Source of the DNA: Escherichia phage vB_EcoS-CHD5UKE2
Reading direction: 5' to 3' (one strand)
Sequence record: NC_073059.1
DNA length: 45,243 nucleotides
In this document: positions 1 through 45,243 of the stretch, piece by piece
How positions within the stretch are numbered: position 1 is the stretch's first letter
Layout: every line of letters starts with the position of its first letter
Notes under the pieces: model-generated
Seen by the model: the letters and a program-made list of their open reading frames with translations, nothing else
Database searches by the model: none
Told to the model about the DNA's origin: nothing
Made by a program: the position numbers and the translations under genes

Positions 1-127
1 CCCCCGTCTAGTCTGAAAGACTGGGAGTTGTCCCGCCTGTCCCGATCGGCTGAAACCCGCGGCAGCACTGACGGGGACGGGGTGCTGTCCCGCTTTGTCC
101 CGCCCCTTGTTTGTCCCGCTTTCTGTC
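1..127. repeat. Terminal duplication: identical to 45117..45243 (assembly overlap of a circular/permuted genome, or a short direct terminal repeat)
   Basis: Direct comparison of window start and end; 127/127 identical, both truncated by the window edges. Confidence 0.9.
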
Positions 128-300
128 CCGTTTGTTTTATGCACGAAATCTGAATAGGTATGCATATTTAGGGGGCGGGACAGATCGGGACGTCCCGCTT
201 GTCCCACTTTGAGTTTATGCAATGAAAGTGAGTAGATATGCAGTTTTACAGGGGGCGGGGCAAAACGGGACAGATCGGGACGTCCCGCTTGTCCCGCTTC
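1..300. repeat. Iteron-bearing structured element, copy A, 3' part: GTCCCGC direct repeats about one helical turn apart, inverted CGGGAC/GTCCCG palindromes, TTATGCA boxes
   Basis: GTCCCGC/GTCCCG at about 30, 39, 98, 108, 122, 191, 201, 281, 291; palindrome cgggacgtcccg at about 185..196 and 275..286; AT-rich spacers with TTATGCA. Confidence 0.8.
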
Positions 301-301
301 A

Positions 302-978
302 TTATGCGGGGTTTTGTTGCGCCATTTCGTCAAGCGCGATCCGTTCCATTAGCTTTATATCTTTAAATGCACGTTGCTCGTTTTCGATGCCGTGCATCTT
401 AAATAGCCACTCCAGAACTCCGTAGTCGATGCCGTATGCCCCACCGAATCCGGTGCGCCATTGCGTAGAGCAATCTGTGAAGACTGCGACTATCTTCGCG
501 TTGTCGGGCCATAGCGCAACAGACGGGCAAACATCTTCGGGGGCCGCGCCCCATAAACTTGCGGCTACATCTTCGGAGGGTGGCGGCGGGCCATAAAAGC
601 GTCGCGCCGCCTCAATTAGTTTTTTTCACGTAGTCCCATCAATTCGAGGTAGTACGAGGTGTGGAACACGCCGAACGCACGGGGGTAGTTGACTACCAGA
701 CGGCGGACGTTCTCAGCGTTAAATTGGTCTGGCAGATTCCAGCCTTCAGCGACGTGCATGATGGCCTCAACCATAACGTTAAAGCCGTCAGGGTCATTGT
801 CGTCATATTCCGATAGCTTGCGTTCGGTGTCCTGCATGGTCTGCGAAAACTCGTCGATCGGGCGGTGGCGGACGGTAAACGTCATCTTGCCTGGTTCGTT
901 CTCACCAGGGCGCGGGATCTCAATCGGCAGCTTAAAGGTCGGCTTAGGGTCAAGTGTGAAGAGTGGTGCTTTAGCCAT
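302..978 (-). CDS. Tail assembly chaperone -1 frameshift fusion product (gpGT-like); frame switches at 619..625
   Basis: Hand translation of the -1 frame from the heptamer gives 105 open sense codons (LIEAARRFYGPPPPSEDVAASLWGAAPEDVCPSVALWPDNAKIVAVF...LDEMAQQNPA) ending at TAA 302..304. Confidence 0.55.
616..978 (-). CDS. Tail assembly chaperone (gpG-like), frame-0 product
   Basis: Lies between major tail and tape measure genes; ATG at 978 with RBS GGAG 9 nt upstream (ORF-track start at 993 is a TTG); ends ...GLREKN-TAA directly on a slippery heptamer. Confidence 0.6.
   Translation of the reverse strand: MAKAPLFTLDPKPTFKLPIEIPRPGENEPGKMTFTVRHRPIDEFSQTMQDTERKLSEYDDNDPDGFNVMVEAIMHVAEGWNLPDQFNAENVRRLVVNYPRAFGVFHTSYYLELMGLREKN
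619..625 (-). other. Programmed -1 ribosomal frameshift slippery heptamer A_AAA_AAC with downstream stem-loop
   Basis: Heptamer is in X_XXY_YYZ register with the chaperone frame; 7-bp GC stem GGCGGCG (611..605) pairs with CGCCGCC (588..582), 16-nt loop, starting 8 nt after the heptamer. Confidence 0.55.
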
Positions 979-1000
979 TGTAATATTCTCCAATAAAAAA

Positions 1001-1017
1001 GGGGCCGTGCAGGCCCC
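1001..1017 (-). terminator. Rho-independent terminator after the major tail protein gene
   Basis: Hairpin ggggcc-gtgca-ggcccc followed on the minus strand by a T-tract (A-run 994..1000 on plus). Confidence 0.55.
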
Positions 1018-1047
1018 ATATTAACACTCGCTATTTAAGCGACCAAA

Positions 1048-1773
1048 TCAAGACAATGCCTCGACCAGATCCTTACGGTAGATAACCATATCAGACTGCA
1101 TGGTCAGAGTGGATTGTACCGTTTCCACGTTGTTTACTTCAGCGGACGGAATCTTCTGGAAAGATACCTTAGCCGGGTAAATACGAATTTCACCTTTTCC
1201 GCTTGCTGCCGCTGGGTTCGTGAACTTAATAACAGTGGTTTTCTGTGTATCGTCCAGGTCTTCCAGGATAGGGCGGATCGGGTCTTCTTCGTCGTGAGTG
1301 AAGGTGTAAGTCTGGACCAACGGGTTTTTCGTGGTGTTCAGACTGATCGCGGTGTTAACCTGCAACGGCTGGAAGGTAGTCGTCTGCTGGTCGCCACCAG
1401 AAACGGCAACGTTAGTGATAAACGGGAAGTCGATAAAGCTCGACACCTTCACCACTTCACCCGGAGTGCCTACGCCAAAAGCGCCGGTGGGATATTTGGT
1501 GACGTCTTCGGTGTCGAAGCGCGCCAGCGTCACGTCGGTAGTCGCCACTTTACCCACGATGAACGCGCGGTTCAGCGCACGGACCCACGGGGTTTTAGTG
1601 AACATAACCACGTCGCCTACTGCCAGGCCGTGGCCTTCCGCGCAGGTAATAACGCAACCAGTGGTAAGGTCGGAGATTGACGCGGTGGCGTTGGTAGCTG
1701 CCGTAACCGCGATGCCTGCGCCTAATACGGACCCAATCTGGACGCTGGACCCGTTAGGAAGTTGATAACCCAT
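1048..1773 (-). CDS. Major tail (tube) protein
   Basis: 241 aa; position immediately upstream of chaperone and tape measure; RBS AGGAG 8 nt before ATG 1773; terminator downstream. Confidence 0.55.
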   Translation of the reverse strand: MGYQLPNGSSVQIGSVLGAGIAVTAATNATASISDLTTGCVITCAEGHGLAVGDVVMFTKTPWVRALNRAFIVGKVATTDVTLARFDTEDVTKYPTGAFGVGTPGEVVKVSSFIDFPFITNVAVSGGDQQTTTFQPLQVNTAISLNTTKNPLVQTYTFTHDEEDPIRPILEDLDDTQKTTVIKFTNPAAASGKGEIRIYPAKVSFQKIPSAEVNNVETVQSTLTMQSDMVIYRKDLVEALS

Positions 1774-1833
1774 AATGAAGCTCCTGTTTAGATATACGGA
1801 TTAATGATACAGCACGCGCAGAATTGCGCCAAA

Positions 1834-2256
1834 TCAGGCGCAACAGTTATACAGGACCGATACCACGATGCGGGCGCGGTCGTCATCTTCAATCACCGAA
1901 CTGGTGTATGGCGCGTCCTGAAGCTGGAAAGCCGCGCCAGCAATCTTGACGCCCTGCCACTTGGCTGACGTCGCGATGGCGTCCGCCAGTTCGCTCGCGT
2001 ACTGTGTGCCAGTGCCCGCAGGAAACACTACGGCAACCTGATAGACGCCTGCATAGATCCGGCCCTTCTGCTGAATGCCAACAAACTGGGTCGGGGCCGG
2101 AAGCAAGTACGGCTCCAGGTACACGCCATTGCCGTTAGCGTGGTCGCCCTTCACGTTCTCCCAGTTAACCTTGATCGGGCGCTGGTTAGTGCTCAGGCTA
2201 ACCGCTAATTCTTCTACTACGCTGTTAAACGCCTTGCGGATTAGAGTATTGCTCAT
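1834..2256 (-). CDS. Head-tail joining / tail completion protein (putative)
   Basis: 140 aa; position between connector genes and major tail gene; RBS AAGGTGA before ATG 2256. Confidence 0.4.
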   Translation of the reverse strand: MSNTLIRKAFNSVVEELAVSLSTNQRPIKVNWENVKGDHANGNGVYLEPYLLPAPTQFVGIQQKGRIYAGVYQVAVVFPAGTGTQYASELADAIATSAKWQGVKIAGAAFQLQDAPYTSSVIEDDDRARIVVSVLYNCCA

Positions 2257-2849
2257 TATTTCACCTTAGAATTGATTTCTGCCGCTACGACGCGAACAAT
2301 CCCCGCGGGCGCTTGTTTACTCCAGCCATACTCCAGTCGCTGCGCGTACGGCACGTTGTTAGTAAACCAGATAGACCCATATTCGCCAGAATCGTAATGC
2401 GCCAGCACGTCACGCCCCGCGGCTAATGTTGCCGTTCCAGCCTTGTCCACCCGGTCAACCGCGCCAACAGCCGGACGGTCGAAAGACACCTGCCAGTTTC
2501 CCCGGAAGCGTCCGCCGGTGTAGTTCTTCGCGGCCCAGCCACGCTGGCGGAACGTGACGTTGCCGTTTTTAGTCTTGAACGATACGAGGACACTGGCGTG
2601 CTTTTTCTGCCCGCGCTTCAGTTTGCCACCATTCTTACGGCGCTGTGCGGCGTTCACCTTGCTCGCGTGCTGGCGGGCCATCGCGTACGCCTTGTTTATC
2701 TTCCACCGGCGGGGGTCGCCCACCGGGGAGATCTCAATCAGGCGTCCGAGTATTTGCATACCGGTCGCCCGCACCGCCTTGTCGTTGTTCTCCTTCGTCT
2801 TATCTACCCATGTTGCAATGGTAGCGGCGAACGAGTAGACCTCAGCCAC
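2256..2849 (-). CDS. Head-tail connector / neck protein (putative)
   Basis: 197 aa; GTG start at 2849 with RBS AAGGGG; stop overlaps next start. Confidence 0.4.
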   Translation of the reverse strand: MAEVYSFAATIATWVDKTKENNDKAVRATGMQILGRLIEISPVGDPRRWKINKAYAMARQHASKVNAAQRRKNGGKLKRGQKKHASVLVSFKTKNGNVTFRQRGWAAKNYTGGRFRGNWQVSFDRPAVGAVDRVDKAGTATLAAGRDVLAHYDSGEYGSIWFTNNVPYAQRLEYGWSKQAPAGIVRVVAAEINSKVK

Positions 2850-2850
2850 G

Positions 2851-3204
2851 TTAGCCCCTTAGCTGTAATTGAAACAGCATGGTAGTGCCAGCCGGTTGCA
2901 GTGGGGTGGGATTGATAACACGGTAATCTGTGTTATTCAGGTTAACCAGATCGCCTACCTGCACTTGCTCCGCCGCCTGACATAAGAACTTAACATCACC
3001 GGCAATGACCCGAGTCCCGTCGATCTCACGAGGCTTGTACTCCTCTCGAAGCCCGATGATATCAAACGACGTTGGCGGGATTACTATCTCGTTGCCGTCT
3101 ACGCGGTCAACCGATCCAGGACGCGTCACGGTAACTGTCATGCCGAATTTTTTAATCAGCGGATTTACTTTCCGCTTTAAGCCTGCGTAGTCAAATCCCG
3201 CCAT
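2851..3204 (-). CDS. Head-tail connector protein (putative)
   Basis: ORF-track start 3288 gives an Arg-rich N-terminus; in-frame ATG at 3204 (MAGFDYAGL...) is more plausible. Confidence 0.4.
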   Translation of the reverse strand: MAGFDYAGLKRKVNPLIKKFGMTVTVTRPGSVDRVDGNEIVIPPTSFDIIGLREEYKPREIDGTRVIAGDVKFLCQAAEQVQVGDLVNLNNTDYRVINPTPLQPAGTTMLFQLQLRG

Positions 3205-3305
3205 CGTCTTCCTCCTTCGCCGGTACTTCCGGCGGTACTGGTTCTTCCTCTTTCTCTTTCGTCGCCAGCGCCGCCAGCAACGCTGCAATAACAGCCGGAT
3301 TCATA

Positions 3306-3806
3306 TTAGCCCCTGTATACGTCAAAGTTACCTGAAGCGTTGCCGTCTACGTTCACCCAGTAGCCCAGCAAGCCATCCCACCACGGGAACGCCACATATC
3401 CGCCAATCGTCGCGGGGTCATATTCCATCGTGATCGGGCCAACCGTTTCGCGAATAGTCTCTTTGCCACCGCCGATCGGAGAAATATCAATATCGTCCGC
3501 CACCAGCATCGCCAACCGGTAAACGGCTTGTTCAACGGCAACGGGAATTGATGCGAAGTCTACGATTTGCCCGGCAGGCACTACCGCCACAACTTCAGTG
3601 AGCGTGTCTCGCACCGGCTTACCGTCTGACGGGTAGTTGATGCGGGGCCATGCGTCGATTCCGGTCTGGTCCGCTTGTTCGCCGATCCAGTTGATGCCGT
3701 TAAGGAAGTCATTAACGATGGTAAGGTGTCGCGTTGCATCGCCCAGCGTAATCTCAACGCCTCGCGCAGCGGCATAATCAGTAAAGGTTTGCGGGTCGCC
3801 ATACAT
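3306..3806 (-). CDS. Head completion / connector protein (putative)
   Basis: ATG 3806 preceded by RBS AGGAG (8 nt); the longer ORF start at 3836 falls inside the capsid-gene terminator hairpin. Confidence 0.45.
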   Translation of the reverse strand: MYGDPQTFTDYAAARGVEITLGDATRHLTIVNDFLNGINWIGEQADQTGIDAWPRINYPSDGKPVRDTLTEVVAVVPAGQIVDFASIPVAVEQAVYRLAMLVADDIDISPIGGGKETIRETVGPITMEYDPATIGGYVAFPWWDGLLGYWVNVDGNASGNFDVYRG

Positions 3807-3827
3807 TTTATTCGCTCCTATAAAAAA

Positions 3828-3845
3828 GGCGGGCATAAGCCCGCC
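3828..3845 (-). terminator. Rho-independent terminator after the major capsid gene
   Basis: Hairpin ggcgggc-ataa-gcccgcc with T6 following on the minus strand. Confidence 0.6.
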
Positions 3846-3864
3846 CCTTTGGGATGTGCGCCGA

Positions 3865-4965
3865 TTAGGACGCGCTGGTCGGAGTCAGCGTAACCAGTAC
3901 GCCAGCCGTTTCCTTGATGTTACGGGTCGGCACGGCCTGTGCTGCCTGGGTCTTGCGACGGCCTTTAGTATCGCCATCACCCACCGCGCCAACATCCTGG
4001 ACGGTTGCCGGAGCGTTGTCTACCTGGCCCTGATCCAGCTCCCAGTTGTCCTTGGTGGTGATATCCGCCAGTGTGAACGAGCGGACACCTTCAACCGGAG
4101 TACGAGCGGACGCCTTCAGACGATAGCCTTTAACAGCCACGTTGAAGTCGAACTCACCCTGCCACCAGCGCTCGATGTTCTCGTTACCGCCTTTTTCCTG
4201 CGCCAGCATATCGAGGCCGTTGGTGGTAACTGCAACCGCGCCAGGGACCAGACCCAGCATTTTGCCCGCGCCCATAGCATCGGCAGCGGCATCGGAGATA
4301 ATGAAACGACGGCCCAGGCCATCACCCATTACTTGCAGATCGCCGATCGCGAATACCTGCTCAGCGGAAGGCAGCGCCTGGTACGCAATGAAGTTAGCCC
4401 AGGTAACGCCATCCATAAACCAGGACTTAATCAAAGACGCCTGATCGCCGAACTTAGAAGCCGCCAGAGGGAAGTCTGCCAGGGTCGGGAAAGTACGACC
4501 GCCAACGCCATCAACGCGCGCCGGTTGGGTGTATGCTGCCGCTGCGTTGCTTTCGATCGCCGCTTTACTTGCGCCGATACCGGCCTTCAGGTAATGCAGC
4601 ATAATCGCTTGAGTAGCCTGTGCCGCAATCTCAGCCGCAACGCTGTTAACGTTGGTTTCGATCTTAGCCATCATAGCCTTAGTGATTGCAACCGGACCCA
4701 CTTTCGCGGAGAGGTTAACCGAGTTGGTCAGCATACGCGCCAGCACTTTAGCGGTTGCCGGAGTACCGACAGGTGCATATGCGTTACGGTCAGTAACGAG
4801 GTTGGCGATCAAGCCGACGGACATTTTTTCTACAACGTCCTTCAGCACTTCACCTGTACCGAGAACAACAGCGCCATTAGCGGCAGCGTTGAACACGTTC
4901 AGGTTGTCGGGGATCATTTGCGTAACCGCGGTAACGAGTTTACGCTGGAACACTGTTAAAGACAT
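3865..4965 (-). CDS. Major capsid protein
   Basis: 366 aa directly downstream of the scaffold gene; RBS AAAGGA before ATG 4965; terminator after the gene. Confidence 0.65.
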   Translation of the reverse strand: MSLTVFQRKLVTAVTQMIPDNLNVFNAAANGAVVLGTGEVLKDVVEKMSVGLIANLVTDRNAYAPVGTPATAKVLARMLTNSVNLSAKVGPVAITKAMMAKIETNVNSVAAEIAAQATQAIMLHYLKAGIGASKAAIESNAAAAYTQPARVDGVGGRTFPTLADFPLAASKFGDQASLIKSWFMDGVTWANFIAYQALPSAEQVFAIGDLQVMGDGLGRRFIISDAAADAMGAGKMLGLVPGAVAVTTNGLDMLAQEKGGNENIERWWQGEFDFNVAVKGYRLKASARTPVEGVRSFTLADITTKDNWELDQGQVDNAPATVQDVGAVGDGDTKGRRKTQAAQAVPTRNIKETAGVLVTLTPTSAS

Positions 4966-5062
4966 ATCGAAATCCTTTGAGTTGTGAGCATTCGCCCAGT
5001 GACGTTAATGTTACCTTAGATTTACGCGCTCGCAAAATCGCCAGCTTTCGCGGGCGATCTGC

Positions 5063-5767
5063 TTACTCGTCGTCGCCCATCTTAGCGATGATATCCCCTG
5101 CCTGTTTCGTCAGGTCCGTGATACCGAAGCTATGGCCCATCGTGATTTTAGACTTCGCATCTTCGATAACCTGTGTCGGTTTGCTCGGAGCGCCACCAGC
5201 GGGCGTGCCAGCCAGGACGGATGCAAAATCAGCGTTATTACGGAACTCTTTTTCAAGCTCGTCCATAGTCAGCGCGGACGGTTTGCCATCCTGCAAGACA
5301 CGCACTTTCAAGCTGCCGTCTTCACCGTCTTCCAGCGCGAGGCGCTCCATTACGTGGCGTTGCATGATGCCAGCATTCTTACCAAACAGCTTCGATGCCA
5401 GGTCTTTGGCAGCGCTGCCGATAGTGAGGTCGTGGATCTGCTTGCGATAGGATTCGATTTTCCCCGATGTGTCTGCTTCGTGTTTTGCAAACTTATCCTT
5501 CCAAGACTTATCGATCGCTTCGAGGTCGCCATTTTTGCGCGCGGCGGCTTCCTCTTTCTCTTTCGCAAGGCGCTCGGCTTCGGCGCGGCGTTCAGCTTCT
5601 GCTTTCTTCTCGCTCACCAGCTTTGCGTTGTTGTCTTTCAGACCCTTGATTTCCGCCTGTACTTCCTCAGCGGACATAAATGTTGATTTATACCCGTCGC
5701 CATCGGCAACAAAAAGCGCCTTCATACCTTCCGGCAACGCGTCATATTCTGCTTTAGTAAGTTTCAT
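5063..5767 (-). CDS. Scaffolding protein
   Basis: Start revised to ATG 5767 (MKLTKAEYDALPEG...) with RBS AGGGGGA; charged coiled-coil segment (KKAEAERRAEAERLAKEKEE); lies before the capsid gene. Confidence 0.55.
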   Translation of the reverse strand: MKLTKAEYDALPEGMKALFVADGDGYKSTFMSAEEVQAEIKGLKDNNAKLVSEKKAEAERRAEAERLAKEKEEAAARKNGDLEAIDKSWKDKFAKHEADTSGKIESYRKQIHDLTIGSAAKDLASKLFGKNAGIMQRHVMERLALEDGEDGSLKVRVLQDGKPSALTMDELEKEFRNNADFASVLAGTPAGGAPSKPTQVIEDAKSKITMGHSFGITDLTKQAGDIIAKMGDDE

Positions 5768-5857
5768 GCTATCCCCCTGGGATTGTGGCAGAGCGGGCCA
5801 CCCGCTCGACTTCACGCTTCTAATATTATCAGCGATAAAAATAATCGCAAAATTCGC

Positions 5858-5887
5858 TTGCAATCCTGGTATTGGTTGCACTATATT
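5858..5887 (+). promoter_or_regulatory. Sigma70-like promoter for the plus-strand island
   Basis: -35 TTGCAA (5858..5863), 18-bp spacer containing ATTGGTTGCA, -10 TATATT (5882..5887); second TTGGTTGCA at 5886..5894. Confidence 0.5.
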
Positions 5888-5922
5888 GGTTGCACACCAA
5901 CAGAGATATGAAGGAAAACAAA

Positions 5923-6237
5923 ATGAATAACATGACCGTAGCAACTCCAGTAGATGCAGCAATGACCCGTTTCAATAAAGCTGCCGTTGCCAATACCTTT
6001 ACCTTTCACGCGATGCGTAACGCTGAAGCGCTGAATCTGTGCCAGAGCATGAACGCTACTGAAGCTGCGAAAGCTGCGATCAATTCCGCAACCTTCGATA
6101 ATCCGGCTTGTGGTCTGGTTCCGGCATCTTTCATCAACGCCCTGGTCGAAGCCTTTAACGATTTCATGTGCGTTGATGCCGTTGAAGCAGTATGCGCTCG
6201 CTTAACCTCCATCGGTGGCAACATCAAGTTTAACTAA
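5923..6237 (+). CDS. Hypothetical protein (first gene of the plus-strand island)
   Basis: ATG 5923 with RBS AAGGAAAAC; 104 aa; no recognised motif. Confidence 0.5.
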   Translation: MNNMTVATPVDAAMTRFNKAAVANTFTFHAMRNAEALNLCQSMNATEAAKAAINSATFDNPACGLVPASFINALVEAFNDFMCVDAVEAVCARLTSIGGNIKFN

Positions 6238-6276
6238 ACCAAATGGGGCGAAAGCCCCAACAATGAGGAAACACAA

Positions 6277-7041
6277 ATGAGACTGACAAAAGACATTAAA
6301 AACCAGATTCTGGCTAACATCCTGCGCGGCCACGAAATCGCGACTGAAGCCAAATCAATCATGATGGACTCTCGCGACCTGGCGTACGCAATTACGCTGG
6401 ACTGTATGCCAAAAGGCATTCACACGTTCGCCGAGCTACGCGCATATATCGCAGAAATCCGCGATAACCAGTCGCAGATGTACGGCGTCAGCGTTTACAC
6501 CGACAAGGCGACGTATAGCTATAACAAAGACCGTCAGAAAGGCATTGGACGCGTTTACTGCTCCACTTTCGAAATCAACGCAGGCGGTAACATCCGTACC
6601 CTGCATATGAGCGGCGACGGATACCGCTACCGCCAGCACCGCGGATACTGGGAAGAAAAATATATGAATACGCTCGCGCCTGACGTTAGCGATATTGTAC
6701 CGGGGTACGAGGAAATTATGCTCGCGTCAGTATGTGAAGTGGATGAGGACGGAAAAGCGCTGCCGATATATCTACCACGCGGTCGCGTAGACTACCCGGC
6801 AGAGCATGATTTCTGCAAGCGCCTGGACCACAACGACAAGGCCCGCCGTGAATTGCGTGCGAAGTATGACGCGTTCAAACTAACCGTTACCGGCGTGCTG
6901 GATATGCACAATACTGACAAGAAGCTGATCGCGGCGTGGCCTGAAGTTGAACAATTCATTCCATACCCGGACAAGCCGAAGTCAACGGCAGTAGCGCTGG
7001 ATGTGAAGACGTTAAACGAAATCTGCGGTATTCCGCGCTAA
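6277..7041 (+). CDS. Hypothetical protein (island gene 2)
   Basis: 254 aa ORF with RBS GAGGAAACA; no recognised motif. Confidence 0.55.
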   Translation: MRLTKDIKNQILANILRGHEIATEAKSIMMDSRDLAYAITLDCMPKGIHTFAELRAYIAEIRDNQSQMYGVSVYTDKATYSYNKDRQKGIGRVYCSTFEINAGGNIRTLHMSGDGYRYRQHRGYWEEKYMNTLAPDVSDIVPGYEEIMLASVCEVDEDGKALPIYLPRGRVDYPAEHDFCKRLDHNDKARRELRAKYDAFKLTVTGVLDMHNTDKKLIAAWPEVEQFIPYPDKPKSTAVALDVKTLNEICGIPR

Positions 7042-7098
7042 CAAAAGGGGGCTGTAATGGCCCCGAATTATCGTCTACATAACCACGAGGAAATTAAA

Positions 7099-7614
7099 AT
7101 GATTAAAGTTAACTACGCCGATCTTAAAGCCGCTACGATATGCGCCGCAACTAATGACGTCCGATACTTCCTAAATGGTGTATTTTTCGACGAGAAAGGA
7201 TACATCGTGGCTACAGACGGTCACCGTTTGTTCTGCGGGTCTGCGGTTGTACCAGAAGGTGAAAGTAAAATAGTATCAATTAAAGGCCGCTTACCTACTA
7301 AATTCGAATACTGCAACATAGACGGCACCTCCGCCGCGTTCTTCGATAGTAAAGACGTATTAATAGCTACCATACCCATCGAGATTGTAGACGGGCTATT
7401 ATTTCCAGACTGGAGAAGAGTTACGTCTTTCATCAGCAATAAAGTGGAGGCTATCGGGTTTAACGGGGCATACCTATCCGACGCCTGCAAAATTGCTAAA
7501 TTGTTCGACCGTAAGTTTGAGGGATTAAAACTGGAATTTCAGGGAGTAGACAAGGCAACACGCGTGCTGTTCAAAGGAGGTGCCTTTTTAGTTATCATGC
7601 CGATGCGTTTGTAG
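7099..7614 (+). CDS. Truncated DNA polymerase III beta sliding-clamp (DnaN) homologue, about 171 aa
   Basis: Recalled DnaN signatures: DVRYFLNGVFF, ATDGHRL, FPDWRRV, AIGFNGAYLSD and C-terminal VIMPMRL (E. coli beta ends VVMPMRL); ATG 7099 with RBS GAGG; ORF-track start at 7057 lies in a hairpin. Confidence 0.6.
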   Translation: MIKVNYADLKAATICAATNDVRYFLNGVFFDEKGYIVATDGHRLFCGSAVVPEGESKIVSIKGRLPTKFEYCNIDGTSAAFFDSKDVLIATIPIEIVDGLLFPDWRRVTSFISNKVEAIGFNGAYLSDACKIAKLFDRKFEGLKLEFQGVDKATRVLFKGGAFLVIMPMRL

Positions 7615-7624
7615 TTAACAAAAA

Positions 7625-7643
7625 GGGGGCCATCACGGCCCCC
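7625..7643. terminator. Bidirectional terminator hairpin between the convergent island and spanin genes
   Basis: gggggcc-atcac-ggccccc with A-run upstream and T-run downstream. Confidence 0.5.
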
Positions 7644-7863
7644 GAATTATTTTCTGCAACTCCAGCACTTGCGCCCTTAGCTTAGCCCCGCATTCCATAT
7701 TTTTAACATCAACCAGCAAGTCTTCGTCTGGATCTGCCGATGCATTCTCAAAGGTGCAAGGCGGTCTATAGACCGACTCGGTTAGCGGCGTCGATGGCGC
7801 TTTGCTTGATCCGCACGCGCTCAGCATCAAAACTACAATCAGGACGGTTAGGACGCGTAACAT
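7633..7863 (-). CDS. Outer-membrane spanin (Rz1-like lipoprotein)
   Basis: Signal peptide with lipobox LSAC (MLRVLTVLIVVLMLSAC); RBS AGAGG; overlaps the 3' end of the i-spanin gene in another frame. Confidence 0.6.
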   Translation of the reverse strand: MLRVLTVLIVVLMLSACGSSKAPSTPLTESVYRPPCTFENASADPDEDLLVDVKNMECGAKLRAQVLELQKIIRGP

Positions 7864-8074
7864 ATTTTACAACCTCTTTCGTGATAGTCCGGTATTCCAC
7901 GTCGCGGGCTTGCTCAGCCTTCACCGACCCCTCAACAACCTTAGTTTGCTGCCGTTGGGCTTCCGCTTGCGCTTCTTGCGCCGCTTTCGCCACAACGCCA
8001 GTGCGGTAGGAATCACCCTGCCAGAATCCAACCGCCAGACCGATAACTAGTCCGATCGCCGCATATTTAATCAC
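7766..8074 (-). CDS. Inner-membrane spanin (Rz-like)
   Basis: N-terminal TM helix (IKYAAIGLVIGLAVGFW) and coiled-coil periplasmic part; no in-frame ATG, so GTG at 8074 (RBS GGGGG) is proposed instead of TTG at 8104. Confidence 0.55.
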   Translation of the reverse strand: MIKYAAIGLVIGLAVGFWQGDSYRTGVVAKAAQEAQAEAQRQQTKVVEGSVKAEQARDVEYRTITKEVVKYVTRPNRPDCSFDAERVRIKQSAIDAANRVGL

Positions 8075-9170
8075 GCCATAACCCCCGGTTTTTAAGCTGT
8101 GCAATAGTCATTAGTTCGCCGGTATCGGTGAACATCTTAGGCACTTTCACGCCGCGCATAATCTGGTCTGCGCGCTGCACCCCATATAATTCCTCCAGAA
8201 TATGGCGCGGCTGGCGCTGCACCCATGAGAAGAAATCAGTCTGCGCGTCGACCTGCTCACTCAGCAATCGACCCGCGTCAGCCTTCAGTGCCGGACGCTT
8301 ACCACTGGGCCAATCTTCCATGCCTTTAACTTTCCACGTCTCCGTCGAACGGCAGCAATAATGTAGCTTGCCCGGACCAGCGCCATATTGTGATCCAGCC
8401 ACCACTTTCCCGCCGCGCTTTCCTTTGGTGTCGGGAGTGACGTCAACAGGATAAAACAGGCGATCGCGTAGTTGGCACATTGGTGATGTGTGCGTATCCA
8501 ATGTAGCCAACCATTGGCGACCTTCGAGAATTTCGTCATTAGCTTTCACCATTAACTCGCGGGCGGTCGCCGCATAGTGGTTTACTGCGGACTTAACAAC
8601 ACTTGAGATAGCTTGCGCGCTACGACCGCCGAGAGCGCGCTTTACGTCCGCGATAATTTCCATAGTCGGCTTGCCCTGGATGAATCCAGCGCGCACCTGA
8701 TTCCCGATCTGCGTCCTGGTCCACTCAGAAAGTGAATCAGGCCATTGCATCATGGTGTTTCCCTGGAACGGGTTTTTCATAGCCGTGGCCGCAATCTGCG
8801 CGCCAGTCACTACGCCAACAACCTCAACAGCCGGTACGGCTACCGCAGGCTGGATCGCTGCCGTTAATGTATCGGCAAGATAATCAGCCTCGGTGTCGGC
8901 AAACTCCTGAAGGCTTTCAGCCAGCGCCTTAAACTCGGTGCGCAGTTCCGTTTTGACGGTTTTGTCTATTTGCGTTAACAGTGTGGTCAGTGCCTTGTTA
9001 TTCATGGACTTTTTGCCATCAAGTAACTCGGTCAGCTTGCCAAGTAACGTGGGTCGGAACTTCTCCCACATAGCCAACACCCGCCGCGCCTGGTCATTGC
9101 TCAGGCGCTGGGTGAAGATGTGACGGCGAATCATGCGATCCGCCATATGTTGATTAATTGTTCTCGCCAT
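8067..9170 (-). CDS. Head morphogenesis protein (Mu F / SPP1 gp7-like)
   Basis: 367 aa after the portal gene; motif TLDTHTSPMCQLRD typical of Phage_Mu_F domain. Confidence 0.6.
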   Translation of the reverse strand: MARTINQHMADRMIRRHIFTQRLSNDQARRVLAMWEKFRPTLLGKLTELLDGKKSMNNKALTTLLTQIDKTVKTELRTEFKALAESLQEFADTEADYLADTLTAAIQPAVAVPAVEVVGVVTGAQIAATAMKNPFQGNTMMQWPDSLSEWTRTQIGNQVRAGFIQGKPTMEIIADVKRALGGRSAQAISSVVKSAVNHYAATARELMVKANDEILEGRQWLATLDTHTSPMCQLRDRLFYPVDVTPDTKGKRGGKVVAGSQYGAGPGKLHYCCRSTETWKVKGMEDWPSGKRPALKADAGRLLSEQVDAQTDFFSWVQRQPRHILEELYGVQRADQIMRGVKVPKMFTDTGELMTIAQLKNRGLWRD

Positions 9171-10674
9171 TGTCCGCTACCTTGTCCGGGTCTTCTTCGG
9201 TAGATTCTACCGCATCAGGGGACATTTGAGGCAATGGATTCTGATTTCGCAATTCGTCTTCCACCTGCTCTACGGTTTGCGAGTCATCGATAACGCCCTG
9301 CGCCATCATCCACTTGATGAAGTCAGCCAGTCGGACCGTACCGGTCTGAACACCAGCCATCATTGCGGTCATAAGCTGCGCGTCAACCGTGATTTCGGTG
9401 TAGAACTTGTTCAGCGTCACGCGCTGGTCCGCGGTATCACCCGTGAATAGCTGGACGATTTGCAGCGCACGGTTGAAAGCCTTCTCAACGTTACCGGCAA
9501 TGAGCGACAGGATACTATTGTCAGTCTGCGCATCGTATGCCGCTTCAGTTGCCGTCTTTGGTGCAGTCCCCTTCTCAACCAGGGCCGCGCCCAGTTTAGC
9601 CATCTGCAATTCGCGGCGCTCACAAAGTGCAACAGACAAGTTGCGCTCCTCGGCCTGAATCAGTTTAGCGTCCATGTTCTGGCCCAGGATAACGCCCTTA
9701 GTCGCGCCGAGAGCAATCCCACCCTTCAGGTTTTTGTCGGCCCATGATTGAGTCAAGCCCGTGGCGACAAGGGTAGGCTGACCCACGATGTGCGCGATCT
9801 CGGCAACGTCCGCCTCAGCGTTGTAGTGCTTAATGTTGATGGATGCAATATCCGCCAGCGGCGCGGCGTCAGGCGTTGCGTTGTTGTCCACCGCACCGCA
9901 CCAGCAAAATGGCAGTTGAGTAAGCGCTCGACCGGCAGCATCCACCAGCGGCACAAGCTCGGTGCGGGTGAAGCCACGCGGCAAATCCATCTGCACCTCG
10001 GACGTGTCTGCGTTGTAAAACCAGCGGCGGGCGTGTGCTGCGCCGTTAATCATGCGCAATTCAGTCCAGATCGTTACTTCGTGGTTTGCAAAGTCGTCCG
10101 GGTCTTCGGTGCTGATTTCGTCCGTTTCCTTCAGCACGATTAGCGTGTCAATCCCGTGGGTCTGCCGCCAGTTGATGATCTGTTCTGCCGTATACAGGCG
10201 GATAAGCGGGCGGTGCGTCGCCATCTCGGCGGCGGTCTGCGGCACTACGTTACCCAGTTCATCAAAGTTAGCCTGGCGGTCGTAGTCCACCATAAAGCCC
10301 GCGCGGCCCGATTGCAGCACTTCCGACATAGCACCGCGCAGGAGTTGCGGCAGTGGCATTCCGCTGCCGTCTACGTCATCAATCAGGTCAGCCATCGCCC
10401 CGGAAAGGTCCAGACTTACCGGCTTAGCGAAGGCGACGCCTAACAGCGCATTAAGCGTGCGTGCGGTGGCGTTCAGGAATACAGCGCGTTGCTTATATGC
10501 CTTATATCGCGCCCGTGCTTTCGGGTCGGTATTATCGCCACTGGCGGGATGTGGCAGGTACAAGGGGCCGCACGCCTTCACGGCGCGCTCCCCCGCTACG
10601 CAATCCCGGATCATTTTCCACTCCTGCGCGATGCGCGCATAGAGTGGGTGCTGGTTGTCAACGTTAACGGTCAT
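9154..10674 (-). CDS. Portal protein
   Basis: 506 aa immediately downstream of the terminase large subunit; RBS AAGGAA; acidic C-terminus. Confidence 0.65.
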   Translation of the reverse strand: MTVNVDNQHPLYARIAQEWKMIRDCVAGERAVKACGPLYLPHPASGDNTDPKARARYKAYKQRAVFLNATARTLNALLGVAFAKPVSLDLSGAMADLIDDVDGSGMPLPQLLRGAMSEVLQSGRAGFMVDYDRQANFDELGNVVPQTAAEMATHRPLIRLYTAEQIINWRQTHGIDTLIVLKETDEISTEDPDDFANHEVTIWTELRMINGAAHARRWFYNADTSEVQMDLPRGFTRTELVPLVDAAGRALTQLPFCWCGAVDNNATPDAAPLADIASINIKHYNAEADVAEIAHIVGQPTLVATGLTQSWADKNLKGGIALGATKGVILGQNMDAKLIQAEERNLSVALCERRELQMAKLGAALVEKGTAPKTATEAAYDAQTDNSILSLIAGNVEKAFNRALQIVQLFTGDTADQRVTLNKFYTEITVDAQLMTAMMAGVQTGTVRLADFIKWMMAQGVIDDSQTVEQVEDELRNQNPLPQMSPDAVESTEEDPDKVADNGENN

Positions 10675-10684
10675 GGTCGTTTCC

Positions 10685-12070
10685 TTAGTAGAAGTCTACA
10701 GTTGGAACAACGGCGATAGGTCGAATCACTGGGAACAGGTGCGCAACAGGGTAGCCCGCGGCATCGTTCATGTGGTCCACACCGGCGGTTTTATCCGGCT
10801 CGCCTTTCTTCAGGTCATAAACCTGCTGTTCCAGACATTTCGCTAGTGTAGGGCATTTATCCAGGTTGACAAAATACTGGCGCACGCCCTTCGAGTTGCA
10901 CATCATCGTATTCATCGCGATCAATCTGTCTTTCACGGGCGGGTTAACGCTGTCATACTCCACCTCGAAGCCAGCGTCTTCCAGTTGCGCGATATCGGAC
11001 GACGATGCGTTAACAGTCTTACGAGACTTGCCACTGCTATCCGGGTAAACGACGACCCGACCGGCAGCACAATGATCGGGGTAGCGCTCCTCGATCGCCT
11101 CAATCATAGCCGGGGTATCAAACAGGTCCACGAATTCATCCACTGCGTGAATCTCGTCGCGGAACTCCTTGTTCTCGGTAGTGTGCTGCCGTCTGACGTA
11201 CACAACCGCCGCCATTTTCGTTACGTTAAAGTCCATACCGATAATCAGCGTATCATCCGGATGCACTTCCTCGGTGCTGGCGTTCTCTTCTCGGTTAAAC
11301 ATCTTATAGACCGCGCCAGACGTAAGGTTGACAAACAGGCCGTTCAGGTATGCGTCAATCAGGTTTGCCGGGTACTGGCTTCGCAGCGTGTCGATAAAGT
11401 CTGCCGGTAAGTGGTGGTTGTCGGTAGTCTTTGCCCTGATCAAACGTTTTTGGCTATCCTTCTCCACTTCGAAAATCTGATACATCGCCCGGAAGCCTTC
11501 CGGCGTGGATACGATGACAAACTGGCGCACCAGGCCCGCACGCAGACGACCAAGCAATTTGTGGTAAGCCGCCATAGCGACGTCTTGCTTCGTGGTGTCG
11601 AACTCATCGGCAACAATCCACGCGGCGTTAACCCCGATCAGGCGGGTGTAGTTCTCCATTGACTCACAAATAACGCGCGTCCATTTGCCTTTCACCAGCA
11701 CGCTGTAAATTTTATCTTGCTTGTTGAACTTCCACCGGAATCCAGCCTCGTCGAAAGCCTTCTCAAGCTCCGGGTACATGATTTTAACAAGGAGTGGAAT
11801 AGTCGGTTCGGTCACGATGCCATCATGACCAGGGTTAAGTGTAAGAAGCTGGATGACCTTACGCGCCGCGACCCATGACTTTCCGCCACCGAAGCCGGAG
11901 CAAAGGCCGAGGATTTTAGTCTTAGTGTCGCGCAGTAATTCCACCTGGTGCGGTAGGCAATCAGGCTGATACAGGCGGACGGCCTGCGCAACGCGCGTAG
12001 GGCGTGGCGGACGGTTGCGCTTTGCGATCGAGCGCTCAAGTGCGCGGTGTTCTGCCGCATAGTTACGCAT
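10685..12070 (-). CDS. Terminase large subunit
   Basis: 461 aa; Walker A-like GFGGGKS near the N-terminus; overlaps the small-subunit stop. Confidence 0.7.
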   Translation of the reverse strand: MRNYAAEHRALERSIAKRNRPPRPTRVAQAVRLYQPDCLPHQVELLRDTKTKILGLCSGFGGGKSWVAARKVIQLLTLNPGHDGIVTEPTIPLLVKIMYPELEKAFDEAGFRWKFNKQDKIYSVLVKGKWTRVICESMENYTRLIGVNAAWIVADEFDTTKQDVAMAAYHKLLGRLRAGLVRQFVIVSTPEGFRAMYQIFEVEKDSQKRLIRAKTTDNHHLPADFIDTLRSQYPANLIDAYLNGLFVNLTSGAVYKMFNREENASTEEVHPDDTLIIGMDFNVTKMAAVVYVRRQHTTENKEFRDEIHAVDEFVDLFDTPAMIEAIEERYPDHCAAGRVVVYPDSSGKSRKTVNASSSDIAQLEDAGFEVEYDSVNPPVKDRLIAMNTMMCNSKGVRQYFVNLDKCPTLAKCLEQQVYDLKKGEPDKTAGVDHMNDAAGYPVAHLFPVIRPIAVVPTVDFY

Positions 12071-12621
12071 TATTCGCCCTGGCCTTTGCCGGTTGGCTCA
12101 ACAACGACGTCGCCGTTATCATCTTCGTCGTCATCCAGCGGAGCATCGTCACGAATGCCGTGGTTGGCTTTAAGCAGGAACGTAGCGAAGCCAGCCGCGA
12201 TGGTCACGCCGCCAGCTTCCATCAGGAAAGTTTTCTGCAACTCCATAGCGTCCGCCATCGCTTCGGCGAACTCCTCATGTGCGCGCGCCCAGCGGTACAG
12301 GCAAGCGATGCCAACGCCAATATCCGCGGCAAAGCGACCGAGAGTCGGCATCTTGTTGTGAGGGATTACTTGCGCAGCGCCCTTGTCGGAGTAGTTGATC
12401 TGCCAGGCTACGGCATCAGCAAAATAGCGGCGAAGCTGGTCACAATATACGGTGCGGTAGTCGGTCGGGCGTCCGCATTTGCCGCCTTTACGACGTTTGC
12501 CGTATTCGATCTCAGGTCCAAGATTGGTGTGTTCTGTTTGCTCGCCTGGTTTACGGCGCGGGGTAACTGCTACTCGTCCGTCCAGTTTGGCACGACGGCC
12601 TTTAACTTTGATTTCTGCCAT
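12070..12621 (-). CDS. Terminase small subunit (putative)
   Basis: Start revised to ATG 12621 (MAEIKVKGRRAKL...); basic N-terminus, HTH-like LGRFAADIGVGIACLYRWA, acidic C-terminus; stop overlaps TerL start. Confidence 0.5.
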   Translation of the reverse strand: MAEIKVKGRRAKLDGRVAVTPRRKPGEQTEHTNLGPEIEYGKRRKGGKCGRPTDYRTVYCDQLRRYFADAVAWQINYSDKGAAQVIPHNKMPTLGRFAADIGVGIACLYRWARAHEEFAEAMADAMELQKTFLMEAGGVTIAAGFATFLLKANHGIRDDAPLDDDEDDNGDVVVEPTGKGQGE

Positions 12622-12738
12622 GATATAAGCCCTTTTATGCATATGCGCCGACCATCGGCAGCATAGGAGACGGCCCAGCCATCTAAGGGGGATTATAACA
12701 GGCACAAAAAAGCCCACCAAATCGGCGGGCTGGGAGGA

Positions 12739-12951
12739 TTAAACGGCGCGACCGTAGTATCTGGTCAACATGCTTTCTACTTCGCTTATAGCGCCTTCTG
12801 TGTAGCGTATCTGCGATAGTATCTCGATCCGCTCACTGATAGACATGCCGATTGCCGCTGCCGTTCGTTCGAATCGGCGCAAGCCTTCGAGTTGTTTGCG
12901 TAGCTCTTTCAGGCGGGTGGCCTGCGTGCTCATGAATACTTGTCTAATCAT
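12739..12951 (-). CDS. Hypothetical protein
   Basis: 70 aa ORF; ATGA overlap with the upstream gene; weak terminator-like hairpin downstream. Confidence 0.45.
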   Translation of the reverse strand: MIRQVFMSTQATRLKELRKQLEGLRRFERTAAAIGMSISERIEILSQIRYTEGAISEVESMLTRYYGRAV

Positions 12952-14090
12952 TTCAACATTTCCGGGCTAATGGTTAAGCGCGCTACTTCGCCATAGTTGG
13001 CGCTATAGGTGATGACGTTTGCACTGCGACCAGACATCCAACCGCCGCGGCTTGCATATGCGTCTTTCGCGGCAAGGGTCCGGTGCTGTTCGACAATCAT
13101 GTTGCGGGATTCTACAATCTTCTGGTGGTGCAAGTGGCCTACATGCGCGTAGCTGTACTCACTGGAACCGAAAGCCTGTCTGAATTTAGAAATCATAACC
13201 GGCTCGATAGCATCAAAGCGTGCTTTGTGCCCGTGGTGGAAAAACAGCGTTGTCTTTCCGTGCTGCACCATTTTGTAAACGTCCGGGGATGTATCCACAT
13301 CGACGCGCGGCTCGTTCTCGTACAGGGTATTGAACATCTCCGCCAGCCAAATCATACCGGACTCATCATGATTACCCTGGACGATTAGCAGTTTGACCTT
13401 ATGGTGTTTTTGCAGCGCCAGTTCAACCACGTTGCGCACCATGCGAATCATGTAGCGGACCAACTTCTGGTAGCGGGTGTCCGCGTCCAGTACGTGACCA
13501 CTGGCTGGAGTGACGGCGTCGAGGCTATCAAAGTGCGCCATATCGCCGAGGATATTGATCACGGCAGTGCCTGCGTCCGGGGCGCGTGCGAAGGCTTCGA
13601 CAAACCAGCGGTAGAACAGGTCTTCGGCGATCGCCATATCCCAGTCCTCGCCAGTCTCCTCGCCCCAGGCCAACATGCCCAGGTGGAAGTCGGACACGGT
13701 GTACAGGTTGAGCAAGTCTAGTGCCTGGATCGGTACTGGCGGGGCGTTTACTGGCGCTGCCGGTGTGATTTCGCTGTTCATACCCTCGACAACAGCGCGC
13801 ATAGCTTCGAGTTGGCGCTCCTTGTCCTGCTCAGTGATGACCCACGACATGACCTCTTCGCCATTGCCGCGCACCAGGGCCGATACGCGCTTAACCCCAA
13901 AGCCATCGGCAACGCGCTTGCGGATTACGGCATCGTTGCCGTGTCCAATGCCTTTTTTCGATAGGCGGGCTTTCCGCATATAAACATTGCGTAGGGCAAT
14001 CCCGTATTTCTTCGCAATATCTTTAACCGTAGTCCCTGCCTGAATTTCTGCGATCAATTGCTCATCGGTAATTTTAGTTTGCGGGTGCAT
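12948..14090 (-). CDS. HTH-domain / calcineurin-like metallophosphoesterase fusion
   Basis: N-terminal HTH-like TVKDIAKKYGIALRNVYMRKARL; phosphoesterase motifs DFHLG, GDMAHF, GNHDE, HHGH, GHLHH. Confidence 0.55.
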   Translation of the reverse strand: MHPQTKITDEQLIAEIQAGTTVKDIAKKYGIALRNVYMRKARLSKKGIGHGNDAVIRKRVADGFGVKRVSALVRGNGEEVMSWVITEQDKERQLEAMRAVVEGMNSEITPAAPVNAPPVPIQALDLLNLYTVSDFHLGMLAWGEETGEDWDMAIAEDLFYRWFVEAFARAPDAGTAVINILGDMAHFDSLDAVTPASGHVLDADTRYQKLVRYMIRMVRNVVELALQKHHKVKLLIVQGNHDESGMIWLAEMFNTLYENEPRVDVDTSPDVYKMVQHGKTTLFFHHGHKARFDAIEPVMISKFRQAFGSSEYSYAHVGHLHHQKIVESRNMIVEQHRTLAAKDAYASRGGWMSGRSANVITYSANYGEVARLTISPEMLK

Positions 14091-14300
14091 ATTTAATTAA
14101 TTCCTGATTAGTGGACCGTGGACAATATACCACGGTCCGTATGGCGGCGGGCTATATCAATTCGCAAATAACCATGCCGATAAAAGCCGCGGTGGTCCAG
14201 ATCGCTAATACCCAAATATCTTTACGTGCCATCTTGATTACTCCTCCAGTTGATTGGTTGCAGTATGGCCCCTGTGTTGGTTGCGAGTCAAGCAATAAAA

Positions 14301-14320
14301 AGCCCGGAATTAACCGGGCT
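14301..14320 (-). terminator. Rho-independent terminator at the end of the lysis cassette
   Basis: Hairpin agcccgg-aattaa-ccgggct followed by a T-tract on the minus strand. Confidence 0.5.
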
Positions 14321-14327
14321 TGATTGT

Positions 14328-14495
14328 TTACGTCACTGGGTCAGATTCTTCCTGTGGCGGCGGGCTAGGCAGCTTCGCGTCAAAGACGCCTGCATGGCTG
14401 ATAGTGTCCGCGATGATAGCGCGTGCGCCAGGGTCTTCGGTTTTAGCCAGCGCGGCGAGCGCGTCCGCATTATGATCAAGAATACTTTTTAACAT
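14328..14495 (-). CDS. Small hypothetical protein (55 aa), not in ORF track
   Basis: ATG 14495 with RBS GAGGTGA; MLKSILDHNADALAALAKTEDPGARAIIADTISHAGVFDAKLPSPPPQEESDPVT; terminator immediately downstream. Confidence 0.4.
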   Translation of the reverse strand: MLKSILDHNADALAALAKTEDPGARAIIADTISHAGVFDAKLPSPPPQEESDPVT

Positions 14496-14511
14496 ATCGT
14501 GTCACCTCGTA

Positions 14512-15003
14512 TTATGCAGCGTTACGACCGATTCGCTCGGCAACGTCCCACTGCTTACCATCGAATAGCGCTTGCCTGCCGATTGCACGGCGCACCAGAC
14601 CCTTAAGCACTTCGCCACCTTGCTTGCGGAACTGCGGCAGAGTAGCTCGTACCTTCGCCCAGTCGCCCAAGCGCACCGCGTCGTCGAAGTCATTGGCAAT
14701 ATGGTCCGGTACGATCGGACCTTGACCTGCATTGATAACCAGGTCCACCAGCGCGTCGAATTGCGCCTGGTTAATGCTCTTATGCGCGTATTTGTTCACC
14801 CAGTCCTCAGCATACGCCACATCGCGCTTAAGTAGCTCCAGCGCTTCCGCGCGGGTAATGCTTCGAGGCGGGTTAGTGCCAGTGTGACCATAACCCCAGG
14901 TGTACAGGCCGCGGGCCTGCTCTTTCTTAGTCGCGAAATACGGCACCGGGCTAAACGTCTCCCATGCTGCCGTAAATCGTAGACCGTTGTCACTGAATCG
15001 CAT
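14512..15003 (-). CDS. Endolysin (lysozyme, T4-lysozyme-like)
   Basis: 163 aa; TWGYGHT motif and overall lysozyme-like composition; directly downstream of holin-like genes. Confidence 0.6.
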   Translation of the reverse strand: MRFSDNGLRFTAAWETFSPVPYFATKKEQARGLYTWGYGHTGTNPPRSITRAEALELLKRDVAYAEDWVNKYAHKSINQAQFDALVDLVINAGQGPIVPDHIANDFDDAVRLGDWAKVRATLPQFRKQGGEVLKGLVRRAIGRQALFDGKQWDVAERIGRNAA

Positions 15004-15235
15004 GTTTTACCCCATTCAAAACAGCATTACGCAGCGTGCGCAATGCAAACAGCCAGATTAACGCGGTCCAGGTGGTGTCAGATACGTCTCCTGTTTGCAA
15101 CAATCCGATAACGCAGATCATCGCCGTTAGCAGATATAGCACCCGGCCTAAAATGCCATCCTTGACGGACGGCGCATACACGTTAAACAGGGACGAAGCC
15201 CCTATGATAACAAACAACAGGACGGAGATAATCAT
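14990..15235 (-). CDS. Holin-like small membrane protein
   Basis: 81 aa with 2-3 hydrophobic helices; overlaps the endolysin start. Confidence 0.5.
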   Translation of the reverse strand: MIISVLLFVIIGASSLFNVYAPSVKDGILGRVLYLLTAMICVIGLLQTGDVSDTTWTALIWLFALRTLRNAVLNGVKHAIQ

Positions 15236-15522
15236 TTTGCGCCCCCCGGAAGTCGGAACGACTCAATAGTCTCCCTGATCCGGGCGGCTATTGGCATCCA
15301 GAAGATTGCAGTTACGAACCCCAAACCGGCGACAGTGCGCTCGCCAGATAAACCAGCCCACTCGGCGATAGCAGGCGCACCAAAGATGGCACACAAGAAG
15401 CCGACCACGATATATAAAACGAAGTTTAGCGGCCCTTTCGTAGCCTCACCGTGAATGCGAGCGCCAACGAAGCCACCTGCAAGACACGCGAGGGCGAATA
15501 ACCACTCGTTTAGCTTATCCAT
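15232..15522 (-). CDS. Holin (putative)
   Basis: 96 aa with hydrophobic helices and charged C-terminus; ATGA overlap with the next gene. Confidence 0.5.
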   Translation of the reverse strand: MDKLNEWLFALACLAGGFVGARIHGEATKGPLNFVLYIVVGFLCAIFGAPAIAEWAGLSGERTVAGLGFVTAIFWMPIAARIRETIESFRLPGGAK

Positions 15523-15574
15523 AAAAAAGTCCCAGTAAGTTTTAGCTCACTGGGACTATATCACGCTTGCATAA

Positions 15575-15862
15575 TTAATCGAAAATGGACCACTTGCCGA
15601 CGCCTTTCCATTCCCACCCGGATGATCGGACGGCCTCAAACCTTCGGCCTCCAAGCATATCCAGATACCATAGCCACCACATGCGCAACCTGGTCGGGTG
15701 TTCCGTTATGCCTCGGCGCTTGTATATCTGGAACGTCATCCGGGTAATGCTGGCGGCTTCCACCGCGGGCCATACCAGGAATATCCAAATCAGCAGCGCC
15801 AGCACCATAGCAAAGAGCGACGCACACCCCAAACCAAACCAAAATATCAGATCGTGTATCAT
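15575..15862 (-). CDS. Small membrane protein
   Basis: Hydrophobic segments (LIFWFGLGCASLFAMVLALLIWIFLVW); start taken at ATG 15862 forming ATGA overlap with the upstream micro-ORF. Confidence 0.45.
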   Translation of the reverse strand: MIHDLIFWFGLGCASLFAMVLALLIWIFLVWPAVEAASITRMTFQIYKRRGITEHPTRLRMWWLWYLDMLGGRRFEAVRSSGWEWKGVGKWSIFD

Positions 15863-15960
15863 AATTTGCACCATAAGTATTTAATCAGGCCGATAATCCC
15901 AGCCAACAAGACCAGGGCCGCAAGACTGCCGCTGCACATTATCGCGAGGATGTATAGCAT
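15859..15960 (-). CDS. 33-aa hydrophobic peptide, not in ORF track
   Basis: ATG 15960 with RBS GAGGGGG 7 nt upstream; MLYILAIMCSGSLAALVLLAGIIGLIKYLWCKL. Confidence 0.35.
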   Translation of the reverse strand: MLYILAIMCSGSLAALVLLAGIIGLIKYLWCKL

Positions 15961-16081
15961 TGTATTGCCCCCTCTGGTTGTCCAATATGGCGCGCCCAAG
16001 CACGCGCCACGAAGTAATTGCAGAACACTCGCCCGCCTATCTCAAAGCGGTTATGCATGAGCATATCACGGATAGTCGCGC

Positions 16082-16696
16082 TCATTTCTGGATAATCTTC
16101 TGCGGGTGAACTGCGGTCATGCTGCCGTCGTATTCCACGCGGATGAAAGCCACGCCGTAGTCACGGGCCATACGCTGGGCGTTCGTAACGGCATCAAAGC
16201 GGTTGACGATTTCGCGTGTGGTACTGCGAATAGCTTCCTGCACTTTGCTTGCGTCGTAGGTCGCATATGCGGGCTGGGACTTGCGGAACTCAACGCGCGT
16301 CTTCTGTGCCACCTCACGCGTTATGCGGTTAATGGCGTCCGCTATGGTGTTCGGGCGCTCATGCGGCTGGTGGTCACGCTTGTTGTACTTGCGGCCCACT
16401 CGTTCGAAGTGGATTAGCCCGAAGTACGTCATGCCCTTAAGCAAGATGCCCGCTTTCATACGCAGGCCGTGCTGGCCGGTGTATTCCACGACCCATAGTT
16501 GCCCGTCGCGAATATCCCGCAGCACATCGCCGCGCTCGATATCGTGGGTGAGTACGTCGAAGTTTTCCGACAGCTTGTCTTTCTTCGCCCACCAGACTTT
16601 ATCACTTGCTTCGTGGTGCAAGCGGACGTATGCCTCAAGGGTCTGGATCGGCTTCAGTATGCGCCCGTCCGATTTGCGGCGGAATAGTAATCTCAT
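16082..16696 (-). CDS. Hypothetical protein
   Basis: 204 aa ORF translationally coupled (ATGA) to the upstream micro-gene. Confidence 0.5.
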   Translation of the reverse strand: MRLLFRRKSDGRILKPIQTLEAYVRLHHEASDKVWWAKKDKLSENFDVLTHDIERGDVLRDIRDGQLWVVEYTGQHGLRMKAGILLKGMTYFGLIHFERVGRKYNKRDHQPHERPNTIADAINRITREVAQKTRVEFRKSQPAYATYDASKVQEAIRSTTREIVNRFDAVTNAQRMARDYGVAFIRVEYDGSMTAVHPQKIIQK

Positions 16697-16845
16697 GGGA
16701 AAATCTCCTCAATCTCATCGACCGTCTTATTGTCGCCATCGCAAACAGTAGCGATGCCGTCCATCTCGTAGTCCAGGATGCAAGATAACAGGTCTACGAA
16801 TTGCTGCGAATATCCTGCCATTAGCGTTATTTGCATTGGCGTCAT
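16693..16845 (-). CDS. 50-aa acidic protein, not in ORF track
   Basis: ATG 16845 with RBS GGAG; ATGA overlaps at both ends; MTPMQITLMAGYSQQFVDLLSCILDYEMDGIATVCDGDNKTVDEIEEIFP. Confidence 0.45.
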   Translation of the reverse strand: MTPMQITLMAGYSQQFVDLLSCILDYEMDGIATVCDGDNKTVDEIEEIFP

Positions 16846-17111
16846 TTGCTCAGTCTCCAGTGTTTGCCTACCCGCTCAACGGCGGGCTTCCGGCGTAATG
16901 TAATACGGATTCCCATTGGTTGCAAGGAAGTCCGCACATAGAAATCATGTTGTGCTGCGAACTGGTGCAAGTAGCGAGTCTGCGTAAGTGGCTTCACGTC
17001 GTCGCGATAGCACCAGTACACGGAATCGCCCTCAATCGCATTCTTAGCCCATATTCGTACGCAATGCAGGGGAATATGCCAAGAAAGCTGTTTAGCTCGC
17101 CTACGGCTCAT
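16842..17111 (-). CDS. Hypothetical protein
   Basis: 89 aa ORF in the coupled chain. Confidence 0.45.
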   Translation of the reverse strand: MSRRRAKQLSWHIPLHCVRIWAKNAIEGDSVYWCYRDDVKPLTQTRYLHQFAAQHDFYVRTSLQPMGIRITLRRKPAVERVGKHWRLSK

Positions 17112-17120
17112 TTTGACCCC

Positions 17121-17447
17121 TTATTTCGCAAGCTGGGCGAATAGTTCGCGCTGGGCTTTAATCCGGGCGACGTTTGTCACTGCCTTACCGCCAATACCGA
17201 AGCGATACGCCAGGCGCTCACGGGCAAATGCAAGCGCGTAGTCCTGGATAGCGTTCGCCAACGGCTGGATCTCCGCCATCGTGTCGAAGCGGCGCTCAAG
17301 CATCCAGGCGATGGCCTGCTGCGCGAAGCGAACAACGGACCACGCTGCCGCTAGTCTTTCGACCGCTTCCGCCCCTTCACCGGCGAACTCCGCCGCTTCT
17401 TGTGCCGCCGCCATTGCCAGTGAGTAATTCCAGATTAATGCTCTCAT
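17121..17447 (-). CDS. Hypothetical protein (first gene of the minus-strand late block)
   Basis: 108 aa; RBS AGAGGA before ATG 17447; promoter-like TTGCAT-N17-TAGATT with GCAACCAAT motifs upstream. Confidence 0.5.
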   Translation of the reverse strand: MRALIWNYSLAMAAAQEAAEFAGEGAEAVERLAAAWSVVRFAQQAIAWMLERRFDTMAEIQPLANAIQDYALAFARERLAYRFGIGGKAVTNVARIKAQRELFAQLAK

Positions 17448-17640
17448 TGTTCAATCCTCTTGTTGGTGTGCAACCAATCTAGCAGGGTGCCAGGCTGAAT
17501 GCAACCAATATTAATCACGCGTATGAAAAAGCTGATCGCTATCTGCTGCAACTGCAAACTGCATTTTTCACTTCACATAACACAACTCGCATTGGTTGCC
17601 TAGTTCATCAACAACCGCGATTCACATCATGCTGCCGTAC

Positions 17641-17850
17641 ATTATGCAATCCCGGATTTTATGCAGTCTCAGACGAGGGGGGCCAACTGACCCCCGTCTA
17701 GTCTGAAAGACTGGGGTTTGTCCCGCCTGTCCCGCTCCCTCGCAAGCCGCGTAATCCGGGGCGGGACAGGGGTGCTGTCCCGCTTTGTCCCGCCCCCTGT
17801 CTGTCCCGCTTTTTGTCCCGCTTACTTTATGCAATAAAACTGCATAACTA
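17641..17850. repeat. Iteron-bearing structured element, copy B, between primase-helicase gene and the start of the late operon
   Basis: Same conserved blocks and hairpins as copy A, divergent central spacer; followed by AT-rich tttatgcaataaaactgcataactattcactatatttacac. Confidence 0.8.
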
Positions 17851-17927
17851 TTCACTATATTTACACTACACGGCAACCAATGCGACCAGCTAAAAACACT
17901 CAATTTGGCAACCAATGCGCGCAAAAT

Positions 17928-20189
17928 TTAATCTTTCAGGTCGTCATCGGTCGCTGAAAGCGTGATTGGGATATCCGATTTGATGACCAGATTCGACGAC
18001 CCATAGATGGCCCCGGTGTGTGGATCTGTATAAAAACCGAGCACGCCGCGCTCCACCATATCGTCGATTGCCTTCGTCGATGTGCCACCTTTCGCGAGTC
18101 CAGCCTGGCGGACAATTGCCGATTTACTGAATCCAGTATGGTCCGGGTTATCTTCCATCAGTTTCTCCAGTGCCGCATAAAGCACCTTCTCTTTTTCGTT
18201 GCGCGGTCCGGCGGTGTTCTCTTCCTTAACTGCTGCCTTGCCTGCGGCCTTCGCCTGTTCAATAGCGAACGGTGCCAGGGCGACCGGTACGAGGTAAAGA
18301 GTCTCGTCGCGTGGCGTGGATGCAATTGGCTTGACGTCCCAACCGGCAACCACATCGCCGAAGTCCGGACCGGTGCTGGTGGACTGGTGGGCTTCGAACG
18401 CCTCGGACTTACGGAGATCCACCTTCACCTTGCACTTGAGCAGGACGAAGCCACGCGGCGCTTGCTTAATCCCGTTACGGGATTTTTCGTGATACAGGTT
18501 GAGTTGGCCTGGCTGGTTGTCATCCGGCTGTTCCAGGAAGAACGCAGAATCAACAGCACCATGAAGCGCGCCGGACCCGCGTGGCGATCTGCTGCCGTTT
18601 GCGCCCTTAGCCGGGTGATGGATGACGCCCGCACTGCCACCTGTATTTTCCGCAATGGCCTTCAGCGCCTTGACCACTTCGCCCATATCGCTGGCGTTGT
18701 TCTCGTCGAACGGTTTGGCATCAGCGGACCGCAGCGCTACAGTCTGGTTGAGTGAGTCGAAGGCCACCAGGCCAACCGGCTCCCCGTTAGCGGTGCGGTT
18801 GATAAAGCTGATAACTTCGCGCAAGCCTGACTTGCTGGTAATATCCCAGCCGCGTGATTGCAGATCGACAATGTGCAGCTTGTCGAGGTCGTGCTCGTAT
18901 TTAATCTGCAATGCTTCCTTACGCTGGTTGGAGGCTTCGCCACCTTCCGCATCGAAATAGAAGTTATGGCACTGGACGACCTTCGCGCCACCAAACGGAA
19001 TACCGGCAGATACGGACGCCATCTGGCCCAGCACGTAGAACGACTTACCAATGTTCGACTCACCGGCAAGATACCAGGTCGATTTGAAGTTGACCAGGCC
19101 TTCGATGATCGGGTCGTGCTTACTGAATAGTGCAACAGGTTCGTTGTCCAGGTCAGCGTCGGTGCATTCGCCGTACTCGTCGCCGTCGCCGACCGCATCA
19201 ACAATATGTTCATAGCATGATTCCACTTCCTCGTCGTCCAGTCCCGGAAGGATGGCGGCGATTTGCTTGCGTGACATGTTGTGCGGTTCAACGTTCAAGT
19301 GGTCCGGGATACCGATCAGACGTAACGCCAGGTGCTGGTGTTTGTTCAGTTCGGAACAGCACTCGTTGCCGGTGTGCATACACTTGAAACGGATCTCGCC
19401 ATCCTTAACCATGATAGCCGTCGACCCGCCGCCGCTATGCAGGTGCTCGTTCGGGCACGGCACTTCATAACCGCGACCGGATGACAGTGGTTCAAAGCCA
19501 GCCTGGAAGCACCAGTCCAGAATCCCGTCCGCCACGCCATCGTCGCCCTGGGTCAGTTCGCGGCGTACTTCCTCTTTCTCCACTCCCAGCTTGTCAGCCA
19601 GGCGAAGCAGGCGACGGACACGGGCGCGCTTGCCAGGATGACACGACACGGTAGATCCGGAATGGGGGAGGAATTGCAGGTTGTTAACGTTTTTTGTGCA
19701 ATCATCAAACGGCACGTCTTCCAGCCCCAGGTGTTTCAATAGCGCGAACTGCGCACGGCCTAAATCGGAAACATCAACCGGTTTATCAGTGAGCACCAGG
19801 AAACGGGCGCAACGTGTGCCGCCCTTCAGCGGGTGGCGGTCGCCTGTAGTGGAGTAGTAGACGTGGGATAAGCCGGATTTGCGAAAGGCACGCTTAACGC
19901 GACCGAGGGTACGGTTGTCAGTGCGGTCCAGGTCATAGAACAGTACGGAACGGACACCTACTTCCGTAGCACGACGGCCTCGGCCTTTAGTGGTGGCGAC
20001 AATGCCTTCGGCCTTGCCTTTCACCTCGTCGTATTCTTTCTTAGTCTCGTCGCCGGTAATGGTTACGCTGGATAGCTCAACGGTATCCACGACGTATTCC
20101 ATAAACTCGGCTTCAGTCATAGAATGGTTTTTAACACGCTTGCCGTACTTACCACCAACGGTGCCGAACTCAATTAAATAGTTTTTCAT
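17928..20189 (-). CDS. DNA primase / replicative helicase (RecA-like ATPase domain)
   Basis: 753 aa; Walker A GESNIGKS in the C-terminal half; Cys/His cluster CPNEHLH...C in the N-terminal half. Confidence 0.6.
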   Translation of the reverse strand: MKNYLIEFGTVGGKYGKRVKNHSMTEAEFMEYVVDTVELSSVTITGDETKKEYDEVKGKAEGIVATTKGRGRRATEVGVRSVLFYDLDRTDNRTLGRVKRAFRKSGLSHVYYSTTGDRHPLKGGTRCARFLVLTDKPVDVSDLGRAQFALLKHLGLEDVPFDDCTKNVNNLQFLPHSGSTVSCHPGKRARVRRLLRLADKLGVEKEEVRRELTQGDDGVADGILDWCFQAGFEPLSSGRGYEVPCPNEHLHSGGGSTAIMVKDGEIRFKCMHTGNECCSELNKHQHLALRLIGIPDHLNVEPHNMSRKQIAAILPGLDDEEVESCYEHIVDAVGDGDEYGECTDADLDNEPVALFSKHDPIIEGLVNFKSTWYLAGESNIGKSFYVLGQMASVSAGIPFGGAKVVQCHNFYFDAEGGEASNQRKEALQIKYEHDLDKLHIVDLQSRGWDITSKSGLREVISFINRTANGEPVGLVAFDSLNQTVALRSADAKPFDENNASDMGEVVKALKAIAENTGGSAGVIHHPAKGANGSRSPRGSGALHGAVDSAFFLEQPDDNQPGQLNLYHEKSRNGIKQAPRGFVLLKCKVKVDLRKSEAFEAHQSTSTGPDFGDVVAGWDVKPIASTPRDETLYLVPVALAPFAIEQAKAAGKAAVKEENTAGPRNEKEKVLYAALEKLMEDNPDHTGFSKSAIVRQAGLAKGGTSTKAIDDMVERGVLGFYTDPHTGAIYGSSNLVIKSDIPITLSATDDDLKD

Positions 20190-20199
20190 TGTTGTCGTC

Positions 20200-20649
20200 T
20201 CATTTAGCCCACTGGCGAATAGTAGAACGGTTGATTCCGGTCATCTCAGCTATCTGATTCCATGATAGCCCTTCCTCGCGTAGCCGCTTAACGACCGGTG
20301 CATACTTCTCTCGGGCGAGGGTCATCTCGCGTGCCGCTTCTTCTGATTTGCGCACTGCCTCGATAGCGCCGCCTTTCAACAGGTCAAGCTCGGCTTGCAT
20401 ATTGTCTCGCTCGTCCGCAAGGCCGTTATACGACTGCATGTAAAAGGATAACTTGTCCATAAGGGCCGTGATTATGTCAGATGCCGTGGTCTTATCCATC
20501 GCCAGAATATCGGCAGCTTGCTCGGCGTGCGGGATCGGGTCTGCGCAAAAATCGCCGAAGGTGATAGTCTTTCCGTCGTCCCAGGAAAGGGCGATTTGGT
20601 GAGTCCATTTCGTATGGTTCCAGCGATTTAAGGTTTCGTTAGTGCTCAT
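20200..20649 (-). CDS. HTH transcriptional regulator (putative)
   Basis: 149 aa; C-terminal HTH-like LSWNQIAEMTGINRSTIRQWAK; first gene from a strong divergent promoter. Confidence 0.5.
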   Translation of the reverse strand: MSTNETLNRWNHTKWTHQIALSWDDGKTITFGDFCADPIPHAEQAADILAMDKTTASDIITALMDKLSFYMQSYNGLADERDNMQAELDLLKGGAIEAVRKSEEAAREMTLAREKYAPVVKRLREEGLSWNQIAEMTGINRSTIRQWAK

Positions 20650-20682
20650 TGTCTTGTCCCGTGTGTTAGTGGTGTAGGCCGC

Positions 20683-20711
20683 ATACTATGCCTAAAAATA
20701 AACGGTGTCAA
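20683..20711 (-). promoter_or_regulatory. Sigma70-like promoter for the regulator/primase operon
   Basis: Minus-strand reading TTGACA-N17-TAGTAT (near-consensus). Confidence 0.6.
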
Positions 20712-20827
20712 CTCCTTTTGTATATTGAACCGGGCGCGCACGCGTGTAATAATAATTCCCGTCTCATTGTCTCTTATTGGTTAGCGCCGTCGCATTTTGC
20801 CTCGGCGCTTTTTTTTGAAATTAGTTG

Positions 20828-20857
20828 TTGACACCCCGCCTGCAACCAATCTATTAT
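20828..20857 (+). promoter_or_regulatory. Sigma70-like early promoter for the plus-strand replication block
   Basis: -35 TTGACA (20828..20833), 18-bp spacer containing TGCAACCAAT, -10 TATTAT (20852..20857). Confidence 0.6.
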
Positions 20858-20917
20858 TCACCTCGTTGACGGGGCATACCGCACCGAACACTTAAATTAA
20901 CCAATCGGAGATATACC

Positions 20918-21433
20918 ATGTTTGAGCAAATCGTAAACCTGATCACACGCGGCGTTGTAGCACTGGAAACCATCGCTAAGCATTATGAAACTGCGGGCGC
21001 TGCCGTTGATAAACAGGAAGCGAAGAAAGCCCCGGCGAAGGGCAAGGCGAAAGAAGTAGTCGAAGATGACGATGCTGAAGACGAAGCACCGGCAAAGACC
21101 AAAAAAGCGCCCGCAAAGGGCAAGGCTAAGAAAGAAGCCGTAGAAGAAGACGACGACGCGGACGAGGAAGAAGCCCCGGCGAAATCTAAGAAAGCACCGG
21201 CGAAAGGTAAAGGCAAGAAAGATGCCGATCTGCTGAAAGAAATGCGCGACGAAATCAAGCAGTATGCCGCTATTATTGCGGGCGGTGATGACGACGACGC
21301 AAACGACGAATTTGATGATCTGCTGGAAGCGTTCGAAATTAAATCCGTTGCCAAGCTGGAAGATGACGACGTCGAAGACTTCCACAAAGATTTAAAAGAA
21401 ATCGTAGAAACGTATTTCGAATTAGAAGATTAA
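20918..21433 (+). CDS. Early protein with alternating Lys-rich (KKAPAKGKAKK) and acidic repeats
   Basis: RBS GGAG 7 nt before ATG; three APAKxKKAPAKGKxKK units separated by Asp/Glu runs; intrinsic terminator immediately downstream. Confidence 0.6.
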   Translation: MFEQIVNLITRGVVALETIAKHYETAGAAVDKQEAKKAPAKGKAKEVVEDDDAEDEAPAKTKKAPAKGKAKKEAVEEDDDADEEEAPAKSKKAPAKGKGKKDADLLKEMRDEIKQYAAIIAGGDDDDANDEFDDLLEAFEIKSVAKLEDDDVEDFHKDLKEIVETYFELED

Positions 21434-21441
21434 TATTATCC

Positions 21442-21468
21442 GGCCCGCTAATCTGCGGGCCTATTTTT
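21442..21468 (+). terminator. Rho-independent terminator after the first early gene
   Basis: Hairpin ggcccgc-taatct-gcgggcc followed by TATTTTT. Confidence 0.6.
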
Positions 21469-21481
21469 AGAGGACGAGACA

Positions 21482-21733
21482 ATGGCACGCTTCACGCTAA
21501 TCGAGGCGGTGGATTCACGCGACCAGCGCCCTTATTATTGGCTATTCGAACGTACCGGCAACTTTAAATCACGCGTTGCCGTAATAGATAAACGCCGCGA
21601 TAACCCCGCGCAAATTAAGCGCACCACATTTACTAACCCCGACTTCTATATTTGGGCGGACTCCAATCTGGAATATGTTCGCTTTGCCGTATCGTCGGAA
21701 GAAAAAGTAATTGACCGTTGGGAGACAAAATAA
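21482..21733 (+). CDS. Hypothetical protein
   Basis: 83 aa; RBS GAGGACGAG before ATG. Confidence 0.5.
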   Translation: MARFTLIEAVDSRDQRPYYWLFERTGNFKSRVAVIDKRRDNPAQIKRTTFTNPDFYIWADSNLEYVRFAVSSEEKVIDRWETK

Positions 21734-21921
21734 TGACTATATTCTTTGTTTTATTTCGCTGCCGTATTACCGGCGACGAGCAACCAGAAATTGTTATGAA
21801 TCAAAACTGGAATTGTTGCTGGACGCAAGCCCGCGGACTGGCATCAACCATGAACGAAGCCGCGAAGCGCGCCAATGTTAAACACGATTATTACATTGCT
21901 CAATTTTCAAGGGTGGAATAA
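21733..21921 (+). CDS. Hypothetical small protein
   Basis: ATG 21733 with RBS GGAGAC (ORF-track start 21718 is not ATG); 62 aa. Confidence 0.4.
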   Translation: MTIFFVLFRCRITGDEQPEIVMNQNWNCCWTQARGLASTMNEAAKRANVKHDYYIAQFSRVE

Positions 21922-23321
21922 TGGCTATTAAACCGAAGCGCAAAACGCAATCCGGCAGCAATACGGAGCACTCATTACTTGGGCCATCGGGATCTAAAAA
22001 ATGGATGGGGTGTCCTGCCGCCCTGGTAGTCGAAAAAGGTATCCCGAATGAGTCCGGGCAAGCGGCGATTAACGGTACGAGTATGCACACCGTATCTGAA
22101 GTAGTGTTAAACCGCATCATTGCCGGTGAGAAGAAGCTATCCGCGAAGACGTACAAAGGGTGCTACGTCGAGAACGAAGGTAAGGGACCGGTAAAGGCCC
22201 ACCCGAAAGCACCGAAAGGCGGCGTGCTGGTCAACGACGATATGGTGAAACAGTGCGATGCATACATCGACCACTGGCGACCGCTCCTTGAAGTGGCGGA
22301 GTTTGTACAGCTTGAAATGCGCGCCGATCTCACCCGCATCTTGCATCCAGGCTTCGAGATAGACGGCAACAAGGTGAAGACGTTCGGAACTGCCGATATG
22401 GTAATGGTCATGAAGAAGACCGACGGCACGTACATGCTGATTGTTGGCGACCTGAAGACCGGGCGACATAAGGTCGAGGCGAAAGAAAACAAACAGCTTA
22501 TGTTGTACGCGCTGGGCCTGCTGCGCAAGCTGCAAACCATGTACGACATTACAACCGTTCGCCTGGTAATCTTCCAGCCGTATTGCGGCGGGGCGTCGGA
22601 GTGGGATATTACCGTGGAAGCGCTGGAGATATTCGCGAAGTTTGCATCCAAGCGTGCTATTGACGCACTGGACGCGTATTCCCGCGGCAAGAAGGGGCTT
22701 ACCCGTGCCGACTTCCGACCGAGCGTTGATGCCTGTCAGTGGTGTAGATTTGCGGATCAGTGTAGTGCCCGCGCTAAGGCCGCCATCGACACGATGACCC
22801 CACCAACGGCAACAGACGACGACCTGGCGGACGAAGCACCGAAGGCTACCGATCGCGAAGCCCGGAAAGCGGCACGACGTGCGAAGCGTGGCAAGAAAGA
22901 AGAAGAAGCACCAGGCGCTATGAGCGCGGCGGAACTGCGCAAGGCATATGAAGGTCTTGACGCAATGCGCCAGCACATCAAGGCTATCGAGTCCGCGGTA
23001 TTCAAGGCCGTAATGGCGGGCGATGGCGAATCGCTGGGCCTCAAGATGGTTGCCGGTAAGGAAGGTAATCGCAAGTGGGCGGACGAAAGCGAAGTGATTG
23101 AAGTCTTCACGAAGGCCCGGATCAAGCGCGATGTGATGTACAAAGAAACATTGCTCAGTCCTACCGATGCCGAGAAGGTATTGAAGGACGAGAAACCGAA
23201 AGTGTGGGCGAAGTTGTGTGATAAAATCACGCGCGCCCCAGCTAAACCGGTATTGGCACCAATCGACGACCCGCGCCCCGCGTGGTCTGAAGCTACTGAT
23301 GAGGACTTAAGTAATGAATAA
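21921..23321 (+). CDS. PD-(D/E)xK exonuclease, Cas4/RecB-like
   Basis: 466 aa; nuclease core motifs GTADMVMV and GDLKTG...QLMLYALGL; Cys cluster CQWCRFADQC; Lys/Arg-rich C-terminal region. Confidence 0.55.
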   Translation: MAIKPKRKTQSGSNTEHSLLGPSGSKKWMGCPAALVVEKGIPNESGQAAINGTSMHTVSEVVLNRIIAGEKKLSAKTYKGCYVENEGKGPVKAHPKAPKGGVLVNDDMVKQCDAYIDHWRPLLEVAEFVQLEMRADLTRILHPGFEIDGNKVKTFGTADMVMVMKKTDGTYMLIVGDLKTGRHKVEAKENKQLMLYALGLLRKLQTMYDITTVRLVIFQPYCGGASEWDITVEALEIFAKFASKRAIDALDAYSRGKKGLTRADFRPSVDACQWCRFADQCSARAKAAIDTMTPPTATDDDLADEAPKATDREARKAARRAKRGKKEEEAPGAMSAAELRKAYEGLDAMRQHIKAIESAVFKAVMAGDGESLGLKMVAGKEGNRKWADESEVIEVFTKARIKRDVMYKETLLSPTDAEKVLKDEKPKVWAKLCDKITRAPAKPVLAPIDDPRPAWSEATDEDLSNE

Positions 23322-23556
23322 GGTGTTTGCATTCGTATTGATGATTATGCTCGGTGCGCTGGGCTTTATCCTGCATTGCGTGCAGGGCGTGTTAATGGTG
23401 GCCTGGATGATTCGCCATCCATCCCGCTGGCTGGACGATGGCTACAGTGACGTTGCCGTAGACTGGGTGTTAAAGCATAAAGACCGCCCGCCGTTAAGCT
23501 GGATCGAGAACGCCTCCGACTACGTGATCCGAAATCTTTTTAATAAAAGTGCTTGA
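23314..23556 (+). CDS. Small membrane protein
   Basis: 80 aa with two hydrophobic helices; start overlaps the exonuclease stop. Confidence 0.45.
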   Translation: MNKVFAFVLMIMLGALGFILHCVQGVLMVAWMIRHPSRWLDDGYSDVAVDWVLKHKDRPPLSWIENASDYVIRNLFNKSA

Positions 23557-23581
23557 CCGCTTAGGCGCAACCAAGTAAATT
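23553..23581 (+). promoter_or_regulatory. Sigma70-like promoter upstream of the SSB gene
   Basis: TTGACC-N17-TAAATT with two direct GCAACCAAG boxes (23567..23575, 23583..23591). Confidence 0.45.
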
Positions 23582-23645
23582 AGCAACCAAGCCGAACGGG
23601 GTGGCTCACAATAACCCCGATACATGCGAAATGAGGAAATGAAAA

Positions 23646-24377
23646 ATGGCTAAAGTCAACCTGAAAAACGTGCGCGTATGCTTCCTGAAAATTTGGGAAC
23701 GTGATACCCCTAAACAGGATGGACAAAAACCGGCATACCGTGCCGTGATTCTTCTTGATAAAGAAGATCCGCAGGTGGACAAAGTGGAAGCGGCAGCGCG
23801 CGCAGTGCTCACCGACAAGCTGAAATCCGAGAAGAACGCCGATAAGTGGATGGACCGCCACTACGCCCAGGATTCTAAGGAATGCGCAGTTCGCGACGGT
23901 GATGAGCGCGACGAAGTAACCGAAGAGTTTGAAGGCATGCTGTACATCAACGCCAAATCGTTCAAACAGCCTAACATCCAAACGTCACTGGGCGAGAAGC
24001 AGACCGAACAGGGTCTGACTATCGACGGCGACGAGATCGAAGGCCAGGAAATCTATTCCGGTTGTTATTGCAACGTGTCCCTGGATATTTGGGCGTGGAA
24101 CAACACCAACGGCAAAGGTCTAGGTGCGGGTTTGATGGGTCTTCGCTTCCGTGGTGATGGTGATTCCTTCGGTGGCGGCGGGTCTTCTTGTTCCGATGAC
24201 GACCTGGGCGACGATGACGAAGATGAAGCACCGCGCAAGGCTAAGAAGTCCAAACGTCGTGATGACGATGACGAAGACGAGGAAGACGAAAAACCTCGCA
24301 AGCGTCGCAAGTCCCGCGATGACGAAGATGAGGACGACGACGAAGACGAAGCACCACGTAAACGTCGCCGCCGTTAA
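23646..24377 (+). CDS. ssDNA-binding protein (T7 gp2.5-like / DUF2815-like), with alternating acidic/basic C-terminal repeat tail
   Basis: N-terminus MAKVNLKNVRVCF and YINAKS resemble the gp2.5-like family as I recall it; C-terminal 60 aa are three DDEDE...APRKRRK units; RBS GAGGAAATG. Confidence 0.45.
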   Translation: MAKVNLKNVRVCFLKIWERDTPKQDGQKPAYRAVILLDKEDPQVDKVEAAARAVLTDKLKSEKNADKWMDRHYAQDSKECAVRDGDERDEVTEEFEGMLYINAKSFKQPNIQTSLGEKQTEQGLTIDGDEIEGQEIYSGCYCNVSLDIWAWNNTNGKGLGAGLMGLRFRGDGDSFGGGGSSCSDDDLGDDDEDEAPRKAKKSKRRDDDDEDEEDEKPRKRRKSRDDEDEDDDEDEAPRKRRRR

Positions 24378-24395
24378 GGGCAAAGCCCACTATTC

Positions 24396-24419
24396 AAGCC
24401 CGCTTATTGCGGGCTTTTT
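24396..24419 (+). terminator. Rho-independent terminator after the SSB gene
   Basis: Hairpin aagcccgc-ttatt-gcgggctt followed by a T-tract. Confidence 0.6.
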
Positions 24420-24435
24420 ATTAGGACAATGAAAA

Positions 24436-24606
24436 ATGCGTATTAAAGCCAGTGAAGTAAAAGTCGGAATGCGTGTATGGTCCAAATTGCTGGGCGAGTA
24501 TTTTACCGTTGCCGAGATTCGCAACAACGGCGAAGAGATTGCCTTGTCGGATGGTATCTTCTCCATGATCGGCAGCGCTGACGCAGTAGTGAGGATAAAG
24601 CAATGA
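24436..24606 (+). CDS. 56-aa protein translationally coupled to the DNA polymerase, not in ORF track
   Basis: ATG 24436 after RBS AGGA; stop TGA overlaps the polymerase ATG (ATGA). Confidence 0.45.
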   Translation: MRIKASEVKVGMRVWSKLLGEYFTVAEIRNNGEEIALSDGIFSMIGSADAVVRIKQ

Positions 24607-26894
24607 AAGACTTCGAACGCCTGTTTCTTGACACCGAGACATATAGCGGGGTGGACCTGAAGAAAGCAGGTGCGTATGCCTATGCAGAACACCCATCCAC
24701 CGAGATTATGATTTGCACCTACGCCATCGACGAGGGCCGCGTGCAGACATGGGACGCCACTGAATCCCCCACGATGCCGCGTGAACTGCGCAAGGCGCTA
24801 CGCCAGGTAACCCGCAAGAAAGCAAAAATAGTGATGGCTAACGGCCTCCTGTTTGACCGCCTGGTTATCCGTGAAAAGTGGGGCATCGACCTGCCGGTAA
24901 GCCAGATCGAAGATACGATGATTATGGCCTTTCGTCACGCGCTGCCGGGTGGCCTCGATATGCAATGCCAGGTGCTGGGCGTTGACGCAGAGCACGCGAA
25001 GGATAAGGCAGGCAAGGCGCTGATTAAGCGATTTTGTAAGCCGACCCCTAAGACCTACAAAATCCGCCGCTACACGCGCGAGACTCACCCTGAAGAATGG
25101 GCTAAATTCCTGCGCTATGCCGCGCTGGATATTATCGCAATGCGTGAAGTCTACTGGCGAATACCGGACTGGGGCAACTCACCGAAGGAAGATGAAATCC
25201 TGCGTATCGACCAGTTGATTAACGACCGTGGCTTCTATGTGGACGTTGACCTGGCGAACGCCGCGATCAAGGCGGTGCAGGTGCACAAAGAAGAATTGAA
25301 GGAAGAAGCCTGGGAACTGTTCGGCGGTAAACTGACCGGTAATGACTTCCTGCCAATCCTGCGTGATATTGCCCCGGCGTTCACCATTCACAACGCGCAG
25401 AAATCCACGCTGAATGATTTGCTGGAAGATCCAGACTTCCCCGACGAGGGCAAAGTGCTTATTGAAATGCGCCTCGGCGCGTCATCAACGGCATCGACTA
25501 AATACAATCCGCTCGTCAATGGTCTTTCTGCCGATGGTCGCCGCCGTGGTTGTCTTCAGTATGGTGGGGCAAAGCGCACACTACGCTGGGCCGGTAAAGG
25601 CTTTCAGCCTCAAAACCTGGCACGTGGCGAGTACAGTGATGACCACGAAGGGAAGATTAAGCGCCGCGAAGGTGAGAGCGACGTCTCGTTTTGGGTACGG
25701 TCGCACATGCTCACCAACGGCATCAACTCCCTGTTACGCGGGACCGCGCACTGGGCGTATGACATATCGAAGCTAACCGCCTCGACCGTTCGCGGGTGCA
25801 TTATCCCGGCTAAGGGCAAGAAGTTTGTTGTAGCGGACTACTCCAACGTGGAAGGGCGTGGCCTTGCCTGGATCGCTGGCGAGAAAACCGCGCTTATGGT
25901 GTTTAAGGCCGGACGCGATATCTATTGTGAAACTGCCGGTAAGATGTTTGGCCTTGACCCGGACTACATCAAAGCCAACCGCAAAGACCTACGCCAGATT
26001 GGTAAGGCGTGTGAATTGGGACTGGGCTATGGTGGCGGCGTCGCGGCGTTCTTGCAGTTTGCTAAAAACCTGGGCCTCGACCTGTACGCAATGGCTGACG
26101 TCATGAAGGGAACATTCCCCGATCATATTTGGGCGGCGGCTAAACGCGGTTATGAGTTTGCCCGCATCAACGAAGCGAAGCGCCCGCCGAAGACCGGCAA
26201 GAAAGACGAGCGCCCGACTTACATACTGCCTAAAAACGTGTGGTTGACCTGCGACGCGATCAAACGTATGTGGCGTGAATCTCACCCGAAGACCGTAGCC
26301 TTTTGGGCCGAGCTTGAGGAGGCGGTGTTATGTGCGATACGCAATCCAGGTAAGGCATACTGGGCTGGCGCGAACGTTCGCCCGGATGGCAAGAAAGCGC
26401 TCAAGATTGTGCGCACGAAGGCGAAGCACGACCCCACCTTTGACGAGGAACGCGACGACCCGAACGCCGCGGGCTGGTGGCTGAAGGTTGAGTTGCCGTC
26501 AGGGCGAATCATGAGCTACCCCGGAATCGCGCTGTCTGTCACTACCGAGATTGACGAAGACACCGGCAAGAAGCGCACCAGTACCCGCATCAAATACCAG
26601 GGCGAGAATCAGACGACGCGCCAGTGGGGATTCCAATATACCTACGGCGGCAAACTTACGGAGAACATCGTACAGGCGTTGTGCCGCGATATTCTCGCAT
26701 GGTCCATGCCTGGTGTTGAAGCTGCGGGCTATGAAATCGTCCTGTCAGTGCACGATGAATTGATCACCGAAGTGCCGGACACCGACGATTACACGACCGA
26801 GGAGCTTTGCGCGCTGATGTGTGACCTGCCTATATGGGCGAAAGGTTTCCCACTTGCCGCCGAAGGCGACATCATGTATCGGTATAGGAAGTAA
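24603..26894 (+). CDS. DNA polymerase, family A, with 3'-5' exonuclease domain
   Basis: 763 aa; Exo I-like LDTETYS; Pol A motif B-like RQIGKACELGLGYGGG and motif C VHDELI. Confidence 0.8.
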   Translation: MKDFERLFLDTETYSGVDLKKAGAYAYAEHPSTEIMICTYAIDEGRVQTWDATESPTMPRELRKALRQVTRKKAKIVMANGLLFDRLVIREKWGIDLPVSQIEDTMIMAFRHALPGGLDMQCQVLGVDAEHAKDKAGKALIKRFCKPTPKTYKIRRYTRETHPEEWAKFLRYAALDIIAMREVYWRIPDWGNSPKEDEILRIDQLINDRGFYVDVDLANAAIKAVQVHKEELKEEAWELFGGKLTGNDFLPILRDIAPAFTIHNAQKSTLNDLLEDPDFPDEGKVLIEMRLGASSTASTKYNPLVNGLSADGRRRGCLQYGGAKRTLRWAGKGFQPQNLARGEYSDDHEGKIKRREGESDVSFWVRSHMLTNGINSLLRGTAHWAYDISKLTASTVRGCIIPAKGKKFVVADYSNVEGRGLAWIAGEKTALMVFKAGRDIYCETAGKMFGLDPDYIKANRKDLRQIGKACELGLGYGGGVAAFLQFAKNLGLDLYAMADVMKGTFPDHIWAAAKRGYEFARINEAKRPPKTGKKDERPTYILPKNVWLTCDAIKRMWRESHPKTVAFWAELEEAVLCAIRNPGKAYWAGANVRPDGKKALKIVRTKAKHDPTFDEERDDPNAAGWWLKVELPSGRIMSYPGIALSVTTEIDEDTGKKRTSTRIKYQGENQTTRQWGFQYTYGGKLTENIVQALCRDILAWSMPGVEAAGYEIVLSVHDELITEVPDTDDYTTEELCALMCDLPIWAKGFPLAAEGDIMYRYRK

Positions 26895-26898
26895 GATT

Positions 26899-27090
26899 AT
26901 GAAAGCAGAATTAAGCATAATGCGCGCTGGCGCGACGGACGATGACGAGATTCGCATCGTCCTTAGACTGGAACGTGGCAAGACCATCACGGCACTTGTC
27001 ACGCCTGAAAACCTGGCGCTGGCGCTAACCGGTCGATCGGACATACCGGTAGACCTCCGTCTGCGTAACGTGGAGTTGCAAACCAAATGA
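26899..27090 (+). CDS. Hypothetical small protein
   Basis: ATG 26899 with RBS AGGAAG; 63 aa. Confidence 0.4.
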   Translation: MKAELSIMRAGATDDDEIRIVLRLERGKTITALVTPENLALALTGRSDIPVDLRLRNVELQTK

Positions 27091-27365
27091 CACCCGAAGG
27101 CAAGATACAAAGTCACCTGATGCGACGGGTGAAAGAGGTCGGCGGATTCTGCCGTAAACTGGCATGGGAGGGGCGCGCAGGTGCGCCCGACCTGATTATT
27201 ATCATCAACGGCATCATAGTATTCGTCGAAGTGAAGCGCCCCGGCGGAAAACCGAAGCCGCACCAGGTGCGAGAACATGAGCGAATGGCCCGCCGCGGTG
27301 CTGACGTTCGCGTTATTGACAACATAGCCGACTGCGATTTATTGGTTGCTGAATTGGTCGCGTAG
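27087..27365 (+). CDS. VRR-NUC domain nuclease
   Basis: 92 aa; PDLIIIINGIIVFVEVKRPGGKPKPHQ matches the PD-(D/E)xK VRR-NUC pattern; ATGA coupling to the upstream gene. Confidence 0.6.
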   Translation: MTPEGKIQSHLMRRVKEVGGFCRKLAWEGRAGAPDLIIIINGIIVFVEVKRPGGKPKPHQVREHERMARRGADVRVIDNIADCDLLVAELVA

Positions 27366-27405
27366 CGGTATAGTGTGCCGGTTAGCCCTATCGAGGATTT
27401 TAGAA

Positions 27406-27579
27406 ATGATTGAAGAAAAACGTTGCAGTAACTGCGGCTGCATCAAGCCGCTATCCCAGTTCCACAAATACACCGGAAAGACTGCGCGCAGTCCAGACGG
27501 GCATCGGGCCGAGTGCAAATCGTGCCGCAATAAGAAAGAACGTGATCGGCAGCGCCGCTATCGCGCAGAACAAGAATAA
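27406..27579 (+). CDS. Zinc-ribbon small protein
   Basis: ATG 27406; CSNCGC ... CKSCRNK four-Cys arrangement; 57 aa. Confidence 0.4.
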   Translation: MIEEKRCSNCGCIKPLSQFHKYTGKTARSPDGHRAECKSCRNKKERDRQRRYRAEQE

Positions 27580-27615
27580 TCAATACGGCGGGCTTGTCCC
27601 GCCATTTTTGGAGGC

Positions 27616-27840
27616 ATGACGATGAAAGAACATTACCGACTCACCAAGCTGGGCGAGTGCAAACCTGGCGATCGCGTATGGTTTATCGCAGGCATGAATT
27701 ACCCGCTGCCGTTGACAGTGTGCTGGCAGAAGTTTAAGAGCTTCCGCGCGACCGGTGTGCACATTGGACACGCCACCAACTACGACGCCACAAAGAGGAA
27801 TTGGAACAGTGAAACCGAAGTCTGGAAAAAGGCGGAATAA
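27616..27840 (+). CDS. Hypothetical protein
   Basis: 74 aa ORF directly upstream of the helicase gene. Confidence 0.4.
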   Translation: MTMKEHYRLTKLGECKPGDRVWFIAGMNYPLPLTVCWQKFKSFRATGVHIGHATNYDATKRNWNSETEVWKKAE

Positions 27841-27844
27841 AGAT

Positions 27845-29269
27845 ATGGCACGATTCCGACGTCGCGAATATCAGAAATTGATAACCGCGTTTATTCTCAA
27901 GCATGAGCGCTGCAATATTTGGGCGACAATGGGGTCCGGTAAAACCGGCGCGACTATGTGGGCGCTAAACAAAATGTTCCAGACTGGCATCCTGTCCAAC
28001 CAGGAGGACCGCGTACTGGTGCTGGCCCCGCTGCGCGTTGCGTCCGGTACGTGGCCCCCGGAACAAGAAAAATGGAGATTCCCCGCCCTGCTGGTAGTAG
28101 ACGGCACCGGGCCAGAGAAGGACCGCATTGCGGCGCTTGAGAGCAACGCTAACGTGGTTTGTGTCAACTACGATGTTGTTGAGTGGCTTGTCGAGTATTG
28201 CGGCGACGAGTGGCCTTTTACGGTCGTTGTTGCCGATGAATCCACTAAGCTGAAAGGCTATCGCAGCAAGCAAGGCAGTAAGCGCGCACGCGCACTGGCG
28301 GCGATCGCACATAAGCACGTCAGGCGCTGGATTAACCTGACCGGCACACCAGCACCAAACGGACTGAAAGACCTATGGGGCCAGACGTGGTTTGTCGACG
28401 GTGGCGAACGACTCGGCAGTAGCTATAAGGCATTCACCGATCGCTGGTTTATTAGCAAGCCTGTTAAGCCAGGCAGCTTCACTATGCAGCACGCCCCGCT
28501 AAAGAACTCCGAGAAGGAGATCCAACAGCGCCTGTCCGATGTATCCCTTACCGTGGACGCGGCTGAATACTTCGGATGTGACAAGCCAATCTACACGCCG
28601 GTTGTCGTGGACCTGCCGAAGAAAGCCCGCAAGATTTATGACCAGTTTGAGAGTGAGCTATTTGCCGAACTGGAAAGCGGAACAGTGGAAGCGGCGAACG
28701 CTGCGGCTAAGACCATCAAGTGCCTTCAGCTTGCATCCGGTGCCGTGTATAAGGTGGACGAAGACGGAGAGCGGACCGACGAGTGGGAGAAGATTCACGA
28801 CGCCAAGCTGGACGCGCTGGAAAGTATCGTAGAGGAGTTGAACGGAGCGCCGTTGCTCGTTGCGTACCAGTACAAGCACGACCTGGCACGTCTGAAGAAG
28901 AAGTTTCCCCACGGCGTTGCGATGGGTAAGGGTAAGCAGGGCAATAAGGATATGGAAGCGTGGAACAGGGGCGAGATTCCCATCATGTTCGCACACCCGG
29001 CATCGGCTGGTCACGGCCTTAACTTGCAGGACGGCGGTCATCACCTGGCTATCTTCTCGGATACGTGGAACTATGAGCACTTTGCGCAGATCGTGGAGCG
29101 TATCGGGCCAGTTCGCCAGATGCAAGCCGGGCACCCTCGACCGGTATTCGTCTATATTATCCAGGCACGCGGGACACTGGACGAACTGGTGGCGGACCGC
29201 CGCGATGGTAAGCGCGACATCCAGGACGACTTGATGGAATACATGAAAGCTAAGAAGGTGCGCAAGTGA
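27845..29269 (+). CDS. SNF2-family DNA helicase
   Basis: Start revised to ATG 27845; Walker A GSGKTG, DExx box VADEST, LTGTPAPN motif. Confidence 0.7.
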   Translation: MARFRRREYQKLITAFILKHERCNIWATMGSGKTGATMWALNKMFQTGILSNQEDRVLVLAPLRVASGTWPPEQEKWRFPALLVVDGTGPEKDRIAALESNANVVCVNYDVVEWLVEYCGDEWPFTVVVADESTKLKGYRSKQGSKRARALAAIAHKHVRRWINLTGTPAPNGLKDLWGQTWFVDGGERLGSSYKAFTDRWFISKPVKPGSFTMQHAPLKNSEKEIQQRLSDVSLTVDAAEYFGCDKPIYTPVVVDLPKKARKIYDQFESELFAELESGTVEAANAAAKTIKCLQLASGAVYKVDEDGERTDEWEKIHDAKLDALESIVEELNGAPLLVAYQYKHDLARLKKKFPHGVAMGKGKQGNKDMEAWNRGEIPIMFAHPASAGHGLNLQDGGHHLAIFSDTWNYEHFAQIVERIGPVRQMQAGHPRPVFVYIIQARGTLDELVADRRDGKRDIQDDLMEYMKAKKVRK

Positions 29270-29961
29270 TTATCTGGTCATTATTTGACGGCAGCGGCTT
29301 GATGATAGAGCGCGCTGCCGAGATGGGGCATAAATGCTACTGTTTCAACTACTCGGAAGCCGATCACGGGTCTTACCTTGACTACCGGATTTATGGTCGC
29401 GGTATCCGCTATCGTAACGAGTTTATCGATCTGGACTTCGTGGACCGCGCGATGAATGGCGATTTCGGCACGCCGGATATTATCTACGCGTTTCCGCCGT
29501 GTACGGATCTGGCGGTGAGCGGTGCGCCAGCTTTCCCGTGCAAGCGTGCGAAAGACCCCGCCTTTCAGCTTAAGGCAGTGCGCACCGCGAAGATTGCCGC
29601 TTACCTGGGTGACTTCTTTGAAGTGCCATATATGATTGAGAATCCGCGCAGTGTGCTATCCACCCAGTGGCGCAAGCCAGACCACTCGTTTGATCCGTGG
29701 GAGTATGGCGGCTATCTGCCGGAGGATGACGTACATCCGTTGTTCCCGGAATACATCAACGACCGCGATTCATATCCAAAGCTGACCTGTTTATGGGCTG
29801 GCAATGGCTTTCGTATGCCGGAGAAAAAGCCGGTATTCGTTGAAAAAGGGTACTCGAAGCAGTATAGTCGCCTCGGTGGCAAATCTGCCCGCACCAAATT
29901 AATACGGTCGCTCACTCCGCGCGGCTTCGCAATAGCAGTCAATGAGGAAAATTTAAAATGA
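29266..29961 (+). CDS. Short DNA (cytosine-5)-methyltransferase-like protein
   Basis: GTG start overlapping the helicase stop, RBS AAGGTG; motif I-like LFDGSG, motif IV-like FPPCTDLAVSG (catalytic Cys retained), motif VI-like MIENPR; only 231 aa. Confidence 0.45.
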   Translation: MIIWSLFDGSGLMIERAAEMGHKCYCFNYSEADHGSYLDYRIYGRGIRYRNEFIDLDFVDRAMNGDFGTPDIIYAFPPCTDLAVSGAPAFPCKRAKDPAFQLKAVRTAKIAAYLGDFFEVPYMIENPRSVLSTQWRKPDHSFDPWEYGGYLPEDDVHPLFPEYINDRDSYPKLTCLWAGNGFRMPEKKPVFVEKGYSKQYSRLGGKSARTKLIRSLTPRGFAIAVNEENLK

Positions 29962-30281
29962 ACACTACATTCGAAGCCATCGACTTCTCGGTCGCAATGA
30001 CTAACCAGTTATTCACCTATGACAGCAAAACCGGCGTCATCCGTCTGAAGTCCACCGGCTGCAAGATTGGCAACCTTAACACTGCCGATGGCGGTACGCG
30101 TATCGAATGCAACGGCAAGAAGCTGTCTGGCGCGCGCGTGGCGTGGATTATCGAAACCGGCAATACAATCCCTCCAGGCTTCGCAGTTGTGTGTCGCCAG
30201 CGCACGCCAGGGCACTACGGCAACCGAATGAGCAACCTTTATCTGGTAGATGTAGCGCGCGACCCGAATTTTTATGAATAA
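29958..30281 (+). CDS. Small HNH-endonuclease-like protein (weak)
   Basis: Spacing of Gly, His and Asn residues (…RVAWIIETGNTIPPGFAVVCRQRTPGHYGNRMSNL) loosely resembles phage HNH_3 domains. Confidence 0.3.
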   Translation: MNTTFEAIDFSVAMTNQLFTYDSKTGVIRLKSTGCKIGNLNTADGGTRIECNGKKLSGARVAWIIETGNTIPPGFAVVCRQRTPGHYGNRMSNLYLVDVARDPNFYE

Positions 30282-30318
30282 ATTGGTTGCGTAATTAGAT
30301 TGGTTGCATTATCTTAAG

Positions 30319-30350
30319 GGTGTCCGGTTGGACGCCCTTTTTAATACCTG
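30319..30350 (+). terminator. Terminator-like hairpin in the leader of the following gene
   Basis: gggtgtcc-ggtt-ggacgccc followed by TTTTTAAT, sitting between TTGGTTGCG/TTGGTTGCA boxes and the RBS. Confidence 0.4.
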
Positions 30351-30361
30351 GAGACAACACG

Positions 30362-30826
30362 ATGAAAATTTTACAAGAAGAAAAAGCATACTGGGCCGCG
30401 CAATGCCTCGAAGCCCGTGAACAGGCCGAACGCGCGAACGCGCTGGCGGACACCAACCAGGCGCTATATGAAGGAGAGAAGAAAGTGCGCCGGGAGTTGG
30501 AGGAACGCTTCGAACTGCTTTTCGAATTGATGGGGATTATGCAGCGCACCGGATACACAACCAGCGTTGCGCTAAACCGCATCACTGCCGAAGGGCTGCG
30601 GGAACATTGCAAACGTGCGGAGGAGTACGTGCGACCTAAAGGTAGACAGTCTAAGGTTGATCGTAAAGATTTGGTGCTTGTGGCGTGGCACAATACTCAG
30701 ACGGGTAGCTACTACCCGGATGCGCGCCCACGTAGTGAAGAGGACGCAAAGCGCGTGCATCGCATAGTCGGCAAATACGAAAAGATTGCCCTATACGCAC
30801 TGGACCCGCAGAATGACGAAGAGTGA
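30362..30826 (+). CDS. Hypothetical protein
   Basis: ATG 30362 with RBS GGAGAC; 154 aa. Confidence 0.5.
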   Translation: MKILQEEKAYWAAQCLEAREQAERANALADTNQALYEGEKKVRRELEERFELLFELMGIMQRTGYTTSVALNRITAEGLREHCKRAEEYVRPKGRQSKVDRKDLVLVAWHNTQTGSYYPDARPRSEEDAKRVHRIVGKYEKIALYALDPQNDEE

Positions 30827-31298
30827 GCAAAAAGATAGCTGGCGTACGCCGCCAGCTTTATTTAAACCGCTTCGTAAGAAATACCGATTCCGTTACGATA
30901 TGGCGGCAAGCGACACCAATCACCTGCTACCGCGCTACTTCACGGCGGAGCATAGCGCGCTTGAGGCGGACTGGTCAGAGTTGAAAGGGTGGAAGTGGTG
31001 CAATCCGCCGTACTCCGATCCGCTGCCGTGGGTCGAGTGCGCTGCGCACGGACGCCGTACTGTCATGCTACTGAATCAGGACACGTCAACGAAGTGGGCG
31101 AGGCTGGCCCGGAAGACTGCCAATATGATAATTCTTCTGGACTGGCGTGTGCGATTCATCCATGCTGTGACCGGCGAAGTTGGGCCGAGCAATAATAAGT
31201 GCCAGCAATTGATAATATTTGACGAAGCGCCGCCCACCGGCAGCGCACAAATTGAAATAATGAGCGAGAGTGAGCTACATGAATATCTTAATCGTTGA
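30813..31298 (+). CDS. DNA N6-adenine methyltransferase (phage Dam-like)
   Basis: Catalytic NPPY motif (WKWCNPPYSDP) and N-terminal WRTPPALF; start uncertain between 30786 and 30813. Confidence 0.6.
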   Translation: MTKSEQKDSWRTPPALFKPLRKKYRFRYDMAASDTNHLLPRYFTAEHSALEADWSELKGWKWCNPPYSDPLPWVECAAHGRRTVMLLNQDTSTKWARLARKTANMIILLDWRVRFIHAVTGEVGPSNNKCQQLIIFDEAPPTGSAQIEIMSESELHEYLNR

Positions 31299-31503
31299 CC
31301 GCGACCCTGCGGTAGTAGACCTGATACAAAAAGACTATGGAATCGACCCGCGGCATAATCGTGTGCTGCGCGTGTCGCGACCTGAATCCATCATGGGCCT
31401 CGACCTTACCGGCTGGCTTGTCATGACCCAGCGATGCCATTTCGTATGCAACTCCTTTACTGCGCGAAGCGCCCGTCACACCCTTATTGAGAGCTTAAAA
31501 TGA
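31270..31503 (+). CDS. Hypothetical small protein
   Basis: 77 aa ORF overlapping both neighbours; start uncertain. Confidence 0.35.
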   Translation: MSYMNILIVDRDPAVVDLIQKDYGIDPRHNRVLRVSRPESIMGLDLTGWLVMTQRCHFVCNSFTARSARHTLIESLK

Positions 31504-31970
31504 AACTACTGATTTGTGATCTGGATGGCGTTATTAATGGTTCAAGTGATGCGCGTGCTGACCTGGTGCCCGGCATAAAAACCAAATCAACATTTTGGGC
31601 GAAGTGGCACAAAGCACACGTACGCGAAGACCTTAACATGGATATGTTGCCGCTGCTGCGCATGTACAAAGGGCAAGGCTTCGAGATAGCGTATCTGACT
31701 AACCGGCAGCGCGAATGCTGGGATACGACCGCCAAGCAATTGGAAGTATTCCCGACGGGCCGGTTGTTCATGCGCCACATGCTGGACGACACCCCACCGC
31801 CAGAATTTAAAGCATGCGCGGTGGTCAAAATGGTTTGCTATGCGGACGTGTCCGAACTGGTCATCATTGAAGACTGCGCTAAGAATATTGACGCCATCCG
31901 TCGGGCGTGCAGCGATATGGTCCCTAAAATTTATTCTATAAACGTAGCAAAATTTACTTGCAACCAATAG
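31500..31970 (+). CDS. HAD-superfamily phosphatase (possible nucleotidase)
   Basis: N-terminal LICDLDGVI (HAD motif I DxDG); 156 aa. Confidence 0.5.
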   Translation: MKLLICDLDGVINGSSDARADLVPGIKTKSTFWAKWHKAHVREDLNMDMLPLLRMYKGQGFEIAYLTNRQRECWDTTAKQLEVFPTGRLFMRHMLDDTPPPEFKACAVVKMVCYADVSELVIIEDCAKNIDAIRRACSDMVPKIYSINVAKFTCNQ

Positions 31971-31987
31971 GTTGGTTGCACTATAGT
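31958..31987 (+). promoter_or_regulatory. Sigma70-like promoter with perfect inverted repeat TGCAACCAA-N5-TTGGTTGCA
   Basis: -35 TTGCAA (31958..31963), 18-bp spacer, -10 TATAGT (31982..31987); the palindrome spans both. Confidence 0.55.
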
Positions 31988-32032
31988 TATCTCGTCGGGG
32001 GCAATCCGGCCCCCACTAAAAAGGAAAACATC

Positions 32033-32626
32033 ATGAAAGCATTTGAATACTGCAAGAACGCCGCCACCACTATGGAACAGCGCGGGAAAGAGAACGGCTA
32101 TGATAACGCGAAAGAAGAACGCAGCGCGAAGCAAATCGCTGCCGTGTTTAACGCGCTTACCGGTCGCGACCTTACCGAGCAAGAAGCCTGGACCTTCCTG
32201 ATCTGCCTGAAGCTGGTGCGCCAGCACCGTAAGCACCAGGAAGACAATATTGTTGATCTGGTTGCGTATTCCGCTTTGCTGGGCGAGTCTTACATGACCG
32301 TGCATGACGAGATTCAGATCGATACAACGGCAGCGCAATTCGACAGCCTCAAAGGTTGGCCTATCAAGACCGGCGGCGCGTTCAAGCCTTCGGACCTGTC
32401 CGTGCGCCTGGATGGCGAGATTAATGCGTATAACAGTGCAATGCGCGTTGCCGAGGATACGGTGGCCTCGTTCGGAAAGACGGTTAAAGCTGCCAATTTC
32501 GGTGTGGCAGATCAAGAAGTCCAGCCTATGGTAGTGCTCACTGGCGAGGATGGGTCCAAAATACTCATGACGCCGGAAGACTTCCGCAATATGGAAAAAA
32601 CACTGGTGACTAGCGCACTTAAATAA
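32033..32626 (+). CDS. Hypothetical protein
   Basis: Start revised to ATG 32033 with RBS AAGGAAAAC; 197 aa. Confidence 0.5.
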   Translation: MKAFEYCKNAATTMEQRGKENGYDNAKEERSAKQIAAVFNALTGRDLTEQEAWTFLICLKLVRQHRKHQEDNIVDLVAYSALLGESYMTVHDEIQIDTTAAQFDSLKGWPIKTGGAFKPSDLSVRLDGEINAYNSAMRVAEDTVASFGKTVKAANFGVADQEVQPMVVLTGEDGSKILMTPEDFRNMEKTLVTSALK

Positions 32627-32668
32627 TTCTAATAGCGGGCTTCGGCCCGCAGCAATGAGGGCTTCACA

Positions 32669-33244
32669 ATGTACGGCGAATACGAAATAACCGGTAAACA
32701 ATTCCACATAGCGGCAATGTTGGCGAGCGTCGAGTTTGACCAGTGGCGATTAAAGTCTGACGCGTGCAAGCAAAGCCGACTTGTCGGTGTGCTGGGCGAG
32801 ATGTTTGCTGGCATGTACCTTGAAGGGCAGGCAGGCGGGCGTAGTTGTATCCCGCAAGGCTTGCTTATGCGTACCGGCCTGTTTAGCGCCAATACTATCG
32901 ACCGCGGCGATATTATCATGGTCGGTAAACGCAAGGTTAAGTCCGGCCCCGACTTCCGTGAGCACATGATTGATGCTGTCTGGACCTACGAGGTCAAAGC
33001 CACCAGCGGCATCCGTCGCGGACTGGTAGAGGCGCGTTGCGCTCGCGAGTATCTCACCCGTCGGGTTGCCGGTGTTATCCTGGTGGGCGTATCGTTCGGG
33101 CAACATAGCGCACACGGCGTGATTGAGGATATTGCGGAACCATACGTGATTGTCAACGACTGGCCTCTGGTGGAAGTGGAGGGCAAGGAATATTACGAAA
33201 GCCCGTTAGTACGGCGCAAAATGGACTGGGAAAACTCAAACTAA
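32669..33244 (+). CDS. Hypothetical protein, possible PD-(D/E)xK-type nuclease
   Basis: 191 aa; weak D...EVK-like motif (DAVWTYEVKAT); RBS GAGGG. Confidence 0.35.
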   Translation: MYGEYEITGKQFHIAAMLASVEFDQWRLKSDACKQSRLVGVLGEMFAGMYLEGQAGGRSCIPQGLLMRTGLFSANTIDRGDIIMVGKRKVKSGPDFREHMIDAVWTYEVKATSGIRRGLVEARCAREYLTRRVAGVILVGVSFGQHSAHGVIEDIAEPYVIVNDWPLVEVEGKEYYESPLVRRKMDWENSN

Positions 33245-33248
33245 AAAA

Positions 33249-33264
33249 GGGGCCGTATGGCCCC
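33249..33264. terminator. Bidirectional terminator between the convergent early block and the tail-fibre gene
   Basis: ggggcc-gtat-ggcccc flanked by an A-run and a T-rich run. Confidence 0.55.
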
Positions 33265-33270
33265 TTCTCA

Positions 33271-34860
33271 TTACTTACCTTCCAGCTTTTCTACTTTCTG
33301 CAACAGGTGAACGAAGGCGGCGCATAGATCCATCAACAGCACGTTACTGTCAAGCGACAGTACATCGTCGGTGTATCCGATCTCCTTTTGCTCGACAATC
33401 TCGTTCCCTTCCTCGTCCACGCCAACAACAACGTCCTCGTAGATTCCGTGTCCTGGCAGCAAGTGCACATATTCCGGGTCAATCATGGCCAGGTCCTGCG
33501 CGATAAGGCCGTAACGCTGTACGTCCGACTCCTTATACTTAAACATAGCCGGTAGCCATTGCCGTACTCGGTTGTAACTTTCCGCGCCGTCCGTGTATTT
33601 GATTTCTTTCTTCACGTCCCGGTCTGATAGCGGTGCTTTCTGGAACTCCGCCGACGATGGGTTGCCGCTGTTACCCTGAATCAGACGCCCGTCCGGCAGG
33701 AAGCGGAATAGCGCCTCAGTTACCCCACTCTTCCACGCGTGGATCCGGTAGTCTGACATGTGGGTGTCACCCGCACGCACAATTCCTGCGCGTGTCCAGT
33801 CGGCGTACCATTTATGCATGGTGAAGCCTACCCAACTGTCGATTCCCATCGAGGCGTTTGATAGAATTAAGCCGTTAGCCTCCACTTCATTGAATGTTAA
33901 TGATTTGCCACCGTTCAGGCGTAATGTTGCGTGTTTAACGTTACTGTCATCGCCCACCCCCAGAATGTTGCGCGCGGTGTACTTGTCGGCAACGTCCGCC
34001 AGGTTCTGCGACTTCTGCATGAACTTAGTGGGGTCGATTGAGTTTTTGAAGCCTTCGGCTTCGTCGCGGTATCCCTGCGCTGCATCTCGGGCCGCTTGTG
34101 CGTCAGTCTTCGCCGTGTTGGCCTGATCTCGAATAACGCCAGTGTCAGTCTTAATCTGGTTGGTCTGGTCCTTGATGGCCTGCGTATCGGTCTTAATCTG
34201 GTCGGTTTGCGTCTTGATCGTATTGGTGGCGTCGTGGATAGCCTGCGTATCAGTCTTAATCTGGTTGGTTTGCGTCTTGATGGTATTGGTGGCGTCGTGG
34301 ATAGCCTGCGTATCAGTCTTAATCTGGTTGGTTTGCGTCTTGATGGTATTAGTATCGTTCTTGAAGCCTTCGGCCTCGTCGCGGTATCCTTTCGCTGCGA
34401 CCTCAGATGCGGCGGCTTGTTGTTGCAGGTTGAGCATTTCCACCGGGTCGATCTGCTTCATTAGCTGCGACAGGTAGCCCCACGACATACCCTGCATCAC
34501 TGTGCCGTTCGGTAACGTAACTGTGATTTCTTCAGCGTCGCCGAAGATTGCACGCCAGTTGTTCTCGTCCGCAATAAGCATACGCAGTGCTTTCTGTGCC
34601 TGGACTGTTACGCCCATCGTTGCCAGCGACATGGTATCGCGCGCAACGCCATCCCATGCGAGGCCGGATGCCGTTGGGCCGTCAAACGGCAGCACCAAAG
34701 TAAGCCCGGTGTTGCTTTCGATAGATTCAATCGCGATAGTGTAGGGGACTTGCCCCACTACGACAGAAAGGAAATCACCGGCTTTGAACGCCGAAAACGT
34801 CGTACCGGTCCCCGTTACCGACCGGCTGTTATTGGTTAATAAGATAGTACCCGCTGCCAT
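33271..34860 (-). CDS. Tail fibre protein with C-terminal intramolecular-chaperone (peptidase S74-like) domain
   Basis: 529 aa; RBS AGAGGA; three 21-aa shaft repeats (TQTNQIKTDTQAIHDATNTIK); C-terminal region (KKEIKYTD...GLIAQDL...LEGK) resembles the autoproteolytic chaperone of endosialidase/T5-type fibres. Confidence 0.55.
   Translation of the reverse strand: MAAGTILLTNNSRSVTGTGTTFSAFKAGDFLSVVVGQVPYTIAIESIESNTGLTLVLPFDGPTASGLAWDGVARDTMSLATMGVTVQAQKALRMLIADENNWRAIFGDAEEITVTLPNGTVMQGMSWGYLSQLMKQIDPVEMLNLQQQAAASEVAAKGYRDEAEGFKNDTNTIKTQTNQIKTDTQAIHDATNTIKTQTNQIKTDTQAIHDATNTIKTQTDQIKTDTQAIKDQTNQIKTDTGVIRDQANTAKTDAQAARDAAQGYRDEAEGFKNSIDPTKFMQKSQNLADVADKYTARNILGVGDDSNVKHATLRLNGGKSLTFNEVEANGLILSNASMGIDSWVGFTMHKWYADWTRAGIVRAGDTHMSDYRIHAWKSGVTEALFRFLPDGRLIQGNSGNPSSAEFQKAPLSDRDVKKEIKYTDGAESYNRVRQWLPAMFKYKESDVQRYGLIAQDLAMIDPEYVHLLPGHGIYEDVVVGVDEEGNEIVEQKEIGYTDDVLSLDSNVLLMDLCAAFVHLLQKVEKLEGK
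34155..34356. repeat. In-frame tandem DNA repeats (63-bp unit, about 3 copies) inside the tail-fibre gene
   Basis: 34198..34260 and 34261..34323 are near-identical 63-mers; partial copies flank them. Confidence 0.8.
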
Positions 34861-34941
34861 AGCTGAATCCTCTTAAAATTGGTTGCATTCTTGATTGAGC
34901 GGTGCAATACTAAAACTCAACCAAATATAGGAGATGATAAC

Positions 34942-35163
34942 ATGAAAACTTTAATTATGATTTGTGCGGTCCTTTTGTCCGGTTGTGCTGTAGAACGCAA
35001 CAACGGCGATTGCATTACGGTTGCTTACGGTAGCTGCATGTTACGCTACGTTGACGGGCAAAAAGTCCCTGCCGGGGACGTGGACATGCGCTTCACGGGC
35101 CTATCTGCCGATAGCGACGGCAATTTCTCAGGCACTGTATCTGTTAAATCACGGGAGTGGTAA
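34942..35163 (+). CDS. Small lipoprotein, candidate superinfection-exclusion factor (Llp/Cor-like by context)
   Basis: ATG 34942 with RBS AGGAG; signal peptide plus lipobox LLSGC; 73 aa; placed beside receptor-binding tail genes on the opposite strand. Confidence 0.5.
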   Translation: MKTLIMICAVLLSGCAVERNNGDCITVAYGSCMLRYVDGQKVPAGDVDMRFTGLSADSDGNFSGTVSVKSREW

Positions 35164-35165
35164 TA

Positions 35166-36131
35166 ATGGGCGCTGGAATACTCATCGACTACAACGACGG
35201 ACGACCGATTATGGAGATAACTGCCGGTTTGCGCGCTCCGTCATACTGCACTACGTTTGATCAGCGCTGCCAGTCCGACAAGACGCTGACCATTAATACC
35301 CCGCTAACACCAGGGTCGGACCTTGTCGTTGCACTCACGCGCCCGGTAGAAGTGCTTGAGGTGTTCGACCAGACGCTGGTTCTCCCCGACCCGTTCTACG
35401 TGACGTCGGTACAGCGCAACGGGGATAGTGGAATTATCCTTCGAGGCGCGGACGCGCATAACGCATACAGCGGCCTCCCGCAATGGGCTGGTATAATTAT
35501 GGAAGTGCTGCCGGTGGGGTCACGCAATGCGGGCTTACTGGTGGCGAACTCGACAGACTTCACCGCGATTTCCAACGTGTCCCGGTTAATGACCTGCCGC
35601 TACGCGCAGCGCGTGCACGTGAACGGTAGTATGCCTTTGCCTGTGGGCGGTATCCCGTTCGCGCGCTGGGATAATGGCAACGTATCGGTAGGCTTCGATG
35701 GTAGTAGTATCATCGTCCGCAATTCGTCTTATGGCGGGATTGATGACGTCGGGGCCGAAGTGGACTTGGATCTGGTTATCTTCAACAATACGCCTCCATC
35801 ACCGGGGACTGGTATCACCATGACGAACAACCAGGGGCAGGTCACGTTCTCGACCGTTAACAAGCCGTTTGTGCTCAATTCGGTAATTAATATCGGCACC
35901 GGCGGTCAGAATATCGGTAATAGCCTCGTACAGCTTTCATATACCGGCGCGCTCATTGAGAACAACAGCGGCTACAACCACGTTCGAATGAACGGGATAC
36001 GCATGGCGGGCAACGTGGTTAGTGCGGCGCGTAATCGCGTAATCGGTAACTACTCACGGCAGCAATTCCAGATGCCTAACCGCAACATAGCTGTCCCAAC
36101 CCCGTTACTCGTCATACCTAACATGTATTAA
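35166..36131 (+). CDS. Hypothetical beta-rich protein co-transcribed with the lipoprotein
   Basis: ATG 35166 with RBS GGGAGTGG (ORF-track start 35157 is GTG); 321 aa, Gly/Asn/Ser/Thr-rich, no TM segment. Confidence 0.5.
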   Translation: MGAGILIDYNDGRPIMEITAGLRAPSYCTTFDQRCQSDKTLTINTPLTPGSDLVVALTRPVEVLEVFDQTLVLPDPFYVTSVQRNGDSGIILRGADAHNAYSGLPQWAGIIMEVLPVGSRNAGLLVANSTDFTAISNVSRLMTCRYAQRVHVNGSMPLPVGGIPFARWDNGNVSVGFDGSSIIVRNSSYGGIDDVGAEVDLDLVIFNNTPPSPGTGITMTNNQGQVTFSTVNKPFVLNSVINIGTGGQNIGNSLVQLSYTGALIENNSGYNHVRMNGIRMAGNVVSAARNRVIGNYSRQQFQMPNRNIAVPTPLLVIPNMY

Positions 36132-36135
36132 AAAA

Positions 36136-36151
36136 GGGGCCGGATGGCCCC
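36136..36151. terminator. Bidirectional terminator between the convergent J-like gene and the plus-strand insert
   Basis: ggggcc-ggat-ggcccc with flanking A and T runs. Confidence 0.55.
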
Positions 36152-36158
36152 TTCTCAT

Positions 36159-39100
36159 TTACCACGTCCCGACTTTAACCCTTCCCCCTCCAGGTAAGGG
36201 CACGTTGACGCCCGTTGCGTCGATCGTAACGGACCCGCCGGAGAATCCGAAATTACCCGTAGTCGCGAACAAGTTGCCGCGTACCGTTACGTTGTTGAAC
36301 TCCGCCCCGCCATCCTTCGCGATTCGCCAGCCGCTGTTACCCGGATTCCAGTTATTGGATTGCAGCGTGTCCGTGATCTGTGCGAAGTTGATGGACGCAT
36401 TCTTGATGCGCGCCGTGTCAATGTACACCTGACCGCCGTCGACGATAAACGCGGACGAAAGCGACCCATTCGACGGGTGCATGATGTAGAACTGGTCCGC
36501 CTTGAACGCGATGCGAGATTTAACCGCGCCACCTTCCGCCACAACGGAAAGCTGCATACCGGCATCATAGTAAGTCCCGTTATACGTCACGCCAGCTTTA
36601 AGGCTGTAGGTGGCGCTACCGCCAGCATGGTTAAACGAAGACGTCATCTTCTGCTCGATCGCTGCGGACTGCTGACCGAACTGTGCCGCTACCTGGGTCT
36701 TATACTCAGCCAGCGCGCCCGCTACGTCTGCCGTTGCCGTTTGTACCTGCTGGATGGCAGCTTCCTGTTCCCCGAACTTAGCGGCAACAGTTTGTTGATA
36801 CTGGGCGAACGCTTGTTCGTGCGTGCTTTGCGCAGTCTGCAACGTGTGGATTGACGCTTCCGCATCGTCAAGGCGCGTGCCGATCAGCGTTTCCAGTTGC
36901 GCTACGGCCTCGTTTGCGTCCACCGCAACGTTGTACGCCACCTTGATTTCCGCATAAATCCCTTGATACTCGGAGCGGGCGTTAAACAACTGCTGCGCGT
37001 CGGTGAGCATGGCCTCGTAAATGCCTTGTGGAATGGTGTCGATTGCTTCCTGGAAGTGTTTACCGTCCTCGGAAGTCAAGAACTCGTCATCAAGCCCCTG
37101 CATGTACTCGTCAACTTTGTCACTCACCTGACCGTCAAACGGGTCTGACCAGTCCGACAGGTTGCCGATTTTATCCGCTACGCGTGCGCGCAACTGCTGG
37201 TAGATCCCGAATTCCAGCGACGTTTGCGCATAGTCCGACCCCGGATATGGGACGTTGGTCAAGAATTTCCATTCAGTCTCACCCAGCTTGCGCACTTCAA
37301 GCTCGGTATACGAAATATCCGTCGCGGCGTTGTTGTGATTCCACTTCCACAAAATTTGATGAAGGCCCGAAATCGCGTTGGTAATGATTGGCGCGTTTAG
37401 CCCGCCAAGACGGCCCTCGACCGGCGTGATTTCGGATGACACCCACGGGGATGAAATCTCGCCCATACCGATAGCGCGGACGCGTGCCTGGTAGTTACCA
37501 GAAAACACGTTCGGGATGTGCGCGCCGTTCGACGCCGTGCGGGGGATGTTAACCCAGTCGTTGCCCCACTGTACTTCCAGATTCTGCAAGCTGGTACGTC
37601 GCCACTGGATTTCGTACACAACGGCATCCTTCACCGGCGGAAAAACAATATCTACGTTGGTGATTAGCTGGCCTTGCGATGAAATCTGCGACGGGGTGAT
37701 AGTAACGGATTCTGGCCCCTTCATCACGCCGTCCGGCACTTGAGTGAAGATACCCGGATCAAGACGCGCGCCATTATCAACGGCATCATATTTGCTATCG
37801 TTGTACTCAATCCCGCGCACCGAAAAAGTGCTGGTAGCGTCGTCATATTCCAGGTCTGTGATGCGGAACTTCTGCAACTGGATATCATCGCCATCAACGC
37901 AAAACGGCTGATCGGGAATCGGGTCGGAGTCCAGTGCGGTTTTTAGCGTGACCTGGTTGCCGTTGACGCTGGCAATCTCGCGAGTCTCCACATTACCGCT
38001 CTCGGTGCGCACCAGGAATTTATCACCAGGGCGGAACGTGATTTCGCTGTCCGTGTTCAGCACGGTGCGCGTGCCTGGATCTGACAACAGGCGTCCGCCG
38101 CGTGTCTCGAAGCCGCCAGAAATGTTAGTATCTGCGATCGCGACTACGCTCCCCGGAATAAAGAATAACCCCTCCATGCCAACCTTAAAGCTGACTTGCT
38201 GGTCAAGCTGGTTGGAGATTAGCGCCCAGTGCCCGCGGCGTTGCGCTTCAGATTCTCGCGTACAGCCGATCGCCGTGATATCAAGGCGGTTAATCTTATG
38301 GCGGCGCACCAGTTCGACACGTTGACCCGTTGCGATGGCGTCATCATAGTGGTTCTTCGGGTTGCCGTAGGCTACCGAGAACGTGGAATACCGAGTTTTC
38401 TGGCTTCCCGATGCGTAGTCGAATCGACCATCAATGACCGAGGCGTTGGTGATAGTATGCGATACCGCTGCGACAGGCTGGTCACTGACGATATTCAACA
38501 TCTGGTTGCCCCACCAGGTCATGCCCGCAAAGATAGCCGCTAAATCCTTCAGCACGGTCCAGGCGTCGGTCTGCGACTGAATGTACATATCATTCTTAAA
38601 TCGGATTTCCTGACCGCCGTTGCCGTCACTGACCATCTGATCGCAGCGCTGCGAAATCTGGTAGAGTGCGTAACGGTTTAGCATTTGTGGCTTGACACGA
38701 CGACCGAGGCCGAAGCGCTCAGTAATACAAATATCGTACCAGTGCCACGCAGGGTTATCCGTCCAGGCGCGTTTAAATGTGCCGTCCCAGTCACCAGAAT
38801 AGGTATGATTAATCGGGTCGTAGTTGTTCGGCACCAGCACTTTGCGGCCTTTGCACTTGATGGACACACGCGGGATGTTCTGGAACGCCTTAGCATCGAA
38901 CTCCACGAACAACAGCGCGGTTAGCGGGTATCGCAGGCGGGCGTCGATAATCTCAGTAATGGATTGTACCTGAATATCGTTGACCACTTTTGCCGATGTG
39001 GAGTCTGCCGTTGTGCGGTGCACCTCCACGCGCCAGCCGGTATTCACGTTCGGCGGTAATTCGATGCGGTGATCGCGCTCATACAGCGACATTGTTTTAC

Positions 39101-39605
39101 CAACGGCAGCGAATGTAAACTCCCGCGGATCAGCATTGTCTGTATACACAACAATTTTATAGTCGATGCGCCCGCCCACCAGGTTGCCATTATCTTCGTT
39201 GGTGTACAGGGCCGGAATACCGATTCGAATGCGCACCGCATCCAGACTGGTATCCGAAATCTGGCGGACCCACGGCTGGCCCTGTTCCAGTTTTACGCCT
39301 ACTGTTTGCTCGCTTTCCACCGCTGAAAAACCGTGAATCACATCCTGGTGCTGCGTGCCGGGGCGGAACTCCACACGCGCGCCGGGGAAGTTATCCGACA
39401 GGTCGGCGTTCTGGATCGGTGTGCCGTCCAGGTATACACGCTGCCGTAATTCGTTAGGGTCGGGAATGCCTTCAAATTCGCCCTCGCCCAGTGCGAGCAA
39501 GATGCGGATTTTAGCCAGCGAATGCAGGCTATCAGGCGTCTCCTGTGGGGTGTGCTGTTTGCCACCGCCGCCTTTATGACCCGTGACGTCGTATACAATC
39601 GTCAT
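36159..39605 (-). CDS. Central tail fibre / host-specificity protein (lambda gpJ-like)
   Basis: 1148 aa; last gene of the lambda-like M-L-K-I-J order; ATGA coupling to the I-like gene. Confidence 0.7.
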   Translation of the reverse strand: MTIVYDVTGHKGGGGKQHTPQETPDSLHSLAKIRILLALGEGEFEGIPDPNELRQRVYLDGTPIQNADLSDNFPGARVEFRPGTQHQDVIHGFSAVESEQTVGVKLEQGQPWVRQISDTSLDAVRIRIGIPALYTNEDNGNLVGGRIDYKIVVYTDNADPREFTFAAVGKTMSLYERDHRIELPPNVNTGWRVEVHRTTADSTSAKVVNDIQVQSITEIIDARLRYPLTALLFVEFDAKAFQNIPRVSIKCKGRKVLVPNNYDPINHTYSGDWDGTFKRAWTDNPAWHWYDICITERFGLGRRVKPQMLNRYALYQISQRCDQMVSDGNGGQEIRFKNDMYIQSQTDAWTVLKDLAAIFAGMTWWGNQMLNIVSDQPVAAVSHTITNASVIDGRFDYASGSQKTRYSTFSVAYGNPKNHYDDAIATGQRVELVRRHKINRLDITAIGCTRESEAQRRGHWALISNQLDQQVSFKVGMEGLFFIPGSVVAIADTNISGGFETRGGRLLSDPGTRTVLNTDSEITFRPGDKFLVRTESGNVETREIASVNGNQVTLKTALDSDPIPDQPFCVDGDDIQLQKFRITDLEYDDATSTFSVRGIEYNDSKYDAVDNGARLDPGIFTQVPDGVMKGPESVTITPSQISSQGQLITNVDIVFPPVKDAVVYEIQWRRTSLQNLEVQWGNDWVNIPRTASNGAHIPNVFSGNYQARVRAIGMGEISSPWVSSEITPVEGRLGGLNAPIITNAISGLHQILWKWNHNNAATDISYTELEVRKLGETEWKFLTNVPYPGSDYAQTSLEFGIYQQLRARVADKIGNLSDWSDPFDGQVSDKVDEYMQGLDDEFLTSEDGKHFQEAIDTIPQGIYEAMLTDAQQLFNARSEYQGIYAEIKVAYNVAVDANEAVAQLETLIGTRLDDAEASIHTLQTAQSTHEQAFAQYQQTVAAKFGEQEAAIQQVQTATADVAGALAEYKTQVAAQFGQQSAAIEQKMTSSFNHAGGSATYSLKAGVTYNGTYYDAGMQLSVVAEGGAVKSRIAFKADQFYIMHPSNGSLSSAFIVDGGQVYIDTARIKNASINFAQITDTLQSNNWNPGNSGWRIAKDGGAEFNNVTVRGNLFATTGNFGFSGGSVTIDATGVNVPLPGGGRVKVGTW

Positions 39606-40219
39606 TCGTTCAAATCCTCGGTTACAATTCCGGCTGAAATAATAGCGCCGCCGATCTCACGCTCGCCCCATAATACACCAAGTGCTGTACCTTGCGCGGT
39701 AGTGTTTACCGGCCCGCCGAACGCATACGACGCCTTGTTATCCACGTCCTGCCGTGTCTGCAATCCTTTCGGTTGCGGTGACAGCAGTTGCATAGCACCG
39801 CCAAGCGCAAGCGACATACCGAACGAAAACGTCGCCGTTCCGATAGCGGCAGCGGTCGCCGCGGAAGCACCGAAAGCGGCAGCGGCAAGCCCGCCGGTGT
39901 AGAACGACGCCACCACGATAGCTACGCCAGCCAGCAATTGGCCCAGTCCGCTTTTAGCACCCGTCATAACCGGCGCGATGGTAACTACGCGGTCGCCGTG
40001 GAACTCCCCTAACTCGTCGTAGCCGGTCATTGTGTGATTACCCTTGCGCACCTTAAACATCATGTTTCCCAGGTGGGCCGACATTAGAAAGTCCTGTAAG
40101 CCTGGTAACTTCACGCATAGGCCGGTGATACCCTCGCCAGGTGTGAAACATTCCAGCTTATGCACTTTACCAAAACGACGTCCTAAGACGCCGTACAATT
40201 TAAATGTGGTCATTGCCAT
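39602..40219 (-). CDS. Tail assembly protein (lambda gpI-like)
   Basis: 205 aa with Gly/Ala-rich hydrophobic C-terminal half; position between K-like and J-like genes. Confidence 0.6.
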   Translation of the reverse strand: MAMTTFKLYGVLGRRFGKVHKLECFTPGEGITGLCVKLPGLQDFLMSAHLGNMMFKVRKGNHTMTGYDELGEFHGDRVVTIAPVMTGAKSGLGQLLAGVAIVVASFYTGGLAAAAFGASAATAAAIGTATFSFGMSLALGGAMQLLSPQPKGLQTRQDVDNKASYAFGGPVNTTAQGTALGVLWGEREIGGAIISAGIVTEDLNE

Positions 40220-40950
40220 TCTGTAATATCCCCTGGTAAGTCTTTATGACGTACCCATTTAACCACATTGTCGCGGAAAAATCCTGCCCGGAAGGGGACC
40301 ACGCTCGACAAGCTGCCGTAGATATGGTGCAGTAGTTGGTTGCCCGGAAGGAAGATCCCAGCATGGTTAGGCACTGGCGCGCTAATCTGCATGATGACCA
40401 TCGCCCCCGGTGTATTCTCCTCGCACTCCCGGAACCCCGCATCATACCAGTTATCCATGTACAGGCTTTCGCCCATTTCCCACCAGTTATACGGCACGCG
40501 GAAGTCAGGAAGAATCACGCCCTGCTTTTTGTGCCAGTCCATGACGAGGCCATAGCAATCCGTAATTCCGAGAACAAATCGGCGACCTACCAGCGGCGGG
40601 TCTTCCGGGTCGATCTCGATAAAGTCGCCATACTCATTGGTAATGGCCCACACTATGCCGCTGCCGTTGCATCCGCTAACGTCGCCCAATGACGGGGTTA
40701 GCTCGCGCTGGCCTGGATGTGAGTGGACTACGCGCACGACGTCGCCCATATCCTCGGCGTCCATCCATGCCATATCACTAATTGTAAACGCGTCCTTACG
40801 CGATCGCGCGCCGGTCGGGTCTTCGAATACGTTCAGGCACGGGATAAATACTTGTTTGCGGCCCACCATGACGACCAGGCCGCAGGCTTCTTCTGGCAGA
40901 CATGCCGCAACGTGCGCGGCGATATCGCTCTTAACCTTCTTCGTTAACAT
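40210..40950 (-). CDS. Tail assembly protein (lambda gpK-like; MPN/JAB and NlpC/P60 domains)
   Basis: 246 aa; HSHP metal-binding motif and Cys/His downstream. Confidence 0.65.
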   Translation of the reverse strand: MLTKKVKSDIAAHVAACLPEEACGLVVMVGRKQVFIPCLNVFEDPTGARSRKDAFTISDMAWMDAEDMGDVVRVVHSHPGQRELTPSLGDVSGCNGSGIVWAITNEYGDFIEIDPEDPPLVGRRFVLGITDCYGLVMDWHKKQGVILPDFRVPYNWWEMGESLYMDNWYDAGFRECEENTPGAMVIMQISAPVPNHAGIFLPGNQLLHHIYGSLSSVVPFRAGFFRDNVVKWVRHKDLPGDITEWQ

Positions 40951-40952
40951 GA

Positions 40953-41741
40953 CTACCCCTTAATTAATCTGGACCCCGGAAAGCCGCCATAGTCCAGCAC
41001 CGCCGCTTTCGGATCTGCAAGCCCTTGTCCGAAACGAAGATAACAGTCGGACAAACAGCCGCCACATCGGTCCATATCCATCGCGATGACTTCATTGCCT
41101 CGCTCGTCATAATACTTGATGCCAGGCTGTGCAAGGTTCCAGGTGCACCCGTCCCCGCTGGCATACTTCCCGTTGAGCGCCCATTCGCACATATTCATGA
41201 TTTGGCGGCGCGGGACTACTTGCCCCTCCATATCCGCGGGCGAGGATAATGCGAAGGTGATTTGTTTGCCCGGATTGCGACCGACCTGTGAGTCGATGTA
41301 AAACTCCTGTACACGTTTTTGCGTTGGGTCTGGGTCAGGCCCGTTGTCCAGGAACTTCGCAAACGTGTCTATGATTTCAACCTTCGCGCCCAGTAGCTGG
41401 TCGTGATTCAGGGATAGCCTGGTGATAATCCCGCCAATATCGACGATAGTTAGCTGCGGTTCTGCTGCCGTTGATGTGGAGAAGTTGAGGCCAGACAAAT
41501 CGAAGGGCCAGAATTCGAACTCCTGCCCGCCGAAGAAGATAGATTTTGGCTTTAGCTTGTCCTCGTCGCCGCCAGCGGCAGCAATATCGTCGGCAGTGTG
41601 CGGAATAAAGCAGTAATGGAAATAATGGTGGCCCGCGCCGATCGCGCCGTCGCCCGGCTCCACGTCCTGCGCATCAATGTGAATCAGGCGAACGCGGCCC
41701 GATGGGTCAAAGCGCGTCGCCTCACGATATAGTTTATTCAT
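40953..41741 (-). CDS. Minor tail protein (lambda gpL-like)
   Basis: 262 aa; C-terminal Cys cluster (CEWALNG...CTWN...CGGCLSDC). Confidence 0.6.
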   Translation of the reverse strand: MNKLYREATRFDPSGRVRLIHIDAQDVEPGDGAIGAGHHYFHYCFIPHTADDIAAAGGDEDKLKPKSIFFGGQEFEFWPFDLSGLNFSTSTAAEPQLTIVDIGGIITRLSLNHDQLLGAKVEIIDTFAKFLDNGPDPDPTQKRVQEFYIDSQVGRNPGKQITFALSSPADMEGQVVPRRQIMNMCEWALNGKYASGDGCTWNLAQPGIKYYDERGNEVIAMDMDRCGGCLSDCYLRFGQGLADPKAAVLDYGGFPGSRLIKG

Positions 41742-42337
41742 CTTACGAATCCAATAGCAGTCTTAAGGGTGGCGGATACCGTTGCCGTGTAGTGTCCGTT
41801 GTCAGTGTACGACAAGCTCGAACGCTCGACCACGAATAAACCTGTTTCACCATCAGGCGCGGTGACTACAAACGGCTTGACGAAATGCCCGCGAAGGAAG
41901 TTGTACACCAGTTTAGGGTCACACCACTTGTCAGTAGTCAGTCCGATGAATTGCACGGGGAACTGTTTCGTCTCGGCGTTCGGGCCATCCGCGATGTTCT
42001 GCCCGTAGCCATTGCCGAATTGCAATTCCTCCGACCGGAAAGCCAACTGCACGTCGCCGCCACCTTGCAATTGCATGTGCCAGTAATAGGGCCATTCGTT
42101 TGATCGCGGGTCGTGCGCTTCGATTAGCTCGTAGGCTGCACCGGCTTTTGTCGGACCGGCCCAGTTATCCACCAGGGTGATGACTGTATCAGAGTTGAAT
42201 GCTGCAATTTTGCCGGTGTAGTCGTTGCCGTCGATGCGGGCAAATACGCGGACCTTCCCGATCTCGCTCAGGAACGCCGTCCCCGCGCCCGTGACGGTCT
42301 TACTTCCGTTCGTTAGTGTGATTGTACCTTGTGCCAT
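41738..42337 (-). CDS. Minor tail protein at the gpM position; N-terminus homologous to the tail-fibre N-terminus
   Basis: 199 aa; RBS TGGGGG; first ~25 aa MAQGTITLTNGSKTVTGAGTAF parallel fibre MAAGTILLTNNSRSVTGTGTTF. Confidence 0.5.
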   Translation of the reverse strand: MAQGTITLTNGSKTVTGAGTAFLSEIGKVRVFARIDGNDYTGKIAAFNSDTVITLVDNWAGPTKAGAAYELIEAHDPRSNEWPYYWHMQLQGGGDVQLAFRSEELQFGNGYGQNIADGPNAETKQFPVQFIGLTTDKWCDPKLVYNFLRGHFVKPFVVTAPDGETGLFVVERSSLSYTDNGHYTATVSATLKTAIGFVR

Positions 42338-42373
42338 GAAAAAGCCCCCACGTTGTATGTGAGGGCCATTTTA

Positions 42374-45019
42374 TCATCGTTTGTAAAGTACTCCACCCGG
42401 TTTCGTCGCTTTCACGATCTCGGCCTTGACCGACTCGGTGATTTGCTTTCCGAACGCCTGCGCGGTGCGTGGGTCCGGTCCGCTCACACTGGTGTCCGTC
42501 TTACCGGTACCCATGTTCACGTTGGTTGTTACAATCATCCCACCCCCACCAGCACCGGCAGCGGCAACGCCCAGTTTCCCATCCGGCCCGCGCTTCAGTG
42601 GCATGATAGCCTCGGGTCCAGCCTCACCCATCAACCCAGCGCCCTTAGCGAACGCCTGAACGCCATAACTGAAAAAGGTGGGCTGGCTTACCACTTGACC
42701 AGAATAGGCCGCGAGATTGCCTCCTGCGTACGCTCCGCCGTCTGCGTTCTTAGTGAGGCCCGAGAAGATAGCGCCGAACAATCCGTTTTTGCCGCCGTCA
42801 CCGCCGAAAGCGCTAACGATGGATTTGAACGCCTGCGAGGTAGCCAGCTTGATTAATTCGCTCAGGATGGACTTAACCATATCCTTTGCGTTCAGCTTGC
42901 CCGTCTCGAAAAACGTATTCATCGTGTCCTGCATAGCGCCGAACGTGAATTTTGTGAGTGACGTCATCTGCGTGTAGCCGTTCCCCATTTCATCCACGCT
43001 ATCCTTAAGCCCGCGGCTAAAGCCATCCCACAACGAAGCGTTAGCACCGGTCTGTGCTTCCTGCACTTCGCGCAGCTTAGACACCGCCCGGTCAATATCA
43101 GTATCGTTAGCGCCGACACGCTGAAGGCGGTCAATTAGCTGTAATTCTTCGCGCAGGTTAGCCGCTTCGCGAGTGGAAAGCGCATAGCCCGCAGCGGTGG
43201 CCCGTAGCTCGGCGTTCTGGTTCTTGATGAATGCCTCGACCTGGGCGTGTGCCTTGATCTGCTTCTCTTTCGCGTCCAGCAATTTGGCTTCTTCGACGAT
43301 CTGCTCGCGTACCGCTTTAACCGCCTCGAACTCTGCCATTTGCTGCTTTTCTGCTGCCGTTAGTGTGCGTTCCTTGCTTGCTGCGACCATTTGCTCATTA
43401 TCCGCGACCAGCTTATTCAACGCGGCCTGTGCGCGCTGCGTGCGGGTCTGCGTTGTGGCATTGGCTTCGATCTGCTTGCCGGACTCCTTAAGCTGTGCCA
43501 GTTCGCTCCGCGCGACCTCCAGCATTTTAACACCGGCATCGACGCGAATTGCCGCCGCCTTTTTCGGTGCGGGGTCTTTGTAGCGCTCGTTGACCTGCTT
43601 CACCGCCTCGGCTAGTTCTTTCTCGTTAATCACACCGCGCTTATTCAGTAAATTGAGGCGGGCGATCTCGTCGGCGCGCTTCTTCGCGTTGGTGGCAAAT
43701 TCCTTCTCGAACGCGGCGCGGTCACGGGCGGTGCGGTTGGCCTCCTCGTTCGCCTTCGCTGATTTGTCCGCAGCGCTGGCGTTGTCGCGCTCGGCACGGT
43801 TACGCAGGGTGAGCGACGCTACTACTTTTTCCTGTGCGACCAGTTCGCTATAAAGCATGTTAATACGTGCTTTCTGCGCGTCGGTCATTACCCCACCGGC
43901 AGCGTTTACCGCTTTCATCTCAGCATAGTAAGCCGTGGTCATGCGCTGCAATGACTCACGCGCTTTCATCTCGGACTCATTCGATGACTGCGCGCGGCCC
44001 ACATCCAGGATGGCATCCCACATAGATTTAGCTGCCGATGTGACGACGTTCATCGACCGCTCAAGCGTACCCATGTTGGACTTGATCTCGTTGGTCATGC
44101 TGGTGAACGACGCCGCGGCTGTTTTGTTCGCCAGCGCCACCGCTTCGGTTTCGCGACCCGTCGTAACCAGTGACTGCACCTGCTGGATCTGCGCCTCGGT
44201 AACGACGTGATACTTGTCCGCCAGTGCGCGCAAGCCGCCCACCGGGTCGTTGGACAATTTGGAGATGGACTCCACCACGTCGGCGATCGGCTGATTAGAC
44301 ACCTTCGCGAAGTCGTTCACTACTTTCGCCAGCGCGCCGAAGTCAGCACCCGCTTTCACACCTGCCGCCGCCAGCGCCTGAATTGTGTCACGCGTCTTGC
44401 TGAATGAACCGCCCATTCGTTCGGCGTTCTCCGACAGCACCAGGATCTGGTTAGCGGTGAGGCCCGAGATGTTACCGGATAGCGCCAGCGTCTTGTTCAG
44501 CGCCGCTACCTGGTTTTCTGCGCGGGACGTAATAGCCACGCCTACGCCTAGCGTTGCCGTTACCGCAGCAAGGCCGATCCCTACCGGACCGAGAAAGCCA
44601 GCAACATAACGCAGCGTGTTACCCAGTCCACCGAATGCCCCGGTTAACTGCGGTAGCTGCTGAATCATGACGCGGTGCACCGGCATACCCATCTCGAGCG
44701 TGACCGCGATATCTTGTAACTGAAATGCGGCGTTACGCGATGCGAAGCCCAGGTTTTTGGTCGACATGCCTAAGCGGTTGGCAAGTCGCTCCTGCTTCGT
44801 CATGCCATCGGCGGCCCGCTGCGATTCAGTTGCCAGCTTCCCCATTCCGCCCGCGGCGTCACTCGTCACCTTTTTTGAGTTGCCGAGGGTGTCGTTTAAT
44901 TTCTTGACCTTGTTTTCGGTGTTTTCGGACTTCTGCGCGAATGAGTCCAGCACCGTATTCGCCGTTCTGATTTGTGCAACATCCGCCTTTAGCGTGATGC
45001 CTGCTGCTTGATCTGCCAT
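42374..45019 (-). CDS. Tail tape measure protein
   Basis: 881 aa, alpha-helical/coiled-coil-rich; Gly-rich hydrophobic C-terminal region; RBS GGGGA before ATG 45019. Confidence 0.7.
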   Translation of the reverse strand: MADQAAGITLKADVAQIRTANTVLDSFAQKSENTENKVKKLNDTLGNSKKVTSDAAGGMGKLATESQRAADGMTKQERLANRLGMSTKNLGFASRNAAFQLQDIAVTLEMGMPVHRVMIQQLPQLTGAFGGLGNTLRYVAGFLGPVGIGLAAVTATLGVGVAITSRAENQVAALNKTLALSGNISGLTANQILVLSENAERMGGSFSKTRDTIQALAAAGVKAGADFGALAKVVNDFAKVSNQPIADVVESISKLSNDPVGGLRALADKYHVVTEAQIQQVQSLVTTGRETEAVALANKTAAASFTSMTNEIKSNMGTLERSMNVVTSAAKSMWDAILDVGRAQSSNESEMKARESLQRMTTAYYAEMKAVNAAGGVMTDAQKARINMLYSELVAQEKVVASLTLRNRAERDNASAADKSAKANEEANRTARDRAAFEKEFATNAKKRADEIARLNLLNKRGVINEKELAEAVKQVNERYKDPAPKKAAAIRVDAGVKMLEVARSELAQLKESGKQIEANATTQTRTQRAQAALNKLVADNEQMVAASKERTLTAAEKQQMAEFEAVKAVREQIVEEAKLLDAKEKQIKAHAQVEAFIKNQNAELRATAAGYALSTREAANLREELQLIDRLQRVGANDTDIDRAVSKLREVQEAQTGANASLWDGFSRGLKDSVDEMGNGYTQMTSLTKFTFGAMQDTMNTFFETGKLNAKDMVKSILSELIKLATSQAFKSIVSAFGGDGGKNGLFGAIFSGLTKNADGGAYAGGNLAAYSGQVVSQPTFFSYGVQAFAKGAGLMGEAGPEAIMPLKRGPDGKLGVAAAGAGGGGMIVTTNVNMGTGKTDTSVSGPDPRTAQAFGKQITESVKAEIVKATKPGGVLYKR

Positions 45020-45243
45020 TATGCAGTCCCCTTTTTTTTTATGCAGTTGCCGATTGACATTGTATCAGCGAATTTCAAACAAACCTTATTCAGTCTCAGA
45101 CGAGGGGGGCCATTAACCCCCGTCTAGTCTGAAAGACTGGGAGTTGTCCCGCCTGTCCCGATCGGCTGAAACCCGCGGCAGCACTGACGGGGACGGGGTG
45201 CTGTCCCGCTTTGTCCCGCCCCTTGTTTGTCCCGCTTTCTGTC
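45020..45243. repeat. Iteron-bearing structured element, copy A, 5' part (continues at 1..300 across the wrap); lies between tail chaperone and tape measure genes
   Basis: Blocks shared with copy B at 17664..17822: cagtctcagacgaggggggcca, acccccgtctagtctgaaagactggg, ttgtcccgcctgtcccg, ggggtgctgtcccgctttgtcccgcccc, tgtcccgcttt; TTATGCAG boxes at about 45047 and 45057. Confidence 0.8.

Follow-up and report, generated by a model that had tools for sequence, protein, structure and literature searches.

In phage T7, gp2.5 and gp4 bind the polymerase through their acidic C-terminal tails. Other acidic phage proteins act on host enzymes, among them the RecBCD inhibitors Gam of lambda and gp5.9 of T7, for which solved complexes with RecBCD, a low-copy enzyme, exist. 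Their genes lie in recombination neighborhoods: lambda gam adjoins bet and exo, and T7 gene 5.9 adjoins gene 6. T7 Ocr and ArdA are also acidic, and strong promoters of host type drive their high expression early in infection. Finally, duf2800-gp2.5-polA has been described as a conserved phage module (PMC8093625), and the SSB (single-stranded DNA-binding protein) query used here places it in 871 phage records.

Here we describe a 171-aa protein encoded beside that module in a Dhillonvirus, an E. coli siphophage. The window analyzed is a 45,243-nucleotide stretch (45 kb) of Escherichia phage vB_EcoS-CHD5UKE2 (NC_073059.1). The original prediction had taken the gene for a self-contained first early unit of the anti-restriction or host-takeover type, encoding a protein with histone-H1-like repeats.

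RESULTS

The open reading frame is a real coding gene under selection (Table 1). Among 15 Dhillonviruses, dN/dS was 0.09 over the N-terminal 30 codons and 0.04 over the C-terminal 66 codons, indicating strong purifying selection on both end modules; the spacer that joins them varies even between near-identical phages. The block AACCAATCGGAGATATACCATG at the Shine-Dalgarno sequence is kept among Dhillonviruses.

Table 1. Positions of the features described in the text, numbered from the first letter of the window.
Feature	Position (nt)	Strand	Residues (aa)	Description
Upstream GC hairpin and T8 run	20783..20817	+		Hairpin 20783-20809, then T8; directly before the -35 box
Sigma-70-type promoter	20828..20857	+		TTGACA-18 nt-TATTAT; -35 20828-20833, -10 20852-20857
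Shine-Dalgarno sequence	20907..20910	+		GGAG, 7 nt 5' of ATG, seen in the sequence
CDS	20918..21433	+	171 in all	ATG start; PHROG 3127 member
N-terminal amphipathic helix	20921..20989	+	2-24	FEQIVNLITRGVVALETIAKHYE
Disordered spacer, segregated charges	20990..21208	+	25-97	AF2 pLDDT < 50
Basic repeat 1	21023-21055		36-46	KKAPAKGKAKE
Acidic run 1	21053-21085		46-56	EVVEDDDAEDE, between basic repeats 1 and 2
Basic repeat 2	21101-21133		62-72	KKAPAKGKAKK
Acidic run 2	21134-21172		73-85	EAVEEDDDADEEE, between basic repeats 2 and 3
Basic repeat 3	21188-21220		91-101	KKAPAKGKGKK, ends just beyond the spacer interval (aa 101)
Acidic three-helix C-terminal domain	21209..21418	+	98-167	Helices 98-122, 126-138, 149-167
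Intrinsic terminator/attenuator	21442..21468	+		7-bp all-GC stem, 6-nt loop, TATTTTT; stem GGCCCGC-loop-GCGGGCC at 21442-21461
DUF2800 / PD-(D/E)XK exonuclease	21921..23321	+		Pfam PF10926, E = 3.8e-67
Exonuclease TDDDL/TDEDL motifs	22812-22826, 23295-23309
Gp2.5-like ssDNA-binding protein (Enc34_ssDNA-bd / DUF2815)	23646..24377	+		Pfam PF10991, E = 1e-31
SSB tail	24171-24374			Acidic/basic blocks

The translation and charge counts bear out the predicted composition of the protein: three KKAPAKGKAKK-type basic repeats, here following the pattern KKAPAKGK(A/G)K(E/K), Asp/Glu runs, and an acidic C-terminal half. Residues 103 to 171 hold 26 D/E versus 7 K/R (net -19 over 69 residues; pI 4.05), the spacer is about neutral, and the whole protein has a net charge of -21 and a pI of 4.49. 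Charge segregation across residues 31 to 102 gave z = 6.8, and none of 2,000 composition-preserving shuffles scored as high. The DNA of the basic blocks is itself a diverged three-copy repeat of ~50 nt, spaced by 78 and 87 nt with 62 to 76% identity. Tandem Repeats Finder reported no repeat at its thresholds because the copies are too diverged. Two minus-strand open reading frames of 162 and 134 aa that overlap the gene arise as a side effect of its purine-rich codon repeats.

In the AF2 model, the C-terminal domain is confidently folded (pLDDT 81 to 92), and the N-terminal helix (pLDDT 50 to 72; hydrophobic moment 0.49) has no confident docking on it. Alignments show that helix to be a strongly conserved module with a family consensus of approximately M-L-[ED]-K-F-L-A-L-L-E-R-F-V-V-A-H-E-L-I-A-A. 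The C-terminal domain is conserved over 40 diverse sequences, and its G-G-D-D-D-D loop is invariant. No family or domain of Pfam or NCBIfam was matched by the protein, and structure comparison of the C-terminal domain returned no significant neighbor. An EF-hand reading of the GGDDDD loop was rejected on inspection, as the consensus positions do not fit, and a beta-clamp-binding motif (QxxLxF-like) in the N terminus was discarded because it is not conserved across the family.

The full protein aligns with PHROG 3127 (E = 2.6e-48; residues 1 to 171 on profile positions 1 to 178 of 178), which is also matched by all 32 of the 32 diverse relatives. This is the protein's own family, whose annotation gives no function, and membership therefore explains nothing. 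Present in 153 Dhillonvirus records versus 156 with the polymerase, the gene is a core gene, and it also occurs in Guernseyvirinae and metagenomic phages; the SM_S22 homologue is CDS0050. Across 99 Dhillonvirus-type cluster representatives, basic blocks number 1 to 3 and the spacer measures 15 to 79 aa. Since some natural variants have only ~15 spacer residues, the repeats themselves are not essential. Family spacers show blocky charge (z > 3) in 24 of 39 cases, with a median net charge of +1. K100 and K101 are invariant in the alignment, and a basic block stands just before the C-terminal domain in all members, with basic segments that are short in many relatives. The C-terminal domains of the family are acidic, with a median net charge of -13. 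Near-neutral domains (net -4 to 0) were found in P0159, P2559Y_0025, and DoCa6 gp75, all bona fide or probable members, so acidity is not a conserved feature of the family.

Several other identities were considered for the protein. As remote relatives, Enterococcus phiFL4A gp14 (hhalign probability 6%) and Corynebacterium SamW gp39, which is alike in architecture only, are tentative at best. The labels "prohead core protein" in the UDS3lw annotation and "13.88 kDa late protein" in Guernseyvirinae records have no support: the gene sits in the replication module, its product is not on the list of EE09 lysate proteins, and no experiment behind the label appears in the papers found. Existing gene models of 207 to 239 aa start 5' of the promoter and are corrected here. 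The two experimentally identified small proteins of Dhillonviruses related to defense are Ksap1 and anti-Tmn. The former, at 74 aa, is encoded between methyltransferase and phosphatase genes; the latter is ORF35, which has a beta-sheet-containing fold and is missing from some Dhillonviruses. The 171-aa protein is neither of these. The triggers of RAZR (portal) and of Retron-Eco8 and Borvo (SSB, polymerase) are all different genes too.

The transcription signals around the gene agree with the original prediction in that the strongest promoter precedes it and an intrinsic terminator follows it. The promoter scores 11/12 and is the sole sigma-70 match of that quality in the window on both strands; it is kept identically in phage welsh, and its region is conserved in the WF5505 alignment. 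The hairpin upstream of it (-16.7 kcal/mol, z = -2.8) is annotated as a terminator in WF5505 and conserved in phage welsh. In form it resembles a terminator, and its role is probably to insulate the promoter or to end a short transcript from upstream. The long 5' leader present in most Dhillonviruses is not unusually structured (z = +1.1) and has no credible Rfam match, and a search of the whole window against Rfam gave no match.

Downstream of the gene, the GC stem-loop and T tract fold at -17.2 kcal/mol (z = -2.9), and none of 200 shuffles was equally stable. A terminator after the gene is annotated independently in WF5505 and also in Jerseyvirus Ent1, and phage welsh has the same terminator placed further downstream. 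GC hairpins of differing sequence lie 3' of the gene in 9 of 13 scanned loci, 6 of them called with a T-rich tail and 3 (L006, Ent1, and L028) identified by eye with no tail called. The terminator thus appears to be conserved in function while its sequence differs. No further sigma-70-like plus-strand promoter was found between the gene and the DUF2800 exonuclease gene. Together, the lone promoter and the interrupted T tract argue that the terminator is more likely a leaky attenuator, setting a high ratio of the 171-aa protein to the downstream enzymes; the read-through itself is suggested by the missing consensus promoter before the exonuclease gene. That expression would be early is suggested by the type of promoter and by the module.

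The claim of a self-contained unit fared worse once the neighborhood was compared among phages. We examined Dhillonvirus, a Dhillon-like contig, Jerseyvirus Ent1, phiEap-2, TS33, K-02, and four unrelated metagenomic contigs, and in all of them the gene is found just 5' of the genes for the DUF2800 exonuclease, the Gp2.5-like SSB, and PolA. The exonuclease is the invariant downstream neighbor of the family, separated from the gene by zero to two small open reading frames. Linkage to DUF2800, DUF2815, and PolA held at 12 of 12 loci of recognizable members, as well as for candidate remote members in that slot, and it holds even where the gene is mid-operon, behind helicase or methylase genes. A distant analogue, P0105, is two open reading frames 5' of DUF2800. 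Given this constant place beside DNA replication genes, the gene has the look of a replication helper and not of an anti-restriction gene that stands alone.

The charge patterning of the protein is shared by these neighbors. The exonuclease linker and the SSB tail carry the same kind of charge blocks as the 171-aa protein, and in the SSB tail (z = 10.1) the blocks meet at "DE-(A/K)P-(R)K" junctions as they do in that protein. TDDDL-type acidic tips occur on the primase-helicase, exonuclease, and SSB of the window. We then compared the charge of the C-terminal domain with that of the SSB tail at 13 hand-collected loci, including two weakly supported remote members. All eight lineages in which the domain had a net charge of -9 or lower had SSB tails with 6 to 13 K/R in the last 30 residues, and all five in which it was approximately neutral had classic acidic tails with at most 2 K/R, a pattern that, uncorrected for phylogeny, represents roughly four versus three to five independent lineages. 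This covariation makes the SSB a candidate electrostatic partner of the protein. It could also arise without any interaction, if the lineages share a tendency for purine-rich charged repeats to expand.

Published proteomics of phage EE09 bears on the expression of the family. At 25 min, whole-cell proteomes showed just four phage proteins, the homologue CDS56 among them, and the SSB-like CDS61 was codetected with it in infected cells (PMC10673088). CDS56 is not on the list of EE09 phage lysate proteins (PMC10673088).

DISCUSSION

We tentatively propose, with somewhat less than even confidence, that the 171-aa protein is an abundant, nonenzymatic accessory of the module for phage DNA replication and recombination, by which we mean the DUF2800 exonuclease, the Gp2.5-like SSB, the family-A DNA polymerase, and the primase-helicase. 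Its gene would be the promoter-proximal cistron of a rightward replication operon read by host RNA polymerase. The hairpin and T tract would most likely end most transcripts and leave the downstream enzymes dependent on read-through, and the protein would consequently be made in large excess over them. Because the N-terminal helix is not packed on the remaining chain, it probably binds to another copy of itself or inserts into a partner. The spacer, free to vary in sequence and length, may tether DNA and charged replisome tails through multivalent electrostatic contacts. The acidic three-helix domain, in turn, may bind a basic surface, for which the Arg/Lys-rich C-terminal extension of the phage SSB is the best candidate.

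A different function would fit the same genomic position. The protein could be a host-nuclease inhibitor, a DNA mimic with a function like that of lambda Gam or T7 gp5.9, whose acidic domain, perhaps as a dimer formed through the N-terminal helix, fills the DNA site of RecBCD or another end-processing nuclease and thereby protects the linear and concatemeric DNA produced by the exonuclease, Gp2.5, and PolA machinery. The charge density of residues 103 to 171 and their conserved acidic positions fit the compositional hallmarks of DNA mimics, and strong expression would suit such a role. The gene is, moreover, always beside the phage recombination exonuclease gene. As genes for RecBCD inhibitors typically have that very position, synteny alone separates neither reading from the other. 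We nevertheless regard an inhibitor as unlikely, since in neither sequence nor structure does the protein resemble Gam, gp5.9, Ocr, or any solved DNA mimic, members from other lineages have almost neutral C-terminal domains, a low-copy target such as RecBCD needs no such abundant phage protein, and the Lys-rich blocks would be left unexplained.

Those blocks are the basis for a second alternative, in which a histone-H1-like or nucleoid-associated protein would use its KKAPAKGK repeats to coat or compact the DNA of the phage or of the host. The resemblance stands as far as composition goes: the Lys/Ala/Pro-rich repeats recall H1 C-terminal tails and bacterial PAKKA-type tails. The invariant lysines, the basic block that precedes the C-terminal domain in all members, and an abundance comparable to that of SSB also fit. 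Similarity to linker histones in sequence or fold does not stand. Searches of Pfam and NCBIfam gave no winged-helix, linker-histone, or other recognized DNA-binding domain, and the sole folded part is the acidic three-helix bundle. A histone-like protein would be expected to be net basic, and the net charge of -21 here, with an approximately neutral spacer, argues against a simple histone-like DNA coat. With basic blocks that are free to vary from one to three in number and basic segments that are short in many relatives, this reading seems to us distinctly improbable.

A more elaborate form of the accessory hypothesis joins the protein to the Gp2.5-like SSB in a multivalent network based on electrostatics, a condensate-like "replication factory" with a nucleophosmin-like scaffold. 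In such a network, the Arg/Lys-rich tail of the SSB would be contacted by the acidic domain and acidic blocks, and the Lys blocks would engage both DNA and the TDDDL acidic tips on the primase-helicase and exonuclease. Replisome and recombination enzymes would thus be concentrated on phage DNA, with valence tuned by the one to three blocks. We consider this an improbable extrapolation at present.

The last alternative is the stand-alone early anti-restriction or host-takeover protein of the original prediction, which would neutralize restriction-modification or other defenses as Ocr and ArdA do; it has in its favor the best sigma-70 promoter of the window, a terminator of its own, and an acidic, abundant product, but we judge it very improbable because the gene is not first in other lineages yet stays joined to replication genes, the terminator is more likely leaky, with no further sigma-70-like plus-strand promoter ahead of the exonuclease gene, the protein falls into no Pfam, NCBIfam, or PDB family and matches none of Ocr, ArdA, Gam, and gp5.9, and the known defense-related Dhillonvirus proteins, Ksap1 and anti-Tmn, are other genes. 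The BASEL phages TheodorHerzl and Oekolampad, at least, carry the gene. Relative to Queuovirinae, the BASEL Dhillonviruses are described as sensitive to type I and type II restriction-modification, indirect literature evidence that carriers are not protected from type I systems (PMC8594841).

The protein is a conserved, highly expressed companion of the replication module in at least two large enterobacterial phage groups, amounting to ~400 sequenced genomes, and some of the carrier phages are under characterization for phage therapy or biocontrol. Should the protein be a replisome adaptor, the T7-type replication paradigm would gain a component of a new kind, one that works through disordered, charge-patterned regions, and its repeat number would be an evolvable dial. 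If it is instead a nuclease inhibitor, it would found a new family of DNA mimics.

Like T7 Ocr and ArdA, the protein is acidic and abundantly made from a strong host-type promoter, probably early in infection; unlike them, it is encoded by a core gene of a replication module, its carriers are restriction sensitive, and it shares no homology with them, neither sequence nor fold resembling Ocr (PF08684) or ArdA (PF07275). With lambda Gam and T7 gp5.9 it has in common a small, helical, very acidic character and a gene beside that of a recombination exonuclease, but it differs from both in its long charged spacer, in an acidity that is not conserved across the family, and in sequence and fold. Its low-complexity repeats of the KKAPAKGKAKK type are like those of the histone H1 tail, AlgP, Hc1, and mycobacterial HU and Ku tails. 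Unlike H1, it has no globular H1 domain, as judged from Pfam-A, which would include the linker-histone model, and unlike H1 and other Lys-Ala-Pro tails, its basic blocks are balanced one for one by acidic blocks in a protein that is strongly acidic overall. In general architecture, a putative terminal association module followed by a disordered region of alternating charge and a small C-terminal three-helix domain, it is like nucleophosmin and nucleolin, although there is no homology and the C-terminal domain here is acidic, not nucleic acid binding in character. The protein sits in the duf2800-gp2.5-polA module, and the TDDDL-type tips of the window's replisome proteins recall the T7 gp2.5 network. 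T7 itself is without a counterpart of the 171-aa protein, and the Dhillonvirus locus departs from the gp2.5 arrangement in two ways: Arg/Lys-rich blocks lengthen the tail of its SSB, and an abundant acidic protein is present as a separate product.

RESULTS

A conserved protein of segregated charge blocks

The window is the genome of a Dhillonvirus, an E. coli siphophage resembling HK578, EP23 and SO-1, and in it we located, as originally predicted, a 171-residue reading frame of alternating basic and acidic blocks with an acidic C-terminal part. The C-terminal third of the protein (residues 103 to 171) has a net charge of -19 and a pI of 4.05, and the entire protein has a net charge of -21. 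Within the gene lies a diverged three-copy DNA repeat (spacing of 78 and 87 nt, 62 to 76% identity) that TRF did not pick up, its copies being too diverged. Charge is segregated in residues 31 to 102 (z = 6.8), and because 0 of 2,000 shuffles matched the local charge asymmetry, this is not a composition effect. Antisense to the gene run two ORFs of 162 and 134 aa, which are side effects of the purine-rich GAN/AAR codon repeats, not genes. The same stretch has the highest positive AT skew in the window (+0.24).

Features of the gene, its protein and the surrounding region (aa positions refer to the 171-aa protein)
Feature	Position	Strand	Basis or remarks
149-aa protein, C-terminal HTH_23 motif, divergent	20200-20649	-	sequence
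Promoter TTGACA-17-TAGTAT of HTH_23 gene	20683-20711	-	10/12; back-to-back with main promoter
Promoter-like TTGAAC-17-AATAAT, extended TG	within 20725-20817	+	9/12
Main promoter TTGACA-18-TATTAT	20828-20857	+	sole 11/12 match in window, either strand
Ribosome-binding site GGAG	7 nt 5' of start	+	sequence
CDS	20918-21433	+	ORF
Antisense ORF, 162 aa	20897-21385	-	
Antisense ORF, 134 aa	20983-21387	-	
N-terminal helix	aa 2-24		AlphaFold2 pLDDT 50-72; docking not confident
Disordered segment	aa 25-97		AlphaFold2 pLDDT <50
Three-helix C-terminal domain	aa 98-167		AlphaFold2 pLDDT 81-92, confident
Basic blocks KKAPAKGK(A/G)K(E/K), three	aa 36-46, 62-72, 91-101		sequence
Asp/Glu runs, two	aa 46-56, 73-85		sequence
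Terminator, then TATTTTT	21442-21461	+	-17.2 kcal/mol, z = -2.9
SSB promoter-like site	23553-23581	+	sequence
SSB alternating tail, 68 residues	24171-24374	+	ends RKRRRR
SSB terminator, strong, 5' of polymerase gene	24396-24416	+	sequence
SATDDDLKD*	~17951	-	primase-helicase C-terminus
TATDDDLADE	22812-22826		DUF2800 exonuclease, internal
EATDEDLSNE*	23295-23309		DUF2800 exonuclease, C-terminal end
CSDDDLGDDD	24192-24206		SSB, just after Gly-rich linker

The region 20600-21800 matched 153 phage records at 80 to 96% identity, nearly all of them Escherichia or Shigella Dhillonviruses. As tblastn found homologues of the gene in 153 phage records, against 156 with the DNA polymerase gene, it is a core gene of the genus. 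Across 15 Dhillonviruses, dN/dS was 0.09 over codons 1 to 30, and over the final 66 codons it was 0.04. AlphaFold2, run with the family alignment, divided the protein into an N-terminal helix, a disordered charge-block spacer and a three-helix C-terminal domain (C-domain). Among 99 Dhillonvirus-type cluster representatives, both end modules are >90% identical, and spacer length is 15 to 79 residues, with one basic block in 3 representatives, two in 41 and three in 55. Lying between two constrained modules, the repeats are thus evolvable and partly dispensable.

The protein matched no family in Pfam or NCBIfam and did match PHROG 3127, as did 32 of 32 diverse family members tested. Searching 1.8 billion representatives exhaustively with a profile yielded 47 clusters, and tblastn also placed the family in 251 records from the Guernseyvirinae and relatives, including Jerseyvirus, Kagunavirus and phiEap-2. 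Members share the N-terminal helix (consensus about MLDKFLALLERFVVAHELIAA) and a near-neutral spacer (median net charge +1), whose charge blocks are segregated in 24 of 39; in profile-search members the C-domain is always acidic (net -4 to -21, median -13). Three members of 208 to 212 aa (P0113, P0117 and P0121) have two tandem copies of this domain, which suggests that it is a valence-adding binding unit. Guernseyvirinae-type records occasionally label the gene "13.88 kDa late protein," a name for which the papers we found give no experimental basis.

Constant linkage to a replication/recombination module

Genomic context was the most informative result of the analysis. In every lineage examined, the family gene lies directly 5' of a gene for a DUF2800 PD-(D/E)XK exonuclease, with 0 to 2 small ORFs between: the window, a divergent Dhillonvirus-type contig, a 38%-identical relative, Jerseyvirus Ent1, phiEap-2, Hafnia phage TS33, Escherichia phage K-02 and four unrelated metagenomic contigs. 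The 5' neighbor in the four metagenomic contigs was a UvrD helicase, an uncharacterized 164-aa ORF ending a DEAD-helicase operon, a DNA methylase or the contig end. Where present, a Gp2.5-like SSB (DUF2815/Enc34_ssDNA-bd) and then a family-A DNA polymerase follow DUF2800, and duf2800-gp2.5-polA is a recognized unit (PMC8093625). P0105, a distant analogue of the same architecture, is encoded two ORFs 5' of DUF2800, opposite another primase family. A family-built profile gave weak matches at precisely this position in another three phages: Croceibacter phage P2559Y (hhalign probability 88%, C-terminal 36 residues only), Xanthomonas phage DoCa6 (the C-domain resembles P0146, a library match with a Dhillon-type N helix) and, much more weakly, Enterococcus phage phiFL4A (hhalign probability 6%). 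This constant linkage makes the protein a companion of the replication/recombination module and contradicts the idea of a free-standing early gene.

Charge blocks shared with the SSB

In the window, the Gp2.5-like SSB has the C-terminal sequence SDDDLGDDDEDE-APRKAKKSKRR-DDDDEDEEDE-KPRKRRKSR-DDEDEDDDEDE-APRKRRRR, a strict alternation of acidic and Arg/Lys blocks whose charge segregation (z = 10.1, reached by 0 of 2,000 shuffles) exceeds that of the 171-aa protein and whose DE-(A/K)P-(A/R)K junctions that protein shares. Similar charge blocks make up a linker of the DUF2800 exonuclease. Classic Gp2.5-type tails are purely acidic. A [ST]D[DE]DL motif occurs at the C-terminus of the primase-helicase, twice in the exonuclease and in the SSB, with such tips also in phiEap-2, Ent1 and three related loci (L022, L028 and L004); by analogy with the acidic tails of SSB and gp2.5, it has the look of a shared docking motif.

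We compared C-domains with SSB tails in a small sample of 13 loci, two tentative members included and phylogeny not corrected for: the C-domain had a net charge of -9 or lower at 8 of 13, where 8 of 8 SSB tails contained 6 to 13 Lys/Arg in their last 30 residues, and was near neutral at 5 of 13, where 5 of 5 tails were of the purely acidic classic kind (≤2 Lys/Arg). This tracking suggests co-evolution of the acidic C-domain with the basic extension of the SSB; alternatively, the pattern could stem from a common tendency toward expansion of charged repeats.

Expression signals

Both predicted signals flanking the gene held up, the promoter 5' of it being the best-scoring sigma-70-type match in the window and the intrinsic terminator 3' of it being independently annotated in phage WF5505. 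A GC-rich hairpin follows the family gene in 9 of 13 scanned loci, with unrelated stem sequences; a T-rich tail was called in six, and the remaining three (L006, Ent1 and L028) were read by eye, without a called tail, that of Ent1 being already annotated. Phage welsh (L003) has the same terminator as the window, placed after a small inserted ORF; this 37-aa ORF (L003 2378-2491) separates homologue and retained terminator in some Dhillonviruses. Because we found no other sigma-70-like plus-strand promoter between the gene and the exonuclease, and because the T tract is interrupted, we infer that the terminator is a leaky attenuator that would set the level of this protein high relative to the enzymes encoded 3' of it, rather than closing a single-gene unit as had been proposed.

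Proteomics of Dhillonvirus EE09 detected only four phage proteins in infected cells at 25 min, two of them being CDS56, the homologue of our protein, and CDS61, the operon's Gp2.5-like SSB; the phage lysate protein list does not include CDS56 (PMC10673088). Detection of CDS56 agrees with a strong promoter ahead of the gene and a terminator behind it, and points to a stoichiometric, not catalytic, role. Published escape mutations that map to the SSB promoter are in line with the promoter-like site of that gene. Each of the two proteins detected as abundant in cells infected with EE09 thus has a terminator bracketing its gene.

Just 5' of the main promoter, the TTGAAC-17-AATAAT site (10/12 in its phage welsh counterpart) is followed after ~30 nt by a hairpin and T8 terminator, and together they could be the source of a ~60-nt transcript or an insulator. 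EE09 has a 36-aa CDS (EE09_55) annotated at the region equivalent to 20725-20817, which matched no Rfam family. Most Dhillonviruses, but not the window or WF5505-type phages, have ~133 nt inserted downstream of the conserved promoter and ahead of the ribosome-binding site (phage welsh L003 1660-1835 versus window 20858-20906). The insertion is open in frame and is the origin of 207- to 239-aa database gene models starting MQDANWRG; the leader containing it showed no unusual structure (z = +1.1). The divergent HTH_23 protein, labeled transposase or "nuclease inhibitor gamma" depending on the record, is more likely a regulator of the divergent promoter pair. Ent1 and several metagenomic contigs have a small HTH gene at the equivalent place.

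DISCUSSION

The best-supported reading, which we put forward tentatively, is that the protein is an abundant, non-enzymatic, electrostatic accessory of the exonuclease/Gp2.5/PolA replication-recombination module. The N-terminal helix would serve as an association module and the charge-block spacer as a tunable multivalent tether, and the acidic three-helix domain may bind a basic partner, for which the SSB tail is the most plausible candidate.

A role against RecBCD like that of Gam or gp5.9 is possible; the genes of such inhibitors likewise adjoin phage exonucleases. That role sits less well with the very high abundance of the protein and with those relatives whose C-domains are near neutral. 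A histone-like DNA coat is unlikely given the net charge of -21. The protein is distinct from Ksap1 and anti-Tmn, two characterized small Dhillonvirus proteins, and is none of the reported triggers of RAZR, Retron-Eco8 and Borvo.

Neither sequence nor structure comparison linked the protein to Ocr, ArdA, lambda Gam, T7 gp5.9, linker histones or any solved structure. BASEL Dhillonviruses, among which TheodorHerzl and Oekolampad carry the gene, are described as rather sensitive to restriction-modification of types I and II (PMC8594841), which speaks against an effective Ocr-like function.

Follow-up and report, generated by a model that had tools for sequence, protein, structure and literature searches.

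SSB tails are organising hubs of replication and repair, and by the accepted rule such a tail is acidic and partner proteins read its free hydrophobic end. The window analyzed here (the whole stretch of 45,243 nucleotides from Escherichia phage vB_EcoS-CHD5UKE2) encodes at 23646..24377, on the + strand, a protein of 243 residues with an SSB-like N-terminal part and a different kind of ending, which runs ...GGGGSSCSDDDLG / DDDEDEAPRKAKKSKRR / DDDDEDEEDEKPRKRRKSR / DDEDEDDDEDEAPRKRRRR up to the stop codon. This locus raises the question of whether the docking element of the family has been exchanged for charged repeats and, if it has not, what such repeats could contribute.

The sequence-only reading had proposed a gp2.5-type SSB, and the assignment hinged on a profile search finding that fold. 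It was found: residues 3-193 matched Pfam PF10991 (Enc34_ssDNA-bd, DUF2815) with E 1e-31 and 110.4 bits against a cut-off of 26, PHROG 112 was matched with E 1.7e-56, and the sequence matches in the PDB were 4klk, 4jg2 and 5odj. AlphaFold2 and Foldseek agreed with these results. The OB-fold ssDNA-binding domain (residues 1-172; 23646..24161, +) was modeled with pLDDT mostly above 90, and Foldseek paired the model with 4klk (2.8e-12), Enc34 SSB-ssDNA 5odl (9.8e-12) and T7 gp2.5 1je5 (1.7e-6). In the IYSGCY motif, Y137, G139 and C140 are invariant in the family alignment, and YSGCYCNVS aligns with YSGCYARVS of B. cereus 4jg2. The Enc34 paper names Tyr136 and Ser140 at the motif with which YSGCYCNVS aligns, and by this alignment both the DNA-stacking aromatic residue and the polar "kink" residue four positions further on appear to be kept. 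At the nucleotide level, the SSB genes of Dhillonvirus phages, SECphi18 included, are 91-95% identical to that of the window, and the source phage is a Dhillonvirus. The gene product is a T7 gp2.5/Enc34 ORF6-type SSB, the predicted ssDNA-binding and single-strand annealing protein of the phage.

The gene order is DUF2800 exonuclease (21921-23321), SSB and PolA (24603-26894), and the SSB gene belongs to the standard duf2800 exonuclease / gp2.5 / PolA replication-recombination module (described as duf2800 - gp2.5 - polA in PMC8093625). Upstream of it, a consensus scan pointed weakly to a promoter-like site, TTGACC-17-TAAATT (23553..23581, +), with 9 of 12 consensus matches, no better than in shuffled sequences; the Jersey record has a promoter annotated at the equivalent position. 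On the 3' side there is an intrinsic terminator (24396..24425, +) with an 8-bp stem, six G-C pairs and a subsequent T-run, and the Ent1 record has a terminator annotated at the same place after its SSB gene.

The model shows the OB-fold domain followed by a Gly linker and then by a tail that is predicted to be disordered. The Gly/Ser linker GGGGSS (residues 176-181; 24171..24188, +) corresponds to a G-rich linker kept across the family alignment, and pLDDT falls at this point; there is no modeled helix or strand past residue 170, and over the repeat units pLDDT stays mostly under 50, with 45-59 over the last five 10-residue blocks. Next comes a putative acidic-hydrophobic docking motif, CSDDDLGD (residues 182-189; 24189..24212, +), aligned with the first post-linker DDF[DE] of the family. 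Charge unit 1, DDDEDE-AP-RKAKKSKRR (24210..24260), opens with D189, on which this motif closes; after it follow unit 2, DDDDEDEEDE-KP-RKRRKSR (24261..24317), and the C-terminal unit 3, DDEDEDDDEDE-AP-RKRRRR (24318..24374), all three on the + strand and delimited by translation and charge patterning. The three acidic-then-basic units described from the sequence are real and fill the last 55 residues, but they have not taken the place of the acidic docking element, since SDDDL (residues 183-187) stands just upstream of them, internal in the protein and with 56 residues downstream. A repeat region taken to begin at 24183 also covers SSCSDDDLG, ahead of the charge units.

The last 55 residues are 85% charged (27 D/E and 20 K/R), and the sign of the charge changes 5 times along them, against 23.0 +/- 3.3 times in shuffles of the same residues, of which 0 of 100,000 reached 5. 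The exact probability of six or fewer charge runs is 1.3e-8, and a kappa-like index of charge patterning gave 0.58, compared with 0.10 +/- 0.05 in shuffles. The segregation of charge in the tail far exceeds chance (P about 1e-8). When the six frames of the window were passed through a strict filter for an acid run followed by a basic run, the three SSB tail sites were the sole matches. The protein at 20918, which had been paired with the SSB as a second product built on alternating charge, likewise has three repeats, acidic and Lys-rich. The net charge of the tail is -10 in the window; it mostly falls between -5 and -9 for the clade's repeat tails at any length, and is -8.0 +/- 2.9 in 190 canonical tails of the family. 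In the repeat tails, Pro occupies 50 of the 57 acid-to-base junctions and 0 of the 18 base-to-acid junctions.

Within the family, such an ending is atypical, as had been supposed: four or more K/R in the last eight residues were seen in only 7 of 147 representatives. Among tails with fewer than six K/R, 187 of 190 present a hydrophobic residue within the last three positions and 7 of 190 any K/R in the last eight, and from this terminal acidic-hydrophobic design the window SSB departs with its final APRKRRRR. The tail is not an oddity of one phage, since it is conserved in Dhillonvirus and Guernseyvirinae. In the homology search, the alternating tail is present in every full-length in-frame homologue whose OB domain is at least 44% identical, whereas the homologues of the same list with an OB domain at most 37% identical have short acidic tails; the Jersey- and Kagunavirus-type SSBs, which lie outside that list, have OB domains 36-40% identical and one unit each. 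A basic C-terminus is not obligatory, as in the TS33 and SE1 lineages the tail closes with a few acidic residues. The comparison shows repeat modules after the SSB motif (one to four of them, each an acidic block, x-Pro and a basic block, usually with an oligo-Arg end) in this clade only. With a dN/dS of 0.06-0.09 for the tail and 0.04-0.07 for the OB domain, purifying selection on the tail is as strong as on that domain.

Elsewhere in the family, acid/basic repeats arose independently in the linker position, before a DDLV or DDDLPF tip (P0176, P0215 and P0223). Because such linkers can precede a normal hydrophobic tip, the alignment suggests that the repeat module may act independently of the tip. 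The tail of the window SSB would be, by these comparisons, a clade-specific block-polyampholyte extension added onto a retained docking motif. A homology search with the tail only (61 residues) gave 1233 word candidates and none at E <= 0.001, the composition correction being one that removes such sequences, and residues 184-242 matched PHROG 15004 "SSB" weakly (E 3.5e-5), which composition alone may explain. In the searchable literature we found neither the Dhillonvirus SSB tail nor acid/basic tails of SSBs described.

The internal motif of the SSB has counterparts in two other replication proteins of the window. The helicase-primase (ORF 17928..20189, 753 residues) ends in SATDDDLKD (17931..17957, - strand), and the DUF2800 exonuclease (ORF 21921..23321) in EATDEDLSNE (23289..23318, +). 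The motif [DE][DE]DL occurs five times in 47,200 residues of six-frame ORFs, against 0.83 expected, and four of the five occurrences are in the SSB, at the C-terminus of the helicase-primase or in the exonuclease. The acidic-hydrophobic motif is kept in four other phages: the helicase-primase ends in TTERDLE in Jersey, TEEDLE in K1G, DDSDLEN in TS33 and EEEDLEN in SE1, and the exonucleases of relatives end in QVTAEDLE, QVSEEDLE or AVKDDLGD. The window's second (SNF2-type) helicase and PolA were both checked, and the DDDL tip is absent from them; in Enc34, DEDEV ends three proteins, none of them PolA. The motif of the SSB thus also forms the extreme C-termini of these two enzymes, much as one acidic tip is common to gp2.5 and gp4 of T7 and to the SSB, primase and exonuclease of Enc34. 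It is terminal in the helicase-primase and the exonuclease and internal in the SSB, where it may be read differently.

We consider that the best overall explanation, at roughly even confidence, is a gp2.5-type SSB with a retained SDDDL docking motif and an electrostatic repeat extension. SDDDL would be the docking element for a common partner, most likely PolA, the sole core replisome protein compared without such a tip; the hint is circumstantial, PolA lacking the tip in both the window phage and Enc34. An alternative receptor would be the DNA cleft of the SSB itself. The repeat extension would act electrostatically as a block polyampholyte: its basic blocks could pair with acidic blocks within one molecule and so hide the docking motif, or with those of a neighboring SSB, and they could also contact DNA. 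The outcome would be a tuned cooperative coating, strand annealing, condensation and a DNA-dependent exposure of the docking motif. The self-interaction or RNA/DNA binding proposed for the basic blocks in the sequence-only reading is a reasonable suggestion that may hold, and most likely the repeats modulate how the SSB associates with itself, how it contacts DNA or how far the motif is exposed. Whatever we propose of mechanism beyond "disordered, selected and charge-patterned", we infer.

Another possibility, which we regard as rather unlikely, is that the basic blocks are landing pads for the acidic tips of the helicase-primase and the exonuclease, with the number of units setting the valency. 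The enzymes would be recruited to SSB-coated DNA by charge complementarity, and the acidic blocks of the SSB itself would compete. It agrees with this that the acidic tips are conserved in exactly those phages whose SSB has basic blocks, that unit number is variable, and that the window's exonuclease holds an internal SSB-like insert, TATDDDLADEAPKATDREARKAARRAKRGKKEEE (22806..22907, +), in which sequence comparison recognizes one unit of motif, acid, AP and basic block; among the five phages compared this insert is present only in the window, Jersey, K1G, TS33 and SE1 being without it. However, Enc34 and T7 share the acidic tips and their SSBs are without a basic block; the tips must then be older than the basic extension, and their receptor must be a different one. 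Moreover, an oligo-basic disordered segment offers little specificity. With similarly low confidence, the multivalent charge-patterned tail and the ATDDDL-type tips could together form a new kind of SSB hub at which the replisome and recombination machinery is assembled along the coated DNA, perhaps in the form of a condensate, with a valency rapidly tuned by gain and loss of units. If this were so, the SSB would bear a receptor (the basic blocks) as well as a ligand (the acidic motif).

It is improbable, in our judgment, that the extension serves evasion, the buried tip and the arginine cap hiding the tip from host proteins that recognize a free SSB C-terminus or from defenses that sense phage SSBs. 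The SSBs of SECphi4 and SECphi18 trigger Retron-Eco8, and the SECphi4 homologue was reported to bind its msDNA; the retron thus senses SSBs of this genus, other systems respond to phage SSBs, and a rapid change of unit number would suit an arms race. Nevertheless, in the part of the published escape data available (Table S2), the mutations are T56P or in the promoter, that is, in the OB domain or upstream and none in the tail, and those data therefore provide no tail phenotype. T56 is present in the window SSB. The tail residues are, in addition, under purifying and not diversifying selection. The published work on SECphi SSBs covers residues 1-186 and terms the remainder "flexible C-terminal residues", and we found no analysis of that tail in the searchable literature.

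The number of units varies among homologues, as had been expected, with alleles of one to four: two to four per SSB tail in Dhillonvirus and one in Jersey/Kagunavirus. Compared with Bas85 and CHD2B1, the window is without one 54-nt unit directly before unit 2, at the repeated GATGACGATGACGAAGA. Between the window and Bas85, one synonymous site differs in 175 OB codons, and the tails differ by the 54-nt unit plus 6 nt. These alleles show that unit number changes through whole-unit in-frame indels. As to the "tandem DNA repeat" of the sequence-only reading, degenerate copies do exist, in-register gapless copies being 65-80% identical (80% over 49 nt for units 2 and 3), but Tandem Repeats Finder saw no repeat of unit length: on 23600-24450 it reported only 3- and 6-nt periodicities and none of period 51-57 nt. 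The copies are cleaner in relatives: those of Bas85 are 85% identical, and vB_EcoS-22664B1 has a perfect 54-nt tandem duplication.

Such turnover could also reflect a neutral low-complexity expansion, in which replication slippage lengthened slippage-prone runs of GAY/GAR and CGN/AAR codons, the product being just tolerated as a spacer. The unit indels at short direct repeats, the perfect duplication in 22664B1 and the deposition of frameshifted alleles would all fit. We find this very unlikely, as the dN/dS of the tail equals that of the OB domain, the architecture, junction Pro and net charge are kept where OB domains are only 36-60% identical, and six Dhillonvirus alleles all end in an identical APRKRRRR. 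Frameshifts inside the tail are found in the deposited genomes 22664B1 and 101114B2 and in the metagenome protein P0006; if they are real, the terminal basic block would be dispensable for plaque formation.

It can hardly be that a second C-terminus is made via the +1 frame, with peptides such as TKTKHHVNVAAVK, since that frame, although open across the entire tail (24151..24432, 93 residues) and continued in P0001, P0006, 22664B1 and 101114B2, is open as a consequence of the GAN/AAR/CGN codon composition, relatives differ from one another overwhelmingly at synonymous sites of frame 0, and 22664B1 and 101114B2, both from one study, have 2-nt and 8-nt indels beside a perfect duplication, which is typical of assembly or sequencing problems. 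On the same grounds of codon composition and frame-0 synonymous differences a real overlapping +1 gene was rejected. Reverse-strand ORFs across the tail were set aside as compositional artifacts, and a eukaryote-style nuclear localization signal was dismissed as irrelevant in a bacterial host.

On the preferred reading of a retained docking motif with an electrostatic extension, Dhillonvirus and Guernseyvirinae, a large group of phages of E. coli and Salmonella, break the rule of SSB tails in a conserved and selected manner: the docking motif is retained in a buried position, and charge-block repeats, variable in length, have been appended to it. The presence of the same motif on the helicase-primase and the exonuclease provides a directly testable map of possible competitors for one site in an otherwise uncharacterized replisome. 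These phages are well sequenced and already in experimental use; as their SSBs trigger Retron-Eco8 and phages of the group are in the BASEL collection, clones, phages and assays already exist. No principle is overturned, but they offer a convenient system for the role of charge-patterned disordered tails on an SSB.

Several known systems help to place this tail. Blocky polyampholyte disordered regions are reportedly found in eukaryotic nucleolar proteins; the SSB tail is also highly charged, with strongly segregated blocks, but those proteins are unrelated to SSB and the likeness is one of analogy only. In their proposed role, the repeats would be comparable to the basic segment at the N-terminus of T4 gp32 and to the disordered linker in E. 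coli SSB. In gp32, the "B" segment / LAST motif is said to drive cooperative binding between neighbors. It is short and rich in Lys, Arg and Ser, it belongs to a monomeric phage SSB with an acidic segment, and its composition is similar to that of blocks such as RKSKKSKRR, although it is single, at the opposite end and in an unrelated fold family, and homology is not claimed. The linker of E. coli SSB reportedly controls cooperativity and condensate formation. That protein also combines an OB domain, a disordered low-complexity linker and an acidic-hydrophobic docking tip, and the repeats of P0176, P0215 and P0223 occupy just the place of its linker; it differs in its OB fold and oligomeric state and in a Gly/Gln/Pro-rich, nearly uncharged linker, and its order is reversed in the window SSB, with the tip first and the repeats after.

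T7 gp2.5 has the same type of OB fold (1je5) and serves as SSB and annealing protein in a replisome of PolA and helicase-primase type, in which an acidic motif is common to gp2.5 (...DEDGDF at the C-terminus) and the helicase-primase gp4 (...SNDTDF). Its final Phe matters for binding of T7 DNA polymerase, as deletion of F232 prevents the interaction. The acidic tail of gp2.5 is C-terminal and without basic blocks, whereas the Leu motif of the window SSB is internal and followed by charge-block repeats. The SSBs of the Dhillonvirus phages SECphi4 and SECphi18 are near-identical proteins (91.7% nucleotide identity for SECphi18) with the same tail design, three units in SECphi4 and four in SECphi18, and they differ from the window SSB in unit number and unit order. 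Finally, the ORF6 SSB of the Enterobacter/Hafnia phage Enc34 (5odj/5odk/5odl) shares with it the Pfam family PF10991 and the fold, the gene order exonuclease-SSB-PolA, a Gly-rich linker followed by an acidic segment, and a tail motif common to the SSB, primase/helicase and exonuclease. The Enc34 tail is short and purely acidic, with D/E at 16 of the last 29 residues (PMC5686142) and the end DEDEV, while the window SSB, only about 20% identical to it in the OB domain, continues for another 55 residues in which acidic and basic blocks alternate, and ends in RKRRRR.

The 243-aa product of the ORF at 23646..24377 (+) is almost certainly a gp2.5-type SSB. Its N-terminal part matched Pfam PF10991 (Enc34_ssDNA-bd, formerly DUF2815; E 1e-31), the protein matched PHROG 112 ('Gp2.5-like ssDNA binding and annealing protein'; E 1.7e-56), and a PDB sequence search retrieved 4klk, 4jg2 and Enc34 ORF6 (5odj/5odk). 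The AlphaFold2 model, built on an alignment of 47 homologues, has pLDDT mostly >90 over residues 1-172, and Foldseek related it to 4klk (2.8e-12), the Enc34 SSB-ssDNA complex 5odl (9.8e-12) and T7 gp2.5, 1je5 (1.7e-6). These profile and structural matches therefore establish the SSB fold presumed in the sequence-only reading, and the protein carries a bona fide gp2.5-type OB domain. Its segment YSGCYCNVS, which aligns with YSGCYARVS of a B. cereus homologue, contains two residues singled out in the Enc34 structure paper (PMC5686142), a Tyr that stacks on DNA and a polar 'kink' residue.

The neighbouring genes encode a DUF2800 exonuclease of the PD-(D/E)XK type (21921-23321) and PolA, a DNA polymerase of family A (24603-26894), which is the already known duf2800-gp2.5-polA module (PMC8093625). 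The SSB gene is flanked by a weakly supported promoter-like site (23553-23581) and a good intrinsic terminator (24396-24416). Between SSB and PolA there is also a 56-aa ORF (24436-24606, +; phrog_10102, function not assigned). Table S2 of bioRxiv 10.1101/2022.08.27.505566 lists an E21 frameshift in the near-identical SECphi18 protein among defence-escape mutants; the adjoining entry, a PolA R171L escaper, is elsewhere in that paper ascribed to Borvo. The phage, a siphophage of E. coli, belongs to Dhillonvirus, and 153 phage records matched its SSB gene, that of Bas85 with 95% identity. Among the matching records, some are labelled Campylobacter phage A144 (H50, MG065648.1; OB domain 97.6% identical) or carry Acinetobacter and Sodalis names; such names may reflect misassigned hosts or contaminated preparations.

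The SSB C-terminus reads FGGGGSSCSDDDLG-DDDEDEAPRKAKKSKRR-DDDDEDEEDEKPRKRRKSR-DDEDEDDDEDEAPRKRRRR, with charge units at 24210-24260, 24261-24317 and 24318-24374 (all +). The final 55 residues include 27 D/E and 20 K/R and switch charge sign only 5 times, against 23.0 +/- 3.3 in same-residue shuffles, none of which (0/100,000) had as few as five; the exact probability of at most 6 charge runs is 1.3e-8, and a kappa-like patterning index is 0.58 (shuffles, 0.10 +/- 0.05). Furthermore, a strict scan of the window in six frames for an acidic run followed by a basic run found the three sites of this tail and no others. The acidic-then-basic triple repeat first noticed in the sequence is thus real and not a product of chance. 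The tandem DNA repeat said to encode it is weaker than implied: Tandem Repeats Finder showed no unit-length repeat in the region, and in-register copies are 65-80% identical. ORFs of 70-93 aa crossing the tail (24151-24432 in the +1 frame; 24065-24383, -) are not credible genes; they are open owing to the GAY/GAR/CGN/AAR codon composition. A second charge-repeat protein, also proposed at the outset, is indeed encoded at 20918-21433 (+; 171 aa, phrog_3127, function not assigned). Its three repeats each consist of an acidic run and then APAK-x-KKAPAKGKAKK, and the C-terminal part beyond them is acidic and helical-looking; the acid-to-base junction DEAPAK resembles DEAPRK of the SSB.

A search with the OB domain alone separated the homologues cleanly. 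All full-length, in-frame proteins at least 44% identical (213-290 aa) had the alternating tail; those at most 37% identical (161-209 aa) had a short acidic one. The tail had been called unusual, and it is atypical for the family: among 2341 members retrieved from 1.84 billion cluster representatives, at least 4 K/R in the final 8 residues occurred in only 7 of the best 147. A tail could be delimited in 220 of all proteins retrieved; the 190 with <6 K/R average 27 residues and a net charge of -8.0 +/- 2.9, and 187 of them have a hydrophobic residue within the last three positions. Repeat number varies among homologues. Jerseyvirus and Kagunavirus SSBs have one unit (ending in DDLEDDEEDEAPRRERRRR), and Hafnia TS33 and Salmonella SE1 two to three; among Dhillonviruses, the retrieved proteins P0002 and P0003 have two, the window, Dru_SM5, Bas16 and SECphi4 three, and Bas85, CHD2B1, SECphi18 and P0004 (537 member sequences) four. 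Judged by gene length, 4-unit alleles predominate in the closest 40 of the 153 records.

In the family alignment, canonical members show an acidic-hydrophobic motif (DDF[DE]...) first after the linker and a second, hydrophobic tip at the C-terminus. SDDDLGD of the window SSB (motif at 24189-24212, +) corresponds to the former; the latter is absent, and the repeats occupy its place. The acidic-Leu motif thus retained, [AC][TS]D[DE]DL, is common to two other replication proteins: the helicase-primase (17928..20189, -), ending in LSATDDDLKD (motif 17931-17957, -), and the exonuclease, both at its C-terminus (SEATDEDLSNE; 23289-23318, +) and in an internal insert, TATDDDLADEAPKATDREARKAARRAKRGKKEEE (22806-22907, +), in effect one SSB-like unit. 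Six-frame ORFs (47,200 residues) contain 5 [DE][DE]DL sites against 0.83 expected, and 4 of the 5 are these. Other genera keep the pattern: helicase-primases end in TTERDLE (Jersey), TEEDLE (K1G), DDSDLEN (TS33) and EEEDLEN (SE1), exonucleases in TAEDLE (Jersey), SEEDLE (K1G) and KDDLGD (TS33), and the SSB motifs are VDDLEDDE, VNDLEDDE, DDNDLNDD and TDSDLDDD (Jersey, K1G, TS33 and SE1). As a control with a canonical SSB tail, four Enc34 replication proteins (record L020, 568-10334) have near-identical acidic ends, namely primase (DDEDEV), exonuclease (EDDDEV), SSB (WDEDEV) and helicase (WDDEED), the first three having one tip in common; Enc34 PolA has no such tip. In T7, gp2.5 ends in DEDGDF and gp4 in SNDTDF, and the exonuclease of Corynebacterium phage Adelaide has a tip, TAEDDFASA, similar to SAESDFGAV of the SSB. 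Taken together, these sequences make the common acidic tip look like a general feature of the module. It is older than the basic extension, and in Dhillonvirus and Guernseyvirinae the SSB alone has its tip buried under repeats. An attractive idea is that the acidic tips of helicase and exonuclease land on the basic blocks, but we consider this unlikely, as Enc34 and T7 carry tips without any basic block.

Acid/basic or RD/RG/RS repeats have arisen independently in other PF10991 lineages (P0176, P0215, P0223, P0158, P0154). In several of these proteins the repeats follow the OB domain and precede a normal hydrophobic tip, as in P0176 (DDLV), P0215 ((DDDDDRGSRSRSR)n, then SDLVD) and P0223 (DDDLPF). 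This placement argues for a role of the repeats separate from tip docking.

The SSBs of SECphi4 and SECphi18, close relatives of the window SSB, were shown experimentally to trigger Retron-Eco8; only residues 1-186 are displayed in that work, the 'flexible C-terminal residues' being left out. The extension could shield the tip from sensors of the host or of defence systems, which we regard as improbable: neither the escape mutations listed (T56P, or in the promoter) nor the T7 tail-deletion data lend it support.

The SSB tail is predicted to be disordered, with AlphaFold2 pLDDT of 45-59 across its five final blocks of ten residues and no secondary structure. Despite this it is strongly constrained: dN/dS is 0.06-0.09 (OB domain, 0.04-0.07), Pro occupies 50/57 acid-to-base and 0/18 base-to-acid junctions, and net charge in clade alleles is mostly -5 to -9 independently of unit number (-10 in the window). 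Unit number changes fast. Between the window and Bas85, 175 OB codons contain a single synonymous difference, yet the tails are set apart by one clean unit of 54 nt and 6 nt more; the unit indel sits at repeated GATGACGATGACGAAGA. That the repeats are a neutral product of slippage is also improbable, contradicted as it is by the low tail dN/dS and the conserved architecture. The last alternative, a +1 frameshift product, we give almost no credence. Two GenBank records from one study, L009 (vB_EcoS-22664B1; 969-1076) and L008 (vB_EcoS-101114B2), and one metagenome protein (P0006) do continue in the +1 frame, to VKGKAHYSSPLIAGFLLGQ, after frameshifts within the tail that amount to +2 nt and +8 nt against the window. 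However, that frame is open by composition, nucleotide changes are silent in frame 0 and a perfect tandem duplication of unit 1 (54 nt) lies beside the indels; the last two points make an artefact likelier. Either faulty assembly or sequencing accounts for these alleles, or they have naturally lost the terminal basic block; if they are real, the terminal APRKRRRR would be dispensable in the laboratory. The tail is very probably a functional, selected disordered module.

The protein family, the gene module and the SSB as retron trigger are already known. The searchable literature yielded no account of the charge-block tail, of its conservation across the clade or of its unit-number variation, nor of the ATDDDL-type tip common to SSB, helicase-primase and exonuclease; the Enc34 structure paper (PMC5686142) does not mention the primase and exonuclease tips. 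The charge-block tail changes no principle; it has moderate appeal for SSB and replisome specialists and is easy to test.

As for mechanism, we infer that SDDDL would dock onto a partner common to the tip-bearing proteins, probably the polymerase, given the T7 analogy and the lack of a tip on PolA among the core proteins compared; the alternative site would be the SSB's own DNA cleft, where the Enc34 and T7 tails bind. The repeat extension may act electrostatically as a block polyampholyte, its basic blocks pairing with acidic blocks either intramolecularly, which would mask the motif, or in a neighbouring SSB, and perhaps contacting DNA. These contacts would govern cooperative binding, annealing or condensation, as well as the freeing of the docking motif in response to DNA. 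This specific electrostatic scheme is tentative, with rather less than an even chance of being right. There are precedents for effects of this kind: Enc34 SSB gains dsDNA binding when its tail is removed. In T4 gp32 a basic segment controls cooperativity, as does the disordered linker in E. coli SSB. Enc34 has the same shared tips with a canonical SSB tail, whereas in the window SSB the tip is internal and the repeats follow it.

Follow-up and report, generated by a model that had tools for sequence, protein, structure and literature searches.

What does a phage do with a protein that carries the motifs of a C5-cytosine DNA methyltransferase but has no room for a target-recognition domain? The question is raised by Escherichia phage vB_EcoS-CHD5UKE2 (NC_073059.1), an E. 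coli phage of the genus Dhillonvirus. The window is the whole stretch of 45,243 nucleotides that was analysed, and all positions refer to it. A first-pass annotation described a truncated C5-methylase-like protein followed by an HNH-like ORF, a Dam-like methylase and a HAD phosphatase. It proposed that the set may be one anti-restriction or DNA-modification module, and left the short protein as a minimal methylase, a nucleotide-modifying enzyme or an inactive decoy. It is worth asking which of these options the genes themselves favour, and whether the set belongs together at all.

Gene layout

The segment 27845-31970 (Table 1) is a DNA-replication and DNA-metabolism block typical of Dhillonvirus and ordinary in content. 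Over 140 of the sequenced Dhillonvirus genomes contain it. Orthologues of the two methylase genes are annotated as 'Dcm-like C5 cytosine methyltransferase' and 'Dam-like N6-adenine methyltransferase'. The helicase matches Pfam SNF2-rel_dom (E 1.2e-10) and PHROG 62 (E 6e-156) and has a dN/dS of 0.04. Its TGA is overlapped by the GTG start of the methylase gene (...AAGGTGCGCAAGTGATT...), so the GTGA junction reported in the first pass can be seen in the sequence. The methylase stop is in turn overlapped by the start of the HNH-like ORF (ATGA). The E-values and dN/dS values of 0.02-0.10 show that the genes of the set are real and not chance ORFs. The HAD phosphatase gene had been placed within 29266-31298; the gene is real, but it lies at 31500-31970. 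The 154-aa gene (30362-30826), the 74-aa gene (31279-31503) and a terminator hairpin (30318-30342) are additions to that description.

Table 1. Features of the replication block, in window coordinates
Feature	Position	Strand	Basis or remark
SNF2-family DNA helicase	27845..29269	+	474 aa from the ATG used by annotated orthologues
Dcm-like C5-cytosine DNA methyltransferase (predicted), 231 aa	29266..29961	+	PHROG 757, motifs
HNH_3 / I-HmuI-derived ORF, 107 aa	29958..30281	+	PHROG 99; candidate nuclease
Intergenic control region	30282..30342	+	Direct repeats, then hairpin terminator
Protein of 154 aa, PHROG 10530	30362..30826	+	Opens second transcription unit
Dam-family N6-adenine DNA methyltransferase (predicted), 161 aa	30813..31298	+	PF05869, DMAAS and NPPY
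Ksap1 homologue, 74 aa	31279..31503	+	Identity to SECphi18 Ksap1
HAD-superfamily phosphatase, 156 aa	31500..31970	+	PHROG 415, DLDGV

The short methylase

The AdoMet-binding and catalytic-Cys motifs noticed in the first pass are genuine. Motif I, the AdoMet-binding loop after beta 1, reads F7-D-G9-S-G11. All of 30 homologues share F7, S10 and G11, and at least 90% of them have G9; the consensus in the wider short Dcm-like family is SLFDxTG. The motif IV nucleophile is found in P77-P78-C79 and motif VI is E125-N126-P127. C79, E125 and P127 are invariant across 74 members at 33-55% identity. K172 is conserved and occupies the expected motif VIII position, and the C-terminus carries R214-S-L-T-P-R-G220. 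Fold searches return a class I Rossmann methyltransferase most like the solved C5-cytosine methylases.

The protein is indeed too short for a target-recognition domain. Neither the protein nor the family consensus has the QxRxR of motif VIII or the GN(A/S)V of motif X, and the protein has no variable target-recognition domain between motifs VIII and IX. Only about 35-45 residues lie between the strand at 174-179 and the C-terminal helix at 219-229, versus about 80-150 residues in the usual domain. This short segment is conserved, not variable, across the family. An alignment of the RSLTPRG helix at the end of the protein to motif IX in E. coli Dcm is not significant.

Profile searches, which the first pass had proposed as a check, gave a divided answer. 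The C5-methylase fold was found by fold searches, but there was no match in Pfam (including PF00145, even at E 0.1), in NCBIfam or in PDB sequence searches. With hhalign, neither relatives of E. coli Dcm nor the C5-methylase family of eiAU gave a significant alignment. Among the homologues listed, 3 of 120 have a precomputed PF00145 match. Because searches of Pfam, NCBIfam and PDB sequences miss the family, its members are often labelled 'hypothetical'. The family is nonetheless large: there are 2,212 homologues, all of 225-250 aa, as well as 1,911 cluster representatives and 1,508 phage records. The protein matches PHROG 757 with E 5e-81. Calling it truncated is misleading, since 225-250 aa is the norm across these roughly 2,200 homologues. 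Its dN/dS is 0.02-0.03, as low as that of the helicase.

Two known groups are useful for comparison. The enzymes of PF00145 (E. coli Dcm, M.HhaI, M.HaeIII) have no significant sequence-profile relation to the 231-aa protein, which is about 100-240 residues shorter and, unlike them, has no target-recognition domain, QxRxR or GN of motif X. In its missing target-recognition domain it is nearer to the catalytic domain of DNMT3A and DNMT3B than to the bacterial type II enzymes. It must be noted that identity to DNMT3 is about 15%, that the DNMT3 domains are about 50 residues longer with motifs VIII-X retained, and that they act as DNMT3L-assisted tetramers on CpG.

An active relative

Functional work on the family already exists from a related phage, and the region itself is already known and annotated. 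The 231-aa protein is 53% identical to the Dcm of KarlJaspers (Bas06) over residues 2-231 (E 5e-84), which is encoded by a gene of 711 bp. When expressed by itself, the K42 orthologue of that gene, whose product is near-identical to the KarlJaspers enzyme, raises 5mC in the msDNA of retron Ec86 as measured by LC-MS, and it triggers the retron (bioRxiv 10.1101/2023.08.16.553469). A C82A/E128A/K175A/K176A mutant does neither (bioRxiv 10.1101/2023.08.16.553469). These four residues align with C79, E125, K172 and L173 here. The Cys, the Glu and the first Lys are in equal positions, while K176 of K42 is Leu173 in our protein, a position that varies across the family. The two proteins are of 236 and 231 aa with one architecture, and both are encoded by stand-alone genes within a replication module. 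They differ in that K42 and KarlJaspers belong to Drexlerviridae (Hanrivervirus), and in that the Dhillonvirus gene is translationally coupled to the SNF2 helicase upstream and the HNH-like ORF downstream. Triggering of Ec86 (Eco1) is established for the K42 Dcm and predicted by homology for the Dhillonvirus orthologue. The name 'Dcm-like' is an annotation label. The retron study was done in a dcm+ host with CCWGG assumed as the target (bioRxiv 10.1101/2023.08.16.553469), and specificity for CCWGG is an assumption of the literature. On sequence grounds we predict that the 231-aa protein works autonomously as an AdoMet-dependent C5-cytosine methylase and belongs to a large family of minimal enzymes specific to phages. 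Of the options first offered, the minimal methylase is favoured by the C5 fold, the invariant Cys and Glu and the active homologue.

The Dam-like methylase

The call of a Dam-like adenine methylase with NPPY was correct. The protein is a genuine member of PF05869 (E 2.8e-36, 125.2 bits versus a cutoff of 28.1), with a DMAAS motif and WCNPPYS. Its likely start is the ATG at 30813 (161 aa) rather than the TTG at 30786, because annotated orthologues match the former. It scores 87.8 bits against the TIGR01712 equivalog cutoff of 97.05, which it does not reach, and PADLOC matches it to 'orphan methyltransferase' (E 2e-11). Identity is 40% to the Dam of eiAU-183 and 27% to that of KP36. It shares the PF05869 match and NPPY with the T1, TLS, KP36 and HP1-type enzymes, but at 161 aa the Dhillonvirus form is shorter than the Drexlerviridae versions of 233-243 aa. 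Characterised relatives in PF05869 methylate GATC. By analogy with them the enzyme most likely makes N6-methyladenine, with GATC as the probable target.

One module or two orphan methylases

The control region contains two direct repeats of ATTGGTTGC(G/A), at 30282-30291 and 30299-30308. They are followed by a terminator hairpin, GGGTGTCC-GGTT-GGACGCCC, at 30318-30337 with a T-run to 30342. The record of phage WF5505 annotates a terminator at the matching place. The terminator splits the set, with the Dcm-like and HNH-like genes in one transcription unit and the Dam and HAD genes in another. The genes between these pairs have unrelated or unassigned roles. The 154-aa protein matches PHROG 10530 (E 9e-88), whose label 'DNA ligase' lacks support, and has no Pfam, NCBIfam or PADLOC match; the dN/dS of its gene is 0.17-0.22. 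The 74-aa protein is 82% identical to Ksap1 of SECphi18. Ksap1 is an activator of Klebsiella Avs2, and its gene sits between the methylase and phosphatase genes (PMC11564622), in agreement with the position found here. The HAD phosphatase has a D7-L-D-G-V motif, matches PHROG 415 (E 1.6e-34) and has a dN/dS of 0.04-0.05. It resembles the phosphatase portion of polynucleotide kinase/phosphatase. Its match to Pfam Acid_phosphat_B (E 3e-4) is below the cutoff at 20.7 versus 27, and its match to a class-B acid phosphatase in the PDB has E 0.047.

The two genes are also dispersed in other phages. About 7 kb separates the Dcm-like gene from the Dam gene in Drexlerviridae, and in this group as well as in Jerseyvirus, Vequintavirus and Vibrio phages the Dcm-like gene occurs without the HNH-like ORF. 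The terminator, the unrelated genes in between and this dispersal speak against a single anti-restriction or DNA-modification module. Because there are two transcription units and the genes are scattered in other phage groups, we argue for two orphan methylases instead of one dedicated cassette. Quite probably these are enzymes without a cognate restriction enzyme that sit in the Dhillonvirus replication block and mark and protect replicating phage DNA. Nothing ties the other proteins of the module, namely the products of the HNH-like and 154-aa genes, Ksap1 and the HAD phosphatase, to methylation; they are its neighbours.

What is observed directly is the gene structure, the fold, the conserved motifs, purifying selection and the homology with an enzyme of demonstrated activity. 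The mechanism we propose would run as follows. The 231-aa enzyme would work through a seven-stranded Rossmann catalytic domain with FDGSG, Cys79 as nucleophile and Glu125, and Lys172 would stand in for the canonical motif VIII arginines. Both methylases would be expressed alongside the replication genes and act on replicating DNA. Progeny would then leave any host, dcm- or dam- included, fully marked, and would presumably resist restriction enzymes that recognise sites overlapping the methylated motifs. The phage DNA has 149 CCWGG and 156 GATC sites, which are not strongly avoided. The cost would be that cytosine methylation by the short Dcm-like family is sensed by retron Ec86/Eco1. In BASEL phenotyping, Dhillonvirus phages are comparatively sensitive to restriction-modification systems and methylase genes have no simple link with resistance, so the protective benefit may be narrow.

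Other explanations

One can imagine a scenario where the methylase is paired with a nuclease, either the HNH-like ORF or a 191-aa protein at 32669-33244, and unmethylated host or competitor DNA is cut while that of the phage stays protected. The 'weak HNH-like ORF' of the first pass is a real gene. It matches PHROG 99 'HNH endonuclease' (E 3.5e-15), adjoins the methylase with the same ATGA overlap in 160 of 160 Dhillonvirus records, and is strongly constrained (dN/dS 0.06). In Edwardsiella phage eiAU-183 its homologue again adjoins a C5-methylase, a different one, and a Dam. One GenBank record calls the orthologue of the 191-aa protein 'restriction endonuclease'. However, the HNH_3 similarity is degenerate. 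The 107-aa ORF has no Pfam match, and its relatives show faint HNH_3 (E 0.29, in one relative) and I-HmuI_NUMOD-like (E 3e-4) similarity. Where HNH_3 has the histidine of 'DH' it reads C-R-Q-R. The invariant H86, N93 and N104 could make a shortened HNH motif; the AF2 model, at pLDDT 44.5, is too poor to use. Compared with I-HmuI and the HNH_3 homing endonucleases, with which it has PHROG 99 and the faint HNH_3/NUMOD likeness in common, the ORF is far shorter and does not keep the catalytic His position. It is also a fixed core gene of Dhillonvirus, unlike sporadic mobile homing endonucleases. We regard it as a constrained genus-wide gene with putative catalysis. The 191-aa protein has no nuclease support in Pfam, PADLOC or PDB sequence searches, and Pfam, NCBIfam and PADLOC find no restriction-enzyme family in the neighbouring proteins. 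Since the Dcm-like gene occurs elsewhere without this ORF and the K42 enzyme functions alone, a restriction-modification-like pair is improbable.

Another line of reasoning is that the main use of the methylases is not anti-restriction but DNA transactions of the phage itself, such as replication marking, evasion of MutH or Vsr, or the timing of packaging or transcription. In four phage lineages the neighbours of the Dcm-like gene include helicase, primase or polymerase genes, an uncultured phage has a helicase-methylase fusion, and Dhillonviruses are still sensitive to many restriction systems. However, most E. coli hosts already supply Dam and Dcm, and such a role is compatible with a protective one and has no direct evidence. 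We give it little credence as the main function.

The 231-aa protein could instead be something other than a DNA 5mC methylase: a decoy, an AdoMet sink, or an enzyme for free nucleotides or RNA like Dnmt2. Throughout the family the Cys, the Glu and the AdoMet loop do not vary, under the strong constraint given above, and the homologue at 53% identity makes 5mC in DNA in dependence on those residues. Dnmt2 ranks below the DNA methylases in the fold searches. The inactive decoy and the nucleotide-modifying enzyme are accordingly disfavoured, and we consider this reading very unlikely. Transfer of a non-methyl group (for example carboxymethyl from Cx-SAM), or multi-step cytosine hypermodification with the HAD phosphatase and DUF6378, is extremely improbable, as the match at 16% identity reflects a shared fold only, CmoA-like, TET, glycosyltransferase and kinase genes are all absent from the cluster, LC-MS detected 5mC itself for the K42 homologue, and hypermodified phages differ from the restriction-sensitive Dhillonvirus.

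DNA recognition and immune sensing

Part of the practical value of the region lies in the target of the short enzyme and in how it recognises DNA without a recognition domain. A bolder claim, which we hold to be doubtful, is that enzymes of about 230 aa are the smallest class of autonomous DNA C5-cytosine methylases and recognise DNA in a non-canonical way. Their target may be relaxed or very short, or they may prefer DNA that is single-stranded or forms a hairpin, which would account for the marking of retron msDNA by the phage enzyme and not by host Dcm. Alternatively, DNA engagement may be borrowed from a partner, with the SNF2 helicase and the coupled HNH-derived protein as candidates. The analogy here is to SNF2-coupled DNMT5 and to the helicase-methylase fusion mentioned above.

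The cluster holds two signals that are used, or probably used, by immune sensors, the Dcm-like enzyme by retron Ec86 and Ksap1 by Avs2. Both bear on host-range prediction for therapeutic Dhillonviruses.

KP36 gp74 is 44% identical to the 231-aa protein. KP36 DNA is refractory to EcoRII and cut by DpnI, which lends support to our reading; the KP36 authors concluded that the phage has no cytosine methylase (PMC3620542). A homologue of the short methylase is present despite that conclusion.

A probable minimal methylase of a known phage family

The gene downstream of the SNF2-family helicase encodes a 231-aa protein that the first-pass annotation described as a truncated C5-cytosine methyltransferase-like protein. 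The truncation does not hold up. A search of a 5.8-billion-protein set returned 2,212 homologues, and among the matches listed they are 225-250 aa long, bar a few shorter fragments. Since this length is uniform, 231 aa is the family norm. There are 1,911 matches among 50%-identity cluster representatives, and the family is matched in 1,508 phage records. It is found in Dhillonvirus, Drexlerviridae (including the Klebsiella Webervirus), Vequintavirinae, Jerseyvirus, Kagunavirus and Vibrio phages. The window's member is 98% identical to its orthologue in the model phage SECphi18. Profile searches, suggested earlier as a check, gave a divided answer. PHROG 757 ('DNA methyltransferase') matches the protein at E 5e-81. 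There is no Pfam match at E 0.1 or below, nothing in NCBIfam or PADLOC, and PDB sequence searches (phmmer/hmmsearch) were empty even with the family profile. Ten longer family members contain no Pfam domains, so they give no fusion clue to function.

AlphaFold gives a confident model (pLDDT 90.1, pTM 0.89) with seven beta strands in class I methyltransferase order. The DNMT3A/3B catalytic domains top the Foldseek list against the PDB (E about 4e-7, probability 1.00). Among viral models the nearest fold neighbours outside the family are likewise cytosine methylases. The AdoMet-binding and catalytic-Cys motifs were correctly recognised: motifs I (F7DGSG), IV (PPC79) and VI (E125NP) are canonically ordered, and neither QxRxR nor a GN motif X is visible in the protein. 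Across 74 aligned family members at 33-55% identity, C79, E125, P127, P144, Y170, W177 and P185 are invariant, and F76, P77, N126, K172, R214, S215, P218 and G220 nearly so. It was also right that a target-recognition domain has no room, as only ~35-45 residues lie between the last strand (174-179) and the C-terminal helix (219-229). This stretch is conserved, not variable. No recognition module is recognisable in the enzyme, and non-canonical target selection is the residual novel possibility.

Aligning the protein with hhalign against E. coli Dcm, against gp16 of Edwardsiella phage eiAU-183 alone, or against family alignments of 80 and of 13 viral loci gave no significant placement. With permissive settings, hhalign brings motifs I, IV and VI into collinear register with E. 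coli Dcm relatives, at a non-significant score (E 0.052, probability 1%). It also pairs RSLTPRG with motif IX RRLTPRE of those relatives, and because the score is non-significant this mapping is only a lead.

Activity is anchored by work on retron Ec86 (bioRxiv 10.1101/2023.08.16.553469). All phage K42 mutants that escape this retron disrupt a 711-bp dcm gene. Expressed alone, K42 dcm shows toxicity only in the presence of the retron. By LC-MS, 5mC in msDNA is high with wild-type K42 dcm, and not with a C82A/E128A/K175A/K176A mutant or the empty vector. The K42 genome is 95.4% identical to that of KarlJaspers (Bas06) (same preprint). The 711-bp 'Dcm-like' gene of KarlJaspers has a product 53% identical to the window protein (residues 2-231, E 5e-84), and C82, E128, K175 and K176 align exactly with window C79, E125, K172 and L173. 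We argue from the retron data and the KarlJaspers homology that the short family is an active, self-sufficient C5-cytosine DNA methylase, and by homology the window member should be one too. The earlier suggestion of a minimal methylase is supported by this homology and by the fold. The short protein is most likely a genuine, if minimal, methylase, and it belongs to a known phage family with an experimental anchor.

Target of the short family

The target sequence is less secure than the activity. CCWGG was assumed in the preprint by analogy with host Dcm, and its sole support there is a mutated CC of the CCTGG in the msDNA stem (bioRxiv 10.1101/2023.08.16.553469). The same work used a dcm+ host, so host Dcm is evidently no trigger. 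A second line of reasoning comes from Klebsiella phage KP36, whose gp74 is a 44%-identical short member. KP36 DNA is refractory to EcoRII and is cut by DpnI (PMC3620542). The authors found no phage cytosine methylase in 2013 and credited the EcoRII resistance to the host enzyme (PMC3620542). We argue that this resistance is consistent with CCWGG methylation, which is not to say it proves it. The window has 149 CCWGG and 156 GATC sites, and neither is strongly avoided, a site-frequency result that is uninformative on specificity. No methylome data were found in the literature for Dhillonvirus or Drexlerviridae.

Gene order and the question of one module

The methylase region is already known and is a standard part of the Dhillonvirus genome. 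Positions 27000-33300 of the window match 160 phage records by megablast. The best is Escherichia phage vB_EcoS-101114BS4 (98.5% identity, 100% of query), and nearly all the rest come from E. coli siphophages of the genus Dhillonvirus. The annotated relatives Oekolampad (Bas18), Haito (Bas83), WF5505, UDS3lw and SECphi18 share one gene order, which makes this a standard region of a well-sampled genus. It runs DNA polymerase, VRR-NUC nuclease, two small genes, DNA helicase, 'Dcm-like C5 cytosine methyltransferase', 'putative homing/HNH endonuclease', 1-2 small genes, 'Dam-like N6-adenine methyltransferase', a 74-aa gene, 'putative phosphatase/polynucleotide kinase', a DUF6378 protein and a 191-aa protein, followed by tail-fibre genes on the opposite strand. 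Some relatives, such as Oekolampad and Haito, have an extra 243-nt ORF between the HNH-like and 154-aa genes; the window, WF5505, UDS3lw and SECphi18 are without it.

Features of the methylase region and of related loci
Feature	Position	Remark
57-aa gene	27406-27579 (+)	just upstream of helicase unit
Terminator-like hairpin	27587-27603	after 57-aa gene
Short methylase ORF, 231 aa	29266-29961 (+)	GTG start overlaps helicase TGA (GTGA)
HNH-like ORF, 107 aa	29958-30281	overlaps short methylase gene by ATGA
Two copies of ATTGGTTGC		after HNH-like ORF, before hairpin
Stretch corresponding to extra ORF	30282-30361	ORF at L001:4867-5109 and L002:4863-5105 (relative loci)
GC-rich hairpin + T-run	30318-30342	WF5505 terminator annotated at same place
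154-aa gene	30362-30826 (+)	second gene string
Dam gene, 161 aa	30813-31298	second gene string
74-aa gene	31279-31503 (+)	between Dam and HAD phosphatase
HAD phosphatase gene	31500-31970	second gene string
191-aa gene	32669-33244 (+)	last gene of plus-strand block
ATTGGTTGCA, example sites	5871-5894, 17469-17509, 30282-30308, 31959-31980	
eiAU-183 syntenic block	L006 1852-5382	helicase, HNH-like homologue, 330-aa C5-methylase, PF05869 Dam
KP36 gp74	L007 17553-18245 (-)	short Dcm-like member

The first-pass annotation suggested that the four genes may belong to one anti-restriction or DNA-modification module. Its observation is confirmed and its interpretation is partly supported. The GTGA overlap with the helicase is as described, and an AGAAGG Shine-Dalgarno-like element precedes the GTG start. 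The listed features are real, though the list left out two intervening genes and the terminator. The HAD phosphatase gene exists too, outside the 29266-31298 span it was assigned to. The single module does not survive. The terminator splits the set into helicase, Dcm-like and HNH-like genes on one side and a tightly overlapping string of 154-aa, Dam, 74-aa and HAD genes (and onward) on the other. About 7 kb separate the Dam gene from the Dcm-like gene in KarlJaspers, and about 8 kb in KP36. The four genes are no dedicated modification cassette. What recurs is a Dcm-like gene among replication genes, adjoining a helicase or primase/helicase in four lineages, and this placement fits methylation of replicating DNA. 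No restriction-endonuclease families were detected near the methylases by Pfam, NCBIfam or PADLOC, so both are orphans. No RNA families were found in the window (Rfam).

Selection was gauged as pairwise dN/dS against two relatives of ~89% identity. The short methylase gives 0.02-0.03, the HNH-like ORF 0.06, the helicase 0.04, Dam 0.09-0.10 and HAD 0.04-0.05. These values argue that all five are functional, constrained genes.

In a 1,397-aa protein of an uncultured Caudovirales phage (BFVD, A0A6J5SE15), annotated as a UvrB-type helicase, one domain shares 27% identity with the short methylase, which recalls the coupling of helicase and methylase genes in the window.

The HNH-like ORF

The ORF was rightly called weakly HNH-like. 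PHROG 99 matches it (E 3.5e-15), no Pfam model does, and a PDB profile search gave chance matches only. Its relatives are few, and their matches to HNH_3 (E 0.29) and to an I-HmuI NUMOD-like model (E 3e-4) are no more than faint. The catalytic 'DH' position of HNH_3 reads C-R-Q-R here, and the invariant H86...N93...N104 could be a shortened motif. Its AlphaFold model is unusable (pLDDT 44.5) because only near-identical homologues exist. The ORF adjoins the short methylase in 160/160 Dhillonvirus records, which implies that it belongs to the fixed core of the genus and is no mobile homing endonuclease.

One can imagine the ORF as an obligate partner of the methylase. This was rejected, as it is absent beside the gene in KarlJaspers, KP36, Vequintavirus inoa, Jerseyvirus horsemountain and Vibrio phage K435. 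Its 'TGNTIPPGFA' segment as a GNAVPP-like motif X supplied in trans was rejected too: the Asn is not conserved in relatives, and the segment fits the usual HNH_3 'G.iP.G..V' pattern.

In eiAU-183 a homologue 38-40% identical to the ORF sits between the helicase and a 330-aa PF00145-type C5-methylase, for which profile comparison detects no similarity to the short Dhillonvirus enzyme. This synteny around a different enzyme implies that the locus kept 'a C5-methylase' while the gene family was exchanged. It looks like non-orthologous replacement at one locus.

Dam and the neighbouring genes

The Dam-like call is sound. Membership of PF05869 is clear for the 161-aa protein, which scores 125 bits (cutoff 28) and carries NPPY. 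It shares 40% identity with the eiAU-183 Dam and 27% with the KP36 Dam, and it scores under the TIGR01712 equivalog cutoff. It is an ordinary Dam. The HAD protein has a DLDGV nucleophile motif and a strong PHROG 415 match, and class-B acid phosphatases match it weakly. The 74-aa gene, absent from the first-pass annotation, is 82% identical to SECphi18 Ksap1. Ksap1 is sensed by, and activates, Klebsiella pneumoniae Avs2 (PMC11564622).

The 154-aa protein carries the label 'DNA ligase' via PHROG 10530. Inspected by eye, its N-terminus looks helical and coiled-coil-like, and the ligase KxDG motif is missing; neither Pfam nor NCBIfam matches the protein. The label looks like annotation drift. This gene is the least constrained in the block (dN/dS 0.17-0.22).

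The 191-aa protein (PHROG 10558, function unknown) has an orthologue labelled 'restriction endonuclease' in one GenBank record. A D...YEVK pattern seen by eye resembles PD-(D/E)xK nucleases; nothing matched the protein in Pfam, in PADLOC or in sequence searches of the PDB. Its dN/dS is 0.04-0.06. In the 57-aa protein, paired cysteines (CxxC...CxxC) look zinc-ribbon-like by eye; the protein has no library match. Its labels vary by record: 'Lar-like restriction alleviation protein', 'HNH endonuclease' and 'kilA anti-repressor'.

Probable benefit and cost of methylation

The most likely picture is that the Dcm-like and Dam enzymes methylate replicating phage DNA. Progeny would carry 5mC and m6A whatever the Dam/Dcm status of the host, and would be protected from any restriction enzyme with sites overlapping the methylated motifs. 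5mC in the CmCWGG context makes no RmC site for McrBC. We infer that such methylation would suit phages isolated on wild-type K-12. In BASEL phenotyping, Dhillonviruses are comparatively restriction-sensitive and methylase genes have no simple link to resistance, so the protective benefit is probably narrow. Methylation also has a cost, since retron Ec86/Eco1 senses the activity.

A repeated 10-mer

The 10-mer ATTGGTTGCA, allowing up to 1 mismatch, occurs at 16 window sites against 3.35 expected, and 0/100 shuffles reach 16 copies. At several sites the copies are tandem or palindromic pairs, and at the inspected sites they lie in intergenic gaps. The gene string that contains Dam has copies at both of its ends. 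The 10-mer probably marks a phage promoter or operator.

Follow-up and report, generated by a model that had tools for sequence, protein, structure and literature searches.

Results

Fibre gene and its surroundings

The window analysed here is a stretch of 45,243 nucleotides (NC_073059.1), and the gene under study occupies positions 33271..34860 of it, on the minus strand, as do all the other features described below. The open reading frame list gives it an ATG start and a product of 529 amino acids. A ribosome-binding site, AAGAGGA, stands ahead of this ATG at 34868-34874, and directly after the stop codon the sequence can be read as an intrinsic-terminator-like hairpin (GGGGCC-ATAC-GGCCCC followed by a T-run, 33243..33264), at a site whose equivalent in the related phage WF5505 carries an annotated terminator. 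The product matches exactly the database entry YP_010740781.1 of Escherichia phage vB_EcoS-CHD5UKE2, a Dhillonvirus, hits PHROG 1980 ‘tail fiber protein’ (E 5e-119) and has homologues in related phages that bear the names tail fibre or lateral tail fibre. The sequence-only reading, made without database searches, was thus right to call it a tail fibre: it is an ordinary lateral (side) tail fibre of a known Escherichia coli phage.

The module architecture of the Dhillonvirus fibre has already been published in the BASEL-2 study, as an anchor, a coiled coil, a T5-like tip and an intramolecular chaperone (PMC11990801). Module by module, the window gene would encode a trimeric fibre of this kind, composed of anchor, stem, rod, hinge, tip and chaperone. 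Other lateral fibres of the genus (RuthEpting/Bas85 Gp29, GeorgBuechner, WF5505 and 101114BS4) are 81-100% identical to it over the first 140 residues and share its genome position as well as the order of anchor, coiled coil, tip and S74 chaperone. The window allele differs from them in one extra 21-residue unit and has the longest shaft seen; its tip also differs from that of most members of the genus, the same tip module being shared by about 30 of 120 homologues.

N-terminal anchor and stem

The first 72 residues (34645..34860) form a small, predicted beta-rich anchor domain. Its profile matches residues 6-74 of the ‘F2-pyocin side fiber’ (PDB 25ve_A; E 1.1e-8), in which the counterpart domain has been called OB-like, and also residues 1-78 of the distal tail protein 23gd_B. 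In tblastn searches, anchor matches fell on the N-termini of fibres, namely N15 gp25, the fibre of the ES18-like phage Oslo and a Rhizobium phage fibre, and other matching records (HK225, Cronobacter) bear a tail fibre annotation. The anchor is therefore homologous to those of side fibres of lambda/T1-like siphophages and F-pyocins, and it lies at the extreme N-terminus. A full HMMER scan found the domain in 3329 protein clusters, and most of the best 150 of these bear it at residues 1-74; it is a very common domain, yet it has no Pfam model.

The stem or neck that follows (aa 73-142; 34435..34644) is predicted to be mostly helical. It is better conserved than the anchor, with 81-96% identity among Dhillonviruses as against 75-81% for residues 1-72, and the stem region aligns with the N-terminal region of Klebsiella siphophage depolymerases (7vyv/7lzj, residues 16-182; E 9e-12), a match that also supports the homology of the anchor. 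AF2 models were obtained for residues 1-150 (pLDDT 55.7) and 268-529 (pLDDT 42.0) from shallow alignments of 16 and 18 sequences, and only the secondary-structure pattern of the first, low-confidence model was used: six beta strands within residues 4-71, and helices at 86-106 and 127-149. A Foldseek search of the PDB with this N-terminal model gave no match at E <= 0.001. There being no reliable three-dimensional model, the fold assignments given here rest on sequence homology.

A predicted rod that varies by whole heptads

Residues 143-273 (34042..34434) are predicted to form a trimeric alpha-helical coiled-coil rod. Seventeen uninterrupted heptads run from residue 155 and contain the 63-bp units; the hydrophobicity of the shaft has a period of 3.5 residues (z = 17.3, reached by none of 2000 shuffles), its core positions are T/A and I/Y/F, and it holds no proline, so that an apolar heptad periodicity runs unbroken and without helix breakers. 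The shaft gave weak matches to SMC/Rad50 coiled coils and to the rod of T7 gp17 (7boz 156-266; E 0.003), and a triple-helix bundle has been described at the N-terminus of the homologous depolymerase DpK2 (PMC8552709). The T7 gp17 fibre is similarly built, in that its N-terminal attachment domain is followed by a heptad rod and that its proximal rod has the G(F/Y)R(N/D)EAEGFKN-type motif; on the other hand, the homology is weak (E 0.003-0.025), anchor and tip are different, and T7 has no S74 domain.

Within the rod lie three in-frame 63-bp units of 21 residues, or three heptads, each (34162..34350), which encode TNTIKTQTNQIKTDTQAIHDA. Unit 1 (34288-34350) and unit 2 (34225-34287) are identical at 63/63 nucleotides and unit 3 (34162-34224) has diverged at nine positions; the earlier description of perfect 63-bp tandem repeats therefore fits two copies only, while that of in-frame 21-residue units applies throughout. 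TRF reported 2.8 copies of a period of 63 at 34174..34350, with 96% matches and a score of 326. At an offset of 63 the sequence matches itself perfectly over at most 68 nucleotides, and the perfectly periodic tract measures 131 nucleotides. The number of perfect 63-nucleotide tandem duplications expected by chance in 45 kb is about 5e-34, and the duplication is not a chance event.

Comparison with related isolates supports the suggestion that these repeats are a substrate for length variation. In three close relatives exactly one 63-bp unit is missing, and once a unit is removed the window gene differs from that of WF5505 at 16 of 1527 positions. Anchor-to-anchor distances across the shaft of homologues were 32, 74, 95, 102, 109, 116 and 137 residues, the value of 116 being modal (n=32) and that of 137 confined to the window. 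Shafts differ by whole heptads, with 15 heptads between the bracketing repeats in the window and 12 in most relatives. Even the window's own clade (P0001-P0004 and P0006, 99-100% identical over the first 140 residues) has four different shaft lengths, and shaft length is thus variable rather than invariant. The bracketing direct repeats are identical to one another at 38 of 42 nucleotides and lie upstream at aa 155-168 (AAKGYRDEAEGFKN; 34357..34398) and downstream at aa 260-273 (AAQGYRDEAEGFKN; 34042..34083). Phage mckay (P0028) has a single copy of this repeat and no heptad tract, and has evidently lost everything between the two flanking copies.

An improbable alternative is that the third unit is an assembly artefact or arose during laboratory propagation and is not a natural allele. 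The 529-residue protein was indeed found on a single contig, the remaining six proteins in its 90% cluster (6/6) having 508 residues, and a perfectly periodic tract of 131 nucleotides is hard to size from short reads. However, the reading frame and the heptad register are kept, and many further lengths that keep the register and contain diverged units are present in independent assemblies; errors of collapse or expansion cannot yield these.

Proposed hinge, tip and chaperone

Beyond the rod, residues 274-304 (IDPTKFMQKSQNLADVADKYTARNILGVGD; 33949..34041) carry a hinge or collar motif, which would serve as a hinge. It matches a motif that is present five times in the ‘short tail fiber gp92’ (PDB 9zd7), as well as one in the DT57C fibre, and in phages bov22_1 and SM_S22 it is doubled by a 30-residue insertion. 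The next segment, residues 305-411 (33628..33948), is presumed to be a small distal receptor (O-antigen) binding domain, given its position and the ‘T5-like fiber tips’ that the BASEL-2 study assigns to a Dhillonvirus fibre (PMC11990801). Tip and chaperone move as one module, which is 82-84% identical in mEp021-type fibres.

The last 118 residues (aa 412-529; 33274..33627), at the extreme C-terminus, match Peptidase_S74 (PF13884). Residues 412-465 cover profile positions 1-57 (E 8.8e-7; 29.6 bits, cutoff 22), with S412 at position 1, and precomputed PF13884 matches were present on nearly all fibre homologues. In the stretch S412-D-R-D-V-K417, an alignment of 18 homologues shows no variation at S412, D413, R414, D415 and K417. 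A catalytic Ser at the cleavage site and a Lys five residues downstream make up the dyad of endoNF and T5 pb1, and S412 and K417 have this Ser-x4-Lys spacing. The chaperone profile also matches the C-terminus of the DT57C L-shaped fibre (8hqz_d 961-1067; E 1.9e-6). All this supports the reading of the C-terminus as a Peptidase_S74 intramolecular chaperone, a chaperone-type end having been suspected from the sequence before. Such a chaperone would be expected to aid trimer folding and then to be released by its own cleavage at S412 (codon 33625-33627), K417 being the partner residue; the lysate proteomics of EE09 reports coverage at the overall level only. The chaperones of the T5/DT57C L-shaped fibre and of the K1F endosialidase are likewise C-terminal, carry the Ser-x4-Lys pair and pass the Pfam cutoff. 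In comparison with the L-shaped fibre, the window fibre is much shorter and its tip domain smaller; attachment to the virion is different as well, T5 using a collar protein.

A distal tail protein with an anchor-like extension

The 199-residue protein encoded at 41738..42337, which had been assigned to the gpM position, is a gpM-like distal tail protein (DTP). Its gene comes directly after that for the tape measure, in the order tape measure, DTP, L, K, I and J, and its residues 86-187 match Phage_min_tail (PF05939; 44.1 bits, cutoff 39). In the PDB the protein matches 23gd_B, ‘Distal tail protein gp20’, with 96% identity (E 1e-130), as well as the T1 distal tail protein 9l9p_H (E 4e-12). A literature search found no paper behind PDB 23gd; a text match to ‘distal tail protein gp20’ in Aeromonas phage Avs-1 was set aside, that phage being unrelated and its tail tip different.

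Residues 1-72 of the DTP (42122..42337) are a paralogue of the fibre anchor that comes without a stem. BLASTP aligned the N-termini of the two proteins without gaps (28/70 identical, or 40%; E 4e-9), their PHROG matches cross reciprocally, and a phmmer search of the PDB with the fibre retrieved residues 1-72 of the solved orthologue of the DTP (E 7.6e-6). The sequence-only reading had called the two N-termini homologous and proposed a formal alignment as the check; by these alignments the similarity is significant and reflects true homology.

This extension has a narrow distribution. The closest relatives of the DTP core (55-65% identical) have 122-125 residues and no N-terminal extension, and searches with the N-terminal domain, by tblastn against phage genomes and by a full HMMER scan, found the fusion in Dhillonvirus only; among the best 150 of the 3329 anchor-domain clusters it was the one DTP fusion. 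Within the genus, identity is 89-96% for the N-terminal domain and 97-100% for the core. A Rhizobium phage ‘minor tail protein M’, considered as a second fusion, turned out to be a fibre-like protein of 367 residues encoded downstream of the tail genes. A short form of the DTP starting at the internal M88 was dropped because no ribosome-binding site precedes that codon.

Discussion

The explanation that we consider probable takes the locus module by module, as a lateral fibre together with an old DTP fusion that acts as a decoration of the tail-tip ring. An anchor-type domain without its stem would have been fused long ago to the N-terminus of a gpM-like DTP in the Dhillonvirus lineage, and would now most likely be a peripheral decoration of the hexameric ring, like the extra domain of T5 pb9 or of other ‘evolved’ DTPs. 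These proteins (T5 pb9 with its decorating OB domain, and the lactococcal and monocin DTPs with galectin-like domains) likewise consist of a core of the tail-tube fold and one peripheral domain per subunit, and the F2-pyocin paper describes the anchor-type domain as similar in structure to the domain that decorates the distal tail protein of T5. Unlike in the ‘evolved’ DTPs, however, the window DTP carries its extra domain at the N-terminus, and by sequence this domain is a paralogue of the anchor on the phage's own fibre.

The fibre itself would be attached to the tail tip by its beta-domain anchor (aa 1-72) and helical stem (aa 73-142) together, and we infer that it docks on the shaft of J, in the segment at 36636..37088. 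In F-pyocins, the homologous fibre domain and the stem helix that follows it attach to the central fibre at its coiled coil (PMC13455828, PMC12874032; also 10.64898/2026.02.24.707460), the stem making the main contact with the shaft. Window J matches PDB 23gd_D and also the F2-pyocin central fibre (E 1.7e-224), and its shaft segment can be aligned to those of F2 and T1. No counterpart of the F2/F7-pyocin attachment site (kink 953-956; acidic 950-961) is assigned on window J, because the window shaft is shorter and the alignment starts beyond that site. In the solved Dhillonvirus tail tip (entry 23gd), a phmmer search of the PDB did not find the fibre among the chains. The F-pyocin side fibres (PyoF13 / PA0643 / PA0646; PDB 25ve) resemble the window fibre in having a homologous anchor and a central-fibre partner homologous to gpJ, and differ from it in an R-pyocin-like tip, separate chaperone genes and the lack of S74. 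Unlike the window DTP, the F-pyocin DTP (113 residues; 25vf_6) has no anchor-like extension.

It had also been suggested that the fibre and the DTP might share a docking site. This is unlikely in view of the F-pyocin precedent, and the DTP copy has no stem and is tethered far off. Moreover, L008, a Dhillonvirus-like relative, has a short DTP without the N-terminal domain and yet keeps the same fibre anchor and stem; its J shaft is shorter by about 65 residues, so that its tail tip does not cleanly isolate the role of the DTP domain. N15 and ES18-like phages combine the same fibre anchor with short DTPs and the J shaft segment. [quoted passage not shown]

Alternatively, the domain may itself bind a cell-surface glycan or some other component as a weak adhesin, acting like the decoration domains of other DTPs and independently of the fibre, a possibility that we regard as real but rather doubtful. 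The domain family is also represented in very large proteins that hold 4-13 copies in tandem together with PKD, SdrD_B or Peptidase_C25 domains, an organization typical of surface or adhesive proteins; the greater variability of the N-terminal domain than of the core across Dhillonviruses would fit such a role, as would the likeness to the decorating domain of the T5 protein drawn in the F2 paper. Yet in fibres the only role demonstrated for this domain is protein-protein attachment.

It is unlikely that the DTP domain is instead a docking platform, with the six anchor-like domains of the DTP hexamer arranged as a collar, to which the side fibres would be recruited by paralogous domains contacting like with like. 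In such an arrangement, Dhillonvirus fibres would hang on the DTP and not on the shaft of the central fibre. The homology of the two domains speaks for this, and the side fibres of Ur-lambda, T5 and monocin do attach at or around the DTP. However, L008 retains the fibre anchor and stem without the DTP domain, the same anchor is paired with short DTPs in N15, ES18-like phages and F-pyocins, and the DTP copy lacks the stem that makes the main shaft contact in the latter. In addition, the two domains appear to assort independently among Dhillonviruses: CHD2B1 has a DTP N-terminal domain identical to that of the window and a fibre that is 83% identical over its first 140 residues, while WF5505 has an identical fibre anchor and a DTP domain that is 94% identical. 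This assortment is a qualitative observation, drawn from 15 IMG/VR loci of low diversity.

A more speculative proposal, to which we give little credence, is that Dhillonviruses copied the side-fibre anchor onto the DTP so that six tethered copies mimic the ring of fibre anchors seen in F-pyocins, either recruiting a second set of fibres at the junction of tube and tip or competing with, and so regulating, the docking of the fibre. If true, side fibres would here be connected to a siphophage tail in a new way. More generally, the single known anchor-DTP fusion could help to explain the wiring of side fibres in lambda/T1-like tails, a question that has become testable because structures of the Dhillonvirus (PDB 23gd) and F-pyocin tail tips now exist.

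Finally, the earlier suggestion that the two genes have exchanged a module, taken as a recent exchange or gene conversion between their 5' ends in this genome, is very improbable and contradicted by the comparisons: both proteins begin almost alike, MA(A/Q)GTI.LTN.S..VTG.GT.F, but they are 35-40% identical over the domain, the DTP copy is about equally distant (34-38% identity) from the anchors of its own fibre and of the fibres of L008, N15, ES18-like and Rhizobium phages, and across Dhillonvirus conservation is seen for each copy on its own. With the divergent mEp021-type anchor, the DTP domain shares 22% identity. As judged from these comparisons, the DTP copy goes back to an old fusion, one found in no group other than Dhillonvirus.

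None of this overturns the current understanding, and the practical value is modest. The fibre does provide a clear case of a rod that varies by whole heptads inside one phage genus, so that simple gain or loss of repeats may adjust how far the fibre extends through the O-antigen layer. Changes in length would come about by unequal recombination or slippage between near-identical units of 7 and 21 residues, and recombination between the two bracketing GYRDEAEGFKN repeats could delete the whole rod. The present isolate would carry a very recent, perfect 63-bp duplication, and by the standard rise per residue of a coiled coil the extra unit would lengthen its rod by about 3 nm. For the engineering of fibre length or for tip swaps, the bracketing repeats and the heptad units offer natural junctions that preserve the register.

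Setting and architecture of the fibre

Phage vB_EcoS-CHD5UKE2 is a Dhillonvirus, an HK578-like E. coli siphophage, and its whole 45,243-bp genome makes up the window. The tail genes lie on the minus strand in lambda order: the tape measure gene (42374..45019) is followed by genes for a 199-aa gpM-like protein (41738..42337), for gpL-, gpK- and gpI-like proteins and for a gpJ-like central fibre (36159..39605). The fibre gene (33271..34860, minus strand) is a genuine ORF, preceded by a ribosome-binding site (AAGAGGA) and followed by a terminator hairpin immediately 3' of the stop codon; its 529-aa product is exactly YP_010740781.1, annotated in the record as a hypothetical protein. Over this gene, the nearest other genomes are those of WF5505 and 101114BS4 (98.6-98.7% identity). 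Between the gpJ and fibre genes, two plus-strand genes (34879-36131) code for a protein with DUF6453 and for a small PF24052 lipoprotein that weakly matches a Cor-like PHROG; a 2025 modelling paper proposed that homologues of both are receptor-binding components of the central fibre tip that had gone unrecognised (PMC12309495).

The protein is an ordinary lateral tail fibre that had been catalogued before. Its architecture has been published for Dhillonvirus: in the BASEL-2 study, the fibre Bas85 Gp29 is described as beginning with an anchor at the N-terminus, continuing as an elongated coiled coil to a T5-like tip and ending in an IMC domain (PMC11990801). In the window fibre, a beta-rich domain (residues 1-72; six strands in a low-confidence model) precedes a mostly helical stem (73-142), which is better conserved within the genus (81-96% identity versus 75-81%). 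Then come the shaft (143-273), a hinge motif, NLADVADK..AR.ILGVG (274-304), that is repeated in other phage fibres, a small distal domain (305-411) and an S74 chaperone (412-529). Both structure predictions were of poor quality, and the fold search gave no usable information. In the related phages bov22_1 and SM_S22, a 30-aa insertion after the hinge (columns 301-330 of alignment A1) duplicates an ...AR.NLG.G motif, which makes the hinge motif, too, a repeat unit that a fibre can gain.

Heptad-wise length variation of the shaft

The three observations of the sequence-only reading, namely 63-bp repeats, a chaperone-type C-terminus and an N-terminus shared with the 199-aa protein, were borne out by TRF, Pfam and alignment, respectively. 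The tandem repeats (34174..34350; period 63 bp, 2.8 copies, 96% matches) are in frame and encode TNTIKTQTNQIKTDTQAIHDA. They had been called perfect, which holds for units 1 and 2 (63 of 63 nt identical) but not for unit 3, with 9 differing positions. From residue 155 on, the shaft has 17 unbroken, proline-free heptads whose two core positions are T/A and I/Y/F, and its hydrophobic periodicity of 3.5 residues (z = 17.3) was reached by none of 2000 shuffles. Weak matches to SMC/Rad50 coiled coils and to the T7 gp17 rod, together with the triple-helix bundle of the Klebsiella depolymerase DpK2, at an N-terminus homologous to that of the fibre (PMC8552709), support its being a trimeric alpha-helical rod.

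Copy number does vary among relatives, in keeping with the proposed role of the repeats as a substrate for length change: WF5505, 101114BS4 and ST-T-K have exactly one 63-bp unit fewer. With one unit removed, the window gene shows only 16 mismatches to WF5505 over 1527 nt, and is therefore a WF5505-type allele plus a perfect tandem duplication. In a survey of 120 homologues and the window fibre, 41 sequences had both the DPVEM and IDPTxFM motifs, and the distance between these was 32, 74, 95, 102, 109, 116 (n = 32) or, in the window alone, 137 aa. Every difference is divisible by 7, and the majority are also divisible by 21. Four shaft lengths occur inside the window's own clade (P0001-P0004 and P0006, whose first 140 aa are 99-100% identical). 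The heptad register is kept in every variant, which fits selection for an intact coiled coil. From the standard coiled-coil rise per residue, one 21-residue unit adds ~3 nm of rod. What the present work adds to earlier knowledge of these fibres is documentation that shaft length is polymorphic in heptad steps, the window isolate having the longest and most recent expansion. The extra copy might conceivably stem from assembly or passage, as the 529-aa allele is known from a single contig, while all six cluster mates have 508 aa.

Two copies of a 14-residue sequence, A(K/Q)GYRDEAEGFKN, bracket the heptad tract as direct repeats (residues 155-168 and 260-273; 38 of 42 nt identical). The mckay fibre (P0028, 424 aa), compared with window positions 34042-34398, lacks the whole tract and keeps one GYRDEAEGFKN-type copy, as would be expected of recombination between the bracketing repeats. 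That these repeats can delete the rod is likewise new.

The C-terminal chaperone and tip module

The chaperone-type C-terminus is matched by Pfam Peptidase_S74 above the curated cutoff (residues 412-465), with profile position 1 falling on S412. There, SDRDVK provides a Ser-x4-Lys pair, and 18 homologues all share S412, D413, R414, D415 and K417. A profile of homologues also matches the C-terminal part of DT57C's L-shaped tail fibre (8hqz_d 961-1067; E 1.9e-6). Taken with the BASEL-2 description, these features lead us to expect autocleavage as the predicted behaviour of the chaperone. The distal domain and chaperone together (33274-33948) are 82-84% identical to those of mEp021-type lambdoid fibres (P0070, P0047, P0062 and P0094), behind an anchor of just 25% identity, a combination that shows shuffling of the tip module between temperate lambdoids and virulent Dhillonviruses; tip and chaperone travel as one module.

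An anchor domain shared with the distal tail protein

An ungapped alignment pairs residues 1-70 of the fibre with residues 1-70 of the 199-aa protein at 40% identity (E 4e-9), PHROG cross-hits between the two are reciprocal, and a phmmer search of the PDB with the fibre found the solved orthologue of the 199-aa protein via the N-terminal segment alone (E 7.6e-6). A profile of eight such N-domains matches the side fibre of the F2 pyocin (25ve_A residues 6-74, E 1.1e-8) and, at E 6e-4, depolymerases of Klebsiella siphophages, for which a longer profile gave E 9e-12 over residues 16-182. The domain has no Pfam model; a full HMMER scan placed it in 3329 protein clusters, nearly always as the very N-terminal part of proteins 250-800 aa long. 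Arrays of 4-13 tandem copies of it are present in proteins of 1000-2900 aa (P0131, P0132, P0134, P0142 and P0195), of which the three scanned (P0131, P0132 and P0134) contain PKD, SdrD_B or Peptidase_C25 domains, so that it is a general beta-module and not a phage anchor alone.

With Phage_min_tail at residues 86-187 and 96% identity to 'Distal tail protein gp20' of a solved Dhillonvirus tail tip (PDB 23gd_B; 23gd also holds the window gpJ orthologue), the 199-aa protein is the distal tail protein. Fusion of the N-domain to it was found only in Dhillonvirus. Phage-genome matches below 60% identity lay in fibre genes wherever inspected (N15 gp25, Oslo and a Rhizobium phage), and further records of this kind carry a tail fibre annotation. 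The proteins closest to the core of the distal tail protein (55-65% identity) are 122-125 aa long and lack the N-domain; among the best 150 representatives of the 3329 clusters, Phage_min_tail was found in none of the seven other 160-220-aa proteins scanned. With the anchor of the fibre encoded in the same genome, the N-domain shares only 35-40% identity, and it is about equally distant (34-38%) from the fibre anchors of L008 (a Dhillonvirus-like metagenomic relative), N15, ES18-like phages and the Rhizobium phage. It is an old acquisition, and the module exchange that had been suggested is not supported as a recent event. That the Dhillonvirus distal tail protein bears an old paralogue of a widespread fibre anchor domain has, like the shaft polymorphism, been added here.

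Fibre docking and the role of the second copy

In three independent F-pyocin structures, the anchor domain and following stem helix dock the side-fibre trimer on the coiled-coil shaft of the central fibre (PMC13455828, PMC12874032, 10.64898/2026.02.24.707460). Window gpJ possesses the helical shaft and shows strong homology to the central fibre of F2 (E 1.7e-224); judging from both, the window fibre would dock in the same way. N15 and ES18-like phages combine the same fibre anchor with short distal tail proteins and the J shaft segment. The match of lambda J to the window shaft query starts only beyond the helical segment, and Ur-lambda fibres attach differently, by an Ig-like ring around the distal tail protein (F-pyocin literature).

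A docking site common to the fibre and the distal tail protein had also been proposed; several observations argue instead that docking does not need the distal-tail-protein domain and that the two would have no common site. The distal-tail-protein copy is the beta-domain alone, without the stem. The domains seem to assort independently among Dhillonviruses: CHD2B1 combines an identical distal-tail-protein domain with a fibre that shares 83% identity in the first 140 aa, while WF5505 has an identical fibre anchor and a 94% identical distal-tail-protein domain. L008 (Logan SRR25999232 contig, 10001-18279), with Dhillonvirus-like synteny, has a 123-aa distal tail protein without the N-domain, yet its fibre, which ends in a PF25670 domain in place of the S74 chaperone, keeps anchor and stem. 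It is an imperfect control, its gpJ helical shaft also being ~65 aa shorter, but together with the independent variation in CHD2B1 and WF5505 it makes it unlikely that the distal-tail-protein domain serves as a fibre docking platform.

Most likely, the domain decorates the periphery of the ring that the distal tail protein forms, possibly with a weak adhesive function. Such a role is favoured by the tandem copies in very large PKD-, SdrD- or C25-containing proteins and by the remark in the F2 paper that the anchor domain is similar to the domain that decorates the distal tail protein of T5. Across the Dhillonvirus loci L010-L024, the N-domain (42122-42337) varies more than the core (41741-42088): identities are 89-96% and 97-100%, respectively, apart from one locus with 78% and 88%. 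The fibre anchor, too, is more variable than the stem.

Other sequence features

A terminator-like hairpin (GCCC...GGGGC, then TTTTT; 42338-42376, minus strand) occupies the 36-nt gap between the tape measure stop and the distal tail protein start, its T-run touching the ATG. The equivalent site in WF5505 is annotated as a terminator, and the hairpin may keep the tip genes at a lower expression level than the tape measure gene. Near the left genome end (85-300) lie dense direct and inverted repeats built on GTCCCGC / CGGGAC, among them a 34-nt repeat (176-209 and 266-299, 97% identity), which could be protein-binding sites for packaging or regulation.

Follow-up and report, generated by a model that had tools for sequence, protein, structure and literature searches.

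A probable LptD-type receptor-binding protein and cognate exclusion lipoprotein encoded by a receptor-recognition cassette of Escherichia phage vB_EcoS-CHD5UKE2

Here we describe a two-gene locus in the tail module of Escherichia phage vB_EcoS-CHD5UKE2, analysed within the complete 45,243-nucleotide stretch of DNA in record NC_073059.1 (hereafter the window). The locus very probably encodes an LptD-type receptor-binding protein (RBP) and its cognate periplasmic exclusion lipoprotein, arranged as one operon that represents a Dhillonvirus receptor-recognition cassette. We base this reading on the homology, architecture, synteny and purifying selection observed in the present analysis, together with what has been shown for orthologues, namely the structures of the RBP and of Rtp45 on LptDE and the LptD dependence of phage Oekolampad (PMC12685063, PMC8594841); for the present phage we infer dependence on LptD, an exclusion phenotype, attachment of the RBP to gpJ, and the promoter and its timing. 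The cassette is already known and has been structurally characterised in an orthologue. What the analysis provides is a confident assignment of function to two genes that are labelled “hypothetical protein”, “lipoprotein” or “membrane protein” in GenBank, a terminal receptor, LptD, that is predicted from sequence alone, and, as small additions, the apparent breakpoints of the cassette (in signal-peptide codons and at the gpJ 3′ end) and a set of conserved tail-proximal segments in the RBP. As both the BASEL and the LptDE cryo-EM papers point out, the essential and conserved nature of LptD makes phage proteins that bind it attractive for phage therapy and for probing the LPS translocon (PMC8594841, PMC12685063).

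Gene layout between the lateral tail fibre and gpJ

The open reading frame listing and direct reading of the sequence place two plus-strand genes between two minus-strand tail genes, a lateral tail-fibre gene on one side and a lambda-J-like gene on the other. The features of the locus and its flanks are as follows.

33271..34860, minus strand: lateral tail fibre, 529 aa; coiled-coil repeats form the shaft, and the C-terminal domain is an intramolecular chaperone
34878..34886, minus strand: GCAACCAAT box (ATTGGTTGC on the plus strand), exact match
34883..34911, plus strand: putative sigma-70 promoter of the lipoprotein-RBP operon, with TTGCAT at 34883-34888, a 17-nt spacer and an extended -10 element, TGcAATACT, ending at 34911
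34942..35163, plus strand: predicted superinfection-exclusion lipoprotein, 73 aa (PF24052; 9RPS_D; Oekolampad/Rtp45 homology)
35166..36131, plus strand: predicted LptD-type RBP of the central tail fibre, 321 aa, DUF6453 (PF20051; PDB 9RPT/9RPW/9RQI)
36134..36153, no strand assigned: bidirectional intrinsic-terminator hairpin, AAGGGGCC-GGAT-GGCCCCTT, common to the convergent RBP and J-like genes
36159..39605, minus strand: J-like central tail-fibre/tail-tip protein, 1148 aa, presumed to carry the RBP

The lipoprotein gene and the lateral tail-fibre gene diverge from an 81-bp spacer, the start of the 321-aa protein follows the lipoprotein stop after 2 nt, and the convergent stops of the 321-aa protein gene and the J-like gene lie 27 nt apart, with a GC-rich hairpin occupying the gap. 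A strand-opposed gene pair between the tail-fibre and J-like genes, divergent from the tail fibre, had been proposed in the initial annotation, and all of its structural elements are indeed present where they had been placed. The J-like protein matches FNIII-A_GpJ (5e-39), Phage_Tail_Tip (4e-38) and Phage-tail_3 (1.8e-16) in Pfam and phrog_31, “central tail fiber J”, in PHROGs. The lateral tail fibre matches phrog_1980, “tail fiber” (5e-119), in PHROGs and Peptidase_S74 (8.8e-7) in Pfam, and its gene carries a 63-bp tandem repeat.

The window represents a near-complete Dhillonvirus genome, and the locus is 99.9% identical to that of Escherichia phages vB_EcoS_WF5505 and vB_EcoS-101114BS4 (genus Dhillonvirus), the records of which label both proteins only as “hypothetical protein” or “lipoprotein”. 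A lipoprotein gene followed by an RBP gene, convergent with the J-like gene, is also found in Oekolampad, HK578 and Rtp (rtp45, rtp44, rtp43). The pair was initially termed an “insert”, a word that does not fit what was found: Maffei et al. 2021 described “bona fide RBP loci” adjoining gpJ in Drexlerviridae, Dhillonvirus, Nonagvirus and Seuratvirus, and the locus corresponds to this standard exchangeable site (PMC8594841), in an orientation like that of Oekolampad, HK578 and Rtp. Within the BASEL collection the allele type at the gpJ-adjacent RBP locus matches the terminal receptor without exception (PMC8594841), and for the Dhillonvirus isolates Bas83-85 LptD was predicted as the target from the RBP locus (PMC11990801).

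It is unusual for a structural tail gene to be opposed in strand to the rest of the tail module and to lie together with an exclusion gene, and this counts against the preferred reading.

The receptor-binding protein and its exclusion lipoprotein

The 321-aa protein, whose gene has a Shine-Dalgarno sequence GGGAG 8 nt upstream, is rich in glycine (10.3%), valine (10.0%), asparagine (9.3%) and threonine (6.9%). It matches PF20051 (DUF6453) far above the cut-off (E 2.7e-118) and aligns over residues 1-321 with the “Tail fiber protein” chain of PDB entries 9RPT, 9RPW and 9RQI (E 3.2e-183), of which 9RQI was deposited as LptDE bound by phage RBP. These entries and 9RPS are the work of Dunbar et al. 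2025, in which the RBP of Oekolampad (Bas18, Dhillonvirus) penetrates far into the LPS translocon LptDE from the outside, the translocon being in an open state (PMC12685063); the terminal receptor of Oekolampad is LptD (PMC8594841). Identity to the Oekolampad RBP (bas18_0025) is 85% over 321/321 residues, compared with 33% to Rtp44, in which the N-terminus of the RBP is strongly conserved. The LptD-specific RBP family has been delimited by >30% identity and >99% coverage to a member with an experimentally shown receptor (bioRxiv 10.64898/2026.04.02.716166), a threshold that the full-length match to the Oekolampad RBP exceeds, and the gene is also placed as expected for that family, adjoining a gpJ-like gene and paired with an exclusion lipoprotein gene. 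Gln299, the sole LptD-contact residue named in the available text of PMC12685063, where in Oekolampad it hydrogen-bonds LptD Ser350, is conserved. Of the two roles suggested initially for the larger protein, that of a receptor-binding protein gains support from its similarity along the full length to an RBP solved on LptDE (PMC12685063), and that of a second exclusion factor is not supported.

The lipoprotein gene has its own Shine-Dalgarno sequence, AGGAG, 8 nt upstream. Its product begins MKTLIMICAVLLSGCAV, a short and basic N-terminus that leads into a hydrophobic core (mean Kyte-Doolittle 3.0, residues 3-12), and the signal peptide occupies residues 1-14 (MKTLIMICAVLLSG|CAV), with an L-S-G-C lipobox, Cys15 and Ala at +2. 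These features, with the open reading frame, confirm the 73-aa LLSGC lipobox lipoprotein that had been noticed at the outset. Asp at +2 marks a lipoprotein for Lol avoidance; here the junction (MKTLIMICAVLLSG|C15-A16) has the lipobox cysteine of a Sec/SPII substrate and lacks that Asp. The protein matches Pfam PF24052 (Phage_lipoprotein) over residues 3-73, far above the cut-off (E 3.6e-21), phrog_4281 (unknown function) in PHROGs and, in a search of solved structures, chain D of PDB 9RPS, which is Rtp45 bound to LptDE (E 2e-8). Direct alignment gave 99% identity to the Oekolampad exclusion lipoprotein bas18_0026, with the single change A56S, and 40% identity to Rtp45; Cys24 and Cys32, a putative disulfide pair here, correspond in the alignment to Cys30 and Cys38 of Rtp45, which are joined by a disulfide. 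Rtp45-mediated resistance was reportedly described in the Rtp genome paper.

In 9RPS, Rtp45 occupies a periplasmic site on LptDE, flanked by LptE and LptM, and moves extracellular loop 4 of LptD by as much as 20 Å, such that RBP binding is blocked (PMC12685063). The initial suggestion of superinfection exclusion at the phage's own receptor is supported by the similarities to bas18_0026, Rtp45 and 9RPS_D, which make this function probable for the present lipoprotein. The accompanying idea that the receptor is “masked” needs correcting, in that Rtp45 does not cover it from outside but acts from the periplasmic side of LptDE by displacing extracellular loop 4 (PMC12685063). The exclusion lipoprotein of Oekolampad could not be expressed (PMC12685063), and its binding to LptDE is itself deduced from Rtp45 at 35-40% identity.

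In the mechanism that we propose, the 321-aa protein would be the terminal RBP and would enter the LptDE lumen from outside, leading to irreversible adsorption. The 73-aa protein would be exported, lipidated at Cys15 and, because Asp is lacking at +2, delivered to the outer membrane's inner leaflet. From there it would bind periplasmic LptDE and shift LptD extracellular loop 4 such that the RBP could no longer bind. Phages that use the LptD receptor would then cease to adsorb to infected cells and, later, to their debris. Expression would be from a small two-gene operon, with a 2-nt gap, a Shine-Dalgarno sequence for each gene, a sigma-70-like promoter conserved within the 81-bp spacer and a hairpin end in common with gpJ, and the cassette would be swapped as a unit between small siphoviruses.

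Both open reading frames are real genes, as indicated by purifying selection relative to Oekolampad and by strong Pfam matches (E 3.6e-21 and 2.7e-118). Values of dN/dS against Oekolampad are 0.006/0.451 for the lipoprotein gene and 0.104/1.169 for the RBP gene, the latter being far more diverged at both kinds of site (dS 1.17 versus 0.45; dN 0.104 versus 0.006), and the gap in dS suggests separate recombination histories for the two genes. The RBP differs from the solved Oekolampad protein by 47 substitutions, mostly in the ordered, receptor-facing part. Residues 1-25, 113-142 and 206-234 are absent from the cryo-EM density and hence modelled (PMC12685063 and PDB entries), and the tail-proximal part of the RBP has been described as very poorly ordered (PMC12685063); these three segments probably constitute the tail-proximal part. 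Substitutions relative to Oekolampad affect 6% of the disordered segments versus 18% of the rest (p = 0.007), and three-way invariant positions make up 48% of the disordered segments versus 24% elsewhere (p = 0.0002), a pattern that would fit an RBP whose receptor-facing body evolves faster than a conserved surface on which the J-like protein docks. As most of the 47 substitutions are receptor-facing, the affinity of this RBP, or its sensitivity to particular LptD variants, may differ from that of the Oekolampad RBP.

Other identities have to be weighed for both proteins. The 321-aa protein could instead be absent from the virion and act on the host as a membrane or accessory (“moron”) protein, perhaps as a second exclusion factor, co-expressed with the lipoprotein. 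This would agree with its assignment to phrog_1265 (“membrane protein”, in the category “moron, auxiliary metabolic gene and host takeover”), with the name “membrane protein” carried by its homologues in RefSeq records, and with the location of its gene, which shares an operon with an exclusion gene and is opposed in strand to the tail genes. However, neither a signal peptide nor a hydrophobic segment was found in the protein (maximum 19-residue Kyte-Doolittle mean 1.23), and cryo-EM shows the 85% identical orthologue bound to LptDE at its extracellular face (PMC12685063), a site that can be reached only from outside the cell. Alleles of this family track receptor specificity without exception in the BASEL collection (PMC8594841). 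We regard a moron function as very unlikely, and reject the “membrane protein/moron” label in view of the solved orthologue and the lack of a hydrophobic segment.

For the lipoprotein, it is extremely unlikely that it is a Cor- or Llp-type factor blocking FhuA or another TonB-dependent transporter in place of LptD. FhuA-type Dhillonviruses do have a Cor-like gene in exactly the equivalent position, with the same promoter and first codons, and the lipoprotein weakly resembles phrog_1119, “Cor superinfection exclusion protein” (E 6.4e-4), but this similarity spans only residues 1-30, essentially the signal peptide, where the DNA is common across cassette types. The mature lipoprotein matches PF24052 and Rtp45, its partner RBP is of the LptD type, and the PDB search returned no T5 Llp structure at E values up to 10; membership of the Cor (T1/phi80/N15) or Llp (T5) groups was rejected, given that the resemblance is confined to the signal peptide. 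Many small outer-membrane lipoproteins encoded by phages are o-spanins, and a lysis component of this kind would suit the size and lipobox of the present protein. Such a role is hardly conceivable for a homologue of Rtp45, which was solved in complex with LptDE, and it was rejected on genomic context, with the lysin ~24 kb away in a near-identical record and no i-spanin gene adjacent to or embedding the lipoprotein gene.

Cassette exchange and comparison with known systems

The locus is one allele of an exchangeable RBP cassette and not a foreign insert. In the phage collection, ~60 records carry the present cassette allele, and ~90 further records, nearly all of them from Escherichia phages of Dhillonvirus size, lack this allele but retain the tail-fibre and gpJ flanks. 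JLBYU60, which is FhuA-dependent (PMC10373560), belongs to the latter set. This FhuA-type phage is like the present one in its genomic slot, promoter spacer, first signal-peptide codons and exclusion-gene strand, but encodes a Cor-like lipoprotein with a mature part unrelated to that of the present lipoprotein, and has two unrelated open reading frames (100 and 224 aa) that are co-oriented with gpJ and not downstream of the lipoprotein gene. The 81-bp spacer and the first ~seven signal-peptide codons are nearly identical across Dhillonviruses with three cassette types, and for this reason one recombination boundary seems to fall inside the lipoprotein signal-peptide codons; the other seems to lie at the gpJ 3′ end or the terminator.

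The closest characterised counterpart, that of Oekolampad, shares with the present phage its genus, the gene order and orientation, the protein lengths of 73 and 321 aa and the location of the hairpin, and is set apart by the 47 RBP substitutions, which are concentrated outside the tail-proximal segments, and by a different neighbouring lateral tail fibre. Rtp, a member of the Drexlerviridae and thus of a different phage family, also has the lipoprotein-then-RBP pair convergent with rtp43, with Pfam families in common, and Rtp45, the protein solved on LptDE-LptM in 9RPS, has the same C-x7-C cysteine spacing. However, the lipoprotein and the RBP share only 40% and 33% identity, respectively, with their Rtp counterparts, the two Rtp genes overlap where the present genes are separated by 2 nt, and the Rtp upstream spacer is 342 bp long and unrelated in sequence to the 81-bp spacer.

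A likeness of logic exists with T5 pb5 (oad)/Llp, in which a siphovirus central fibre is tipped with a dedicated RBP, accompanied by an adjacent small outer-membrane lipoprotein, and in which Llp binds the periplasmic face of the receptor used by the RBP and prevents the RBP from binding (PMC9586334). In contrast to the present pair, the receptor is FhuA, a TonB-dependent transporter, and the T5 proteins have no detectable sequence relationship to those described here. The means of exclusion also differ, with long-range allostery for Llp and physical displacement of a loop for Rtp45.

Transcription signals in the spacer and at the convergent gene ends

The sigma-70-like site at 34883-34911 is nearly invariant in Oekolampad, HK578 and JLBYU60. 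In a consensus promoter scan of 33000-37000 it fell below the threshold, its -35 element matching at only 3/6 positions, and promoter-like sites in this interval were no commoner than in shuffles. We have read the promoter from the letters of the spacer, and its conservation suggests that it drives the lipoprotein-RBP operon.

A sequence box at the promoter had also been noted initially, and GCAACCAAT is present at 34878-34886 on the minus strand, that is, as ATTGGTTGC on the strand of the lipoprotein gene, where it overlaps the -35 element of the putative lipoprotein promoter. On the other side, the start codon of the divergent tail-fibre gene is 17 nt downstream of the box, which also lies just upstream of the tail-fibre ribosome-binding site. 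It is kept in the spacer of four Dhillonviruses irrespective of cassette type. The window holds 15 exact copies versus ~0.3 expected, often paired and sometimes inside good promoters: the copy near 20842 falls within the spacer of TTGACA-18-TATTAT, and an inverted pair at 31960-31979, one half of which has a single mismatch, lies over TTGCAA-18-TATAGT. No consistent placement of GCAACCAAT relative to -10 and -35 elements was found in the window. Because the copies occur on both strands and upstream of structural genes (about 5871-5893 and 14253-14284) as well as replication genes, GCAACCAAT does not define an early class, and the “early-type” label initially given to the promoter is not established.

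The enrichment of the 47 RBP substitutions in the receptor-facing part, alongside a partner lipoprotein that is essentially unchanged, leads to a further and more speculative possibility: that the RBP allele is a natural specificity variant, tolerating LptD loop variants, or mutations to resistance, by which Oekolampad is blocked. In addition, the operon may be controlled via GCAACCAAT, whose copies sit at promoters on both strands, as the site of an undescribed Dhillonvirus regulator that would time the RBP and exclusion protein apart from the rest of the tail module. We consider this combination rather doubtful.

The claim of a bidirectional terminator was upheld by folding on both strands. 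The hairpin at 36134-36153 folds with -15.7 kcal/mol on the plus strand (z = -3.1) and -21.9 kcal/mol on the minus strand (z = -4.4), and is followed by a run of six T residues on the minus strand and by a weaker T-rich tail, TTCTCATTT, on the plus strand. It was not called in a consensus terminator scan of 33000-37000, probably due to A-T and G-T pairs that let the stem extend into the T run, and was recovered by folding. A hairpin occupies the equivalent place in Oekolampad, HK578 and Rtp, with the HK578 and Rtp versions differing in sequence.

Conserved N-terminus of the RBP and its database labels

35166-35267 (+), residues 1-34 of the receptor-binding protein (RBP)

Among LptD-type RBPs this N-terminus is the most conserved part, with 14 of residues 1-25 invariant as far as Rtp44, the RBP of phage Rtp, and it is the only portion matched by a gene of Citrobacter phage HCF1 (76% identity, residues 1-34). 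Conservation reaching Rtp44, together with an HCF1 match confined to these residues, suggests that the segment is a common adaptor docking onto the lambda-J-like central tail fibre. In databases the RBP family (35166-36131) is labelled 'membrane protein; moron' in PHROGs (phrog_1265) and 'membrane protein' in many RefSeq records. This is a mislabelling, as the 321-aa RBP lacks any hydrophobic segment and the orthologous protein is a receptor-binding protein of solved structure.

Repeat copy-number variation in the lateral tail fibre

34174-34350, tandem repeat with a 63-bp (21-aa) unit, in the tail-fibre gene 33271-34860 (-)

The repeat comprises 2.8 copies with a 96% match and lies within the lateral tail fibre, in its coiled-coil shaft. 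This fibre is 529 aa long in the window. Dhillonvirus 101114BS4 is otherwise 99.9% identical, but its fibre has 508 aa, one repeat unit fewer, and the length of the shaft therefore varies with repeat copy number.

Homologues of the exclusion lipoprotein in podoviruses

L007 3468-3749, phi32_106 of phiEco32, homologue of the 73-aa exclusion lipoprotein

Such homologues, with about 33-41% identity, occur in phiEco32-like podoviruses of roughly 77 kb (Kuravirus records). In phiEco32, phi32_106 lies among small genes with a tRNA-Arg alongside, and no DUF6453 gene is adjacent to it. The podovirus homologues might deny competing siphophages access to LptD; alternatively, LptD may be used by the podoviruses too.

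Distribution of the GCAACCAAT 9-mer

Exact GCAACCAAT sites in the window
Sites 1-8: 5871, 5885, 14253, 16915, 17470, 17501, 17591, 17873
Sites 9-15: 17908, 20842, 27341, 30282, 30299, 31960, 34878

The box reported in the initial annotation is present in 15 exact copies across the whole window, against an expectation of ~0.3. Most are intergenic, both strands are used, and copies are frequently paired at a spacing of 14-35 bp. Some overlap good sigma-70-like promoters: near 20842 the 9-mer falls inside the spacer of TTGACA-18-TATTAT, and at 31960-31979 an inverted pair, with a single mismatch in one half, covers a sigma-70-like promoter. The 9-mer looks like a putative regulator site, or else a promoter element of Dhillonviruses.

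6277-7614 (+), another opposite-strand gene pair within the structural module

This pair is annotated in a near-identical record as a hypothetical protein and a 'DNA polymerase III beta subunit', and the adjoining divergent spacer holds a GCAACCAAT pair (5871-5893).
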